From positions 49,538,001 to 49,602,000 of the forward strand of contig CM097885.1 of the NCBI GenBank assembly GCA_044892525.1: a stretch of DNA of 64,000 nucleotides, given 5' to 3'. Positions 1 to 64,000 of this stretch are shown here, one piece after another. The DNA comes from Schmidtea polychroa (taxonomy: Eukaryota). The notes beneath the pieces were generated by a model. That model saw only the letters and a list, made by a program, of their open reading frames with translations, was not told the origin of the DNA and made no database searches. The number at the start of each line of letters is the position of its first letter. Positions within the stretch are counted from its first letter, which is position 1. The position numbers were made by a program, and so were the translations under genes.

Positions 1-105
1 AGGATGATTAGGTGCTGATATACGAATATTCATATCTGCTAAAATATATTATAAATTAACATATTATAAAAAACAAAATTTACCAATTCGGTTTCTTTGT
101 ATCAT
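1..105 (-). CDS. Putative spliced Maverick accessory gene running off the left edge (exon 84-105, intron 39-83, exon <1-38; MIQRNRIADMNIRISAPNHP...)
   Basis: 45-nt GT-AG intron keeps the frame open to the window edge; CCAATCAG box at 213-222 upstream. Start codon uncertain. Confidence 0.4.
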
Positions 106-629
106 TCTCTTGATATCTTTTGAAATGTTCTTCATTGTAAGTTTTGTCTAAAAGTGACGAAAAAATGAAAAACATAGAATATATATCACGTTTATTACAA
201 ACTTTATTCACGATCCAATCAGAATCGAGGAATATATACAACACACATACATACTACTGTGTATCATTTACGCACTCACCGTGTAGGTATGTATATCAAC
301 TACTCACCATGTGCATGAATAATGAGATGTCTTTGTCGTTTAACAAAGACACTACGTGACTATTTCAAAAAGGTAAAACATGACTAGTCATTGTAAATAA
401 CTTGCACATTAATTGCAAATAATAATAATAAGAATATTTATAAATAATAATAATAATAAATTAAAATAAATTTAATTATCAAAATTGTTCATTAATAAGA
501 CGACATTTTTACAATAACATGTATTAAACAAAATTATACATATAATAATAATAATAATATTAATAATAATATTAATAATAACAATCACAACAACAAAGGA
601 AATGATACATTTATTAAACATCAAATTTA

Positions 630-1097
630 TTAAACATCAAATTTTTTGTACAATAACCAAGCTAAACAATGTTGACCACATGTTTGGGTCAATGGATTTT
701 GAAACATAGTTTTATTATACACAATAGGTTTTCCCATTGTTTGTAGTTTTGATATCAACAAAGCTGGGTAATAAAAACCCATAGGATCGAACACGAATAT
801 ATTACCAGGTTTCACGTATATAGCTATCCAATGTTCTCCACCAAGATGAGACGATTGAGTATTGACGATTATTGCTTGATTATTGCTCAAATATGGAATT
901 TTATCAAGAGGAAAAACTCCAACAAATTCATTTCCCAATATCTGTTTTCCGATTTTATTGACCTGAACAGAACTTCTTAAATAAATCCAGAGTATAAAAA
1001 ACAACTTACTCCATGACAACTTTTTGTGTTTCTGTTTACATTTATACCAACACAGTTCTATTTGCAGTAATTTGAACTTCATTTTCAAATACTCCAT
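630..1097 (-). CDS. Adenain-like cysteine maturation protease (Polinton PRO); true start uncertain
   Basis: FVGVFPLDKIP, GEHWIA (His), FDPMG (Asp), FQNPLTQTCGQHC (Gln/Cys) motifs; adjacent to MCP. Confidence 0.88.
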   Translation of the reverse strand: MEYLKMKFKLLQIELCWYKCKQKHKKLSWSKLFFILWIYLRSSVQVNKIGKQILGNEFVGVFPLDKIPYLSNNQAIIVNTQSSHLGGEHWIAIYVKPGNIFVFDPMGFYYPALLISKLQTMGKPIVYNKTMFQNPLTQTCGQHCLAWLLYKKFDV

Positions 1098-2265
1098 ATA
1101 TTATAACATGTACTGGTTCAGTAATAGCTTTTGCAAACTTTATATCCAGTCGTAAATTTCCATTTTGAGGTAATTGACTTTGATTTAAATCAAAATCAGG
1201 GGCTAAAACAAATGTAAAAAATGGGTATTTGCTTTTAAAATCTTCTAGAGTTATTCCGCAATTCAAATTTTTATCTAAATAACCCAGATTTCTAACAATA
1301 CTCTGCATATATGTTGCACAGTAATTGTCATTCTCGAAATCTTGAATATATGTTTCTCTATAATCAGTATTTTTCGACAAAGTCAATGATGTAACACCAA
1401 AGTTTTTGAAAATTGAGCTGGACGCAGTATATGATCCATTATATTGTGCTTCACTTTGAAATGTTATCAGAATAAAATTAGGCATTCTTCTGTCACCAAA
1501 TATTTGTTCTTTATAGAATGATGAAGCACCTTTAGCAATAGCAAATTGTACAATTTCCTTTGTTTTTAATGGATAAATTGCATGTTTTGAATTAAGACCT
1601 AATTGATGACCTGCTAATACTGAGGGGTCTACTCGTACTCTTCTCACCAATAATTTTGCATCAACTAATTGACATATTGGTGTAGTAGTTGCACTAGTAA
1701 GAGATAATGCAGAATCAGACCTTTTCAGTCTAATATGTACATTAACTCCCGGTAGTAAATATTTTGGTTGATCCATAAAATCAAGTTGTAATGATGAGCA
1801 CATGGTGTAAACCTTTGAGCCTTTAACCCACTTTTTTCTTTCATCATCTGCTGCTGCATAACCCATAGGAGTAAGGCATGTATTTTTAGTATCGGAATTG
1901 TAATTTAAAATAGTTTCTATTAATGCCTTGTGAATGAATGTATTATTTCCGCCCTCAATCTTGATATTATTAAATCCCAACACTGCATCTTTAAACAGAG
2001 TATGAAACAGGAAATTGTTCGGTATTACATCTGCATTGGCATCCAAAACTTTTCTATCTTTATCTACAACCTTAATCTGAACAGTCAATAAAGTATCGTT
2101 CAAATCTAAATATTCAGTTTGCGAACCATTAATATAAAACTCGATATCATTTCTACTATCTGTAATTGAATTCATAGGAAAAACTTCCTCAAATGCCCCA
2201 AATTCTATTACAGCCTGGGGCGACGGTCTCTCAAATATACATAATTCAGATTTACCACAAATCAT
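1042..2265 (-). CDS. Major capsid protein (double jelly-roll; Polinton PY/hexon-like)
   Basis: 407-aa intact ORF with typical N-terminus SELCIFE..PQ..IEFYING..EYLDLNDTLL; located between core gene and protease. Confidence 0.85.
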   Translation of the reverse strand: MICGKSELCIFERPSPQAVIEFGAFEEVFPMNSITDSRNDIEFYINGSQTEYLDLNDTLLTVQIKVVDKDRKVLDANADVIPNNFLFHTLFKDAVLGFNNIKIEGGNNTFIHKALIETILNYNSDTKNTCLTPMGYAAADDERKKWVKGSKVYTMCSSLQLDFMDQPKYLLPGVNVHIRLKRSDSALSLTSATTTPICQLVDAKLLVRRVRVDPSVLAGHQLGLNSKHAIYPLKTKEIVQFAIAKGASSFYKEQIFGDRRMPNFILITFQSEAQYNGSYTASSSIFKNFGVTSLTLSKNTDYRETYIQDFENDNYCATYMQSIVRNLGYLDKNLNCGITLEDFKSKYPFFTFVLAPDFDLNQSQLPQNGNLRLDIKFAKAITEPVHVIIYGVFENEVQITANRTVLV

Positions 2266-2630
2266 TTTGCAAATATAGTTCCATGTCCTTTCATTCGTTT
2301 GTTTATACGTGATATTCCATGTCTTTTACGTTTTGGAACAGGAGCTGGAGCTGGAGATTTTTCTTTTTGAAACATACCTGCAACCCCTGGTAAAACTTTC
2401 CCTAATTCAGCTAAAGCATTTGTTTTTAGAGATGGTAATATTTTCTGTTCATTCATAATAACGTCTTTTGCAGTTTTCATACCAAAACTACCAATACGTT
2501 TAAGAATAGGCAATGCAAATCTACCAATTGTTCTCAACCATCCCGATCCGTACTGTTTACCAATAAAATATGGTAATTCGCCACCAGATTGGCTACCACT
2601 ATACATACTAATAATATCAGAATTTGCCAT
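2262..2630 (-). CDS. Small basic virion core/cement-like protein
   Basis: QSGG and QYGSGWLRTIGRFALPILK motifs, C-terminal KRKRH basic patch; ATGA overlap with MCP start. Confidence 0.6.
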   Translation of the reverse strand: MANSDIISMYSGSQSGGELPYFIGKQYGSGWLRTIGRFALPILKRIGSFGMKTAKDVIMNEQKILPSLKTNALAELGKVLPGVAGMFQKEKSPAPAPVPKRKRHGISRINKRMKGHGTIFAK

Positions 2631-3690
2631 CTACTTTACGAAAATGTAATGTCAAATGAGTTTTTGAACCTTTTGGAAAGTTTATAAGTTTTCCACTATC
2701 ATCACGAATATTTATTTCTATATTGTTTATACATGAACTTGCTATTGGTAAATACATGGGATTATCGATATTTATATTGACAACTTCATCATGTTCATAT
2801 TTGCCAATCCATACCGATTTCAAAAGAGGAACACTGGAATCACCAACAATTATGGGTTCGATAATGTTAGTATATATGAACATTTGTTGATGATGTTCTA
2901 GTATTCTTGGTTTGCGTATACCAGTCGATTTTTCTCGATATTTTTGCTTATCTAATCCAAGTGAATTTGCCAAATTTTTATCAAATGTAACTTCGCAAAT
3001 ATCATCATTCAAACTGAAGGTAAACATCAAATCTTTCACAATTTCCAAATTTTTAAATATGTGTGAACAATTGAACTTTAAATATTTAAGTAAATTATCA
3101 AGTTTATCAAAATATAATTCATCAGCAAAGGTAAATGATTCTTCAACTTCATCATTATACGACACAGATATTTTGATTTCTTCTTTCATTACACTGTTTG
3201 CTTCAAATAGATTAAAACGTAATAAATACTCGGTCTCCGTAACAATATTTTTCAACTTATTGCAACCCATTCGTTTGGCATCTTCAATAGTTTCGAATGT
3301 TATTGTAAATGGTTTAAAATCACAACTGATATTTAATCCATCCTTGTAAAACATATAGCAATGCGAATCTAATATTTGATTCGGAATATGATATGTTTTA
3401 TCATAATTACTGATAACAAAGATACCGCTACATGTTTTCACAATATTCCTTTTGAAATCAATCTTACATTGACTATAAAATGGGAATGTGTTGTACACGA
3501 ATGTAAAATCTTGCAGTGCAACTTCCCAATCCCCATTTAAAGAAATCGGATTCTGGAGATTGACCATGAATTTACTGGCTTGATTGTCTGGATGAATTAA
3601 TGGGCAACTATTGCTCGGCAAAATAGTATAAAAATTCACTTTACTAGGTCTTTTGCTGATATCCATGACGGGTTTTGATAACCATGCCAT
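2617..3690 (-). CDS. Minor capsid protein (penton, Polinton PX-like); start probably near 3639-3666
   Basis: NFYTILPSN N-terminal motif, W.VAL..F, C-terminal FIYTNIIEPIIVGDS.VPLL and THLTLHFRK motifs. Confidence 0.8.
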   Translation of the reverse strand: MAWLSKPVMDISKRPSKVNFYTILPSNSCPLIHPDNQASKFMVNLQNPISLNGDWEVALQDFTFVYNTFPFYSQCKIDFKRNIVKTCSGIFVISNYDKTYHIPNQILDSHCYMFYKDGLNISCDFKPFTITFETIEDAKRMGCNKLKNIVTETEYLLRFNLFEANSVMKEEIKISVSYNDEVEESFTFADELYFDKLDNLLKYLKFNCSHIFKNLEIVKDLMFTFSLNDDICEVTFDKNLANSLGLDKQKYREKSTGIRKPRILEHHQQMFIYTNIIEPIIVGDSSVPLLKSVWIGKYEHDEVVNINIDNPMYLPIASSCINNIEINIRDDSGKLINFPKGSKTHLTLHFRKVDGKF

Positions 3691-4811
3691 TTGACATAGT
3701 ATTGTTTATCCTTACCGACCTTTTTAGTTTTCAATATTTTTTGAATTCTAAATACTTTTGGGGGAGGAATGACTTGTAATTCCTGCTCATAAAATTTCCC
3801 CTGTACAATATTATTATCATTGTCTTTGATGACATACATTACAGGATTCTGTTTAGTATTTATTTTTGAAATTACAAAGACTTCATCACTCCAATTTGTA
3901 TCAAAATTTTTAATAAATGGTGATGCACTAATTTTACTAATTCTAACATGGTCACCGACTTTATATTTAGGTTTTGCAATTTTTACAGATTTCTTAGAAG
4001 TCAATGATGTTTTTGATGTAATATCAACCGGTCTCAATCCATTCAGTCCTCGATGTGATGAATGATTATAACTTGTTATTATTTTCGGTAAAGCATTTAC
4101 CCATTTTTTATTACCTTGATGCACGAACAATTTCTTTAATCTATCTCTCAATGTTCGATTAAATCTTTCAACATGGGCAGCTTTGTATTGAGAATGTACC
4201 GAGTAGTGATTTATTTTCAGTTTATCGAGGATTTGCTTAACTTTGCTATTGNNNNNNNNNNNNNNNNNNNNNNNNNNNNNNNNNNNNNNNNNNNNNNNNN
4301 NNNNNNNNNNNNNNNNNNNNNNNNNNNNNNNNNNNNNNNNNNNNNNNNNNNNNNNNNNNNNNNNNNNNNNNNNNNNNNNNNNNNNNNNNNNNNNNNNNNN
4401 NNNNNNNNNNNNNNNNNNNNNNNNNNNNNNNNNNNNNNNNNTATTAGGATGTCCATCTTTAAATAAAATATTAATTGCCTTGGACATTTCTTCTGCAGAT
4501 TTTGCCTTGACTGGTATTGCTCGTGCAAACCTGCTGTATACATTAATACATGTTAAAATATATTTATTCCCATTGTTAATTTTCGAATAAGGTATCATCT
4601 CCATCAAATCCATTTGCCATAAATCGTCAATACCGAATGTTTTATACGCTCTTGTTGGAAATCTTTTCCGCATTGGTTTGTTCAAACTGTACGCAAGCTG
4701 ATCTGATAACCACTTCTGGGTTTCTTTTTTCGAATTCGGAACTCTTTTGTTTAATTTTGCCACTCCACCGAAACCGGCTTCGTCTTCTGGGTTCGTCCAA
4801 ATCTTCTCCAT
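3636..4811 (-). CDS. Retroviral-like (rve) integrase with C-terminal chromodomain; interrupted by N gap 4252-4441
   Basis: LWQMDL, YILTCINVYSRFA, AAHVERFNRTL; YKVGDHVRIS; chromodomain IQKIL...YYVKWHGY..PSWI. Likely start ATG at 4811 (MEKIW). Confidence 0.92.
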   Translation of the reverse strand: MEKIWTNPEDEAGFGGVAKLNKRVPNSKKETQKWLSDQLAYSLNKPMRKRFPTRAYKTFGIDDLWQMDLMEMIPYSKINNGNKYILTCINVYSRFARAIPVKAKSAEEMSKAINILFKDGHPNXXXXXXXXXXXXXXXXXXXXXXXXXXXXXXXXXXXXXXXXXXXXXXXXXXXXXXXXXXXXXXXXNSKVKQILDKLKINHYSVHSQYKAAHVERFNRTLRDRLKKLFVHQGNKKWVNALPKIITSYNHSSHRGLNGLRPVDITSKTSLTSKKSVKIAKPKYKVGDHVRISKISASPFIKNFDTNWSDEVFVISKINTKQNPVMYVIKDNDNNIVQGKFYEQELQVIPPPKVFRIQKILKTKKVGKDKQYYVKWHGYQNPSWISAKDLVK

Positions 4812-4872
4812 TACAACAAGAAGATTTAAAATTAAATTTAATGTCGGGCAATGAAGGATTAGCACCCATTGT

Positions 4873-5406
4873 TTATGTTTGATTTCCTACAACTCCACCT
4901 AATAAGGATAATGCCAGAGGTATTAATGCACCAATAAATCCACCTTGTTGTTTATATATAATTTTCCTCATTTGCTTACGATTTTTATTATTTACTAAAG
5001 ATAATAATGGTTTCCTATGTTTGCTCAATAAATGCTTTTTTGATTTACTGATTTTAATTTTGCCTTTGACTACTTTAAGTATAATATTAAGTAAATCATC
5101 GACAACAAAATTTGGGAATGATTGCAATATATTCATTCTTTTCATACTCGGGGCCTTTAACAATGCATTAAAAAATGGAAAACTGCGATGATTTTTAACT
5201 ACTTTTTTACTAGTTTTACGGGTTTTACGGGTTTTACGTTTAGGTTTAGGATTTTTAGAAATAAGATTCATTGCAGAGAAATTTTCAGTTACAAGTTTTT
5301 TAGATGGTGTATAACTAGTTGTTGGTGGAACTATTGGAACTTTAATAGTCTTTCTAATACCTTTTCTTAATTTCTTAATATTTTTCACCCTTGCTTTTAG
5401 AAACAT
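4873..5406 (-). CDS. Lys-rich basic protein with C-terminal QQGGFIGALIPLALSLLGG segment (conserved Polinton-type virion protein, function inferred)
   Basis: 177-aa intact ORF between integrase and ATPase; very basic N-half, GG motif followed by hydrophobic/amphipathic tail. Confidence 0.6.
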   Translation of the reverse strand: MFLKARVKNIKKLRKGIRKTIKVPIVPPTTSYTPSKKLVTENFSAMNLISKNPKPKRKTRKTRKTSKKVVKNHRSFPFFNALLKAPSMKRMNILQSFPNFVVDDLLNIILKVVKGKIKISKSKKHLLSKHRKPLLSLVNNKNRKQMRKIIYKQQGGFIGALIPLALSLLGGVVGNQT

Positions 5407-5427
5407 TATTATTATTCGTAGAGGTTT

Positions 5428-6054
5428 TCAACTTTGTTTATAAACCATGGCACCTTTTGGGTTGAAAATATCTGTTTTTACACGTAAATCATCGGGACAT
5501 TGTTGTGTGAAATCAAGAAATATATATCCATGAGGTATTTTTGTAGCATTTTGAAATGCACTGATAAGAAATTTACGATTGTTAGGGTATGCTTGACGTG
5601 CAAGAAAATCAATCACTGTTGCATCTCTAGGATTCTTGAAAATAACTAAATATTGTACATTTAAATTACGTGTTCGATGTGCCCCACCTTGATGAAATAG
5701 ATTTTGTGTTATGAAAATAACTGTTACACCGACATGTCTGCTGATCTTTGTAAATAAATTATTAAAATCTTTTTCTTTATTAGCTTCTTGATACAAATCA
5801 TCGATAATAATGACATCACCTTTCTTTAATCGGCTGGACCAGTTTTTATCGAATCCCTTTACTATTTTCATGTTTTTTAATTTACAGAAACTTGATTGAG
5901 TTAATCCATGTTCTTCATCAGCACCCCTATGCCAATAAATCCTGTTGAATTTTGATTTGAATAAATTTGATTTTAGTAATTTACAAACAAATAATGTTTT
6001 TCCACTACCACTCGGACCAACGATTTGGTATACTGCATCATTTCTTAATTCCAT
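5428..6054 (-). CDS. DNA packaging ATPase (A32/FtsK-HerA family)
   Basis: Walker A GPSGSGKT, Walker B IIIDD, SRH motif, IFITQN motif. Confidence 0.92.
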   Translation of the reverse strand: MELRNDAVYQIVGPSGSGKTLFVCKLLKSNLFKSKFNRIYWHRGADEEHGLTQSSFCKLKNMKIVKGFDKNWSSRLKKGDVIIIDDLYQEANKEKDFNNLFTKISRHVGVTVIFITQNLFHQGGAHRTRNLNVQYLVIFKNPRDATVIDFLARQAYPNNRKFLISAFQNATKIPHGYIFLDFTQQCPDDLRVKTDIFNPKGAMVYKQS

Positions 6055-6153
6055 TTCAAAAATTTTATATATGTATATTTGTTTATATTCAATGATTTAA
6101 TGAACTCGTGCTCAATTTGTATATAAAGACTAATTTTCATAAATGATTTAATA

Positions 6154-6591
6154 ATGTTAGCAAATATAAATTATCGAGGAAATTTTGATGTATCGAATAT
6201 GAGGTTCCCACCAGGGAAACCCCAGCAAATTATCGATAGAAGCGGGAAATATCCGATAATATTTTTCAAGACTGGTAAATGTCGAATCATGGGATGTAAG
6301 AAACCTTTGGATATTAATAAATTACAATATCGAATAAATAATATTATAATCCAATCAATTACCGTTACTATGGATATGGGACATAGTATCAATCTATATA
6401 ATATGTCGAAAAAATGTGATTGTATGTTTGAACCGGAATTGTTTCCGGCACTAAGACTATTAAAATATAACCCTATATGTGTCAATGTGTTTGCTAGTGG
6501 AAAGGTTGTCATGCTTGGGTTGAGAAATTTGGAGTATAGAGAATTTGTTGACAATGTTCGAAATGAGATAATTTCATTGGTTGATTTCTAA
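6154..6591 (+). CDS. TATA-binding protein (TBP)-like protein, element-encoded
   Basis: Both TBP half-repeats recognisable: IIFFKTGKCRIMG (cf. LIFSSGKMVCTG); IQSITVTMDMGHSINL, FEPELFPAL and VNVFASGKVVMLG (cf. IQNMVGSCD, YEPELFPGL, LIFVSGKVVLTG). Confidence 0.85.
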   Translation: MLANINYRGNFDVSNMRFPPGKPQQIIDRSGKYPIIFFKTGKCRIMGCKKPLDINKLQYRINNIIIQSITVTMDMGHSINLYNMSKKCDCMFEPELFPALRLLKYNPICVNVFASGKVVMLGLRNLEYREFVDNVRNEIISLVDF

Positions 6592-6672
6592 TTGGTTAAT
6601 TTCTTATTGGTTATTGATTGATTTAAACAAACTGTTTATTGTTTAGAAATCATTTATTCAAAAAAAAAAAAA

Positions 6673-7080
6673 ATGTACAAAATTCCAAGTGCAGCTCGTT
6701 TAATTAAAGAAATAGATGATTATGGTAAATTTTTTATTTTTTGTTTACAAATTTAAATATTATATTTTTCAGAAGAATATGCTGCAGTCATGCTAAAGAA
6801 GTTAGCATTCTATTATCCAGAAATCAATGCAGCAGTATACAACAAGCCTGCAGAATTAATCCCCGATTTGGTGTTCAATGCGACGGGGATATGGATGTTC
6901 GAAATTTTCCATCAATTTATGTGGGATGTGAAGATAAATCGAACAATTAAACATATGGATCCAGAATATTTATGTTACAATAGCTGTTCCTGCTGCAAAG
7001 CTAGATATCAGCGATATGTAGAATGGGTTTTGGTTAAAACTCTTCGTGATTTCCACCATATCAAGAACTTTGTGCATTAA
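6673..7080 (+). CDS. Hypothetical spliced accessory protein, 119 aa (exons 6673-6724, 6773-7080), Cys cluster CYNSCSCC
   Basis: 48-nt GT-AG intron 6725-6772 joins MYKIPSAARLIKEIDDY-E in frame to the 6790 ORF. Confidence 0.7.
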
Positions 7081-7414
7081 ATGTTTTTAACAAATAAATG
7101 TTANNNNNNNNNNNNNNNNNNNNNNNNNNNNNNNNNNNNNNNNNNNNNNNNNNNNNNNNNNNNNNNNNNNNNNNNNNNNNNNNNNNNNNNNNNNNNNNNN
7201 NNNNNNNNNNNNNNNNNNNNNNNNNNNNNNNNNNNNNNNNNNNNNNNNNNNNNNNNNNTATAACAAAACATGTAATAATTAAAACATTAATAGTAAAAAA
7301 CATTAATAATAAAACACATAAATAATAAATCTGTAAATAGAACATATAACAAAACATGTGACAATGCAACATCAATGCATTTTGAATGCAATTTAAACAA
7401 AGACATATTGAAAT

Positions 7415-7450
7415 CTGATTGGATGATAGACACGAGTCGAAGGTATAAAA
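7415..7450 (+). promoter_or_regulatory. Reverse CCAAT box (CTGATTGGAT) plus TATA box (TATAAAA 7444-7450)
   Basis: Canonical spacing 35 nt upstream of ATG 7485. Confidence 0.6.
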
Positions 7451-7484
7451 ACCCTGTACCATTTCATTTTAATCATTATTCACG

Positions 7485-7898
7485 ATGACCAAGAAAATTT
7501 CAGGCACCGAAAAACCGAAAGAAGAACTTGTACAACCGGTTCAAATGTTCCACAACTACAAAATGTATTTTTTAAAAGAAGAAATCAATATGAAATTGGT
7601 TGCACCGGTCAAGCTAATTCCAACTCAATTTCAATTTTTATCCGGCACGCTTTCAATGATAGATGTTAAAACTATTGATGATGTTTTCAAACGGTTAAAT
7701 TCAAATCTAGCATGTAATCAACATGCATGGTTCAACAATAGATATGCAAGATTTTATGATTCTTTTGATGAAATCAGTTTCAAAGAAAACGAAAATTGGT
7801 ATATAACAATTGCAATCCAGGGATATAAAGTTGATAATAATGATGTGTATTCTCCTATTTGGAAAATTATGTCTGCTAGACTTTCACAGCTATTTTAA
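7485..7898 (+). CDS. Hypothetical protein, possibly OB-fold ssDNA-binding protein
   Basis: 137-aa intact ORF with own promoter; C-terminal pattern ITIAIQGYKV...SPIWKI resembles viral SSB beta-strands (weak). Confidence 0.55.
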   Translation: MTKKISGTEKPKEELVQPVQMFHNYKMYFLKEEINMKLVAPVKLIPTQFQFLSGTLSMIDVKTIDDVFKRLNSNLACNQHAWFNNRYARFYDSFDEISFKENENWYITIAIQGYKVDNNDVYSPIWKIMSARLSQLF

Positions 7899-8047
7899 TG
7901 TTCTATTTAATGTATTTAATAAATGTATTAGTCATATTTGTTTTTCTCTTTATTAACAAAGAAATTGCAACATTAATGCAAATGACATGCAAATTTAACA
8001 AAGAAAATCTATAAACAAACTTACAATATAGTTTTAAAGTGATAAAA

Positions 8048-8431
8048 ATGACTGCGGAAAAAGGTTAACATGATTAATTAATTAATTACCGAATTATTTG
8101 TTATTATTTAGAATTTGTAATCAACTTTTTGTTGGAAAAATTAGCAGAAATAGCTGGTGTAAAAATTGAGGACATATTATCTGTAACAAATGCATTAAAT
8201 ATCGGCTGGGTAGTTGAGAGTCAAGATTCAGGATTTGATGATCAGGAAGAAGAAACTCAAGAAACTGATACTCAAGAAATTGATGAGGAAATATATGAAC
8301 CCATAGATGAACCTATAGATGAACCTATAGATGAACCTAAAGATACGGAAAATATTACGAATGATTGTATTGATCATGTTGTTGAAAATGTAATGAAATG
8401 TGGAGATGACGATTGTGAATGTGTTAATTAA
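8048..8431 (+). CDS. Acidic spliced accessory protein (exons 8048-8063, 8112-8431) with DEPI repeats and Cys/Asp tail
   Basis: 48-nt intron 8064-8111 gives MTAEKEFVINFLLEK... in frame with the track ORF at 8129. Confidence 0.7.
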
Positions 8432-8500
8432 TAAATTTTAGTTAATTATTTCTTATACTTTCTTATATATTTATTTAAAAAATAAAACAACATAACTATA

Positions 8501-9027
8501 TCAATTTTTATTTAAGAATCTAGAAATTACATAGAAAATAGCGACACCTGTTGAAAATTTAATAAAGTTTTTAAATCTTCTTTTATACTGATCGATTTCC
8601 TTAGCATTTCGGGCGAGTTTTTTCAATGTACCCCATCCGCCATTGGCTTCTATCCATGGAGTAAATTTAGATTTGATTATCTAAAAAATCAATATTATTA
8701 AAATATAGATTATAAAAGTATTACTTCTTGAGACCATTGATAATAGTGTTGTGAGTCCCATGAACTTTTTTCAATTATAATCTTCATATAAGTGAACCCT
8801 ACAATTATTCGGGTCCACTTCATTTCGTCATCGAATAGACAATTGAATATTCTATTGAAGTAGAACTTCTTCGTCTCCAGACACTCCATATCCAGCATGT
8901 TTTGGTAATCAATATGATTCCCCTCGATGATTTCTTCAGTACGATTAATTAGGTAACTGAGGCTTTCCGTAATGCCTGTATTGACGACCTCATTTAACAA
9001 GTTGTCGATAAAATTAGTTTGCGACAT
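8501..9027 (-). CDS. Bcl-2 family protein, 160 aa, spliced (exons 8725-9027, 8501-8680)
   Basis: BH1-like CLFDDEMKWTRIIVGFTY; after 44-nt intron 8681-8724, BH2-like PWIEANGGWGTL and C-terminal anchor FIKFSTGVAIFYVISRFLNKN. Confidence 0.85.
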
Positions 9028-9633
9028 TTCTACAGTAATTTAAAATATGATGTTTTATTTATACTACTACAGAAGTGTGTGCAATATGATTCTGATTGGT
9101 TAATAGACTATAAATGTAAAATATATATGAGTTTTGATTTGATACAACATGAAAACTATATTTCTATTGCTAATTATTATTATTATTATAACGAGTGTGT
9201 GCTCACACAATACAACAATAACAGTGGAGTCTTTTAACAAATCAATATGTGTTTGTCCAAATACCGCCATTAAAATGATTGTAAATTAGGAGCAGTTGTA
9301 GTAATTGTTTGATTATGCACATGGATTGAAGGGTCTTTGTTAATATTGCATTAAAACTGCATTGTCTTTGTTAATATTACTTTCAATTTGTTAACAATAT
9401 TATTACGTTGCGGTAGTTTAGACTATTGAACAACATATTGAATTACCTTTAGAATGATACCTATATTATATAGTTTTTAAAATGTTGAAGGTTTTTGACC
9501 TTTTGAAAGTTAAGGATACATCTTAAACCTTCAAGGGTATGACCATTAGATAGAGCTCTTCAAGACCTTTCGAATGATACCCATGAAGTTTGACATCATT
9601 TGACCCTTTTTAAATTTGAATTTAAAATTGAAA

Positions 9634-9882
9634 TGAGTCACCCTTAATGTGTCATGCGCGATGACTCATTAGGATGAGTCATGTGTGGTGAGTCACCCGG
9701 ATGAGTCACCAGTATGAGTCATCAGATGAGTCATGTGTGATGAGTCACCAGGATGAGTCACCAGGATGATGAGTCATCGATGACGTCATTTATGACTCAC
9801 CGGGGGTGGGGGGTGGGGTATGAGTCATGTTCTTTGTTATGAGTCATCGATGAGTCATATGTCTTTGTTCAACGATGAGTCA
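9634..9882. promoter_or_regulatory. Array of 15 perfect AP-1 heptamers (TGA(G/C)TCA), one CRE (TGACGTCA 9781-9788) and a G-tract (9802-9818) in the element's terminal region
   Basis: Sites start at 9634, 9662, 9675, 9689, 9702, 9715, 9727, 9741, 9754, 9770, 9793, 9821, 9840, 9851, 9876. Confidence 0.8.
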
Positions 9883-10909
9883 TGCAGCGCACTTGTACCT
9901 ACTAACGAGATATATTTCGATACTGCATAATATCATTAGTCATTATTTTTTCGGATTCCTTCTATTTCTCTTTATATGCCATATAATTTATTTCAAATAT
10001 TTTTAAATAACCACAAAAATAACAAAATGTATATATTATTATAACAACCTTTTCGTAAAAAAAATTTTTAAATTAATGAAAGTTTAATGTTGTGTTTAAA
10101 ATAACATAAAATGTAAGATTTTTTAACCTTTACAAAATTTTTAATTTTCATAGAGTAATTGCTGACTATAAACATATTACTTTATTCTAGTTTCGTAAAT
10201 TTAAGATCCTGATATACAAATGTAGAAAAGAAAACATACAAATTATTTTAATAACTAAACTACACATTGGTCGAAAGTGGCCATTAAAGTCCATTAGAGT
10301 CCACGAAAATTTTAAAAAATTTTTTATTTATAAATATTTTTTCCATTAATTTTGCTAAAAAGCTACATTTTATATGACGGAGTTCAGTAAAAATATATAT
10401 GCAATTTTGTCCATAAATTTTGTTTCGAATAACTTGTTTATGTTTAAATTTGAATATTTTTCTTTTAATTTGATATATATTTTCCGAAAAAACCTTAAAA
10501 CAAATCATTTGCTAATTCATCATTAAATATATTTTCATTTTAATTTCTATTGTAAATTGTTATTTCAATTTCCCTTTACAGTCGTCTCAAGTTGCAGATC
10601 TCGCGTTGAAATCTCCACTTGTAGAATGATTTATTTCATTCTCATTCTACTGCAATAATGAGCAATAGTTAATTAAACAAAAATTTTCTTTTATTTTTAT
10701 TGTGCTCAGAAAATGAGATTATATATAATATATAATATTTACTAAAAAATTGACTATGAATCAATAAAGATATCGATGTTTTTTGAAATTCACGAATTTT
10801 CAGCACAGCCTTTTTCAATTGATGTTTTCAAGTAATGATGAATAAAATTCATAGTTAATTTTTTAATAACTAAAATGTCAAATGAAAAGAAATCAAAGGT
10901 GAAAATTAA

Positions 10910-11990
10910 AAGAACTTGATGGTATTGCTAAAGGTTCCAAATTGGATCCAACAATGACATTTATTTTCAATGTCAAGTTTAGAAAAGAAAATTTCATCAA
11001 ACAATTTAACTAAACCAACTGTTCTAAAGGTATTGTTGATGATATTTTTTAGTGTTTGAGAATCGTCAGCATGTTTAGAAAAGAAAATTTCATCAAACAA
11101 TTTAACTAAACCAACTGTTCTAAAAGTATTGTTGATGATATTTTTTTAGTGTTTGAGAATCGTCAGCATGTAAGGCGTTTCTTAGATTCTATGATTTGCA
11201 TTTGTACATGTGAAGAACAAAAAAATGTCTATGATACCGTTTTTGAATTTGTTTATCCACCTGAAGGAAAAATACTATCAGATTGAAATATATAGAAAAG
11301 TGACTGATACTGGTCTTTATACTATTCCTGAGAGCTTTTATCAATTCAGTGAAAAGTATTGATTCTCTGGTTGTGTTGCTTCTTAAAAATGGATATTCTA
11401 AATCTTTTCTTGACGCATGACAAAAGAAACAGTTGATAAATGGATGTTGAACACTCATGATCCTTTCATGATCCTGTTGATGTTAAAGTTAATATGTTGT
11501 TAAGTTCGGAAGGTGAAAAAATTTGATCTATGCACACTGATCAAAAATCATGTTGGTATTATCTTATTCTGAAGATTTCACAAAATTCAAATGTACGATC
11601 CTTAAACATGTAGATAAGACTATATTTCGGGATGTTTCAACGTTTTGCAAGGTTAATAGCAAGTTCACCAATAAGTCTCTAACTCCAGTTTGTCTCTGTT
11701 CAGAACTCGTGAAGCAATTTTCATGGAATGGGTGTAATGTCACATACATTGGAGAGACTGCCCGTCATCTCTGCACTCGAGTTCTTGAGCATCGCCGACA
11801 GAATTGATTGATTCACATTAGTAATCATTTTAGGAAGTGTACCAGTAAAATAATAAGTATTTCTAATTGTAAGATCTTGTCAAAGAGTTTGAGTAATTGA
11901 TGGGAACGAGTATCGTGCGAGGTGTTGCTGATTAGATCTTTAAATACTATAATTAATATTCAAAGTGTTTATGAAATTTTTAAATTTAAA
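10910..11990 (+). mobile_element. Degenerate Penelope-like retroelement (RT fragment plus GIY-YIG endonuclease), with internal ~120-bp tandem duplication
   Basis: Degenerate YVDD region duplicated at ~10975-11170; QFSWNGCNVTYIGETARHLCTRVLEH GIY-YIG motif at ~11710-11800. Confidence 0.75.
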
Positions 11991-12401
11991 TTAAACTAAT
12001 TTTTCACATTAATTAAAAAAAAAATTTTGTATGAGAATGTTAACAATTTTGTGTGTTTTTTAAAATTAAAATTAAAAATTATATGATTAAAAAAATGTTT
12101 TTTTTTAATCATATGTTTTTTTTAAATAAAATTAATCGTTCATAATGTTCAATGACTCTCAAAGGGGTGGTATCGTTATTTATATTTCAAATAATAAATA
12201 TGGTGTATTTAAGAAATTCCTATTACATCCACCAGGCTTTTACAAAGTAGTTAAAACCAAATTGGATTTTTAACGTTGTTGAAATAATTTTCTATGAATA
12301 CATTTTTGTTTTCTTTAAATTTATTTCAAAAGTTATATTAATTTATTAATTTTCAAATTTTCAATATAAATTTGATTGGAACTTATTTGAATGTTATATA
12401 G

Positions 12402-12494
12402 GTTATCAGCATGGAAAGTTGGGTGGATATAATGTATTATGTACAAGACGCTCATTCATTTTGGGATTGGATATATTTTGTCGCATTAATAATT
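12402..12494 (+). CDS. Cav3: Cav3 exon: domain I P-loop/S6
   Basis: [31 protein letters not shown]; ag/gtaag boundaries. Confidence 0.93.
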
Positions 12495-15400
12495 GTAAGT
12501 TTTGTATAACTTTCATTTATTATTTTAATATATTAGATATATTTGTTTATTTATTTATTTATAAAATATTTAAATAAACATTTTCATCAGAGACTTATTG
12601 ATCTTTAATGAATTAATAAAGAAATACAATGAAGTTTGAACATATTTTCTTCAATTATTTATATTCTGAAGTGTTTCTGAGAATAATGGTTGGTTTGTTT
12701 CACTATTCATTGTTCTAATGCTTCTAAATGAACAGATCTTACTACTTAGGTCATGGATCATAAGACATACTTTGCAACAACTAATCTCTTTTCAGAAGGT
12801 TTTACTTTTGTTTTCAAAATGCTTTAGACATTTTTCTCACTTGAACGTTTTCAAATAATCACAAAACACCTAATCGTTTGACTTTTGCTACTAAAATATT
12901 TCCTCCTAATCTTCATACAAAGATTCTGAACATTTAACTGAAAATTTCGAATTTTGGTTCATCTTTCCAAAAACTTTTATATCACTGTTGAATCATTTAA
13001 TTTTGATGTTCTATCACATTTTTTGGTTTTATTAAAGATTTAAGAACATCTACTTGGCTATACAATTCAAATTTCATCAAACGGTATTTTACTGTAGACC
13101 TTTTATTTAAAACCGCATTATAAGGATCGAATCTTGTAGGCAGTGTACCTTATATTTGTCACACGATTGTTCCTAATTTTACAGACTTGTAATTTCGATC
13201 CATTTTGTCTTCCAGTTTATTTCTACTACTATTACATCTATTTTCCTTAAAACATTCTAATGTTCTTTGGATGCAACATCCAGAAATCAAGAAAACTCAC
13301 CGAATCAAGAAAAAGTTATCAATTATTAATAAATAATTGATATATAATTAAGTTATAATTAAATTTTCTATTAATATGTTATAATAACTAAAATATAATA
13401 AAAATTAATTTATTCAAATTAAACTAAAAAAAATAGAAATCGGCAGTATTAAATGCCGAGGTCCCGCTAGTATATTAAAATGATTTTATTCATATTAAAG
13501 AGAGAAATTATTAATAAAAATAATGAATTTTTCTAAATTGATTTACTTCTTTTATTAAGTGACAGAAAAAACAAAAGTGGAAGTAATCGGATATTTTTTC
13601 AAATAAATTAAATTCTTCAAATATTATGTATAATAACCAATTAGAAATCGAATATTACACAAATATAGAATGTCACACAATCCTAATTATAAAATAATAT
13701 TTATATTTTTGTATTTATTAACTTTTGTTAATTTGTAATTTTTCAATTTTCTTTATATTCATTTTTTTACTGTTTATCAATAGTTTTATTTATATTTAAC
13801 ATCTTTTTTAAAATAAAATATTTAAACTGCATACAGAAATTTGCATTTGTAGTACATATATATATTATTTAATTATAAAGATTTTATAAATAACTCCACT
13901 GAAAATATCACAAAAAATAATATTTATCAATTGATTTGACATCTTAACCTATAGTTTCATTAATAATTTAATTTCATATCAATATCTGTAAATAATTTTT
14001 TTATTGTTTCAAATCAAATTGGCAAATGTTTTAATGGAAACAAAATTATTTGTCAAAATTAATAAAAAATAAGTTATATCAATAAATGCATTGATATATT
14101 TCTTGTTTTATTTATATGCAATTAAAATTGCAAAATGGATTTAATTAATAAGTTAGGATATTTATAAATTAGTATTTGACAAGAGAATCTAACCGAATGT
14201 GGGCAACATAATTTTCTCCATTCAAAATGTAGAAAAATCAAAATAAATTAATGGAAAGAGAAAATATCGACAATAGATAACAATAATTATGAACAATTTA
14301 TAAAATAGCACTACTAGAGGTCGAAAAAGAAAGAAATTTTATTAAAATTTTATTAATTCTTCTATATATTAAATAATTGAGATGTTGAATAATTACGGTT
14401 TCTTAATATATAAAAATTTTTAATTTAACTAAAAAACTCTAATGAAAAGTTTAGTATTTTGAAAATTTTAATAAAATTTAGATAGGTAGTAGAATATTTT
14501 TAGAAATTTCTGCTAATAGAGCAGAGATATTTTTGAAATATATTTTGAAGATTAAAAATATTTTTTATATAATATTTAATAAATTAAATAAATAAATTTA
14601 ATGCCATAAGAAATTTGCACTTGAATGAATATAAAGATAATAAGAATAAAGAAATTTAAAAGATATTTTTTGAAATTATATTATAAAGTACAAATATTAT
14701 GGACTGTAATTACGATATAAACTCAAACATAAGACTTGCCTCTTTTTTTATCGAAAAATATAAGCTGATATGCAATTTCTCAGAAAGAAATATAATATAA
14801 AACTACTTTCGTTTGTATATGATGTTTCTGGACAAAAAAATCTCTCTTATATTCATTCAATCAAATTCGGTAAAATCAAGAGGTTATTTAGAAAATAATT
14901 TTAAAAGTTTATGATGACTGAAATAATGCCAAATGACAGAATTGCGATGATACAGAACAAAATATTTTTATTAAATAAATATTTTAATGAAATGTGATTA
15001 TAAGACTTAAAGGTTTGGTTGTAATTTTCATAAAAAGTATATAAAAATGATAACATTAACTTGTTACTGAATATATGGACCACTGATAATCAAATTTTCA
15101 ATTGTAATTAACTGTTTTTTCTCTAAATATATAACAAATTTGATTTAATTTTTTCAAATTTATTTGCTGTTATTGACATTATTTTCTGTATTTTTCTCAA
15201 TAAATTTTTATTATCATTCGATTTAAACTCTTAATTTTTAAATATATCATTTTTATGACTTTCAAAATTAAAATAAGGTCATAAAAATTTTTTAAAATTA
15301 ATCTTGGATTAAAAATAAATTTTTTATCTACATTTTGAGGCTCATGAACCTATATAAAGAATTTAGGCATTAAATCTGTTTTTTGACAGGTGAAGTTTAC

Positions 15401-18400
15401 TTTAGAATTGCCAGTAATTATATTATAAAAAAACATTCGTTTGCAATTTCATATTTGTTGAGAAAAATATTTGAATAATTTTGATATATGTACACGATCA
15501 AAACTTTCTAATTTTAAATATTTTTTTTCTTTTTAGAAATGAGATTAATTTATATTTTCTATTTATTTTAAGATTGGTTCCTTTTTTATGATCAATTTGT
15601 GTTTGGTCGTTATTGCTAGCCAGTTTTCTGAAACAAAACGCCGAGAAACCGAACGTATGTGGATTGAAAGAAGAAGGTTTAATTCAAGCAATTGCTCCTC
15701 GGTTTCTAAAGACGAACCTCAAACATGTTATTTGGAAATAATCAAATTGATCACTCAAATGATTTGCAAAGTTTATAGACGAATTGTCAAATTATATCAT
15801 CTATTACAAATGCGACAGTCTAAAACTGCTCAAGACAATTATCAAAACACACTCAAAAAGCGTAGGAAACATTGTAGAAAACATTCTCAAAGTCAATTTC
15901 CCATTGATGAACATTGTCATCTTTATTCTATTGTCAATACAATTAGCGGTGATAAACAACACTATTATGCCATAAATAAATATCCTAGTAATTTTTCAAA
16001 TATTCCACCAAAGGCCAGTCCAGAATTATCTGTGATTGATGAACTCAATTCTCCTAGACATCCTAATCATCTTGTTTCTGACATCTCATCAAAATCTGTC
16101 TCTACAGAAACAAAACGAAAATCTCAATATAATTCCCAAATTTTATTAGATATTCCTTCCACCCCAGCTAATCATTCGTCTACTCGAGATAACTATCGGT
16201 GGGAATTAACAAAAAATAATCCTTTATTAACTTCCAAAGATAAAATCTACACTCAATCAGTTGCGAGTAGATCATCGTCTATCAACAGTTGTGCATATCA
16301 AATTCCTCAATTAATAGAAAATTCTAGTCGACATCGTAAACCCTTTGACAAAAAACAAGATAAACCGCAGAGAAAAAGTAATTTGATTAAATTTTCATCA
16401 ACTTGAATTGTGTCTAAAATTTAAATGAATTTTAAAAAATTAATATGTTTTTTAAAATTATTAAATATTTATTTTTAAATTTTAATTTTTCAAATTATCA
16501 GTTGACTCTAAAATTTGGTTTTTTCATAGAATTATTGACAATGTTTATTAAAAATCAAATAATAATACTAAATTGTTTAGTATGAAATTTCCGTTTTAGT
16601 GGTTAAATAAAAAACCTATATATGGCAATTAGAATTTAAGAGTACCTTGACTCAGGGTGTAAGTTATTGGTCAACAAATCTTTCTGATTATGTCAACTAG
16701 GACATTGGGAAAAATTATATTAGTTTTAATCTTTAGCTACTAGAAAAGATCAGAAAATGTCAGACTTAAAAAATTATTTTTTATCAGAGACGAACATCAA
16801 GCAAAGATTTCTAAGGAGAAAAGAAGTGAAATCGCTTAAATTTATTGACAGCGATGAAAATAATTTAGATTTATAGTAATTTTATAAATATTTAGAACAT
16901 AAAGTTATAGAACATTGACTTTCTTCAACCTTCTTCCGCCTAACTCTCACTTTCGATAGATAAAAAAATTATTTACCGCACTAAATCCACATTCGACGAA
17001 ATAAGATATTGGAAAATGATTTTCGAAGCTTTTGAAGCTCCTTTGTTACCAAATGAAATTGAACAGGAAATTATTTATAGTCACAATATTGATGAAAAGT
17101 TAAAATCGATATATTGTCATTACATAATTTTTCTTTGCACTATTTTNNNNNNNNNNNNNNNNNNNNNNNNNNNNNNNNNNNNNNNNNNNNNNNNNNNNNN
17201 NNNNNNNNNNNNNNNNNNNNNNNNNNNNNNNNNNNNNNNNNNNNNNNNNNNNNNNNNNNNNNNNNNNNNNNNNNNNNNNNNNNNNNNNNNNNNNNNNNNN
17301 NNNNNNNNNNNNNNNNNNNNNNNNNNNNNNNNNNNNNNNNNNNTAAGCCTTTTGCTGCAAATAATGTATTTAATGAAAGAATTTTCGACTATACGATAGT
17401 CCTTGTCAATTGACAAGATTGACAAGGACTATCGTATAGTCGAAAATTCTTTCATTAAATACATTATTTGCAGCAAAAGGCTTAAATTATCATTTTATTG
17501 TTTTAAATAATAAATGCTGCNNNNNNNNNNNNNNNNNNNNNNNNNNNNNNNNNNNNNNNNNNNNNNNNNNNNNNNNNNNNNNNNNNNNNNNNNNNNNNNN
17601 NNNNNNNNNNNNNNNNNNNNNNNNNNNNNNNNNNNNNNNNNNNNNNNNNNNNNNNNNNNNNNNNNNNNNNNNNNNNNNNNNNNNNNNNNNNNNNNNNNNN
17701 NNNNNNNNNNNNNNNNNNNNNNNNNNNNNNNNNNNAAAAGCGTTTTTAGTTTACAATAATGGAATTTGTAAATTATCATAAAATATTAGAATATCACTAA
17801 TGAAATATGCATTATTCTAAACAAAATAATAGTTAACAGATGAGTTTTTGTTTTAATATATTAATAGAAAATTATTTCTGTTAAATTATTTATTATTTAT
17901 TAGAGATGAAGAAGTTTTAATCATCATTTAAATTTCTCTCAATGGCATTCATGATTTTAAAATAAAATTTCGAAAAACCTTTAATTATTTTTATTTATTA
18001 TTATTTAAATTTATTATTATTATTAAAAATTATTATTATTTCAAAAATTCTAAAATAATTTAGAAAAGATGTTATATTAGTTTTAAATATTACATTTGTT
18101 TTAATTACTTAATCTAATGATTTTTTAATTTTAAATAAACGAATCGTATAAGTCATTATATATTCTGAATGGTCACGAAGAGGTCATTATATATGCATTG
18201 ATAATAATAAAAAACAAATACTAAATAACTCGGAAAAAGTTAATATCTATTTATATTTGTATAAAAAACTTTAAACGTTAGATAAATTGACATCATTTTA
18301 TAACAGATCATCTGATATTAGAATGATTGCTAATTTATTCCCCAAATATATCTTAATATGGAGACGGAAAGAATGAGCCAGAAATATTAGAAGAGAATGT

Positions 18401-21400
18401 TGAAAACAGAAAAATACATGTTTCCCTTTTAGATTATCACTTTGTGAAAAATGTGCGTTGAAACATGTAAATCCACAATAGAAGGGCATTAAAAATATAT
18501 AAGTATTTAGTAAATTTTGTTTTACTGTAAAACATGAAGATATCTTACGAATTATAACAAATGGTTAGTTAAATCAACAGAAAGTTACAAACACCAAAAT
18601 AGACAATACAAATAAGTAACGGAACCGACATAAAATGTGATAATATCAGTTAATCAAAAGAAACAAATTGCAATCAGTTTTTGGACTTAAGCCATTTGAA
18701 ATGATTCTTTTTGATGTAGTGGGACCATGAGTAATGTTTTTATTTCAAGGAGCTCAGTACATGTAAATAAAATAGCATGAGAATTATGATACGTTTAATA
18801 AGTTAATTTGGAGTATTAGGAACATTTCATTCCGGCAATGGAATCAATTTCAAGTCGGAGTTATTCAAAGAATTGTGAAAAGTAAAGGAACACCAAACGA
18901 TAACATGTGCAAGATATATAAAATATTTCAACAAAGATTAGTAACGAAATGTGATGACATTGTATATAACATTTTAAGTTTTAAATAAATTTTAAATAAA
19001 ATATCAAAAAACCATTAAAATTAAAGTATAAAGTGATGATTTCTTGGTAGCAGCCTTTATTATTTAAAACAATTAAGTGATAATTTATGCCTTTTGCTGC
19101 GAATAATGTATTTAATGAAAATATTTTCGACTATAAGATAGTCCTTGTCGAAAATCCTAGTCGAAATATTTTTCATTAAATACATTATTCGCAGAAAAAG
19201 GCTTAACTTATCACTTAATTGCATTAAAAATAAATTATAATAAGTTATAAAAAACTTTCAAATTTTAATCTGGCCATTAAACAATTTAATTCATTTAAAC
19301 TATTTACTATAAATTTGAAACAATGAATATTTGTAATTTAGAAATATTTTAAAAATAAAATTTTCTATTTCTATTACATTTTAGTGGAGTCAAAATTTGG
19401 TTCTGTCTGCATGAAAGAAATTATTATAGAATTTTTTGATACATTTGTTTTTTTAGAATAATTTATTAAAAAGCATTTAAATCGAAAGTGTTAATTAAAT
19501 TTAAAAATTTCCAACTTTTCTTGAGATAACTTTTTAAAAATATTTTTATTTTAGATTTATAAAAAAATTCAAAAAATATCAAAATTATTGAAATATATTT
19601 GAAGAAAATGATCCTAATCATTTTAATTTGTGTCAATTACTATAAAAAGAAACTAATAATGATGTAATAATTATCATTTAAAGAATTAATTAAATAATTT
19701 TAATAAATTCAATTCGGCTTAGAACGCACTATTAATTTTTCTATCCATAAATTGCACTTTAACTGTTAAAGGGCAATTGTTGTATATATAGAACCAAAAC
19801 ATACACTGTGTACTGCGCATAATACAGAAACTAGAAATATTTGGTCAACTGCAAACTTGCTACATCCATACAGCAGCATCTATTTTTATCCCCAAGCTCC
19901 TCTTGTCATTATAAAATTACTTTTTTTCGTAGAAAAAATATTCTTGTAGTTATAAATACGTGTGTAAAATTTTATAAATAGAAATGTTCATCTGTAAGCT
20001 TATCAAACAAATGCTTACTCATCGCATTTAGTGAAAATTCAGCTTCAGTTCAAGTACGGAAGCCCAAAATGCATAAAACGTTTGTACTTTGTAGATTGTT
20101 GGGACAGGTTTTCCACTAAACAGTAATGTTTGGTATGAAACTTGTCCTAATAACTTATGAACTTGCTTAATGCATTTTTGACTAATTAAATAGCAAAATA
20201 AAAATGAAATGACGTTATTCGGTAAAGGATTATCGTCCGTACAGGGTAAAGTTAAATAAGTTCTGTTAAATGGATACTATATCATTTGTATTTTTATATG
20301 ACAAAAGATCACAAATTTGTGTTAAAAAAAGATTTTGATTTTTTGTCATAGTAGAATTAAATGAAATATCAATAAAAGAAAAAAGTGCAAAGGTGACCAA
20401 AAAGATAAAACATCATATTATTGTCACTACTTTGTCATTATTTAATAACTCATTTTCAATCGGAAATGCGTTTAAAGGTTTTCCTATCAAAAGGCGAACG
20501 ACATTAGAAAGCGGTCTAATTAAAGTCGATTGTTAAAAAGNNNNNNNNNNNNNNNNNNNNNNNNNNNNNNNNNNNNNNNNNNNNNNNNNNNNNNNNNNNN
20601 NNNNNNNNNNNNNNNNNNNNNNNNNNNNNNNNNNNNNNNNNNNNNNNNNNNNNNNNNNNNNNNNNNNNNNNNNNNNNNNNNNNTAATTTCTTAACGGTTA
20701 TACATTTTGATCATAAAAATTATTAATGGATATAGATGGAGGATATGGAAATGCACTCAGTATTACGCTGTCAAATATAAGTTATGGTGTCATAGTAAAG
20801 ATGGAATTCTTACGAACGACTAAGTCATATTACAGATCGAGCAAATGCCTGAATTCTAGTAAATAATAAATACAGTTAAAGAGAAAACATTGTCAAGTAA
20901 TCTGAAATAATACTGTGGTGAGGTGAAAACTATCCATCCTTAACAAACATCAAACAGCCAATTCGAAGAGTATAACATGTTCATCAGAAACCTTTGCCAA
21001 CTTCACCAACATTTTAGCAATCTAACTTGGCCTATTGAGTGGACAAAAACAGTTTCACAGCATTTGGTAGGGCATAGCCGATTGTCATTTCACCGCCGAT
21101 TCCGAATTCCGGATTTTGGAATTTGGAATTTGCCGATTCCCCGACGATCCAACGTCGTAAATGGGTGGTCTCTTATACTCTCATAGATCTATCCGTGTAG
21201 CACATACCAGTAGTAGATTCATAGACCTAGCAACTTATTACATCTGTGTATTAATATTCATCGCCTCGCGAGAAATGGAGATAACGAGATTGTAGCAATG
21301 AAAAACTAAAATTGATATCTTGTCAATGTCAGGTATTTCTTATTTTTTAATACTTTTACTTTTTTATAGATATTTTTATGTTCCATTTTAATTGTTAAAA

Positions 21401-24400
21401 ACACGTTTTTTTGTTATTTGGATCGGTGTTTCGCGTTGGTGCCGATACCGATTAATTGGTTTGGTCAAAATCCGGCAGAAACCGATTTCCGGATCAAAGG
21501 TTGGCTATGCCCTAGCATCTGGTAGGAATTGCTCATGATATCAACCTTAAAGTGAGATTAAGTCGGCAACAAGTTGAACAAATATACTGTTTTAATGTTG
21601 TCTTTATAACGGTCGCCTTAAATAGAAAACTTGATTTATTCCTTATCTTTTTAATTGTTATCTTCTTGAACGTGACTTTTGAAAGTAAATCACTTATATA
21701 TCATTCATTCACGCATTCATGATAATCACAATAATAATGCTTGAAGAAAAGCTATTAAAAATAGAAAAATGTGAATTCTTACAATTTGATGCAACACACA
21801 AATTTTAAGACTAAATTAAATTTGATAAAATTTTGATTTTAAAGAACTTAATTTTGTTTTAATTGTCAAATATTGCTCTTTTTCTGAAGTCAATTTAAAA
21901 TTTCATATTTCTTTAAATTGTCTATTTGTATTCATCAATTTTATTTATCAGTGACATTTGAGATTTGAATAAAAAACTTTTATTTTAATTAATAATAAAT
22001 TTTTGATTATAGTGATTAAATTAGATAATTCCTTTAAGACAACTTATTTTATATTTGAGGATTTATGCAGCTTATTTTAGAAATTTATGATTACATCAGA
22101 TAATATTTTCAATTTTTTATTAAAAACCAAATATATATTATGAAGCCATGAAATTTAGCTTTATACATATTTTTGGAAAATATTAATTTCTGCAAAACTC
22201 TAATTGATGAAATTGAGTGTATTGAGCGAATGTAATTTATTTATTTATTTGCACTGCAATTGGATAATAAATTATAATAATAAATTGTTGCATATCAATC
22301 AGAAACAATAACTAAGCAAGACATAAATTACTCTATTAAGAGAAAGGAATCTTTTTTACCGTTTATCATTTCATTAAGTATTTTAAGCACTACTTATATG
22401 GAAAATTAATTAACTAAATATTTTATGATAAATTCCAACACCAATTTTTACAGCCAAGTCCTTTTAAATTATGGAAAGCGAGTTATCAAATAAGAATTGG
22501 ATTTCATGTAGTCAATGTCAAACTAATCATGAAATTCCAAATAAAACTAATAAAACGAAAGCATTTGTGTTAAAAAAGTAAATCAAGAAAATAAGTCAAA
22601 TAATGAAGATATGATTGATAGCATTCTTAAAGGTTTGCGCCATACAGCATAGAAGTGAGAAAGGTTTATGAATTTGCTTAAAGAAATACAAATATGAACA
22701 TCGGTGAAAATGAAGAAAAGAAGGTGATTAAAACTATGAAGAATGTCTGAAACAGAATTGTAGATATTTCTATGGGATTTCTAAGAAAATAATATATAGG
22801 AAAATATATAGAAACAATATATTTCAGATATCATTGATCTGTCAATTATTAATGTATTGTTAGCTGCTAAATAAAAGAGAACAAAGATTTTAATAGGAAA
22901 TTGGATGGTGAAAATAGGTGACTCTAAACTCATTCCTTCAGATAGGGGTTTGAAACAATCTAGTCCCAACTTCTTTTTAAATTATTTACAATTGCTTATT
23001 TAAGCCAATTCGATCACAGATGGGATGTAATTAGAACTATACATACATTAAAATTTAGAAGTTTTGAGGTTTATTATATATGGAGTCTTAATTTCCAAAT
23101 ATTTGAATTTAGGATTCTCATGGCAGACATATTCTACTTTCCTAATAATCACAAACCTTATTTTTTTCGGGGCCTATTGAATCTATATAATGTTATAGAA
23201 ATATTTTATATTAAAATTTTAAGATTTTTTAGGTATCAAAATTGTAAAATATTATAATATATAATTAATAATATATAATAAGTAATATATAATTAATTAT
23301 AATATATAATTAATTAAAATTTATAATAAAAAATAGAATTTTTTCCGATGTAAAAAAATTTTAATTCTATATTGTGTAATAACTGCAACATACAATGAAA
23401 ATTATAAAATTGTAGGAATTGTAATGAAATTACAATTTATGTCATTGCAAAACTTTCAAAAAAAAAAACTTTCAAGAGGAGAAAGTCTTAAAAATTGGAA
23501 GAGAAATTTTGCAGATAAATTGAATGCATGAGCAATTTCTATTTCAACAAAATAAATAATAAAATCCTAAATTATCTTAATACAATCAACACGAAGTTGG
23601 CATGACTATTCTTCATATAATACAAAAACCCATTTTGCAGCACCAGGTGGCACTGGCCAAAATAAAAGTTTGTTATTAGCATTCAGTGACTTCTTTGTTA
23701 ATAAACCTTTTTATTAATACTATCGGCATTTATGGGTTAATTATATGTTTAGGAAATGAAAATCATGAAAGTTTACAAAGATTTTTCGGGAAAATCAGTG
23801 AAAAGCTTAGACTATTATTTGCACACAATATCTTTTTGTGTTCCAATAAATCAATGACGGCTTTTACCATCTGAAGGTTACATACTATGAAAGGAAAATA
23901 ATTAATTTTTATTAATTATTCAATAAATAACCCAATTGTAATTAATATATTTCTGATCAACTTTCTCATAATCATCGATTAATATAATACACATTATTTC
24001 CCAACTCGTAAACATTTTTTGGGGGAAATATTATAAGCATAAATTAACATTTCCCTGATAAGTTTACAACACTCTTGAGACATACTGAGAGACATAAATA
24101 TATGTATATAAACAATGAAATTAATAGAATATATTTCTGCTTATAATTACAATAATAAATATTTATTAATGAACAATGAAAATGAGAAATTTCCGAAAAC
24201 GTAAGTATTAAAAATAAAAATATTTATTTACAGTAGAAATATAAAATTTTATAACATTTAGATTATTTATCGATATGTCAACAGAAAATTAAAACATTGG
24301 TGAATGATGTTAAATTTCAGAGGGGAATTCTGATTGCAATTCTTATCAATACTCTTAGCATGGGTANNNNNNNNNNNNNNNNNNNNNNNNNNNNNNNNNN

Positions 24401-27400
24401 NNNNNNNNNNNNNNNNNNNNNNNNNNNNNNNNNNNNNNNNNNNNNNNNNNNNNNNNNNNNNNNNNNNNNNNNNNNNNNNNNNNNNNNNNNNNNNNNNNNN
24501 NNNNNNNNNNNNNNNNNNNNNNNNNNNNNNNNNNNNNNNNNNNNNNNNNNNNNNNNNNNNNNNNNNNNNNNNNNNNNNNNNNNNNNNNNNNNNNNNNNNN
24601 NNNNNNNNGATAATATATAAAAAAATAAAAAATATAATAAATTTAAAAAAAAATAATAGTTACGTTAATATAGAATATTTTAGAAAATATACTTTCAAAA
24701 GATAGGATTTAACAATCAAAATTGACACATTTATTGAAATATTGAAATAGCGTATATAAATGGTTATTGGAGGCTTTATTTTGAAATATTTTGAAATATT
24801 TTATTAGGCTTCTAGAAGCTAATTATTGAAAATTTTAAAAATTTATAGGTTTTTGTTTTTGTCATTTTGAATTTTAAATGAAATTTATTTTATTTTAATT
24901 TTAATTTTAAGTAAAGTTTTTAAAAAAATTCCAGAAAAAGAAAGTATATCATTATATTATATTATATTTATATCCAATGAGAATTAAGAAAAAGGAAATA
25001 AAAGAAAGATAGAAATGTATTTTCGGGAAGGAGAATTCTAAATTCCAGGAGATTGACAATTAAATACATTGTTTGCAGCAAAAGGCTTAAATTATCACTT
25101 GATTAAATAATAAATGCTACCAAGNNNNNNNNNNNNNNNNNNNNNNNNNNNNNNNNNNNNNNNNNNNNNNNNNNNNNNNNNNNNNNNNNNNNNNNNNNNN
25201 NNNNNNNNNNNNNNNNNNNNNNNNNNNNNNNNNNNNNNNNNNNNNNNNNNNNNNNNNNNNNNNNNNNNAATTATCTAAATTAATTTCAAATTATTTTTAG
25301 CCAGTTCAGCTGACGCAAACATTGGAATTCAGCAATATTGTTTTTAGTATCTTATTTCTTATCGAAATGATTTTAAAACTGATAGGCGAAGGCATTCTTG
25401 GATACATCAAAAATGGTTTCAATTTATTCGATGGAATTATTGTCGTTTTGGGGTAATTCATTTCGGTTTTGTTTGAAATTGATAATTAACTGACCAATAA
25501 ATTTGCTGCTGAAACAAAAAATGAACAATAAAATTTTTAAAATTTTTAAATTGTAACTTTATTTCCAAAAATTTAAATAAATTATTTGTTTAAATATGTG
25601 GTAGAAATATTTATTTATTTATATGTTCTAAAATTTAACTAATAAAAGTTTCAATTGAAATTAATTCGAATCATGAGGTTTTTTTGGTTTCATTTGACAT
25701 TTTGTTTTTTATCTTGATAAATAAACAATTCAAATTATTCAATCTATTTGTATTCGGTTTGTAAACAAAACTTTATCAATAAATTTGCTGTTGTTAGATA
25801 TCGAAATTCTGCATAAAATTTCAGTCATATTACCATGTTTCAATTTTCACTAATAACTTGTATTAACTTTTAGAAAAAACATTTTTCTTTTCATTATACT
25901 TTATAACAAGTATCAGTTTTTCATCCCTTTATACAATACTTGACACTTCTAATCTAATATACAATTCTAACGTTATTTATTATAGCTTCATCAATAAAAA
26001 CAATATTTTACTGTTCTTTTACAATTTCGACATAAAAAATCGAATAGCCCAAATCACTTACTGTAGCTGCCGCGAATTTTTTATACCAAACCTACTTTAT
26101 GTGGTATGCTGACGATTCATCAAAGGACGTTTGGTCAAGTGGACTGTTCGTCAAGAGGACAATTGGTTTAAAAAATTATTTAAAAAATTAAACATTTACA
26201 GTAAAAATTTTAATATCGTGAATTTAATATGAGACAAATGTGCAATAGGGCGAAGATATAGTAGTACATTTGCTCTTCCATATCTTTCAACAGCACATCT
26301 AACTTTTCCGATTAAGTCACGATATTTCATAGTAAATTGTGAATGACATGCATGGCCGAGCTAAAAGAGTGCTGCTCTGTATAAGATATTCATTGTATAT
26401 TGCGATCTTAATATCTATAACAATAACATTTATGATCAACTGTCCACTTGACCAATCGTCCTTTGACCAATCGTCCTTTGACCAATCGTCCTTTGACCAA
26501 TCGTCCTAGATTCACTTTATGTATGTATACCTATATCAATCATCACGAATCAGAGGACACACTCTAAATTTATTCATATATTTTACAACGTATAGCAAAA
26601 TATATATATATATATATCGTTTAGCACAATTTAGTGTGCCAATAAAATTATTATTTCCATATAATGATTCCAATACTTTTCCAGTTATAACTGCATTTAT
26701 AAATAAATAATATGCAGATATTATTCATGGGCAACATAAATTTTGCAAATAATTGTGTAAATAATTTGAAACTGATTTTTGTTGTTTTGTTTTCTTTCCA
26801 ACGCCGAATTTGGTGCTATTATAAAATCTGATTGTTTCAGGTATGACTTTAAAACTTTCTTCAATTTTTATGAATTTATGCTTTGAGCTTATTCGAATCA
26901 CGTTTTTATATGGCTTACTTTTATGAACTATAAATTTACAATAATTTCATTTATGGAATTTTATTGAGAGGCGTAGCAGATTCGCTAGGATTGTTATCAA
27001 TAAAAAGAAGACTAAATTTTAATTCCTAATTCTCTCATACAGACTTTATTGTGATCCTTAATATTGGACACTCCCTTCGGTCGACAGTGTTCTTGAACTC
27101 GAGTACAGAGATGACGGGAAGTCTCTCCAATGTATGTGGCATAACACCCATCTCTGTACTCGAGTTCAATAAATTGTAATTGTTCTGATTAATAACATTT
27201 TTGATATTGTTTGATTTATTCAAGGCACGCTTGGAATTGGATTAAGAGTTATTAATGTATTATTTCACCAACAAAACCTTAGTTGACTTTATGGTAAAAC
27301 AATAAATATTTTAGTCAAATTACGAATTCTACTTTCCACGAAAGATTTCTTTTCAATGAAGTTTTAAATAAAATAATTTTCTTCTCCACTTTTAAATTCT

Positions 27401-30400
27401 TTTCTATTAAAATGAAGTGAATTTGTCATTCATTTCTAATAATAAATTTGATCATTTTGATGAAATATTTGAAAATAATTTTGAAAGAATACATTCGGTA
27501 GTTTAAATTATTACGAGTTCCAGTTATTAAGANNNNNNNNNNNNNNNNNNNNNNNNNNNNNNNNNNNNNNNNNNNNNNNNNNNNNNNNNNNNNNNNNNNN
27601 NNNNNNNNNNNNNNNNNNNNNNNNNNNNNNNNNNNNNNNNNNNNNNNNNNNNNNNNNNNNNNNNNNNNNNNNNNNNNNNNNNNNNNNNNNNNNNNNNNNN
27701 NNNNNNNNNNNNNNNNNNNNNNTACAAATTATTAATTATAATAAATTACCATAAAATAAATTCCCCATTGTAAGTTACAAATTGACTTACTATGGAAGAA
27801 CTACAATATAAAAAAGGAATATCAATCAAAAAGAATATTAATGTTAAAAGAAAAAATTGGAATATCTGGAAATTACGTATAATTGAAGTTATACGCAAAT
27901 CTTATTGAAAATGATTTTTTATGTTTTTCCAATTTTAAACAATGAATAAATATTGTATTGTTATTATTGTTATTTTGTTGTATCTAAATTAATTTTAATA
28001 TATCAACGACAAAACGGCTGTCCTGGCGCAAATTTTAAAGGAATTTAGATTTAAACAAATTTCTTAATCACATAATTAACAATATAAATATAACACAACT
28101 GACCTAATATTAACTATGACAATAATATTAAAAAAAATTAATTATTATGACTATTTCTGGTTTTTCTGCTCTCTCGGTAAAAATAAAAATAATAATTTAT
28201 CAAATGAAGTTTGCAAGGAAAGGTTTATTAATTTATTTAAAAATGCTTTGTTCTTTTTGTTATATACTGAATGATCTACAGGGTTGATTCCATGCTGTTT
28301 GTCAGATTATATTGAGATTTAAACAAAAATATTTTCATTTGTTTTATTGCTAATAGAATATTTACAGAAAATTTTCAATAGAAATCTTTTAATCTTATTA
28401 CTGAAGCAGAAAACTAATTTATTTTTGTTTATTATTTTTCTATTGAAATATATAACAATTTTATATGAAGTTTTACTTGTTGATTTTCAAATTATTTTTA
28501 TAGATATTTATTTTTCAACAGCAATGATTTTACAGTTTTAGAATTTAAAAATAACAACTATTATTTTAAATCTTTGAATAAATTACACAGTTCGGCAGTA
28601 AAGATAATTTAATATCAAAAATTGGATTTAGGAAATACAAATACAAAATAAGACTTAACGCAAAATAAAAATATAAATTTTTATTTTTTAAACACAAATG
28701 AATCCGCTGGACGTAAAATAGATATTCAAATTAAATTTTGTAGTCGTTATAAATATAATTCGTGTTTATACGTATTGTACGTCATTTTCAAATTCAATTT
28801 GCTATAAACAGCAAAATGCATACACTACTCAAAACATACGGCATATACCTTTGTGGGATTTACGGGAATGTTTAATGAAACCAATATAAAACACATTCAG
28901 ATTTATTCCTAGGCATCTAAATTGGAATAAGCATACACAATTTTATTCTTTATATTTACTTTCTATAAATTCAACAGCAAAAATATTACGTGAATGTGGT
29001 TTATAAATTATCAGCTTATAAGAGATTTAATTTTTAAAAATATTTACATTTTCCAATTTTCAAATTACAAACCTATGAAATGCCATTCGTGATGTCTAAA
29101 AAAATTAATCAAATTAATTCAGAAATTGATGCTACTAAATAATGGAAATTATTAAAATTAATTTCAGAAAAAAATCAAAATTAAAAATGATGTTGTGAAT
29201 TAATTTTATGAAATAAAAACACTTTAGATTAAATAACAGTGATTTCTGTCTTTTAATATAAATGATAAACTGTTGCAGACTCGATAAAAACTAAAAATGA
29301 TCTAACGAAATAAGCAATAGTTAATATAAGTGTTTCTCATCATTATGCTCTATGTCCCCAACAATAGAGTTTAAAAGTCAAATTGTGCCAGTTTTTGAAT
29401 TAATTAATAAATTATTGTACAAGCCCTTACTTAAAAATTTCAATTTTGCTTATAGATCTTGGTTAGAACTACCAAGTTAAGAAATTGTTTCTATTGTAAT
29501 ATACATAAAATACGACGTATATATTTGAGAAAAATTTATGAATTATCAAATTTTAAAAATCCAATAATTTCAAAATTGCCCCAACGAAAAGTCAAATTGG
29601 CCCAACTGGGCCCTTGGATCCCAGATGAGAAGTACTGGTCTATATTATCAGAAATATTCAAACTTGAAATTTCATTAGCAATTACAAGTACGAAATTATT
29701 TATTTCAAAATATAAATAAATGAAACACATAAACACAACACACTAAATTCATATAATAAAAGAACCAATAAAATACAACCTCTGTAAAAAATACATTTGA
29801 TTTTTATAGTTGACTTTTATAAAAATGAATTTAAAAACTATTTAGTAAGTCCTATATAAAATAGATTATAACATCGTTTAAATATTTTTACTGTTTATTC
29901 AATAAATTTAAAAAATAAAAGATATACATTATTTTTAAATAATTTAAACCAGGGATGGCAAATAGGTTTTTATCAAAGTGCCAAAATAAACTAAATTTAA
30001 ATTCAATTTTTTTCGCGTGCCCTCGTAACTTTTATTTGTTATATGTACCTATATATACATTTTTTATTCATTTTTTTATTCACAAGAAAACAGAAATAAA
30101 TTTCAATATTTGAGTTCATGTGATAATATTTATTCAATATAAAGAAATAGTAAAAAAAATTATAAAGTTTAATAATAAATTTAATAAAAAATTCTTAAAT
30201 TTTGTTAGAAGTTTTTTGCTTCATATTACTTGCAAGGTTTTTAATATCAGGATGGTATGTTGTCGATTGTAAGGTAATACAAGCTGCTGAGTCTTCTTCT
30301 GTTAATCTGTTTCTTGTCTTTGATAGTACATGATTAAGTACAGAAAAAAGACTCTCACAGTAATAAGTGGATGCGAAAATGGTTAACATTGCGATTGCTA

Positions 30401-33400
30401 ATTTTTTTACAGAAGCAAATGCTTCTGGCATACTATTCCACACTTCCAATATCAAGTTTTCAATGCGGCATTCCGACTCTCCATCCTGTGACAATCGATG
30501 ATATTCCAATTCTTCTATATTTTTTCGCATATTCACAAATTTTTGTGTCCAAATAGGATTAGATTGCAAATCTACTGTCTGCATTTCTAAATTTTCTAAT
30601 TTCATCCAATTAATAAGGTTGTTATCGAAATCCTGTATATCGAATAAGTCCGGATAATTTACAATTTTCAACAGCCTATCAATTCTTTTAAAATCTTTAA
30701 ATCGATTTGAAAATTGTTCTTTTATAGTTTCAAGAACTTTAGAAAATTCGTAATTAAAATTCCAATTAGTTTTGTTGAAAATTGTAGATTCATTTAAAAA
30801 ACTTTTAAGTTTCGGAAAATTATTATGTTTTCCAGATGCGATATCTCTAGCAAAAATATCTAATTTAATTTCAAACCCCTTTATCAATCCAAACATAACT
30901 TCAATTGTTTTTCCTCGTCCTTGCAATTTTTTATTAAGAACGTTTAAATGTAATGTTACGTCGGTAAAAAACATTAATTTTGTTAACCATTCTGTATCAT
31001 ATAATTCTTTAAAACGATCCCTGTCGAATTCGTGTCAAAAAAGTCGAATTTCTTCCAAGCAATTCACAAATCGTTCTAAGGATGTCGCTCGACTTAGCCA
31101 ACGTACACTATTGCACATTAAGAGAGTATCGTATTCGCAATCCATATCATTTAAAAGTTTTTTAAATTGTCTTTTATGCATGTCGCGTGCAACTACAAAA
31201 TTTATGATTTTATTAACTTGTTCTGATATTTCTTTGAAATCGCTAGTTCCGAATTTTGCACAAAGAACTTGCTGATGAATAATGCAATGAAAGCCTATTA
31301 TTGGATGACCAACTAGGTTTTGAAATAAATTAACAAAACCTATCTCTGGTCCAGTCATATTAGGAGCTCCATCTGTCGTTACAGAAATGATTTTTTTAAT
31401 ATTTATTTTAAGTTTGTTTAATTCATTGAATACAACTTCACAAATATCACTACCTCTTGTTCTTTCTGGGATATTTGCTAATTTTAAAAGTTCTTCGTGC
31501 ATTTCATTATCTTTCGGATAACGTGCAATGATTGCTAATCGGGCAGATGACTTAATATCTGTTGATTCATCGAGGCAAATTGAAATGTAGTCACAGCTAT
31601 TAACATCGTTGTAAAGTTGATCAGAAATATTCGCACTTATTTTTAAAATTCTATCTTTAACTGAATTTCGGCTTAGCTGGACTTCTCAAATTCTTTGAAT
31701 AATCTTTTCTTTATTATTAAAATCTTGAAACAAACTTTCGGCCGCTTTTAACATAACCGTTTTTACAAACTCTCCATCAGAAAATGGTTTTGATTGCTTA
31801 GCAATCAAATAAGAAATTTCAAAACTAGCTTCTGTAACATTGCTGTTGGTTTTTACAAATTTTGATAATGAATTCGATTGATTTTCAGCTATCTTTAATC
31901 GTTGAGAAATTAGTTCTTTTCTTTCTTCAATATTTTTTTCGGCAATTTCTTTATGGTTGGTTTCAAAATGTCGCTTAATAGAAGACGTTCGACATACAAT
32001 AATTTCAGAGCACAGACCGCACCGACTTTTATCTCCATGTTTAACAAAACCGTAATCAGCAGTCCAAGAGAGTACAAAGCTACGAATATCTTGTAGTTTT
32101 GGTTTTTTTGGTACCATTTTAATTCAGCAAAAAATAAATTTTATTTAAAATTAAACACAAATTTTATTGAACTGCACAAGTTAAAACAAAACTAAAAACT
32201 GATGTAAGAATATACAAGAATTATAACACAACCATATACGTATGTACAAAATAACCGTTATTTTGGCAAATAGGTTTTTATCAAAGTGCCAAAATAAACT
32301 AAATTTAATAATTAATTGCGTTATTTAATAACGCAAAGCCAACTAGAGAAAAAAATATAGAATTCAATTCAAAGCCGTTGATTAAAATTTTGGGTCCAAA
32401 TTTTTTTTTAAAAAGCAGTAATTATTTTATAATAAGAATTTTTTCTACTTCTTTATTTGAATTTCATAGAGTGCCAGAAGTTTTTTGTCTGCGTGCCAAG
32501 TTTGGCACGCGTGCCAAGTTTGGCACGCGTGCCATGTAATTGCCATCCCTGATTTAAACCCTACATAAATAAAAAGAATAATTAAAAATTCCAAAATTTG
32601 ATACAAAAATGGTAAAAAAATATCAACAAAAAAATTAAACAGTGTGTGCAATCAAGTTTAGGTAGTGAATTTTTTAATAAAACTTTAAAAAATGAAATAA
32701 TATTTTATTATACACTATAACACTCCAGATAACTAAAATTTTTTTTTATGCTTTTCCATATTTTTTTTTGTTTCGCCCTTTTTATAGTATTTAGATTTAA
32801 AATTAGTCTTTTTCAAACATATCGAATAATTTATGAAAAGATAATTAAATAAAAGTGGCAAAGATTTGGTAACGTCATTTAGAAATATTTCTTTACAATA
32901 TATTTCGACAGATTAACTGTTTTCGAAAATATTCCTAGATTTTTTTAATTCATTGGTTAATTTTTTATGATTTTAGATTTTATTTGTTTTTATTAGCTTT
33001 CATTTTGATTGTTTTTTATCTAAAATCATATTAAACTGACATTGTAAAAATAAAAAAATATATTTTTTTCCAATTTTACCACTGATTTTTTTTCATTGAA
33101 TTTATTAAAAAGAGAGCTTGAAGTAATATATCGATACTATCAGTAATATATATCAGTAATATATCGATTCAACTATTTTTTAATTAAATTGAAATATTAA
33201 ATTTATTTTACATTTAATTATGGTTGAAATTATTTTACTGAAATTTCATTTCAAACTGTGCTACTGTCATATTAGCTTATCATATATGTGTAACTTGTAA
33301 TTGAAAATCGAGACTCCACGGCTTTGACGGGAGCCACTTTTATCTCGTATCGTTTTCAAATTTGTCAATTAGAAATTTGATTTGTTTTCACTAAAACATT

Positions 33401-36400
33401 TTATTTATTTCAGAGAAAACTTTATAAATTTCTTTATATGATAATAACAAATTAAATATGAATAGAGCAACAAATTAAAGTAGAAGTTATATATCAGTAA
33501 AATCTTATATCTTTTTCATTATTCATTTTTTTCAAATTTTGTTTATTTACATCTTTTTGAAGGTTATATGTCAATTTAAAAGAGAGTATAGTTAAATAAT
33601 CTCATGAAGTTTTTTTAAATTTTCTAAATATAGTTTCAATTTGGATAAAAAAACCAGATTTGAGACTGATATAAATTAACTATAATAATTGAAACTTCTA
33701 TTAAATAAAATAACGGAAAATTTTGTATTTTAATAAATTCATATCAACAAGCTTGGTCTCATTCTTAATAACTCACATAAATGTCATTACTTTTGACGCC
33801 AGACAAATTAGCAGGAAATAATTTTATTTAACTTTTGAATTATATGACATTTTATATATTTTATATATTATATATCAGGGATGGCAATTACATGGCACGC
33901 GTGCCAAACTTGGCACGCAGACAAAAAACTTCTGGCACTCTAAGAAATTCAAATAAAGAAGTAGAAAAAATTCTTATTATAAAATAATTACTGCTTTTTA
34001 AAAAAAAATTTGGACCCAAAATTTTAATCAACGGCTTTGAATTGAATTCTATATTTTTTTCTCTAGTTGGCTTTGCGTTATTAAATAACGCAATTAATTA
34101 TTAAATTTAGTTTATTTTGGCACTTTGATAAAAACCTATTTGCCAAAATAACGGTTATTTTGTACATACGTATATGGTTGTGTTATAATTCTTGTATATT
34201 CTTACATCAGTTTTTAGTTTTGTTTTAACTTGTGCAGTTCAATAAAATTTGTGTTTAATTTTAAATAAAATTTATTTTTTGCTGAATTAAAATGGTACCA
34301 AAAAAACCAAAACTACAAGATATTCGTAGCTTTGTACTCTCTTGGACTGCTGATTACGGTTTTGTTAAACATGGAGATAAAAGTCGGTGCGGTCTGTGCT
34401 CTGAAATTATTGTATGTCGAACGTCTTCTATTAAGCGACATTTTGAAACCAACCATAAAGAAATTGCCGAAAAAAATATTGAAGAAAGAAAAGAACTAAT
34501 TTCTCAACGATTAAAGATAGCTGAAAATCAATCGAATTCATTATCAAAATTTGTAAAAACCAACAGCAATGTTACAGAAGCTAGTTTTGAAATTTCTTAT
34601 TTGATTGCTAAGCAATCAAAACCATTTTCTGATGGAGAGTTTGTAAAAACGGTTATGTTAAAAGCGGCCGAAAGTTTGTTTCAAGATTTTAATAATAAAG
34701 AAAAGATTATTCAAAGAATTTGAGAAGTCCAGCTAAGCCGAAATTCAGTTAAAGATAGAATTTTAAAAATAAGTGCGAATATTTCTGATCAACTTTACAA
34801 CGATGTTAATAGCTGTGACTACATTTCAATTTGCCTCGATGAATCAACAGATATTAAGTCATCTGCCCGATTAGCAATCATTGCACGTTATCCGAAAGAT
34901 AATGAAATGCACGAAGAACTTTTAAAATTAGCAAATATCCCAGAAAGAACAAGAGGTAGTGATATTTGTGAAGTTGTATTCAATGAATTAAACAAACTTA
35001 AAATAAATATTAAAAAAATCATTTCTGTAACGACAGATGGAGCTCCTAATATGACTGGACCAGAGATAGGTTTTGTTAATTTATTTCAAAACCTAGTTGG
35101 TCATCCAATAATAGGCTTTCATTGCATTATTCATCAGCAAGTTCTTTGTGAAAAAATTCGGAACTAGCGATTTCAAAGAAATATCAGAACAAGTTAATAA
35201 AATCATAAATTTTGTAGTTGCACGCGACATGCATAAAAGACAATTTAAAAAACTTTTAAATGATATGGATTGCGAATACGATACTCTCTTAATGTGCAAT
35301 AGTGTACGTTGGCTAAGTCGAGCGACATCCTTAGAACGATTTGTGAATTGCTTGGAAGAAATTCGACTTTTTTGACACGAATTCGACAGGGATCGTTTTA
35401 AAGAATTATATGATACAGAATGGTTAACAAAATTAATGTTTTTTACCGACGTAACATTACATTTAAACGTTCTTAATAAAAAATTGCAAGGACGAGGAAA
35501 ATCAATTGAAGTTATGTTTGGATTGATAAAGGGGTTTGAAATTAAATTAGATATTTTTGCTAGAGATATCGCATCTGGAAAACATAATAATTTTCCGAAA
35601 CTTAAAAGTTTTTTAAATGAATCTACAATTTTCAACAAAACTAATTGGAATTTTAATTACGAATTTTCTAAAGTTCTTGAAACTATAAAAGAACAATTTT
35701 CAAATCGATTTAAAGATTTTAAAAGAATTGATAGGCTGTTGAAAATTGTAAATTATCCGGACTTATTCGATATACAGGATTTCGATAACAACCTTATTAA
35801 TTGGATGAAATTAGAAAATTTAGAAATGCAGACAGTAGATTTGCAATCTAATCCTATTTGGACACAAAAATTTGTGAATATGCGAAAAAATATAGAAGAA
35901 TTGGAATATCATCGATTGTCACAGGATGGAGAGTCGGAATGCCGCATTGAAAACTTGATATTGGAAGTGTGGAATAGTATGCCAGAAGCATTTGCTTCTG
36001 TAAAAAAATTAGCAATCGCAATGTTAACCATTTTCGCATCCACTTATTACTGTGAGAGTCTTTTTTCTGTACTTAATCATGTACTATCAAAGACAAGAAA
36101 CAGATTAACAGAAGAAGACTCAGCAGCTTGTATTACCTTACAATCGACAACATACCATCCTGATATTAAAAACCTTGCAAGTAATATGAAGCAAAAAACT
36201 TCTAACAAAATTTAAGAATTTTTTATTAAATTTATTATTAAACTTTATAATTTTTTTTACTATTTCTTTATATTGAATAAATATTATCACATGAACTCAA
36301 ATATTGAAATTTATTTCTGTTTTCTTGTGAATAAAAAAACGAATAAAAAAATGAATAAAAAATGTATATATAGGTACATATAACAAATAAAAGTTACGAG

Positions 36401-39400
36401 GGCACGCGAAAAAAATTGAATTTAAATTTAGTTTATTTTGGCACTTTGATAAAAACCCATTTGCCATCCCTGATATAGGTACATATAACAAATAAAAGTT
36501 ATGAGGGCACGCGAAAAAAATTGAATTTAAATTTAGTTTATTTTGGCACTTTGATAAAAACCTATTTGCCATCCCTGTTATATATATTTGTATGGTTAAC
36601 GTTTAAAACTTAAATATATCATTAAAAATCTATGTTTTAGAAGTTGTATTATTTTTCCGTTTTAGTAATATTCGCCATTTATTATGTAATCAAAATTAAT
36701 TCAGTAAAAAAAAGGATAGTACAATTTAAACAATTGCTGCCAACTTCTTACTTTAAATCTTTTCTCTTTTTTAAATTGCATTTCAAAAATAAACAAATAT
36801 CAATCTATTAAAAAGAGAGCTTGAAGACTATAAGTGAATTTTCAAAATTCACTTGAAAAAGGCAGTGCCGAAAATTCGTCAGTATCAAAAAACATTGATA
36901 TATTATTGATTTATAGTCTTCAAGCTCTCTTTTTAATAAATTCAATGGAAAAAATAATCAGTGGTGAAATTGGAAAAAAATATTAATCTATTTTTATTAA
37001 TTCTAGTATTGTAAGCTTTTGAACTATCCGACATGGATAAAATATACTGTTCTTTTCATCTTAAATAAAGAAGTGTTTGATATTAATTATGACACAGGAG
37101 GAAAACTCGAAATCATTTTGAAACAATTGTTGTATAACAATTATTAGAAGCTGCTAACACATCTTCTAAATTATTTTTTAAATCCGGTTCAAAAGTTAAC
37201 GACATAATTCCAAGTTTTTATTTAATGAAATATTGTATAATTTGCAAACAAATTTTCAGCGTTGAATAAAATATTCCAGAAAACCATTTATTAAAATTTC
37301 GATATTTAAAAATATATTTATTTAAAAATGATCCGGTTAAAAATCTTGTATAATTTAAAAATTTAAAAATTACAATTTAAAAATTATTTTCAAAGATATT
37401 TTAAATAATCAATTATTTATCATTTAAAATTATCTTAATAATTTTTTGAAATATTTAACTCTCAGCTGAAAACACCTTACAACAATCATTGAATTCACGA
37501 TCTAGCTCACATTTTGCAAAAATGTATTTAATAAAATAAGAGAAATATTAATGCTCTTGATGTTGTCAGATATGACTCCTTATTCTTATATCTAGATAAT
37601 TCTCTTCAATTTTTTCTCAATGTAAATGTCTGTGTAATATATCTCGTTTGAACGGCATTTTATAACTTATTTAATTGGGAATATTTGCGTGATCAAGTTT
37701 GCAGAAATTCAATAAACAATGAATGAACTTGAAATTAAATTTTTTGAATTGTTGAATGTTGGGAAACAGTGTTGAGAATTATTGTTACACGTTGTCATTA
37801 TTACTATAATAATAATAATGGTTTCTATAGTGAATAACTATATTAGTATTTATTTTCTTTATCATATATGCTAACATTGATAAATAACAATTGTCCTTGG
37901 CCTAGAAAATGTTATTTAAAACGTCGATCATTATAAATATTTTCAAATTTAAGTCATTTTATTTATTTGTTTATTTCTTTATTAAAGTAAATATAATTTT
38001 TAATATCATCAATAACATTAAGTGTAATTGAGCTTTGTCAGCAAGGTGGGACCTCAGGTTTATCAATCTTAAGAACTTTCAGATTACTACGAATCTTAAA
38101 ATTAGTAAGATTTATGCCGGCTCTCCGACAGCAATTATTCGTAATGATTCGAACAATCGACAACGTTGCTACATTTTTTGCTCTTTTAATATTATTTATT
38201 TTCATCTTCAGGTAAGATTTTGTACCAATGTCATATAGAATATAACTCATAAAATAATAGTATTTTAGGAATGAGCCTATTTGGTTGTAAATTTTGTACA
38301 ATGGAAAATAATAAAAGAACATGTGATAGAAAGAATTTTGATTCATTGCTTTGGTCAATTGTAACAGTTTTTCAAGTATATTTTTGTTTTTAATTTAATT
38401 TTTAATTTATGATTAGATTTTACAAAATATTTCTTTTTAATTAATAACTTTGTTTCGTCAAATTGATCTAAACCCTAAAATAAATCAAATTACGAATACC
38501 TTTGAAATACAGTTCGTAGAGTGTTAATCTTACTTTGAATATTTTAAAAATTAATATACATAAATAATATAAATAAAAAATATTTGAGAACTATTGGCGC
38601 AATTCTGAAAAAAATCTTAAAAATAATAAAATTAGACAAATAGTATTGAATATTATGAAGTGATAATTTCTTGGTAGCAGCATTAACCTCTTAAGTGTCT
38701 ATGATGGATATTTACATCATCAACATATGCATTACAAAACGCATAAACGAATAAAAATATATCATAAATATTAATTTTGTTAACATATTATTTTAATAAA
38801 CATCATCCAATAAGATATTATTTTATTTTTTGTAACACTATGCCCAAGACGTATATATAAACAGTTAAATGATAATTTAAGCATTTTACTGCAAATAATA
38901 TATTTAATACAAATGAAAAAATTTCGACTATACGATAGTTCTTGTCAATTTCCTAATTAAATTTTTTCATTTGTATCAAATATATTATTTGCAGCAAAAG
39001 GCCTAAATTATCATTTAATTGTTTATATTATATCAATTATAACTATTCTAAAATAATATATAAATAAACTTTTATTATTGTTAGGGATATTTAAATAACT
39101 AATTTATAAATAAAATATATATTGTATTATAAGTATCAAATAATATTATAAAGTAAAAGTATAATAATATTATATAAGTATAAATGCTGGCACGCATAAT
39201 TATCATTATTAATTAATTTGCTATGTAAATCGGTTGTTTTAATAATACCAGATTTAGGCAATCAATTTGTATTTTAATATATCTTTAGACTTCAATTATT
39301 AACATGGTGACCCTGGCAATGATTAATAAAATGATCCCAGATATTTACGATGGCAGCGTCGATGTAGAAGTTTTTATTGGAGAATGCAAGAGGTATTTCC

Positions 39401-42400
39401 AATTATGTAGACAAGAACAATCCAGTCAAAGCATGATGATTAAATGTTTGATCGCAAGAGAGTTGTTGCCAATTTATGAAGCAATTGAAGAAACTGAAAC
39501 TTGTTTTGAAGACAAACTGAAAAAGGCTTTCAAGAAGCCAACGACGTTGATAGGGGATTTTCTAACCTTCTGCAATTATGAAAAGAATGATGATACTGCC
39601 CAAGTATATTTCGAAAAAATAGAAAAGATGATTAACCAAGTTCTTATTTTTTGGTCCATTGTATCAAAGACAAGGATACACAGAAAGAAATAAAGATGAG
39701 AGATGCAATGAGCGTCTACGAAATAAAAGGAGTGATAAAGAAGGTCGATGATATAAACATTGAGGTATCCGGAATCTCAGTTCTAAATAGAAAGAAGGAA
39801 ACGTTTGCGAGTATTGTCAAGACAAGACAAGGATTTGCCGATAGACAGAAGTGAACAAAGATATGATTCAACACCGAGGATGGAAGCCGATAATTTCCAG
39901 AACAGATTCCAACGAAGAGAAATGCCGGTTAGAAACAGACCAGTTATTATATGTTGGAATTGTCAGGAGGTGGACCATATGAGTCGAGAATGTCGGAAAC
40001 CAAGGGTTCAGAAATGTTTCCTATGTGGAAAAGAAGGGCACCAATTCAGAGAGTGCAATCAAAGAGCAAAGAATGCTGAGATGAGATATTTTTTGTGTAA
40101 AGATATTGGACACAACAGAAGAGAATGCCCGTCAATATCGTACTCAAGATGCGGTAAAAGAGGCCACTTACGATTTCAATGGTGGAATCAGACAGACAGA
40201 AGAAGATACGCAGACAAGCGTGGACCACCGAGATGGACACAGGTAGCCGCGTTTCAGAATGATCAAGCCGAGAACAACGAAATGATCTCATGTCAAGACG
40301 AAGATTACCAAAACCAAAAAGCTCCATCTTTAGGTGAGATGATCGGAGCAATGAATTAATGGGTAATAATGATGATTGTGTATGCCAGTATAATTGTATA
40401 AGTAGATAATAAAGTAGTAGTAAAGTGAATAGTATAATTCCTTTTGTAAATAATACACATAATGTAGAAAATATAAATAATAACATGAATAGTACAATTC
40501 CTTTCGTAGATAATTTAAATAAAGTATATAATAAAATGTTGGATGAGAATAATGTAATTAGAGATAAGTGTGGCAGTAGAATTGTAGAAAAATCGATATA
40601 GCTATAAAAGATAATGAGCTGGAAACAAATTTTAAAAAAGCGAATCAATGTGAAATACTGGAAAATGTTAAAAATAAAAAGTCAGTAAAAAATAAAGTTA
40701 CGGATATTCATGATGCAATTATTTTAAATATGCCGAATGAAAATAATTTTAAAAAAATAAAAATTGATGACGATAATAAAAAGAAATGCGGAAATAATTG
40801 CACTCAAATTTTGTCGAATGATGACGTAAAAAAATTAAAAAAAGCAGAAAATATGATTTATGCACATAATGAAAAGGATTGAATATTTGATACATGTGAC
40901 TGTAGAATACAAAATAGAAGTGAAACATATTTGAAGAAGGATCAGTATAATATTGTTTATGCTAAAATGTGCGGACGTTCAAGTGTAAAAATAGGCATAA
41001 ATAATTACTCTAAAAATTGTTTGTTGAATACAGGAGCTAGAATGAATGTGATTGATAGTTCGATTATAAAAGAGATCGGAAATCCAGTTTTAAACGAACA
41101 CGGAGACAAAATCTGGTGCGCAAATGGTAGTTCATTAAAAACTTTGGGATGACTCAAGCTTAGAATAAATATAGGAAATAGAGAAGAAAATATTGTTTTT
41201 GTAGTAGTTAAAAATGTATCTCCATCGATAATTGGAGGAATCTATTTATTATGTAGGTTTGACATTAAATTAATGAAAGTTATCGAAAATAACAGCGCAA
41301 ATGCAATCGAATATAATAATGTGTTAAAAAGAAAAAAAAACATTTTCAGTGTTTTAGCCTCAGAATTGAAACAGAATAAAAGTGTGGTGCATGAGAATTA
41401 AATGTTATAATTATGCTATTTCCATGGTGTAAGATCATTCTGGGTGCTGTGTCAACTCTACATTTTTCAAATTTTCGGCGCGAAGCCGGACAATAAAGCT
41501 AATATTTATTTATAATAGGAAATCAAATTACTTACGCAATACACCTGTCTGTTTTAGTTATGAGGCTTAAAGTGCTAAGAAAAATCAGTCTTTCTTTTGT
41601 TAGTACAAGAAAATTCGTTTTTGAATTTTTAAATATATATGTCTATCTATACACCTTCATAATTATTTTATTTTAAAATATTTGATACATGAAATCATTT
41701 AACATTCCAAGTCAAACAATATATAAATTGTTCATTTTTTAAATTTTTTTATAAAGTCCAATGCAAACTGACTTTTTTGCACATGCTACGAATTGCTGTA
41801 ATGAATACTTCATATTTCATTTATTGCCCTAAAAAAATTAATTTTCTTATGTAACAAAACTTTTTTGGCAGTTTATTAGATTTCTATTATTTATTAATTT
41901 CGAGTAACTATGACAAAATAAATGCTTTCATGCTCATATTGTCGAGGAAAAGTTTGTTTTTTCATGTTTATCATGTTAATATAAAAGTATAATTTCTTTA
42001 TAATAACTATTTTATTAAATATTAGAAATTAGTTAGAAACATTTGTAATTTGCACAATATAAAATAATATAAATAAATCATAAGTCATTTGTATATGGGT
42101 TACTAGTTTTAACTTGTGAAAAGTCACGTGATGTACTAACAGAATTTATAATAACATTTGTCATGATAGTGGTGATTTGAAACTTCGGGTGTACGGAAAA
42201 CGGTACTTATATATGTTGAGTATTTATTAGATTTATTTATTTACTGTAATTATTCATTGTCTATTTATGTTGAACTTTTTTTTATTATTTTCTTTTATTA
42301 TTTTTTTTATTTTTTTTATTATTTTTTTAATTTTTTCTATTTTAATGAATTAAGATTGCTATATAAACATACAAGTGATACACAACTAGTGAAAAAAAGA

Positions 42401-43478
42401 AATCGGAAAATTGACAAAACTTATTATTTTACAAATAAAATCATAATCAATTATTAATTGAATCCAAGATTTTTAATTATATTTCAAATTTTTTTAATTG
42501 AATAATCTGTTGACATAATTTTTTTCAATGGAAAAAACTATTTTAGGTTAATAAATTTTGTTAAAAATAATTTATTCATGAAATTGTTAACGAGACTTGA
42601 AGATTAATATTAATGGAACATTATTAATATACCATCGAGTTCATCGCTAATTTTTTGTCTACCATAAAATTTATTTTGCCATACAAAATGCCATGTTGTC
42701 AACGAAGAAAATAAGATTAATAATTTATAAAACTGATATGGAAATTAATATTTTTTAATTTCATTTTTTTACTCGACTATAAATAAATTATAAAAAATTA
42801 CAATCAGCATTTTTTGTTTATTTGGTGAATTATATTTTTAGGTTACAAGCAAAATTATATATTTAAAAAATGGAATAAATTTTAATATTTATTAACCAAA
42901 TATTACTAAAATCTTTTATTTTTTGTCTATCTTTGATCTTTTCTTGTTTTGTTTTCTTAGTTTCATTTCCTCTTTGTAAAACAAATTTTTGAAACTGTCT
43001 TTGGCAAATGTTTTTTTATGAATTACTATATCAATTCTCAAATGAAAAGATTAAGGCGAATCTAAAAATTTTAAAAGGATGCGGCAATGACGCTCGGATT
43101 CAGATTAGAGTACTAAACCTATGAGAAGCTATAGAAACTCAACACAAAAATATATATCTCTGAGCATTAACAAATAAGATATCATTTTAAAATGTTTAAT
43201 TCATAAAATATTATATTCCAAATCAAGTTCCAAAAAACATTCAAATATACTATGTCCAAAAATTTGCATAAAATTTTGTAATTATTAAATGAAGTTTCTT
43301 CATTTTCAGATTTTAACTCAAGAGGATTGGAATACTGTATTATACAACGGAATGCATAAAACGTCGTCTTGGGCTGCACTTTATTTCATTGCTTTGATGA
43401 CTTTCGGAAATTATGTTTTATTCAATCTCCTCGTGGCAATATTAGTAGAAGGATTTTCTTCAGAAGTAAATGATACTG

Positions 43479-43565
<87 letters not shown>

Positions 43566-45712
43566 CTAATAATTAATTAACTTTAATTGATTTTCATCTA
43601 CATTTTTAGCAAGTTAAAAATAAAATACTTATTTTCAATATTTTAGGAAATAATTCTTATTTGAAATATAATTCGAAGATTTTCGAATATAATTTAAATT
43701 TTATTACAAGTGACAAAAGTCAGGGAAAATTGAAAGAAAATTCATTTATTCGGTTGAAATGTTTAGACGTCTGTTTGTTTTCTTGATTTCCAGTTAAAGA
43801 ACTGACTCGCGCTTAATGATTTTGTAAGAAATTTTGTTTTCTAGACATTTGTCGGGCAGTTGATAAACCAAAATATTTATATGAGAAAATAATTCTTTTG
43901 TAATATACAGCTACAATTTGTGAAAATGAGAAGAATAACGAAAAACCTTTTTTAATATTTTTTATGAAAGTTTTATTATGAATAAAATAACAAAAAATGT
44001 ATCTTTTCATGAAAAATATATAATAGAAACTTTTTATTTTATATTTAGAAGCGTTCTATGGATTGTAGGAGTAAGATTGAATATTCAACATAAATATTTA
44101 TTATTAAACCTTTTATTATATCTTGAATAATCTTCTCATTCTTGGGAAGATATATCGTCACTCAAAATCAAATAACAAAATATTATATTTATAAATCTTA
44201 TCCAAATTCAATCAGTTATAAGCAGAAAAATGTATACGTGTCCCGATGAATGTACACACACACTCACTTACTATGGACATATATTCAAAATCATGGGGCA
44301 AAGAAAAATACATCGAATTCTATTCACAAACATCATGATGAAAAATAAGTTCGCCTTTTCAAGTTAATTACATATCGGAGTAATTTCTATGCAACTACAA
44401 AAAATACTAAGTGAATATTATGTTCAAATGGTCCGCTTATAGTATCTGTTTACGTGCATTTAGTTTTGAAAGGTGAATAAAGATGCTACTATGTTGGCGG
44501 TTTTCTTAACATTCATTCATCTTTAATCTATTCTTATTAAGATTTTCTATATTTTCATTTCTTTCAAACTATAAATTATTATTTTGTTTTATATGTAATA
44601 AAATATTAATGAAATGAATAAAGATTAAGAAATTTTTACGTAAAATTTACACTGATTAAAAATTAAAAAAATAAACTAAACCAGCCATTTTAATTATATC
44701 TAAAGATTGACTAATATATTTTTACAGCACGTTTACAAAGATTGGTGGTTAGAATTAAAATTTCCTACGGTCAGAATGTAACAGTTGTGTAAAATAAATC
44801 TTTGTGTAGTTTTAAGGATTTTCTAGGGTCGGTAATGTTGGAACTTAGAATAGTTTTGTCGAATCATTTAAGGTTTCTTATAAATTTTTGACATATTTTT
44901 AATTAACCCCATTTATTGAGTTAATGTCTCTGGACCATTTTTAATATACTTCTAGAGAATTTTGAAGACCCTTAATGAAAATAAATATTAAAATGTATAT
45001 TGCAAATTAGGTGAAAATACTAAAATTGTTTTTAAAACTCTAAATATTTATTTTCGCATGATTAAGGTGAAAATGAGTATCAAGAGTCAAACAAGACAAA
45101 AAGAGTGATTATAAAAATTATAATCCTTCGTGTTGAATTTTATAGAAAAAAATTTATTTTTATAATGACTTATAGGTATATTTCTTTTGCTACAAAAAGT
45201 TCGTCGATTATTTTCTTTTGGTTGAATAGTATCTGCAAAGAAATATTCCCTAAAATTTCTAATATACTATCGATGCCACATGATAATTTTTATTTCTATC
45301 ATTAATGTGCTTTATATTCAATATTTCAACAATCAATCTCGAAACAACACTTATTTTTGAACCTTTATCAAAAATCGAATAAATTTTATTTAATATTATT
45401 AAAAGCCTACCATCAAAATTACAATACACTAGAACAAATACATTTTTATAGCATTTACATAAAATTTAAAATTATCATTAAATTTATTTATAGGTCAAAC
45501 ATTATTATCATTATTAGTCAAAAAATAGATTCATTTTCAAGCTGGTTATTAAAAATATTGTATAAAAATAATAAATTATCAAATTATTAATGGAGAAATA
45601 ATCAATATTTGTACTAAATCTTAAACAAATTGAAATCAAAATAATACAATTAACGTCACCTTTTCTCCATATTATTATCATTTTACATTTTTACATCTTT
45701 AAATTTAATTGA

Positions 45713-45774
<62 letters not shown>

Positions 45775-47670
45775 GAGACTGGATGAACAAAAGCTTCTGC
45801 ATAATTATCGGCAATCTTTAAAGAAAAGAAGAGCAAATAATAAACAACTTAGAATCATACAAAATCATTCAGAAAATTTAGTATTTTTTACGAATCCGAT
45901 ACAGAAAGATCAAACGGGTGAAAGTGCATTTTTATTATTAATTTTTTGAATTTAATTAGTTGTATCATTAGATCAAAAAATATCTAGTCAGCCACCAGTT
46001 ATAATTCATACTGCTGCTACCCCAATGCCAACTCCAAGAAGTAGTCCTTATAATGAATTGATAACCACTCCACATACCACTTTTCCTCATACGAATACCT
46101 CAAATTCTCAGTCCATACTTTCTATAAATAAAAGTTTTGAAACTGTGAGTATAAATAAATGATAACTCATTTTATATATCATTTATATATTTATATTCTC
46201 CCATATTTTCCTTTGTTATTTACAGTATTATGTCTTTCATTTTATATATACATATAGATTTAGTAGACAGATAGATCTAGAGATTTCATATTGTTCTCAA
46301 TGTTTATTTTGAAATGTTAATAATTGTAAACAAAACACTAACCAGATTTATAATAAATTTCAAGATTTTCAAATCCGAAAATTATTTTTATTTAACATTT
46401 TCTATTAGGAATGATATGTTTAACAAATTTTGANNNNNNNNNNNNNNNNNNNNNNNNNNNNNNNNNNNNNNNNNNNNNNNNNNNNNNNNNNNNNNNNNNN
46501 NNNNNNNNNNNNNNNNNNNNNNNNNNNNNNNNNNNNNNNNNNNNNNNNNNNNNNNNNNNNNNNTCAGGTTTTTATGATTTAATTTCAAAATTCAAATTTT
46601 TTCATAATTTCCTTTTCGTATTAATTTTTCTGTAATACTGTATTTTTACTAGTATAAGTCGCACTATTCTGTCAATTTTTTAAATACGGTATATTAATTA
46701 ATTTTGAATTTGATAAGTATTGTATGTAAATAATAATTGTAAATAAAATATTAACAATTTAAATGTAAGTATAATTATAATATAATTATAAAATTTAAAT
46801 TAATAGAATGACTGTAGACTGATGTTTTCTTGCTCAAAATAATGTTGTCTTAAAATAATCCTCTTGTTTGAATATTGTGAATAATAATAAATTTTTGAAT
46901 CAAATTTTTAGTTAATTTAAATAATACAATTATTTATCTGTTCACACAGTCTAACAAATATATTTAGGCTGAAAATATTTGCATAAAGATTGATATTTTA
47001 TAATAATACGAAACAATGTCTTTAAAATGTCAAGACTTGTTATTTGAAATCTGTAAAATCTTTTAAAAGAGTATTATTAATCTCGTTATGAATTTTGTGA
47101 ATATAAGACATTGAATCTTGGAGTTCTTAATTTGACGATTACCTTCGAAAGTCTATTCGTTTTCTGCCACTTGAATTTTTCACATATATTTTCTTTCAGC
47201 CTTTATTGCATTTATCGAAATTTATCATAGTTGATAAGTTATATGAATGCACTTATTTGTAAATGTTATTTTCTTCATGTCTAGTTGTAAATTTTACACT
47301 TTGTTTACTTAAAATGTAAGAAAATTGTAGTAACATTCTTATTGATAAATGATACATTAATTTAGACGTCAAGTAGAAATATAAACACCACCACATTACA
47401 AGAGGAAACCTCAATAAAAGCAGGAATGATAAATGCAAAGCAAAAGTTTGTTGCTATAATATCAATCGTCGTCTTCTATTTATTTTTATGCTTTAGTTTA
47501 GATAGTACATTATTCGTTGACCATCATATTCCTATTCAAAAAAGTCCAAAATCCAATGGCTTGAACGTTAAGCTAGTTTCAATTCCGATTCCTTATGCAA
47601 CAAATGGATCTAATTTTATTATTCCATCCAGGTATGTAGAAATTAGTCTAGCAAACATTTATTATTATAC

Positions 47671-47757
<87 letters not shown>

Positions 47758-50700
47758 TGAATTGTTACTTATTTGTTAAATACCTTTATATTTCAATGAT
47801 TGAAAATTTAATATTAAAGAATTTATTTAATTAAATTGATATAGAAATCTAATTTCAGTATTTTACTACGTCAAGGTTCCATCAACAGTTTCATGGGAAG
47901 TGTCAACAGTGATCGAAGCAAAGTTCTTATGGATGAAAAAAAAAGTGTTTCAGAAACGGATGAAAAAACACTAAGTCGGCAGTCGTCTTTCAAAAGCTTT
48001 ATGGCATATAAAAACAAGATTAATCAGTTAACTATTCCGTTTTCTAATAGATATAGTCTTTCATTAGATAGTGAGGGAAAATCAAATTATCAATTTAAAA
48101 TGAATTATCTTTTGGCACGTGAAAAAGCGCTAGAAGAACCGGATGATACAAATTCAGAATCACAAAATTCTTCTAGAATGAATAATGTTGAGGATCGAGA
48201 TGAAGAAGACATGGAAGCAATGGTAATGATAATAGTAATGATAATATATTCGGTGTTTTCACAAAGCTAAAATTATATTATGGTTTTTATAATTATTATT
48301 ATTAACAATATTTATTACAAGAACTGATTGAAAATAATTATAAACTATAACAAATAAACAAATATTAAATATTATTTTAAAAGTCACTAAAATTTTTAAG
48401 CACTTGGTTAATTTAATTAAAAATGATTTCCATTTTTTTTAAATTTATTTGTTCATTTTTGATTTGTTTTCCTTTAACATTATATTTATATTCTTATGCT
48501 ACACTAATTTTCGGCACAAACTTTATCATAGTAGTTGATAATACTTTATAAATGCAGTGTTACATATGAAAAAAAATAAACGAAATCTTTATACTTAATT
48601 TATTTAGTTTAATTATTTTGAAATAAAATAATTAATTAACATGACCATAATTTTATTTCACTATAAATTTAGACAGTTTCCCTGCTATCATCAAGTAAGA
48701 TTGAAAAAATTATAGATAAAATGGATTTGATCAACAAATTACAAACTTAAACCATTTAAATAGTTTGAGTGGTAAATTAAGAGTATGTGGATTGTTGTTG
48801 TTGCTTTCAAATGTATTGAATAAATAATTTTGTTATAAAAATATTGTTAAGATTATTGATTAATTGTTAGAATTAAGATCAAAATTAATAATAAAATGTG
48901 CCTATAAAAAATATGTCCAAACTTTTTTGAGCCACGGCACACTTGGCTGAAAATAAAATTTTCGAGGCACACCTAAATTTTTTTTGCTTTATTTGAAATT
49001 TGTTATTGCACTTTTACTAATCTTTTAATAAGAAATTAAAAACTTATTTACTTGAAATAAATTTAATGTAAAAAATTTTAAATATAAATATGATTGTAAA
49101 CAAATAAATTTCGCACTTAATTGACTGATCAACATTTAAATTTGAAATAACTGTTAAAATATCCACAATTCAATTTCCTTTTATTAAGTTGTTTGGAAAA
49201 ACAGGGTTTTTTTGACTTGTTTTTAAAAAAATTTCACGGCACACAGGTTGGACAACACTGTTCTAAAGCAATATAAACTTTACGGTAATGTTTCACACTA
49301 AATTATACTTTTATTGTTTTGAGTTTATTATTAATATATTTGTTAAATTTTTTTTATCTATATTTGAATTTTAAGTTCCCTACAAAATTTTACGTCCTCA
49401 TTTTGAACATTTTTATTGGCTAATGTCAAACAAAAATCCTTAATGTTACCAATTAATATAATAAAATTTTCTTCAACGTTTAATGATAAAATCCTAAATG
49501 GTTATCATCAAATTTGACTCAGGGGAAACCATTCACTCAAAAGACAACTATTTTCCAATTACTTAATTTATCATTATTGTTGGATAAAACGATTGTTAAC
49601 GACGAAATGTTGTCATTTTTATATGACGGCATAAAATATTTTTATTTTTCATTTATTTAAATTTCCCTCTAAATCTTTGAAGTGTGTTTAATTTCTATTT
49701 TTGTTTATTACTATTACCAATAAAGCATTTTTTTCGTTTTCATCATTGTTTGAAGAAATCATTTATATTATTATTACAACCAGTAAAATCGTTTGTAATT
49801 TTATTTTCATTATCTATCGAAATTATAAATATAATAAAGATAATAATTATTAATTTTAAAAATATATTTAATAAAAAATGTAATCAAAATTAAAAAAATA
49901 TGAGTGTTGTAAATGTACATTTACAATTCAGCGGTATTTTTATTTGTCATATTAACATATATAAATTGAAAGAGATTTGTGAAAAAGAAATAAACGGATT
50001 TGACATCATATTGTTTTAAATTATTTAGATCATTTTAGGATAACGACAGATTTTATGTATAAGAATAAAATAGGAAAATTTACAAAGTTGTCATCAAATT
50101 AAAATCTTTTTAAAGCTGTCATGTTTAAAATTATTGAGAAAAACATCATTTTCTGGTAAAAATAATTACTAAATTAACACGTTTAAAAATATCTTGTAAC
50201 TGAATAAATTTGAATAAAAATTTTTTATTGAAAATATTTTTATTTTTGTAAGTTTTTTATTGTTCCTTTTTGCAAATTAGGTTTACTAGAATTTTATTTG
50301 ATTGAATTCTTTTCTAGGTTTTCTTGTTTGTATTTTAAATACATTTTGTAACTATTTGAGACAACTGGAATTTTTATAAATGACTAAATGAATTGGAAAA
50401 TTTCATTTTTTCTGTTAGATAAAAAAATCTAATAATGTTAAAATAATTCTTGAACTATTTTGAGATTATATGTCTTATTCATATTATCAACTACCTTCAA
50501 ACTATCTAAACAAGATATAAAATCCTATGATTTGAAGGCTACAAAGGTTTAACTAGTTCATTCCTAGTTGGGAGGGGTACTCATCTTTGCAAATAAAATT
50601 CGGAATATCTGGGATTTTAAGACGAAAAAGATGTTAAAAATTGTTTTAAATTGCGTAACGTCATTTATAGACAGCCCTTTAAAATGCAGAGATTTTAGAT

Positions 50701-53700
50701 GATCATTAGTGTCAGTGACTGTATCTAAATAAAATTTTATTTTTTAATTTTCCAAATCATTTGATTTTTAATTATATGTAATTTTATCTTTCAGATTTGT
50801 CTCTCAAAATGTTGTCCACAACCGAAAGGAATATTTGCCAAACGTTATTATCATTCTCTCTATATATTTTCAGTTGACAATCAGTACGTAATTCACTTTT
50901 AACTTTTATTCACAATCATAACCGATTTGTATTTTTAATTTTACATAATAACAAATTACCTTGACAAAAGAGTTTTAATGCTAACAGAAATAAAAACGAT
51001 AATGTAATAATCTGTGAAAAGTTTCCTTTACTATCAGTAATTATACAAAAATATAGTAACCTTGACCTCACCTTAGGGTTTTCATTCTAACATTATCTCA
51101 GATATGTATGTTGTGAAAACTTAGATAAAATATTGACAAATGAATATATGATAAAAGTCAATTCCGACAAATAAAGTGAAAGAGTCAATTCAACACTTGC
51201 TAGCACTTGCTAGAATAGCACTATATACTTTTTGGACTTCAGTGTTTCAATTTTAAATCATTTAATAATGTGTGTTGTAATTTGTTTCAACAACAGTTTC
51301 GTCGTACATATCCTGGTTAATGTAAAATAATACGTTGATAAAGACAGTTGCAAAATCTTAAATTTGAATGGCATTAATTATTTCAATTGGAAAATAGTAG
51401 TCACATAGATAACGAATAAAATTTTAACCAAATTCTTGAAAGGAAATTCATGCTTAAAAAATTCCGAATAAATTTTATAAATTATAAAAATAAACATCTA
51501 TTTCATCTCAAAAATATTTATTATAAATATAATATTTAAACAACCGTTTTTTTTATTAAAATAAAAAAACGATTTCGAATTGGATTTTCAGTTGATTTTT
51601 CACCAATTTTATAACTTGATTTGACTTGATTTTTCTTAACGCATTGATAAATTGATACGATAATCGGCAGAATGAGTAAAACGAGAATCATAAATAAACA
51701 GAATATTACAAATCCTGTGGTAAAGGATTTAAAGTTGGTTTTAAAATGTTTAATTGATATGTACATATCGGTACATGGAGTGAAAGATGTTGAAAAGGAT
51801 ATCGACAAATTGACTGAATTATCATTTACTATAATATTTATAAAGTCACCATTATTGACAGATGATTGTTTGATAAAGAATGTCACAAATGTGACTTATT
51901 GTTTTGCTGTTTTAAGATGTAAAAAGATTGAAAATATAATAATCTCATTTAGAATAGAATGTCAATTGGTCCAAGTTGTTTAAATAAGCTTTTGAGAATG
52001 GCTTATAAGTTAAGAATTACCAGTTTTGCGTTATTACGAATCGTAAGGTTGGGTTCAACATCTATGTTTAAATCATTTCAAATCGTTAGAATATTTAATA
52101 TTATATTTCAATTATTTTAGAAAAAAAATTTAAGTCTTCCTTTCGAAATACAGCCGGAACTGTTTCATTAGAAAATGCACATTTTGGTTTTGATTATTTT
52201 TTTCTTTTTGACGAATAGAAAAATAGCTAAGTTTGGTAAAATACGAAAACCACTTTGTTATTGTTTACGATACCTTTATTTAATTTTTATATTTAAATAT
52301 TTTATATTTTTCCTATATTTAGAATTTAGAATTAATAGGAATAAAACGATAATAAAATATAAAAATTTTTTTTAAAATTCCTTTGCCGCTATTAAAGGAT
52401 AGGTACGGAAAATAAGAGACTCTTGTAAATGATTAGTATGCTATACTGGACGAAGTGGTTCTTTTATTGTGCCGATTATGCCGATCTCCCTTGGTGTAAT
52501 CCATCTTAAATTTCCAGAATTTACAGAGATCTATTTATATATATTAAACTTTTAGTTATTATTATAATTAACTAAATCAAGTGAAGTGTGACATAAAAGA
52601 AAATTAAGAATGAAATTTTCTACTCATACTTTTGAGGTATTATTTTCTACGGTAGTTTTACGGTATCATTTATTTTACATTTCTTACATTTCTTAATTAT
52701 AAATATAATTCTGTTATTTTAACTTGGATGATTTATTAAGGAAAGATTATGGATGAGAGCATATATTTGAAGCTATTTAAACGTAAAATTCTGTTAGTCT
52801 CAATTTTGTAATTTACTTCAAACATATGAAAATATGGTTAACAATATGACAGAAAATTAATAAAATTTTGTTTTAAACCTAAACAATTTTAAACACAAAA
52901 TCTGAAAATAATACAATAATTAAAACAAATAACGTGCTGAATGCAAATTTATAATCTTATTTTCAGTAATATTTAATATTCGTCAAATGTAAAATTAACG
53001 AAATGGAATCTTTTTATTTTATTATTAAATTTAGAGTAATAATTGTAAATTTCAGATTCCGACAGAAATGTCAACACATTGTGGACAAAAAATGTTTTGA
53101 TTATCTGGTGCTATTTTTTATTACTTTAAATTGTATTACTCTTGCCATGGAAAGACCTTCAATTCCTCCGCATAGTAAGGTAAATTAAATTGTATTCGAA
53201 TTCTATACTGTAAAAAAATATATAGCAATATATATCAAATAATTAAAACGAGAAATTTATTCAATTTATTCATTATTTAAATATTTTAATCTGTAGCAAA
53301 ATGTGAGATTTTTAAATTTCTTAAAGTAATTCATAATTCATAATTATTTTCATAATTCCACAAAATACAAGATATTTATTGTAATATTAAAATATATATC
53401 CAATTAATAAATTTAATATAATGTTTTGGTATATTCATGAACTCTAAATTGATTTAATTTTTTTATTTTGTAATTATTTAACAATTTAAATTGAAAAATT
53501 AACATAAAAGATTCCTACAAAACTATATGCTTGATGGTCGCAATCATAGATCAACCGATATTCGAAAAATTAAATCAGATTTAGCAACACTTTATTACAT
53601 AAGTGAACTATTAGGGAATTTTCAATTGACAGAGAAGTTTCATGGCGGATATTATGCAAATAATATAATTGACCTTTTGGGCAATTATATAACAATTATA

Positions 53701-56700
53701 ATTATCTATACGAACCTTAATTACATTGCAGTTTATCTTACAATTGACTTTTATCAATCCAATAGGCATTATGAAGTTGTCATACCTTCATGAATCATTT
53801 AAGTAGAATGAAGCAACGAAAATATTTTCATATTACCATCGCTTCATTAATATCAGCATTTTTAATGTTCTCATAATTATTAATAATTAAACATTGAATA
53901 CCTAAATTTATCAAGTTTACAAAATTCAATACAGATTCATAAATTATGATAAAAAGCCAAAAAAATAAATGCTGTTAAAATCAAAATATTTTGTTTAGAT
54001 TGTCATGTCTGATTTTTAAATTTTATTAAAATATTTTAATGATTATTTAGTGAATATGTCAAGCGTTATTGGCAAGATCATTGGATCCGAAAAAGAATGT
54101 GCAAAATGCTGCAAATATTTTTAATAGTTAAATTATTAAGTTACATAGTTTTATTTTTTGAAAATTTATTTTAAGAACTAGCTATAAAATTGGCAAAAAT
54201 CATAAATTATTATATAGTAGATAACAGCTAAAAAAGAATTAATGGTCCAAATTGGGCAAAATTATGCATCATTCGAAAGAGGAAAGTAAATTTTCGAATA
54301 AAATTAAAATAAAAATGCCATGTTGTTGTTCAAAATTTAAAGTTATAATAAAATTTTCCATTTGGTGATTTTAATTAATCGTTATTCCGTAATCACTCAT
54401 TCACATACATTTTTTGCTCGAGTTTTTGGAGAACGCATCTATCACATAAAAACATTGATAGGTATATAAAGATTGATTGTTTAAATTAAAATTAACTTAT
54501 TAGTGGATATAATATGATTTAGAAAATTGTAAACTATATATATTATAAGAACATTTTTTCCATTTTGTTTATTAAAAATAGCTTGAAGACTATAAATAAG
54601 TAATATATCGATGTTTTTGATATTCACGAATTTCACTTGAAAATTCACTTGAAAATGGCAGTGCCGAAAATTCGTGAATATATGAAATATATATGAAATT
54701 AAATAATCAAAGAAAGAATCAAAGTTTTATGAATTGAAAATCGCCAGCTAAATGTATTAAAATATAACATTACTATATATTGTGCATAGATCAAATTTTT
54801 TCACCTTCCGAACTTGACAACATATTAACTTCAACATCAATAGGATCATTACCTTCAAATAAACCTGTGCAAGGATCCATTTACCAACTGTTTCTTTTGT
54901 CATGTGCTCAAGAAAAATTTAAAATACGTGGATGATAAAGACCATGCACAAAAATTAATCCTCTCACCATATTTCGCTTATATTTATATTCACAAAAGCT
55001 CTCGGGAGTATTATAAAGACCAGTATCAGTCGCTTTTCTGTAAATTTCAATCTGATAGCCTATTTCCTTCCGTTGCATAAGCAAATCTAAAAACGATATC
55101 CTAGAAATTTTTTCTTCTTCACACGAAAATTTGATATTTATATGCAAATCATTCATATAATCTAAGAAAGGCTTTAAATACGATTTTCAAACACTAAATA
55201 AATATCATCATTATAACGTTTAGAACAGTTGGTTTAATTTGATTGTATGATGAAATTTTCTTTTCTAAACTTGACATGAAAATAGATGTCATTGTTGGAC
55301 CCATAGCAACACCATCAACATGTTTGTACCACTAATTGTTAAAAAGAAAATCCACATTCGACGTTGTAAATTCAACTAATTTACGAATTTCAATTTCAAC
55401 AACTTTCTCATGTTCGATAGCATTTTCTTTCCTAATCATGCAACATAAATCAATCGTTTCTGATAAGAGGACATTCGTTAAAAGACTACCCACATCAAAT
55501 GATACAATAAATTCATCTGTAAGAAAAGCTTTATTAAAATACTTTTTAGTTTGATACAATTTGATTACAATAATTATTTGTTGATTTGTTTGAATATTCT
55601 TATTTTCATTTAGTTGTTATTAATACGATTCCTAGTCTGAAGAAGACTGTTAAACCTTCGAAATATATAACAATGTTATATTTTAATATACTTAGTTGGA
55701 GATTTTCAATTATTTTTGAAAATAGTTTAATTCGAAAAATAATTGATTATTTAAATTATATTAAAAAAAATGTTATAAATAATAAATCTATAATATCTAT
55801 AGTTTCTTCAATCATATCTAATGATGACAGTAAAACAGTCTAATTTTAATAATTAAATCGTTGCCATGTTTGTTTCATTCATCTTTTTTTACATTGAAAA
55901 TTTGACTAAGCATACAGTAATTTAGGAATTTTGATTTTTTTAATTTATACCACGAATCAGTTTGGTTAAAATGTTCCAAAATTTTCTAAGATTATTTTAT
56001 TTATAATGGAATAATTTATAGTTTTAACTATGAAATATCTACAGAATTAATTAATGGATAAATTAAAAGTCGTATTTAAATATGATTATTAACTACATTT
56101 TTCACAATATAAAACATCATACATAATTTAGTTAATAAAACAAACATAAATTATAAATTATTAGTTTTTATCAGTATGTGTTATTATTCGTTTAATTATA
56201 CTAGTTCAGTCTGCCAACAAAATTAATGTTTCGTAATGTCGGCGAGTTACATAGAAAATTGTATTGAGCCATAAATTACCGTTCTCCATTTTAGATAGGA
56301 ATAAACAAAAAAACGTTAATGCAGTCTGTTTTACATTTCAACAAAATCTTTTACAATAACGTCAAAATGTAGCTAAATTTTATTTGCAAGAAATAAATTT
56401 CCGGCCACAGATTCATGTACAAAATTTACTCTAGAAAGAAATAATTTCACATTAACCACCAAGATGGGGGAATTTGTACACAATACATCTGCAATAATTG
56501 AAACAAATGTACGATGGATATGACATCCTGTTTCATTGACTGTTTTTTTCAGAAATCACAACTGGATTTTTTTCCTCAAACAAAAATTATCTTTAAATCA
56601 ACTGTTGATAGTTTTTCTTTACCTATTTAATAAAAATAATTTATTAGTATAGAAATATTTATTAAATTACTTTGAATTTAATTAATATTTTTATAATATT

Positions 56701-59700
56701 AAATGTTTAAAAACTTTCAGTTTTCTAATAATATATTGAAACAATTGTTCTTTATTTCACTGAATTATTATTATTTTATCGGAAATTACTCTCATATTTG
56801 ACAAAAATAAAACCATTCTCTTAAAAGAAAATTATTTGTCAAAACGTACTATTGTTAAATACGAGACTTTGCTATGTTTTAATGAGAATATGCGGAGCTC
56901 TTCTCCACTTTGATTGTGATATATATTCTTTATTAACATGTATGTCAAGGTTCTATATTTAATAAAACTTCGTTTCTTTCTCTTGTTTAACTCATTGGTT
57001 TCTTTTACTTTGTGGTTGTTTCATTTCTTTCCTTTTTGAATAATTGTATTATGTTTGCCTCTTTAAATTTTGAATGACACAAACTATGAAATAATTTAAT
57101 ATAAGATTAAAATCGGATTTAAATTTTCTTTCATGTAATGTTTTAATTGAAAAATTCAATCAATTATAATTTTTTCATTTAGAAATTCTTTTTTAATCTA
57201 AATTAAAAAAAAACAAATCTCAAATTAATTAGATATTTTTAACTAATATTGTAATTGGAAAATGTCAGTTTTTTGCTAACAAAATAAATTAAAAATTATA
57301 CAAATAAATAACAAGATAAACAGTTTTGTGCAAAGTTTCACTTTATAAATATTTTGCAGTAAAGGCTTATTCATTTACTTGCTTAATATTGTAATTAAAA
57401 TAATAATTTTTTTAATCAGTTTGCATTATATTTGAATGAATGATATAATTTTGTGTTTATTACAATTGTTCTCCTTCACTTTTTTGATAAACCAGCAATT
57501 TTTAGTTCTTAAAATAATTAAAAAATATTTAAAATTATAATTGATATTTACAGTTAATTTTAATTTTACATATTTAATTAAAGTTAATTAATTCTACATA
57601 TTTATTATCACATTATAACAATGATTCTTATTTGAATAGAATCATTGATACTATCATAACTGATTTAACCCATTACCACGCACTATACTCACATGGCTAC
57701 ACTTGTTAAAGGCGTGATTTCATGTTTTTCTATAATGATAATCCTGGAAGTAGTGACCCATTTAAACAGTATATGGCGCAGGAGTTTTTTCCATTTTCTC
57801 CATATTTTTGTTATAAATGTTCTAATTTACCCAATATATCACAATAAATTACGATTAAAAGAAATTTTGACTTGTAGTTTTCTTTTGGGCGTTAATGGGT
57901 TAAATAAATAAATAGAATGAAATTCGCAAACTTAGTGGTAAAATAAATGATCATTTTCTATATTCCATAAAAGCATTCTCAAATAAATAAACGATCAGTT
58001 CAATGATTATTTAAGAAGTTTGAAAAATCAGTCGTCAGTCCATCGTAACACTGCCAAAAAATCATCAATGTTTAAATTCATATTATTGGTTTTTAATTAT
58101 TTCCTAATTTAAATAATTGTATTAACTAGATTTATTATTGTTTTTAATTATGGTAAATAAATAAATAAAAATTTTCGAAAAAATTTTGAGATAGACTAGA
58201 ACAAAGAATGTGAGTTATACAATGAAAAAAATTATTCGACATCTGGAAAAATTAAAAGTTTCATGGGGGTCATTTTTTAACGCATCATTTTTAAACCTGA
58301 CTCACCTTCTAGCAAAACAATGAATCATCGCTAGAACCATCGTTTCAAGAATGAGTAATTTCTTTGTGAGCCAAAGAGCATACATCTCTCTGTATACCCT
58401 ATCTACCTTAGCCTCAGCGCATCGCATTTACCAGCAAATGTAGTACAATCAAAAAGACTACTAGGTCCACTTGTATACATACTCTGAGTGCGAACGCTGG
58501 TGGTGTGATAAAATTAATTCTTTGATGACATTTTGATTACTTTTCAAATTTCATTTGAACTCAATGAAATAAATTATTATTTTATTCATATAATAAATAA
58601 ATACATAATATTTAAAATAATACAAAAATTAGTTAAAATTAAATTATTAGGATTTGTCTAATTATGTATCAATAAAAAATAATAATTCGTGATATTATCT
58701 CAAAACTCAATTGAAAAACATAAATATTTAATTTAATTTCCTAAAGGAAATATCTCCGATATTGATTGCACTTATATTTTTTATTATTCTAGGAGCGACT
58801 GTTTCTTACTGTGACAAATTATATATTCACCATAATATTCACTGGAGAAATGATCGTAAAAGTATTATCAAAAGGATTACTTATTGGTGATCAGGCATAT
58901 CTGAAAAGTGGCTGGAATATAATGGATGGTTTTCTTGTTTTTATATCCCTTCTCGACTTGTTTATAACAATTTCATTGGGACACAGCAACAGAATATTTG
59001 GGATTTTGAGAGTGTTTCGTCTACTTAGGACTTTACGGCCATTGCGGTAATTAGTTATTTGAATATAAAAGCATGTTTAATATTTCACTTATAAATTTGG
59101 TTTACAAGAGTCATATTTATTTTTCAACGGATATTTCCAATAATTTTATTGAGCACTTCTTACTCATATGAACATGTCCATTATGCTCAATGAAAAGTGA
59201 GCTTTAAAAAAAGGTCAAATATTTAATTGGGAAAAAGAATTTTAATCCTTATATTCGAAGAATTTTATTTTGAATTTGGTTGGATATTAATGATAGTGAT
59301 AAATAGTGATGAGTATTTGAGTGGAAGCAAGAAGGCAACCAGATTATCAGTTCAGTAACGGTAGTAGCGGAGTTGTGTATTAAAACTTATTATCAAAAAC
59401 ATCTTTTCCATTTTCATTCAAATTATACAAAATAATTTTTTTGATTTATTTATATTATTTATAACTATTTTTTTATTGATTTGTTCGGATATGAATAAAT
59501 GAATGAAGAAATAATAATTATATTAGTCATTGGAATAGTTCAGCGCAGGCGAATATTTTTGACAAGAGGTAACAATTAAATTTATTTTTTCAAAATATCA
59601 ACCTACGGGTCAAGTATTATTTTAGTTATTATAATTTTAACAAAAATTCATGTAAATATAATATGATTTTATTTATTATACATTAATTTGATATATATTC

Positions 59701-62700
59701 AAACACATTCGTATGGTTATTATTTTATAATTTAAAAACACAAAACAACTTGTGGGTCACTTGAATTATAATAAAATGCTAGTTACTTTATGTGTGATCA
59801 TTGTTATTTATCTTGGGGATTGAAATCGGGTTCTCGTCGATTGCGGAAATTTCTCGTCTGGCCTTCTTTAAATCGATTAAATTTTAAAAAATATGGAAAT
59901 AAAATAATTTATTGGAAAATATTAACCGTTTGCGGACGGAATTAATTTTAATAAGTAGTTTATATTTTAGCATAATTTTTTAGTATACGAATGTCCGATA
60001 TCGTGGTATGATTTTTTTTAAGTTTGGCCAGCAAAGCTGGCCATTATACATTGTAGAACGTCTGGAACAAAATTCGTGGTGAGCATTGCTGGCCTACCGT
60101 CCACTATCGTATAATTGATTGAAATTTTAAAAAAGATTGTTCTTCAAAAAATCTCCTCACCAGTCATTTTGAAAAATTGACAACTCTGTGACAAACATAT
60201 ACAAAAGAATGTCGAATCCAAATTGTTTACTTTCTACATATATATTTTAGTAAACATAATATTACTGTTGTTAATATCGTTTTATGGCAAACCTATTATC
60301 GTTTTCAAAACATAAAATTTAATTTTGACTTTTCATTCAACAACCCTAATTTAAATCTAACTTATAATGACTATTTTTAATATTTCAAGGTTGTTTCATT
60401 CTTAGATCTAGGTATCGTCCATAATACTGTCAATATTACCAAGTATTACATAGACTGATTTAATTGTTTCTATCAGGTGGTAAAATGCCTCTTTCAATTC
60501 AATCTTAACTCAGCACTTACTCGACTTTTTAACTTATCAATAAGTACATTTTTAAAAGGAACCGAAAATGTACCTAAATAAATTCAAACAAGTTTTTTTG
60601 AGCATTAATTCTTTTGCCTTGTGTAATGGACATATAAAATGAAGTATTTAATATTTATAAAAACGGGTCGTGAAGATATGTCGCCTGACAAATAATTTTA
60701 TTCAAGTACGAATAAATATATTATTATAATAGTTATTATATAAATAAAAATCTATTCTAAAGCACTTTTATTTTAAATTATTTAGGGTCATCAGTCGGGC
60801 ACCAGGTCTGAAGCTTGTTGTGCAAACATTGTTATCCTCGTTGCGACCTATTGGCAATATAGTACTAATCTGTTGTACATTTTTCATAATTTTTGGAATT
60901 TTAGGAGTCCAGGTAAATTTAATGGTTCAAAATTTAACTAATTTTAATTACTTTTTCAGCTGTTTAAAGGAAAGTTTTACTATTGTGATGGTCCGCATTT
61001 ACAAACTGTGAAAACCAAAAACGATTGCATAAAGTACAGTCAAAATGAATGGAAAAATCAGAAATACAATTTCGACAATCTGGGACAAGCATTAATGGCT
61101 TTATTTGTATTGTCTTCCAAAGATGGGTGGGTTCAAATTATGTATACTGGAATTGACGCTGTTGGTGTAAACATTNNNNNNNNNNNNNNNNNNNNNNNNN
61201 NNNNNNNNNNNNNNNNNNNNNNNNNNNNNNNNNNNNNNNNNNNNNNNNNNNNNNNNNNNNNNNNNNNNNNNNNNNNNNNNNNNNNNNNNNNNNNNNNNNN
61301 NNNNNNNNNNNNNNNNNNNNNNNNNNNNNNNNNNNNNNNNNNNNNNNNNNAACGAATGGGCATTGATATATTTTATATCGTTTTTACTCTTAGTGGCATT
61401 TTTTGTTTTAAATATGTTTGTCGGAGTGGTAGTGGAAAATTTTCACAAGTGTCAGGAAAATCAAGAGAAAGAAGAAAAGGCACGGCGTGCAGCAAAACGA
61501 GCTCGGCGCCTGGAAAAAAAACGAAAACGTAATTTTGTTTATTAAATAATTTAATTCATTGTGTTAAGGTTTCTGATGTAAATATAGACTATATATATAA
61601 ACAAATTTGACAAATGACACAAATATTATTCATTATTTAAGCCAAAGTAGCTTTTCAGTAATATATTTTATTTTTTTGGAATTTCATTTATTTTTATTGT
61701 GATATTTTGTCATAATGAAAATAAATGAAATATCAAAACTGTAGATTTTGTTTTAAATATATATAAATGTTGAAATTTAAATGAAATTTTTATAAAATAA
61801 ATTTAAATGAAATTGGTGAAGTAAAATTTGACTAAAACATTGTAAGGAAAATGGGGTACTGTAAAAAAGTTTGAATCCCCTTGTATTCCCAACTAACATT
61901 TTAACATTTAGATTTTCGTCCAAGTTACCCGTATTTCAATAAAGCTTTGAACCTTTAATCAACTTTTTCTTTTTATCATCACTACCATAACTCATAGAAG
62001 AAAGACATGTGTTTATAGTATATCCATTATAATTTAAAATATTTTCAATTATTGCCTTGTTAGTACATGTATTGGTTCCTCCTTCAATTTTGATATTATT
62101 AAAACCAAGAATAACTTCTTTGTAAAGCATATGAAAAAAGTAGCATCTGCTTTTGTTAAATCTTTTTTTATCTTTATCAACAACCTTTACTTGATCAGTA
62201 ACTAATCTATCATTCAAATCCAAATATTCAGTTTGAGAACCAATAAATTAAAATTTAACATCATTTCTGCTATCAGTGAGAGAATTCATGGGAAATACTT
62301 CTTCAAAAGTGCCATTTTCCATAATGAGGATTGATCACATAGACAAAATTCGAATTTGCCACAAATCATTTTTCAAATATAGTTCCATGGCCTTTTATTC
62401 CATGACGTTTTCATTGGTCATTTTATACTTGAAAACCGAGTTTTTTACATTTCTTTGTCGATTAGTTGTTTTAGTTGGTGATGGTGATAATAATTTGTCG
62501 TTTTGAAACATAATTGCAAAATTTGGTAAAACTTTGCCTATTTCAGCGGTTTTTATACCGAAACTACCAAGTCATTTAAATGTTGGAAGTGCAAATCTAC
62601 CAGTTGTCCGCAATCAACTTGAACCATACAATTTACCGATAAAATATGGTAAGTCTACACCATTTTGACTAGCACTGTACATTGAAATAATATCGTTATT

Positions 62701-63988
62701 ACCATCTGATATGCAAAAATTTAATATTAAATGAGTCTTTGTTTCTTTTGGATAGCTTATTCATTTTCAAGAATCATCGCATATATCAATTTCTATATAG
62801 TTTATAAATAATGTTACAAATCTACTCCTATTTCTACTATTTCATCTAGTTCATGTTTTTAATCTATACTGATTTTATTAGAGGAAGACTAACATCACAA
62901 ACTAATATCAATTTGATAATTTTTGTATAAATAAACATTTATTGATGAACCTTAACTAATTTAAATACATTCATTTTTACATATGAAAACAATAAAATAA
63001 ATCATTTATTGTGTTATTAATATTATATGTATACCTATTATTAATGTTATGCTTTAAGTTTAGATTTAATAATTATAATTTATACCATAACTAAATAAGA
63101 ATAAGTCAGTCTTGATGGGTAATTATTTGTTATTTTTATAAATTTTGCCATTTTTTATCGATTTGAATGAAATTCCATCATATAAGAAAAATCTAAGAAA
63201 AATAAATTTAAAAAATTAAAATTTATCATATTTTAATATTCAATTAATTTATAGAAAATCAATAGAACCATATATTTTTTTCAATTGTTATGTTGTATTT
63301 GAAATTAATTGTCCGCGAAAAATTGTCCGCGACGAATGTCCGCAACGAACTCTCCGCGCCAAACTGCCCTAGAATCATTAAGCCATTATAATAGTTACTC
63401 ATATTTGCAAATCATTACAGGTCTCTATGTAATACTACATTTTGATGGAATTTTAATTTAAATTATACCTTTCTCGATGATGTGTATACATTCAGTCTCT
63501 GAATAGTATGTTTCTTAGTTTTTCACCAGATTTCTTTTGGGTAAATGGTTGACCCATTTGAATCATACTGAAATAAATCGAAAGCTCTGGTCATCGTAAG
63601 ACGCAGATATTTACTGTCGGTATCTAAATCTAAACTTATTTCTTTTCGAAACATGTTTTTATATATTCTTGAAATTTCCTCAAAAAATGCCTTGGCGAAA
63701 ATAGTGCTTTTAATCTGAAATAAATATAAAAGCGGTTCGTGCTAGTTATTTGAAATTTTTTTTTCAATTTATGCAAAATTATTTTAAAATTGTTTAATCA
63801 AATTGTTGTTTTATGGATATCAATTAAATTCATTAGACCTTCGGGCACCGCTGTATTGGGAAAACTATTCAAAATGGCGAAGAACAATAAATTCTGTTGT
63901 TACCAGTAAATATTTTGATTTGGCTATCGCAGGGGTCATCGGGCTAAATGTCATAACAATGGCCACAGAATTCCACATGATGCCACAA
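12402..63988 (+). CDS. Cav3: T-type voltage-gated calcium channel alpha-1 subunit, multi-exon, partial at both ends (domain I pore to domain IV S1)
   Basis: GT-AG exons with mostly compatible phases; pore motifs SMESW (I), TQEDW (II), SKDGW (III); IHTAATPM linker motif; gating-brake region. Confidence 0.95.
13441..13470 (+). mobile_element. Possible Helitron 3' terminus
   Basis: Hairpin CGGCA-gtattaaa-TGCCG followed 8 nt later by CTAG then T. Confidence 0.4.
15573..16377 (+). CDS. Cav3: Cav3 exon: IS6 end, gating brake, I-II linker
   Basis: [25 protein letters not shown]; phase-1 donor at 16378 fits the next exon (end less certain). Confidence 0.85.
17344..17484. mobile_element. Palindromic MITE family A (copies also ~19069-19222, ~38864-39021, partial ~25057-25125)
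   Basis: 67-bp perfect arms with 7-nt loop at this copy; the other copies share the GCCTTTTGCTGCAAATAATG arm. Confidence 0.8.
18690..18910 (+). pseudogene. Degenerate LTR-retrotransposon integrase fragment
   Basis: PFEMI..DVVGP-like and [16 protein letters not shown] segments with stops/frameshifts. Confidence 0.45.
21068..21514. mobile_element. Non-autonomous hAT-type element
   Basis: TIRs TAGGGCATAGCC...GGCTATGCCCTA; 8-bp TSD GCATTTGG/GCATCTGG. Confidence 0.7.
24262..24366 (+). CDS. Cav3: Cav3 exon: IIS1 (3' end in N gap)
   Basis: [27 protein letters not shown]. Confidence 0.88.
25301..25452 (+). CDS. Cav3: Cav3 exon: IIS2-S3
   Basis: [27 protein letters not shown]...[12 protein letters not shown]. 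Confidence 0.92.
26100..26513. repeat. TIR element with 15-bp subterminal tandem repeats (TTGACCAATCGTCCT x4, 26448-26507)
   Basis: Inverted related units at 26111-26144; similar repeat architecture ending CTAGAATC at 63311-63376. Confidence 0.55.
29950..32551 (-). mobile_element. hAT (Buster/Charlie/SPIN-type, GTF2IRD2-like) transposon copy 1; transposase broken by two in-frame TGA
   Basis: TIR CAGGGATGGCAA; perfect 8-bp TSD ATTTAAAC; motifs [32 protein letters not shown]. Confidence 0.95.
33876..36577 (+). mobile_element. hAT transposon copy 2, inverted relative to copy 1; same two TGA stops, extra frameshift ~35150, duplicated 3' end
   Basis: Same TIR; TSD TTATATAT at 33868-33875 and 36578-36585; proteins near-identical to copy 1. 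Confidence 0.95.
36807..36938. mobile_element. MITE family B (related pieces ~10770-10820, ~33060-33140, ~54570-54680)
   Basis: Inverted arms TATTAAAAAGAGAGCTTGAAGACTATAA / TTATAGTCTTCAAGCTCTCTTTTTAATA; shared GGCAGTGCCGAAAATTCGT core. Confidence 0.65.
38023..38211 (+). CDS. Cav3: Cav3 exon: IIS4-S5
   Basis: [27 protein letters not shown]...[18 protein letters not shown]. Confidence 0.95.
38261..38375 (+). CDS. Cav3: Cav3 exon: domain II turret (exon-12 equivalent)
   Basis: [38 protein letters not shown] after a 49-nt intron. Confidence 0.95.
39304..41290 (+). mobile_element. Degenerate Ty3/Gypsy gag (CCHC knuckles) plus aspartic protease relic
   Basis: [28 protein letters not shown] and two decayed knuckles; LLNTGA and [10 protein letters not shown] protease motifs; frameshifts and stops. 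Confidence 0.8.
43310..43465 (+). CDS. Cav3: Cav3 exon: domain II P-loop/S6
   Basis: [15 protein letters not shown]...[21 protein letters not shown]. Confidence 0.96.
43481..43564. repeat. (TTA)28 microsatellite just 3' of a donor site
   Basis: Direct reading. Confidence 0.95.
45713..45772. repeat. (AAT)20 microsatellite just 5' of a predicted acceptor
   Basis: Direct reading. Confidence 0.95.
45776..45917 (+). CDS. Cav3: Cav3 predicted exon: II-III linker
   Basis: Phase 0 start and phase 1 end bridge the exon ending 43465 and the exon starting 45972; [19 protein letters not shown]. Confidence 0.6.
45972..46144 (+). CDS. Cav3: Cav3 exon: II-III linker
   Basis: [19 protein letters not shown], a conserved Cav3 motif; gtgagt donor. 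Confidence 0.88.
47502..47631 (+). CDS. Cav3: Cav3 predicted exon: II-III linker (phase not reconciled with previous exon; a small exon may hide in gap 46433-46563)
   Basis: Open frame between tag and gtatgt. Confidence 0.5.
47672..47755. repeat. (TTA)28 microsatellite 40 nt after a donor site
   Basis: Direct reading. Confidence 0.95.
47859..48222 (+). CDS. Cav3: Cav3 predicted exon: II-III linker
   Basis: [20 protein letters not shown]...DEEDMEAM; phases fit both neighbours. Confidence 0.65.
48913..49260. mobile_element. Degenerate hAT-type MITE
   Basis: TGTCCAAACTTTTTTGAGCCACGGCACAC ... CACGGCACACAGGTTGGACAACACTG ends. Confidence 0.45.
50795..50883 (+). CDS. Cav3: Cav3 exon preceding IIIS1
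   Basis: [30 protein letters not shown], joins FRQKC in phase 2. Confidence 0.85.
53056..53179 (+). CDS. Cav3: Cav3 exon: IIIS1
   Basis: [41 protein letters not shown]. Confidence 0.93.
54790..55560 (-). mobile_element. Degenerate Penelope-like RT fragment, same family as 10910-11990
   Basis: [31 protein letters not shown] and IYRKATDTG motifs; nucleotide similarity to the reverse complement of ~10910-11230. Confidence 0.75.
58793..59046 (+). CDS. Cav3: Cav3 exon: IIIS2-S4
   Basis: [13 protein letters not shown]...[11 protein letters not shown]...[15 protein letters not shown]. Confidence 0.96.
60786..60912 (+). CDS. Cav3: Cav3 exon: IIIS4-S5
   Basis: [42 protein letters not shown]. Confidence 0.96.
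60960..61175 (+). CDS. Cav3: Cav3 exon: domain III turret/P-loop (3' end in gap)
   Basis: LFKGKFYYC...[27 protein letters not shown]. Confidence 0.95.
61351..61528 (+). CDS. Cav3: Cav3 exon: IIIS6 and III-IV linker (5' end in gap)
   Basis: [30 protein letters not shown]...RRLEKKRK. Confidence 0.95.
61930..62955 (-). pseudogene. Decayed Maverick relic: MCP N-half, core gene and penton C-terminus, colinear with ~1830-2895
   Basis: [14 protein letters not shown]...[13 protein letters not shown] matches the MCP; the junction CCACAAATCATTTT.CAAATATAGTTCCATG is conserved. Confidence 0.88.
63837..63988 (+). CDS. Cav3: Cav3 exon: III-IV linker/IVS1
   Basis: [43 protein letters not shown]. Confidence 0.93.
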
Positions 63989-64000
63989 GTTAAAGCTTTG

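What the first reader, a model, noticed from the sequence alone, without database searches (positions are those of the whole stretch)
1..9903. Intact-looking endogenous Polinton-like virus with its own TBP, a Bcl-2 and a terminal AP-1 array: candidate stress-inducible provirus
Seen: uninterrupted capsid, penton, protease, ATPase and integrase ORFs, plus an accessory arm with a TBP homolog, a Bcl-2 homolog and 15 AP-1 sites. Established: Mavericks encode virion machinery; AP-1 (Jun/Fos) is wound/stress-activated; viral Bcl-2s block apoptosis. Inference: the three parts could form a circuit that senses host stress, redirects transcription and keeps the cell alive during virion production. I do not recall this combination being described for a Maverick, but could not check the literature.
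Basis: partly seen in the sequence, partly recalled or inferred. Interest (0 to 1): 0.9.

Follow-up and report, generated by a model that had tools for sequence, protein, structure and literature searches.

The report
Integrated Maverick virus with AP-1 array
This is one arm of a Maverick/Polinton-type virus integrated in an AT-rich eukaryotic genome; its genes look intact, including a short TATA-binding-protein-like gene and a spliced Bcl-2-like gene, and only its end-of-element array of 15 perfect AP-1 sites is unusual among relatives.

Summary
The observation largely holds. Window 630-9882 carries, without visible stops:
- an adenain-like protease
- a double jelly-roll capsid protein (confirmed by fold)
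- a penton-sized protein (assigned by synteny only)
- an rve/chromodomain integrase, interrupted by an assembly gap
- an A32-type ATPase
- a TBP-like gene and a Bcl-2-like gene
- 15 exact TGA(C/G)TCA heptamers plus one CRE within 250 bp

No protein-primed polymerase (pPolB) and no second terminal repeat lie in the window, so "intact" cannot be claimed.

New here:
- The Bcl-2-like gene has two exons split by a 44-nt GT..AG intron that relatives share. It encodes 160 aa with BH1-like and BH2 motifs and a hydrophobic tail.
- The TBP-like protein has one full TBP repeat and a truncated one.
- It is a standard gene of a large clade: 108 protein clusters, and all 11 long relatives carry it.
- TBP and Bcl-2 genes sit side by side in another lineage (L007-L009).

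Starrett et al. 2021 already noted Bcl2 homologs in adintoviruses and a TBP gene in related viruses. None of 78 relatives' loci has an AP-1 array. The array encloses clade-specific motifs, so it belongs to the element.

The stress-sensing circuit is plausible but untested. Verdict: a new member of a known kind, of moderate interest.

The parts
1..629 (.). AT-rich non-coding stretch left of the protease gene; probably still inside the element, as the spacer before the unseen polymerase gene
   Evidence: No ORF and no pPolB trace. Relatives have about 500 nt between the protease-side gene and the convergent pPolB gene. One exact copy of the clade motif TTAACAAAGA lies at 340-349. Membership is inferred.
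630..1097 (-). Adenain-like cysteine protease, 155 aa
   Evidence: Pfam Peptidase_C5, 26.8 bits against cutoff 21.3. His and Cys contexts are present. tblastn finds homologs in 42 relatives' loci.
1042..2265 (-). Double jelly-roll major capsid protein, 407 aa
   Evidence: 172 relatives found. AF2 pLDDT 88.5, pTM 0.87. Foldseek PDB E 1e-16 to 1e-12 against SGIV, PBCV-1 Vp54 and mavirus capsid proteins. Best BFVD match is a Cotesia bracovirus protein at E 2e-26.
2262..2630 (-). Small basic protein, 122 aa, conserved between the penton-like and capsid genes
   Evidence: 53-55% identical to the same-position ORFs of L007 and L010. Found in 60 of 78 loci. No Pfam hit.
2617..3690 (-). Penton-sized protein, 357 aa (minor capsid candidate)
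   Evidence: Conserved position upstream of the capsid gene. 31-36% identical to L007 (three tandem paralogs) and L010. No Pfam or PDB sequence hit. The fold was not tested.
3636..4865 (-). rve integrase with C-terminal chromodomain; one gene crossed by the assembly gap 4252-4441
   Evidence: N piece: rve, 24.5 bits. C piece: Chromo 22.6 bits and rve_3 17.3 bits. 68-73% identical to relatives' 341-359-aa integrases on both sides of the gap. Frame and catalytic centre are not verifiable.
4873..5406 (-). Very basic protein, 177 aa (44 K+R), hydrophobic Gly-rich C-terminus
   Evidence: C-terminal 107 aa are 50-54% identical to the same-position ORFs of L007 and L010. Composition. No Pfam hit.
5428..6054 (-). 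A32/FtsK-type packaging ATPase, 208 aa
   Evidence: Pfam Pox_A32, 30.7 bits against 22.8. Walker A and B present. 74-75% identical to relatives.
6154..6591 (+). TBP-like protein, 145 aa: truncated N-terminal repeat plus one full TBP repeat
   Evidence: Pfam TBP, 55.1 bits. The C-terminal half alone scores 44.5 bits; the N-terminal 60 aa score 13.1 bits, matching profile positions 49-73 only. The family profile hits PDB TBPs at E 4e-20 through positions 55-145 only. 108 related clusters.
6790..7080 (+). ORF of 96 aa, no known relatives
   Evidence: Followed by the assembly gap 7104-7258.
7485..7898 (+). Conserved accessory ORF, 137 aa, function unknown
   Evidence: Weak homologs in L007 (104 aa), L010 (193 and 163 aa) and 10 loci in all. 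AACAAAGA motif 89 nt upstream.
8129..8431 (+). Acidic ORF, 100 aa (33 D+E) with a short tandem peptide repeat
   Evidence: No relatives found. Two AACAAAGA motifs lie upstream.
8501..9027 (-). Bcl-2-like gene of two exons (9027-8725 and 8680-8501) with a 44-nt GT..AG intron (8724-8681); 160 aa
   Evidence: Exon 1: PF00452, 22.3 bits, profile positions 6-67. Exon 2: 12 bits, profile positions 86-100. L068 and L069 share the donor, the acceptor and the conserved second exon, with introns of 38 and 44 nt. The joined exons have no stop, a BH1-like motif, a BH2 motif and a hydrophobic tail, and align to L007's Bcl-2 at E 8e-9.
9149..9289 (+). Small ORF, 46 aa, hydrophobic N-terminus
   Evidence: 26 residues are 96% identical to the gene next to the Bcl-2-like gene in L067, where the product is at least 101 aa. 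Why the lengths differ was not determined.
9634..9882 (.). Array of 15 AP-1/TRE heptamers plus one CRE octamer (9781-9788), a G-run (9802-9818) and two AACAAAGA-type motifs; subterminal region of the element
   Evidence: GC is 0.47 against 0.29 and 0.22 in the flanks. The sequence is unique within the window.

Best explanation
Shown:
- Window 1-9.9 kb is one arm of a Maverick/Polinton-type dsDNA virus genome integrated in an AT-rich eukaryotic chromosome.
- It belongs to a large, scarcely described clade. Complete members are 12.6-16 kb linear genomes with inverted terminal repeats, a protein-primed polymerase and the same core gene order. All of them carry a short TBP-like gene.
- The Bcl-2-like gene contains a spliceosomal intron, so the accessory arm must be expressed in the nucleus by host RNA polymerase II and the host splicing machinery.

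Inferred:
- The 250-bp block of 15 ATGA(C/G)TCAY sites plus one CRE at the outer end is a binding platform for host bZIP factors of the AP-1/ATF type.
- It works as a terminal enhancer for the neighbouring accessory ('early-like') genes, and possibly also helps the replication origin. This would tie their expression to host signalling.
- The tail-anchored Bcl-2-like protein would then delay apoptosis.
- The TBP-like protein would change promoter use in favour of the element's genes.
- A second motif, AACAAAGA, is shared by the clade. It lies upstream of the accessory genes in the sense direction and is the likelier clade-wide promoter or enhancer element. The AP-1 sites look like an addition private to this lineage.
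For: Identity and clade: (60-nt terminal repeats at both ends of L010).

Nuclear expression: relatives share the intron.

Array:
- 15 heptamers, where local composition predicts 0.03.
- 14 of 15 have A at -1 and all have a pyrimidine at +1, while the spacers vary in length (4-21 nt) and sequence. The core is therefore kept better than a plain tandem duplication would explain.
- The only TGACGTCA of the 64 kb sits inside the array with the same flanks. That fits selection for bZIP binding.

The array belongs to the element:
- It encloses the window's only G-run and two AACAAAGA-type motifs.
- Relatives L002 and L004 have C-runs directly next to AACAAAGA arrays.
- Relatives also carry other short tandem arrays near their ends.

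AACAAAGA is 8-fold enriched in the element and oriented with the downstream accessory genes.
Against: - No expression, binding or chromatin data exist here.
- The host is unidentified, so the presence of Jun/Fos-type factors is assumed.
- None of the 78 relatives' loci has an AP-1 array, so no conservation supports a function.
- The array is 600 nt from the Bcl-2-like start codon, with a small opposite-strand ORF in between.
- The array's 13/27/52-nt periodicity shows that part of it is recent tandem duplication.
- The TBP-like protein lacks most of one repeat, so TATA-box binding like cellular TBP is not assured.
- The polymerase, the second end and the integrase catalytic centre are unseen, so the element may be incomplete.
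Confidence: 0.5

Rival explanations
1. The array is a cis-element of the virus itself: a subterminal repeat used for genome packaging, origin function or terminal-repeat structure, and read by a virus-encoded protein. Its match to the AP-1 consensus is incidental.
For: - Relatives carry short tandem arrays of quite different units near their ends: L007 105-147, L010 12412-12522, L003 11408-12249, L002 2469-2634, L004 19249-19343. That pattern suits a fast-evolving cis-element matched to a virus protein.
- The array shows tandem periodicity.
- From my own knowledge, adenoviruses place repeated packaging motifs and host-factor sites at one genome end.
Against: - The conserved core is the exact 9-bp bZIP optimum in 14 of 15 copies, while the spacers drift.
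- A CRE variant with one extra central base is tolerated inside the array. bZIP dimers accept that change, but a sequence-specific viral protein need not.
- Pfam found no DNA-binding candidate among the accessory ORFs.
Confidence: 0.25
2. The locus is an incomplete or decaying insertion: a young fragment without a polymerase, or with an inactive integrase. Its open reading frames reflect recent arrival, not function, and the array has no present role.
For: - No pPolB trace in 1-700 and no second terminal repeat in the window.
- The integrase stretch that holds the second catalytic Asp in relatives falls in the gap.
- The small ORF 9149-9289 is much shorter than its counterpart in L067.
- The surroundings are rich in transposons.
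Against: - All eight core genes seen are full length compared with relatives and have 0 stops.
- Near-identical proteins occur on other contigs: the TBP-like protein at 100% identity, the capsid protein at 98-99.5%. That indicates a recently active lineage.
- The distance from the protease gene to the window edge fits the spacer seen in relatives.
Confidence: 0.2
3. The AP-1 array is host DNA or another repeat that merely abuts the insertion, such as a host enhancer or satellite at the integration site.
For: - The exact right boundary of the element could not be fixed, because no second end or second copy is available.
- No relative has such an array.
Against: - The array encloses the window's only G-run and two AACAAAGA-type motifs. 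Both recur together in relatives' end regions.
- GC is 0.47 against 0.22 in the host flank.
- No other copy of the array exists in the 64 kb.
Confidence: 0.05

Closest known systems
Maverick/Polinton elements (Polintoviricetes-type integrating dsDNA viruses)
   Same: rve integrase, A32-type ATPase, adenain-like protease, double jelly-roll capsid protein and a penton-sized protein in one block. Relatives have a protein-primed PolB and terminal inverted repeats. The best annotated viral fold match of the capsid model is a protein in Cotesia sesamiae bracovirus. From my own knowledge, a Maverick insertion has been described in that virus.
   Different: The polymerase, the second repeat and the target-site duplication are not visible in this window. 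A short TBP-like gene is present across the whole clade. This member also has a spliced Bcl-2-like gene and an AP-1 site array.
Adintoviruses / MELD viruses (Starrett et al. 2021, PMC8502044; Buck et al. preprint 10.1101/2024.03.25.586562)
   Same: An adenovirus-like virion module plus an rve integrase with a C-terminal chromodomain. Accessory genes copied from hosts: Bcl2 and IAP homologs are reported, and TBP and TRAF are labelled in the maps of related MELD viruses. Relative L004 carries a TRAF-type MATH gene next to its TBP gene.
   Different: Pfam finds no OTU domain in the relatives' PolB. BLASTP-level likeness of the capsid protein to adintovirus hexons was not tested. No relatives were found in IMG/VR. 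Those papers do not mention a terminal AP-1 array.
Adenoviruses (own knowledge, not tested here)
   Same: A linear genome replicated by a protein-primed polymerase, an adenain protease, a Bcl-2-like anti-apoptotic early protein, and host transcription-factor sites plus repeated motifs packed at a genome end next to early genes.
   Different: Adenoviruses have no integrase and no TBP-like gene. The capsid protein here is much smaller (407 aa) and no sequence-level similarity was found.
African swine fever virus and giant viruses with TBP-like and Bcl-2-like genes (own knowledge, not tested here)
   Same: One virus genome encodes both a TBP-like factor and a Bcl-2 family member.
   Different: Those viruses bring their own RNA polymerase and replicate largely in the cytoplasm. 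This element has no polymerase genes for transcription, and its intron shows that it depends on the nucleus.

Membership tests
Maverick/Polinton | [quoted passage not shown] | tested here: not met
   Absent from window 1-9903 and from 1-700 in particular. Present in relatives (L007: PF03175, 113 bits), where it lies beyond the protease side. In this window that side is outside the sequence given, so absence from the element is not shown.
Maverick/Polinton | Retroviral-type (rve) integrase | tested here: met
   rve 24.5 bits, rve_3 17.3 bits and Chromo 22.6 bits on the two pieces, each below Pfam's cutoff. The pieces give 187 and 302 bits to relatives' integrases, which carry precomputed rve hits. 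Continuity across the gap is unknown.
Maverick/Polinton | Double jelly-roll major capsid protein | tested here: met
Maverick/Polinton | Single jelly-roll penton (minor capsid) protein | tested here: inconclusive
   The 357-aa protein is in the right place and of the right size, but has no Pfam or PDB sequence hit.
Maverick/Polinton | A32/FtsK-type packaging ATPase and adenain-like protease | tested here: met
   Both score above Pfam's cutoffs. Motifs are present.
Maverick/Polinton | Terminal inverted repeats and target-site duplication | not testable with these tools
   At most one end lies in the window, and there is no inverted partner. Relative L010 has 60-nt terminal repeats.
Polinton-like virus in the strict sense (the finding's label) | Lacks both rve integrase and protein-primed PolB | tested here: not met
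   An rve integrase is present, and relatives have pPolB.
Adintovirus (definition quoted) | PolB with N-terminal OTU-like domain | tested here: not met
   Pfam finds no OTU domain in the PolB of relatives L007, L010 and L003. The window's own PolB is unseen, and a remote OTU-like fold is not excluded.
Adintovirus (definition quoted) | Integrase with C-terminal chromodomain | tested here: met
   Chromo 22.6 bits at residues 168-200 of the C piece, just under the cutoff of 25.1. Also flagged in L003 and L007.
Adintovirus (definition quoted) | Hexon recognisable by BLASTP against reference adintoviruses | not tested
   No reference sequence was available through the tools. BFVD gave only fold-level matches to 'MELD virus sp.' and 'Adintovirus sp.' proteins.
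TATA-binding protein family (PF00352) | Two tandem TBP repeats forming the DNA-binding saddle | tested here: inconclusive
   The C-terminal repeat is complete (44.5 bits). The N-terminal 60 aa match only profile positions 49-73 of 85, at 13 bits. The family profile matches PDB TBPs only through positions 55-145. Family membership is met (55.1 bits). A full saddle is not shown.
Bcl-2 family (PF00452) | BH1 and BH2 regions in a helical bundle, usually with a C-terminal membrane anchor | tested here: inconclusive
   Exon 1 scores 22.3 bits and exon 2 scores 12.0 bits, each below the cutoff of 31.4. The joined exons contain a BH1-like motif, a BH2 motif and a hydrophobic tail, and align to L007's Bcl-2 (40.2 bits in Pfam) at E 8e-9. 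Weak PDB hits are almost all Bcl-2 family members. The AF2 model of exon 1 alone was poor (pLDDT 55) and its fold search was not significant. Profile-profile probability is 44%.
AP-1/TRE-driven enhancer | Clustered TGA(C/G)TCA sites bound by Jun/Fos-type bZIP dimers | tested here: inconclusive
   The sequence criterion is met: 15 sites plus one CRE. Binding, host factors and enhancer activity cannot be tested with these tools.

The most novel reading that the evidence does not exclude
A clade of Maverick-type viruses carries its own cut-down TBP and places arrays of host transcription-factor sites at its genome ends. The sites are AACAAAGA-type in some members, CCAAT-like in another and AP-1/CRE here. 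In this member the AP-1 array would make expression of a spliced anti-apoptotic gene and the TBP-like factor depend on host Jun/Fos-type signalling. That would be a built-in sensor deciding when an endogenous virus is expressed.
Probability: 0.2. Interest if true: 0.75.

Novelty: new member of a known kind. Interest (0 to 1): 0.45.

Why it matters
Mavericks are widespread endogenous viruses of eukaryotes, and little is known about what controls their expression. This locus gives three concrete handles that public expression and chromatin data can check:
- a predicted splice junction in a viral Bcl-2-like gene
- a clade-wide TBP-like gene with only one full repeat
- a block of 15 consensus bZIP sites at the element's end

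The survey also shows that the TBP-like gene is a regular gene of a large clade (more than 100 protein clusters from many assemblies), not a curiosity of one element. In the searched literature that clade appears only as a label in a figure legend. If the array does couple expression to host signalling, it would be a simple natural example of an endogenous DNA virus reading a host pathway.

Tried and rejected
- **Second terminal repeat:** none found within 1-12000.
- **pPolB in window 1-700:** permissive tblastn with the C-termini of five relatives' polymerases gave only noise, and all three forward frames close within 5 codons.
- **AP-1-like triplets in IMG/VR:** 54 hits, all single or period-36 repeats in unrelated contigs. 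Judged irrelevant.
- **Relatives of the capsid protein in IMG/VR:** none.
- **Rfam and tRNA scans of the whole window:** nothing.
- **Host identification:** exact look-ups of window proteins found only one match, the TBP-like protein P0241, identical on unnamed ENA contigs. The assembly accession GCA_031406105 is in no paper searched. The host stays unidentified.
- **Bcl-2-like ORF against 1.8 billion representatives:** only its own cluster was found.
- **AF2 on the exon-1 ORF with 4 sequences:** pLDDT 55, and the fold search was not significant. In hindsight the model lacked the second exon.
- **PDB sequence searches:** the capsid and penton-like profiles found nothing useful.
- **LxCxE-type motifs in the accessory ORFs:** none.
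- **First literature search:** wasted through a badly set term count.

Full report
**Anatomy**

On the minus strand, from 6054 down to 630, lies a tight block of eight open reading frames:
- an A32-type ATPase (Pox_A32, 30.7 bits; Walker A and B present)
- a very basic 177-aa protein
- an integrase
- a 357-aa protein
- a basic 122-aa protein
- a 407-aa protein
- an adenain-like protease (Peptidase_C5, 26.8 bits)

The 407-aa protein has no Pfam or PDB sequence match. An AlphaFold model built on 37 relatives is confident (pLDDT 88.5, pTM 0.87). It matches double jelly-roll capsid proteins of an iridovirus, PBCV-1 and mavirus at E 1e-16 to 1e-12. In the viral library its best match is an uncharacterised protein of Cotesia sesamiae bracovirus (25% identity, E 2e-26), followed by adomavirus, MELD-virus, virophage and giant-virus capsid proteins.

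The 357-aa protein is called a penton only from its size and position. None of the visible core genes has a stop or a frameshift.

**The two gaps**

The integrase ORF as listed runs through the Ns at 4252-4441. I searched its pieces apart.
- The N piece gives rve at 24.5 bits. The C piece gives Chromo at 22.6 bits and rve_3 at 17.3 bits.
- Relatives' complete integrases (341 and 359 aa) align right up to both edges of the gap, at 68-73% identity, and leave only 11-12 residues without a counterpart.
- The unread stretch is therefore probably far shorter than the 190 Ns written.
- In those two relatives the unmatched stretch holds the motif with the second catalytic Asp (only a yes/no was printed and no letters were read into the gap).
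- Continuity, frame and catalytic integrity of this integrase therefore cannot be judged.

The second gap (7104-7258) lies after the stop of a 96-aa ORF and before a conserved 137-aa ORF. Its content is unknown.

**Relatives and the shape of the whole element**

The capsid protein has 172 relatives and the TBP-like protein 108. All come from unnamed ENA, Logan, JGI and a few NCBI assemblies.

Contigs of 12.6-16 kb show the full plan:
- an accessory arm
- then ATPase, small ORFs, rve/chromodomain integrase, one to three penton-sized genes, a small gene and the capsid gene (tblastn also finds a protease homolog in most long relatives)
- then, on the opposite strand, a protein-primed PolB of 1073-1250 aa

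L010 has 60-nt inverted repeats at its exact ends, so it is a complete linear genome. In the window's orientation the polymerase would lie to the left of the protease gene, about 500 nt away in relatives. The window ends 630 nt after the protease gene and shows no polymerase trace. There is no inverted partner for the right end.

The element may therefore simply continue beyond the window, or it may be truncated. This cannot be told from the window. Proteins identical or 98-99.5% identical to the window's occur on other short contigs, so the lineage is young.

The rest of the window is ordinary eukaryotic repeat-rich DNA: hAT transposase ORFs, a zinc-knuckle ORF and an ion-channel exon. I could not identify the host.

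**The TBP-like gene**

The 145-aa product passes Pfam's TBP cutoff (55.1 against 22.9 bits). A profile of 38 family members hits archaeal and eukaryotic TBPs in the PDB at E 4e-20.

All those matches use only profile positions 55-145, which align to either repeat of TBP. The first 60 residues alone match just the last third of a TBP repeat, at 13 bits. The protein is therefore one full repeat preceded by a cut-down one. Whether it forms a saddle, alone or as a dimer, is open.

The gene is present in all 11 relatives' loci of 12 kb or more that carry the core. It is a standard gene of the clade.

**The Bcl-2-like gene**

The 105-aa ORF alone is weak evidence:
- Pfam 22.3 bits against a cutoff of 31.4
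- PDB E 0.04 to Bcl-2 A1
- only its own cluster among 1.8 billion representatives
- a poor AF2 model

Just before its stop codon there is a GT, and 44 nt further on (89% A+T) an AG. After that comes an open frame whose start matches the last 15 positions of the Bcl-2 profile.

Two relatives from other samples (70-72% protein identity) share the donor, the acceptor and the conserved downstream coding sequence. The intervening stretch differs in sequence and length, 38 and 44 nt. Because relatives share the intron, I joined the two exons as they stand.

The joined product has 160 aa and no internal stop. It has a BH1-like motif, a BH2 motif and a hydrophobic C-terminal tail. It aligns to the intron-less Bcl-2 gene of L007 (Pfam 40.2 bits) over BH1-BH2 at E 8e-9. 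I regard Bcl-2 family membership as likely.

The intron also shows that this arm is expressed through the host's nuclear splicing machinery.

**The AP-1 array**

There are exactly 15 TGA(C/G)TCA heptamers between 9634 and 9882, and four in the other 54 kb.
- Fourteen have A before the heptamer, and all have C or T after it.
- The spacers are 4-21 nt long and of varied sequence.
- The only TGACGTCA of the window lies in the array with the same flanks.
- Tandem Repeats Finder sees periods of 13, 27 and 52 nt, so part of the array arose by duplication. The core is nevertheless kept better than the spacers.

None of 78 relatives' loci has even four such sites within 300 bp.

The array is nevertheless part of the element. 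It encloses the only G-run of the window (9802-9818) and two copies of an AACAAAGA-type motif. In relatives L002 and L004 a C-run lies directly beside tandem arrays of that same motif.

That motif is 8-fold enriched in the element (0.91 against 0.11 per kb). It lies almost only between ORFs and points toward the next accessory gene. In L001 three copies sit just upstream of the TBP gene. Other relatives have different short arrays near their ends.

**How it most likely works**

Shown:
- an integrated Maverick-type genome arm with open virion, packaging and integration genes
- an accessory arm that needs nuclear transcription and splicing

Inferred:
- The clade-wide AACAAAGA motif marks promoters or enhancers of the accessory genes.
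- In this lineage a block of bZIP sites was added at the end and acts as an enhancer, perhaps also as an aid to the origin. Expression of the adjacent genes would then follow host AP-1/ATF activity.
- The tail-anchored Bcl-2-like protein delays cell death.
- The TBP-like protein shifts promoter use.

I put about 0.5 on this composite. Identity of the element is about 0.9, the array as a host bZIP platform about 0.45, and the full three-part circuit about 0.2.

Rivals:
- The array is a cis-element of the virus itself, for packaging or the origin (0.25).
- The locus is an incomplete, inert insertion (0.2; this does not exclude the other readings).
- The array is host DNA that merely abuts the insertion (0.05).

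**What is known**

Starrett et al. 2021 (PMC8502044) state that adintovirus homologs of Bcl2 and IAP were observed. Their figure legends for related MELD viruses list TBP and TRAF genes.
- Relative L004 has a TRAF-type MATH gene beside its TBP gene.
- L007-L009 have Bcl-2 and TBP genes side by side.
- The papers I could search do not describe a TBP-bearing clade, an intron in a Maverick Bcl-2 gene, or AP-1 arrays at Maverick ends.
- That is absence from a limited library, not proof of novelty.

The gene set is therefore known in kind. What is private to this element is the array.

- The host, the left half and the exact right boundary are unknown.
- The penton fold is untested.
- In my reasoning and in three scripts I used short family signatures recalled from memory as search patterns: BH1/BH2, the integrase Asp motif, Walker A and B, protease His/Cys contexts, LxCxE, and the AP-1, CRE and HMG-box consensus sites. 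They are leads, not tool results.
- I also recalled an adenovirus packaging-repeat consensus in my reasoning.
- While reasoning about the N-terminal half of the TBP-like protein I once read the consensus line that the alignment tool printed for A6. The statement above rests instead.
- The only joined sequence I built is the two-exon Bcl-2-like splice model, kept in scratch and not printed.

Noticed in passing
window 342, 7396, 7955, 7997 (+); 9334, 9365, 9831, 9862 (-); L002:2469-2634; L004:19249-19343; L001:5308-5500: The motif AACAAAGA (often TTAACAAAGA) is 8-fold enriched in the element, lies between ORFs and points toward the next accessory gene. In relatives it forms tandem arrays of 6-10 copies with a 17-18 nt period, next to a C-run. 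It is probably a promoter, enhancer or end-region element shared by the clade. From memory, it contains the HMG-box (SOX/TCF) consensus.
   Followed up: partly
window 8681-8724 (- strand): A 44-nt, 89% A+T spliceosomal intron lies inside a gene of the virus-like element, and relatives L068 and L069 share it. This implies a host with very short introns, and it means prokaryote-style gene callers truncate this gene in public collections.
   Followed up: yes
window 9149-9289 (+): A 46-aa ORF with a hydrophobic N-terminus. 26 of its residues are 96% identical to the gene next to the Bcl-2-like gene in L067, far better conserved than the Bcl-2-like gene itself (70%). The L067 product is at least 101 aa, and the reason for the length difference is unknown.
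   Followed up: partly
L007:6353-9377: Relative L007 (also L008 and L009) has three tandem paralogs of the penton-sized gene (332, 345 and 329 aa), where the window and L010 have one.
   Followed up: no
L010:12412-12522; window 9088-9108 and 6576-6613: L010 has a subterminal array of a 32-nt unit (3.4 copies) that contains a CCAAT-like TGATTGG. Similar ATTGGTTAA strings occur in the window after the TBP-like gene (a tandem repeat of 2.5 copies) and upstream of the small ORF.
   Followed up: no
window 29942-32519 and 33890-36585: A 2.6-kb inverted duplication, 96-100% identical, around a 1.4-kb spacer. Each arm carries a 259-aa ORF with a hAT dimerisation domain. It is either a very recent palindromic transposon arrangement or an assembly artefact.
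   Followed up: partly
window 39805-40359 (+) and 61008-61532 (+): A zinc-knuckle (CCHC, 50.5 bits) ORF typical of retroelement Gag, and an ion-transport-domain exon interrupted by an N gap. Both are ordinary host or transposon content.
   Followed up: no
window, 10 N runs of 130-242 nt (e.g. 17147-17343, 24367-24608, 61176-61350): N runs are frequent, about one per 6 kb. At the integrase the written length (190) is much longer than the roughly 33-36 nt that collinearity with relatives suggests, so the gap lengths here are unreliable.
   Followed up: partly

What the first reader, a model, noticed from the sequence alone, without database searches (positions are those of the whole stretch)
9634..9882. 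Dense phased AP-1/CRE array in the terminal region
15 perfect TGA(G/C)TCA sites and a TGACGTCA lie in ~250 bp, mostly 12-16 bp apart. The spacers vary while the heptamer stays fixed, which points to selection on the motif. It could be a stress-responsive enhancer or a bZIP-bound replication origin. If it is part of the TIR, a mirror copy exists at the other end.
Basis: partly seen in the sequence, partly recalled or inferred. Interest (0 to 1): 0.8.

Follow-up and report, generated by a model that had tools for sequence, protein, structure and literature searches.

The report
AP-1 site array at Polinton end
The tip of a virus-like Polinton element in an invertebrate genome carries 16 tightly packed binding sites for the host's stress- and wound-activated AP-1/CREB factors, probably a host-controlled on-switch for the element's genes, though binding and activity have not been shown.

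Summary
Observation confirmed: 15 TGA(G/C)TCA sites and 1 TGACGTCA in 9634-9882, against 4 such sites in the other ~62 kb. All 16 fit the extended R-core-Y AP-1 pattern. The array sits 21-270 bp inside the right end (..CTACT, 9903) of an intact-looking Polinton/Maverick: integrase, ATPase, adenain protease, double-jelly-roll capsid, SSB, TBP-like gene, and a two-exon Bcl-2-like gene 570 bp away. It grew by tandem duplication of a ~13-bp unit. Cores are far better conserved than spacers (3 of 22 edits in core positions, p about 1e-5), and most core variants (G/C centre, CRE, R/Y flanks) keep bZIP binding. 'Phased' means a 13.4-bp repeat register, not helical phasing. Best reading: a host-bZIP enhancer at the terminus, like the ATF/Sp1 sites of adenovirus ITRs and the CRE/TRE clusters of baculovirus hrs, possibly also helping the origin. 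Not shown: binding, activity, host species, the left-end mirror copy, or conservation in other copies. One distant Polinton end has other repeats and no AP-1 sites. New variant of a known kind.

The parts
9633..9883 (.). Array of 17 contiguous units (11-28 bp, mostly ~13): 15 RTGASTCAY AP-1 sites, 1 CRE (9781), 1 one-mismatch core (9648)
9884..9903 (-). Terminal ~20 bp of the Polinton; reads 5'-AGTAGG.. from the end, a one-base variant of the (AGT)2 end motif. Presumed core origin and integrase attachment site (inferred)
   Evidence: GC falls from 0.44-0.54 to 0.14-0.24 past 9900; L001 ends ..ACTACT; end motifs from PMC8097293 passages
9904..9909 (+). Predicted 6-bp target-site duplication (AACGAG); the left copy cannot be checked
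   Evidence: 6-bp TSD from PMC8097293 passages
9802..9818 (+). G-rich spacer with two GT boxes (Sp/KLF-type, label recalled); contains the GGGGGTGG given as the Sp1 motif of adenovirus ITRs
   Evidence: 2 here, 0 in the rest of the window; PMC2685984 passage
9832..9869 (+). Two CTTTGTT (SOX/TCF-like, label recalled) in the long spacers; two more at 9335 and 9366
   Evidence: 4 in 604 bp, 0.21 expected; post-hoc motif, weak
9445..9608 (.). Second, looser module: 7 ACCTT/AAGGT-type words, with one 20-bp repeat 120 bp apart; nuclear-receptor-like by recall, unexplained
   Evidence: (7 against 0.22 expected; pattern chosen after viewing)
9278..9441 (.). Third module: SOX/HMG-like WWCAAW cluster
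   Evidence: 11 against 3.25 expected, p 6e-4 uncorrected
9056..9099 (-). TATA box (9063-9056) and CCAAT box (9099-9095) upstream of the Bcl-2-like gene, 570 bp from the array
   Evidence: consensus matches only
8501..9027 (-). Two-exon Bcl-2-like gene (exon 1 9027-8725, 44-bp GT-AG intron, exon 2 8680-8501) with BH1-like, BH2 and C-terminal hydrophobic segments; first gene inside the right end
   Evidence: Pfam Bcl-2 E=2e-4 for exon 1 and E=0.33 at profile positions 86-100 for exon 2; exon 2 best PDB hit Bcl-xL E=0.0086; 3 homologues, identity ends at the donor site
7485..7898 (+). T7 gp2.5/Enc34-type single-stranded DNA-binding protein (probable)
   Evidence: model pLDDT 91; top 4 VIA rows Z 7.0-7.4, three of them named SSBs; Foldseek E=0.084
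6154..6591 (+). TBP-like gene
   Evidence: Pfam TBP E=6.8e-15; homologue in L001
5428..6054 (-). A32-like packaging ATPase
   Evidence: Pfam Pox_A32 E=2.8e-7
4873..5406 (-). Basic protein in the position of PW (label recalled)
   Evidence: weak match to the syntenic L001 gene
3636..4811 (-). rve integrase with C-terminal chromodomain
   Evidence: Pfam rve, rve_3, Chromo, all below curated cut-offs; 49-58% identical to L001/L002
2262..3690 (-). Probable minor capsid protein (2617-3690) and PZ-like gene (2262-2630); labels from synteny and recall
1042..2265 (-). Double-jelly-roll major capsid protein
   Evidence: model pLDDT 89.7; Foldseek E=3e-16 to iridovirus and 3e-15 to PBCV-1 capsid; 172 homologues
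630..1097 (-). Adenain-type protease
   Evidence: Pfam Peptidase_C5 E=4.8e-6

Best explanation
The array is a cis-regulatory module of the Polinton itself. A ~13-bp unit carrying an optimal AP-1 site was amplified by tandem duplication just inside the element's end (shown: repeat structure, position). Selection kept the cores and let spacers drift (shown statistically). The selecting agent is most likely host Jun/Fos/ATF-type bZIP dimers (inferred from the motif and its tolerated variants). When JNK/ERK-type stress signalling activates them, they would load the array, open the chromatin of the integrated copy and act as a strong enhancer on the nearby TATA promoters, first the Bcl-2-like gene 570 bp inward, then the SSB, TBP-like and other accessory genes (inferred). 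That would couple the start of the element's cycle to stressed or proliferating cells while delaying their death (speculative). If the array is inside the TIR, as its position suggests, the same module acts from both ends and may also help initiation at the protein-primed origin.
For: Position 21-270 bp from an AG-type terminus, within the 46-1,447 bp TIR range reported for vertebrate Mavericks (PMC8097293 passage). 16 of 16 sites have a purine before and a pyrimidine after the core. On a minimum spanning tree of 13 regular units: 19 spacer edits against 3 in invariant core positions, binomial p=1e-5. Neutral duplication simulations at comparable divergence kept >=11 of 13 cores in 0 of 1066, 0 of 1437 and 0 of 1498 qualifying runs, and 3 of 91 at low divergence. 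Three of four kinds of core substitution are bZIP-tolerated (p 0.005-0.02), and the single core indel turns AP-1 into CRE. No AP-1/CRE site in 1-9600. Pol II-type promoter and an intron in the neighbouring gene. Precedents: ATF and Sp1 motifs in adenovirus ITRs (PMC2685984 passage); CRE/TRE counts track enhancer strength of baculovirus hrs (PMC13513840 passages); AP-1 motifs are required in regeneration-responsive enhancers (PMC10232395 passages).
Against: No binding, chromatin or expression data. One copy only, so conservation across family members is unknown. The one distant relative with a readable end (L001) has 0 AP-1/CRE sites in its terminal 850 bp, so the feature is not general. The simulation ignores indels and palindrome-driven homogenisation; 4 of 17 units with long spacers were left out; the motif was spotted before it was tested. 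Host taxon not established (empty), so 'wounding' is an assumption. The left half of the element, which might encode its own DNA-binding protein, is not in the window.
Confidence: 0.6

Rival explanations
1. Mainly an auxiliary replication origin: host bZIP dimers bound next to the ~20-bp terminal core help the terminal-protein/polymerase complex load or keep the end free of nucleosomes, as NFI and Oct-1 do for adenovirus. Not exclusive of the enhancer role.
For: The outermost site starts 21 bp from the end. Adenovirus ITR Sp1/ATF motifs are reported to aid replication, and both motifs occur here (PMC2685984 passage). The element carries a probable SSB. Baculovirus hrs are both origin and enhancer.
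Against: L001 has a normal terminus with unrelated repeats, so initiation does not need AP-1 in this group. Sixteen sites over 250 bp looks like a homotypic enhancer rather than one or two positioned helper sites (inference). No helical phasing.
Confidence: 0.15
2. The cores are bound by an element-encoded protein (integrase, packaging or terminal protein, or a viral bZIP mimic), like the sub-terminal repeats of cut-and-paste transposons, and the match to AP-1 is incidental or mimicry.
For: Fixed motif with variable spacers near a terminus is the classic layout of transposase-binding repeats (recalled). L001 also has sub-terminal repeats with a recurring palindromic word. Two accessory ORFs remain unassigned.
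Against: No bZIP family hit among 13 element ORFs or parts or the further ones; the ORF at 7485 looks like an SSB. The tolerated variants, including the AP-1 to CRE spacing change, follow the bZIP code.
Confidence: 0.1
3. A neutral minisatellite: slippage and template switching between quasi-palindromic cores during strand-displacement replication multiply and homogenise the cores without selection for protein binding.
For: Clear 13/27/52-bp duplications. The strand folds better than shuffles (z=-3.4), so inter-unit pairing is possible. Terminal repeats of other sequence exist in L001.
Against: Core and spacer divergence differ strongly. Homogenisation does not explain why the variants are the bZIP-permitted ones.
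Confidence: 0.08
4. The array is not the Polinton's: it is a separate small repeat inserted beside it, or was shaped by the host as an enhancer for the calcium-channel gene in whose intron the element appears to sit.
For: TIR and TSD symmetry could not be checked. The terminal hexamer differs by one base from (AGT)2.
Against: The GC step and ..CTACT end lie immediately outside the array, as in L001. No second copy of the array or its flanks elsewhere in the window. Open reading frames and capsid identity of 98-99.5% to four full-length database proteins indicate a young insertion with no time for host remodelling (inference).
Confidence: 0.07

Closest known systems
Polinton/Maverick (adintovirus) terminal regions
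   Same: Integrase, ATPase, adenain protease, double-jelly-roll capsid, AG-type end; Bcl-2 and TBP-like accessory genes are already reported in this group (PMC8502044 passages); sub-terminal repeats also seen in L001.
   Different: No AP-1/bZIP array at a Polinton end turned up in my paper searches, and L001 has none.
Adenovirus inverted terminal repeat
   Same: Protein-primed linear genome end followed by host-factor sites; the ATF (TGACGT) and Sp1 (GGGGGTGG) motifs named in PMC2685984 both occur in the array; a Bcl-2 homologue is encoded (E1B-19K, recalled).
   Different: Adenovirus uses a few single sites (NFI, Oct-1, Sp1, ATF); here there are 15 optimal AP-1 sites in tandem, in an integrating element.
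Baculovirus homologous regions (hrs)
   Same: Repeated viral DNA with clustered CRE/TRE bZIP sites acting as enhancer and origin (PMC13513840 passages; Landais 2006 seen only as a citation there).
   Different: hrs are internal and dispersed in a circular genome, built on 30-bp IE1-bound palindromes, CRE-rich with 0-2 TRE per hr. This array is terminal, TRE-dominated and has no such palindrome.
AP-1-dependent regeneration-responsive enhancers; AP-1 sites in retroviral LTRs and polyomavirus enhancers
   Same: AP-1 as the signal-responsive input (PMC10232395 passages; LTR and polyomavirus cases recalled).
   Different: Those typically carry one to a few sites (recalled); 16 in 250 bp is closer to a synthetic multimerised reporter.

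Membership tests
Polinton/Maverick | Retroviral-like rve integrase | tested here: met
   Pfam rve E=2.4e-5, rve_3, Chromo (below curated cut-offs, parts searched separately); 49-58% identity to the intact L001 and L002 genes
Polinton/Maverick | Packaging ATPase and adenain protease | tested here: met
   Pox_A32 E=2.8e-7 and Peptidase_C5 E=4.8e-6, both above cut-off
Polinton/Maverick | Double-jelly-roll major capsid protein | tested here: met
Polinton/Maverick | Single-jelly-roll minor capsid protein | not tested
   assigned by synteny with L001/L002 only; not folded
Polinton/Maverick | Protein-primed DNA polymerase B | tested here: inconclusive
   no trace in the window with the L001 polymerase-like ORF as query; the element runs off the left edge of the window
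Polinton/Maverick | AG-type terminal motif | tested here: met
   5'-AGTAGG, one base from (AGT)2, at a sharp GC step
Polinton/Maverick | [quoted passage not shown] | not testable with these tools
   left end outside the window
AP-1/bZIP homotypic enhancer | Clustered consensus sites far above chance, with flank preferences | tested here: met
AP-1/bZIP homotypic enhancer | Constraint on the sites relative to spacers | tested here: met
   within one array only; not across copies
AP-1/bZIP homotypic enhancer | Factor binding and position-independent activation of a promoter | not testable with these tools
   needs EMSA/ChIP and reporter assays
Helically phased binding array | Site spacing in multiples of ~10.5 bp | tested here: not met
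   R=0.22 at 10.5 bp, 0.78 at 13.4 bp
Baculovirus hr | ~70-bp repeats with a 30-bp imperfect palindrome, dispersed in a baculovirus genome | tested here: not met
   units are 11-28 bp; longest inverted pair in the array is 23 nt at 78%; gene context is Polinton. It may work like an hr but is not one
Structured RNA family | Rfam match | tested here: not met
   0 matches at E<=1 in 8900-10300

The most novel reading that the evidence does not exclude
The array is a wound/stress switch that wakes an integrated Polinton: host AP-1 loads both TIRs after injury, turns on a captured Bcl-2 and the replication genes, and helps fire the protein-primed origins in proliferating cells. Different Polinton lineages would then carry different host-factor arrays in their TIRs (AP-1 here, another palindromic word in L001), forming a swappable 'host-sensing' cassette that sets when and where each becomes active.
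Probability: 0.3. Interest if true: 0.8.

Novelty: new variant of a known kind. Interest (0 to 1): 0.55.

Why it matters
Polintons are inferred to be viruses from their capsid genes, but what activates integrated animal copies is open (PMC11131425 passages, could not resolve stress dependence and call for experiments). This array names a specific host pathway, target promoter and 250-bp fragment, so the question can be tested with a reporter, ChIP and existing injury RNA/ATAC data. A mobile 16-site AP-1 enhancer could also impose stress-responsiveness on neighbouring host genes, here a Cav3-like channel. The principle of host bZIP sites in viral termini is old; the extreme density and the Polinton setting are what is new.

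Tried and rejected
Mirror copy, second terminus or polymerase inside the window: none. The second Polinton fragment at 61940-62962 (about 70% identical, with stops) has no terminus or array. Related loci: the single genome-contig scan gave 3 loci from 76 candidate stretches, and only L001 reaches a terminus. Phage collection: no match for the capsid. PDB by sequence: no match for the capsid. Host identification through the channel's I-II loop: 0 of 910 candidates. Names for close capsid relatives: none in 8 clusters. Protein atlas: no usable hit for two accessory ORFs. Pfam on 34 members of the 7485 family: only scattered weak rows. Rfam: none. Sigma-70 scan: chance level and irrelevant to a eukaryote. 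Term searches of two supplements for the motif: 0 hits, which is weak because one file was cut when stored and neither is known to hold TIR DNA. PMC9522251 had no occurrence of AP-1, bZIP, jun, Maverick or Polinton. Kapitonov and Jurka 2006 is not held, and Repbase could not be consulted. Helical phasing rejected. RUNX- and ETS-like words in spacers are short, overlap the cores and were chosen after viewing, so they are not counted as evidence. A synthetic reporter contaminant was rejected by inference: irregular spacers and a natural terminus. Viral and metagenomic contig collections stayed unchecked.

Full report
Observation. The window holds 19 TGA(G/C)TCA sites; 15 lie in 9634-9882 together with the only TGACGTCA. 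The other ~62 kb hold 4, and 5000 dinucleotide shuffles of the stretch gave at most 4. Nine of 15 gaps are 12-16 bp. All 16 sites have a purine before the core (15 A, 1 G) and a pyrimidine after it (10 T, 6 C), the extended AP-1 pattern (recalled). With one degenerate core at 9648 the stretch tiles as 17 contiguous units. TRF and the repeat finder show nested 13-, 27- and 52-bp duplications. The register is 13.4 bp (R=0.78), not the helical 10.5 bp (R=0.22).

Context. Positions 630-9027 are a compact gene block: adenain protease, rve integrase with chromodomain, A32-like ATPase and TBP-like protein by Pfam, a double-jelly-roll capsid by fold and a probable gp2.5-type SSB (Z 7.0-7.4, below the range the tool calls clear). 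This is a Polinton/Maverick. The polymerase and left end are not in the window. The first gene inside the right end is a two-exon Bcl-2-like gene transcribed inward from TATA and CCAAT boxes 570 bp from the array. Three database homologues agree up to the predicted donor site and diverge after it. Bcl-2 homologues in adintoviruses are already reported (PMC8502044, passages and section 3.1). To the right lie exons of an ion-transport gene (Cav3-type by recall). The first visible exon is mid-domain, so the element is probably intronic (inference; one search shows no channel-like frame in between by eye). The host species was not established; AT-richness and short introns fit a planarian-like invertebrate, by recall only.

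Terminus. GC is 0.44-0.54 in 9651-9900 and 0.14-0.24 in the 300 bp after; the boundary reads ..CTACT at 9903, 5'-AGTAGG on the minus strand. Vertebrate Mavericks end in (AGT)2//(ACT)2 or (AG)3//(CT)3 with TIRs of 46-1,447 bp and 6-bp TSDs (PMC8097293, passages). One of 3 loci from the genome scan, L001 (capsid 45% identical; a Polinton contig in a bacterial assembly, contamination by inference), has a matching candidate end ..ACTACT about 850 bp after its last ORF, though without a GC drop beyond it. Its sub-terminal region holds 57-63-bp and ~140-bp repeats with a recurring GCGCAT word and no AP-1 or CRE site. So sub-terminal repeats are not unique to this element, whereas the AP-1 content is lineage-specific on a sample of two. 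The array lies 21-270 bp from the end and is probably in the TIR, but that is not shown.

Selection. On a minimum spanning tree of the 13 units with spacers up to 7 bp (4 long-spacer units left out), 19 edits fall in spacers, 3 in the six invariant core positions (one substitution counted twice, one indel) and 3 in the degenerate positions; binomial p=1e-5 against the neutral share. In substitution-only simulations of neutral tandem duplication, runs with at least 8 spacer edits kept 11 or more of 13 cores in 3 of 91, 0 of 1066, 0 of 1437 and 0 of 1498 cases at four rates; the real array keeps 11 plus a CRE. The changes that do occur in the 9-mer are mostly those a bZIP dimer tolerates (p 0.005-0.02), and the single indel converts AP-1 to CRE. 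Limits: one array, motif seen before testing, no model of palindrome-driven homogenisation; the strand does fold better than shuffles (z=-3.4).

Architecture. From the end inward: about 20 bp of terminal core; the AP-1/CRE array with a GT-box spacer and two CTTTGTT words; a module of 7 ACCTT-type words; a SOX-like cluster; then the Bcl-2-like promoter. The inner modules were found post hoc and are leads only. No AP-1 or CRE site occurs in 1-9600.

Mechanism. Most likely (0.6) host Jun/Fos/ATF dimers bind the array and enhance the element's Pol II promoters under stress or proliferation signals, starting with the anti-apoptotic gene. An origin-helper role (0.15) is compatible with this. Binding by an element protein (0.1), a neutral minisatellite (0.08) and a non-Polinton or host-shaped origin (0.07) are less likely, for the reasons listed under rivals. 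Shown: motif, position, constraint, neighbouring genes. Inferred: the binding protein, the target and the trigger.

Comparison. Adenovirus ITRs carry NFI, Oct-1, Sp1 and ATF sites that aid replication (PMC2685984, passages), and the Sp1 and ATF words given there both occur here. Baculovirus hrs carry CRE/TRE clusters whose number correlates with enhancer strength (PMC13513840, passages). AP-1 motifs are needed in tested regeneration enhancers (PMC10232395, passages). The array may work like these but is not an hr. Searches for a report on Polinton termini: 0 papers; 0 papers; listings only, none on the point by title or abstract start. Further passages read: PMC6431247, PMC4028283, bioRxiv 10.1101/2023.08.22.554363, PMC11131425, PMC9522251. 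Subscription papers, Repbase notes and bioRxiv supplements were not visible and could hold a prior description; one supplement searched was cut when stored. Viral and metagenomic contig collections stayed unchecked.

Verdict. A real, strongly non-random feature at a Polinton terminus, a new variant of a known design. Its value is that it makes the trigger of Polinton activation testable. Interest 0.55; 0.8 if the stress-switch reading (probability 0.3) holds.

Noticed in passing
window 61940-62962: Second, degenerate Polinton fragment (capsid, PZ-like and minor-capsid pieces, about 70% DNA identity, with stops) in another intron of the same channel gene; no terminus or array.
   Followed up: yes
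window 29942-36585: hAT-type element (Pfam hAT dimerisation domain) arranged as a near-perfect 2.5-kb inverted duplication around a 1.4-kb centre, with CAGGGATGGC ends and a 105-bp tandem duplication of the right end; fold-back element or assembly artefact.
   Followed up: no
window 8501-9027: The Bcl-2-like protein and its 3 homologues have Thr where the BH1 motif usually has Gly (recalled), and a spliceosomal intron, unusual among mostly intronless Polinton genes.
   Followed up: partly
window 6673-7080 and 8049-8431: Two further accessory genes that appear to contain short introns: one with Cys-rich motifs, one very acidic with 12-bp repeats; no family found.
   Followed up: partly
window 9445-9608: Seven ACCTT/AAGGT-type words against 0.22 expected, just inward of the AP-1 array; possible second factor-binding module.
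   Followed up: partly
L001 11348-12067: A distant Polinton end with 57-63-bp repeats carrying a GCGCAT palindromic word and ~140-bp repeats with TATA-like words; suggests lineage-specific motif arrays at Polinton ends.
   Followed up: partly
L001 136-11215: Near-complete Polinton inside a record titled as a bacterial assembly; same core gene order, but the TBP-like gene lies after the protease and the polymerase-like ORF is upstream and divergent.
   Followed up: partly
window 10943-11900: Fragment of a GIY-YIG/Penelope-like retroelement (label recalled) with a 96-bp tandem duplication; related pieces at 54781-55303 and 27052-27151.
   Followed up: no
window 17344-17484, 19050-19228, 25042, 38916-39028: Family of short palindromic MITE-like repeats (67-nt perfect arms, 7-nt loop).
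   Followed up: no
window 26448-26507 and 63310-63366: Small GC-rich tandem arrays (15-bp unit with a CCAAT word, 4 copies; 14-bp unit, 4 copies) in AT-rich introns.
   Followed up: no
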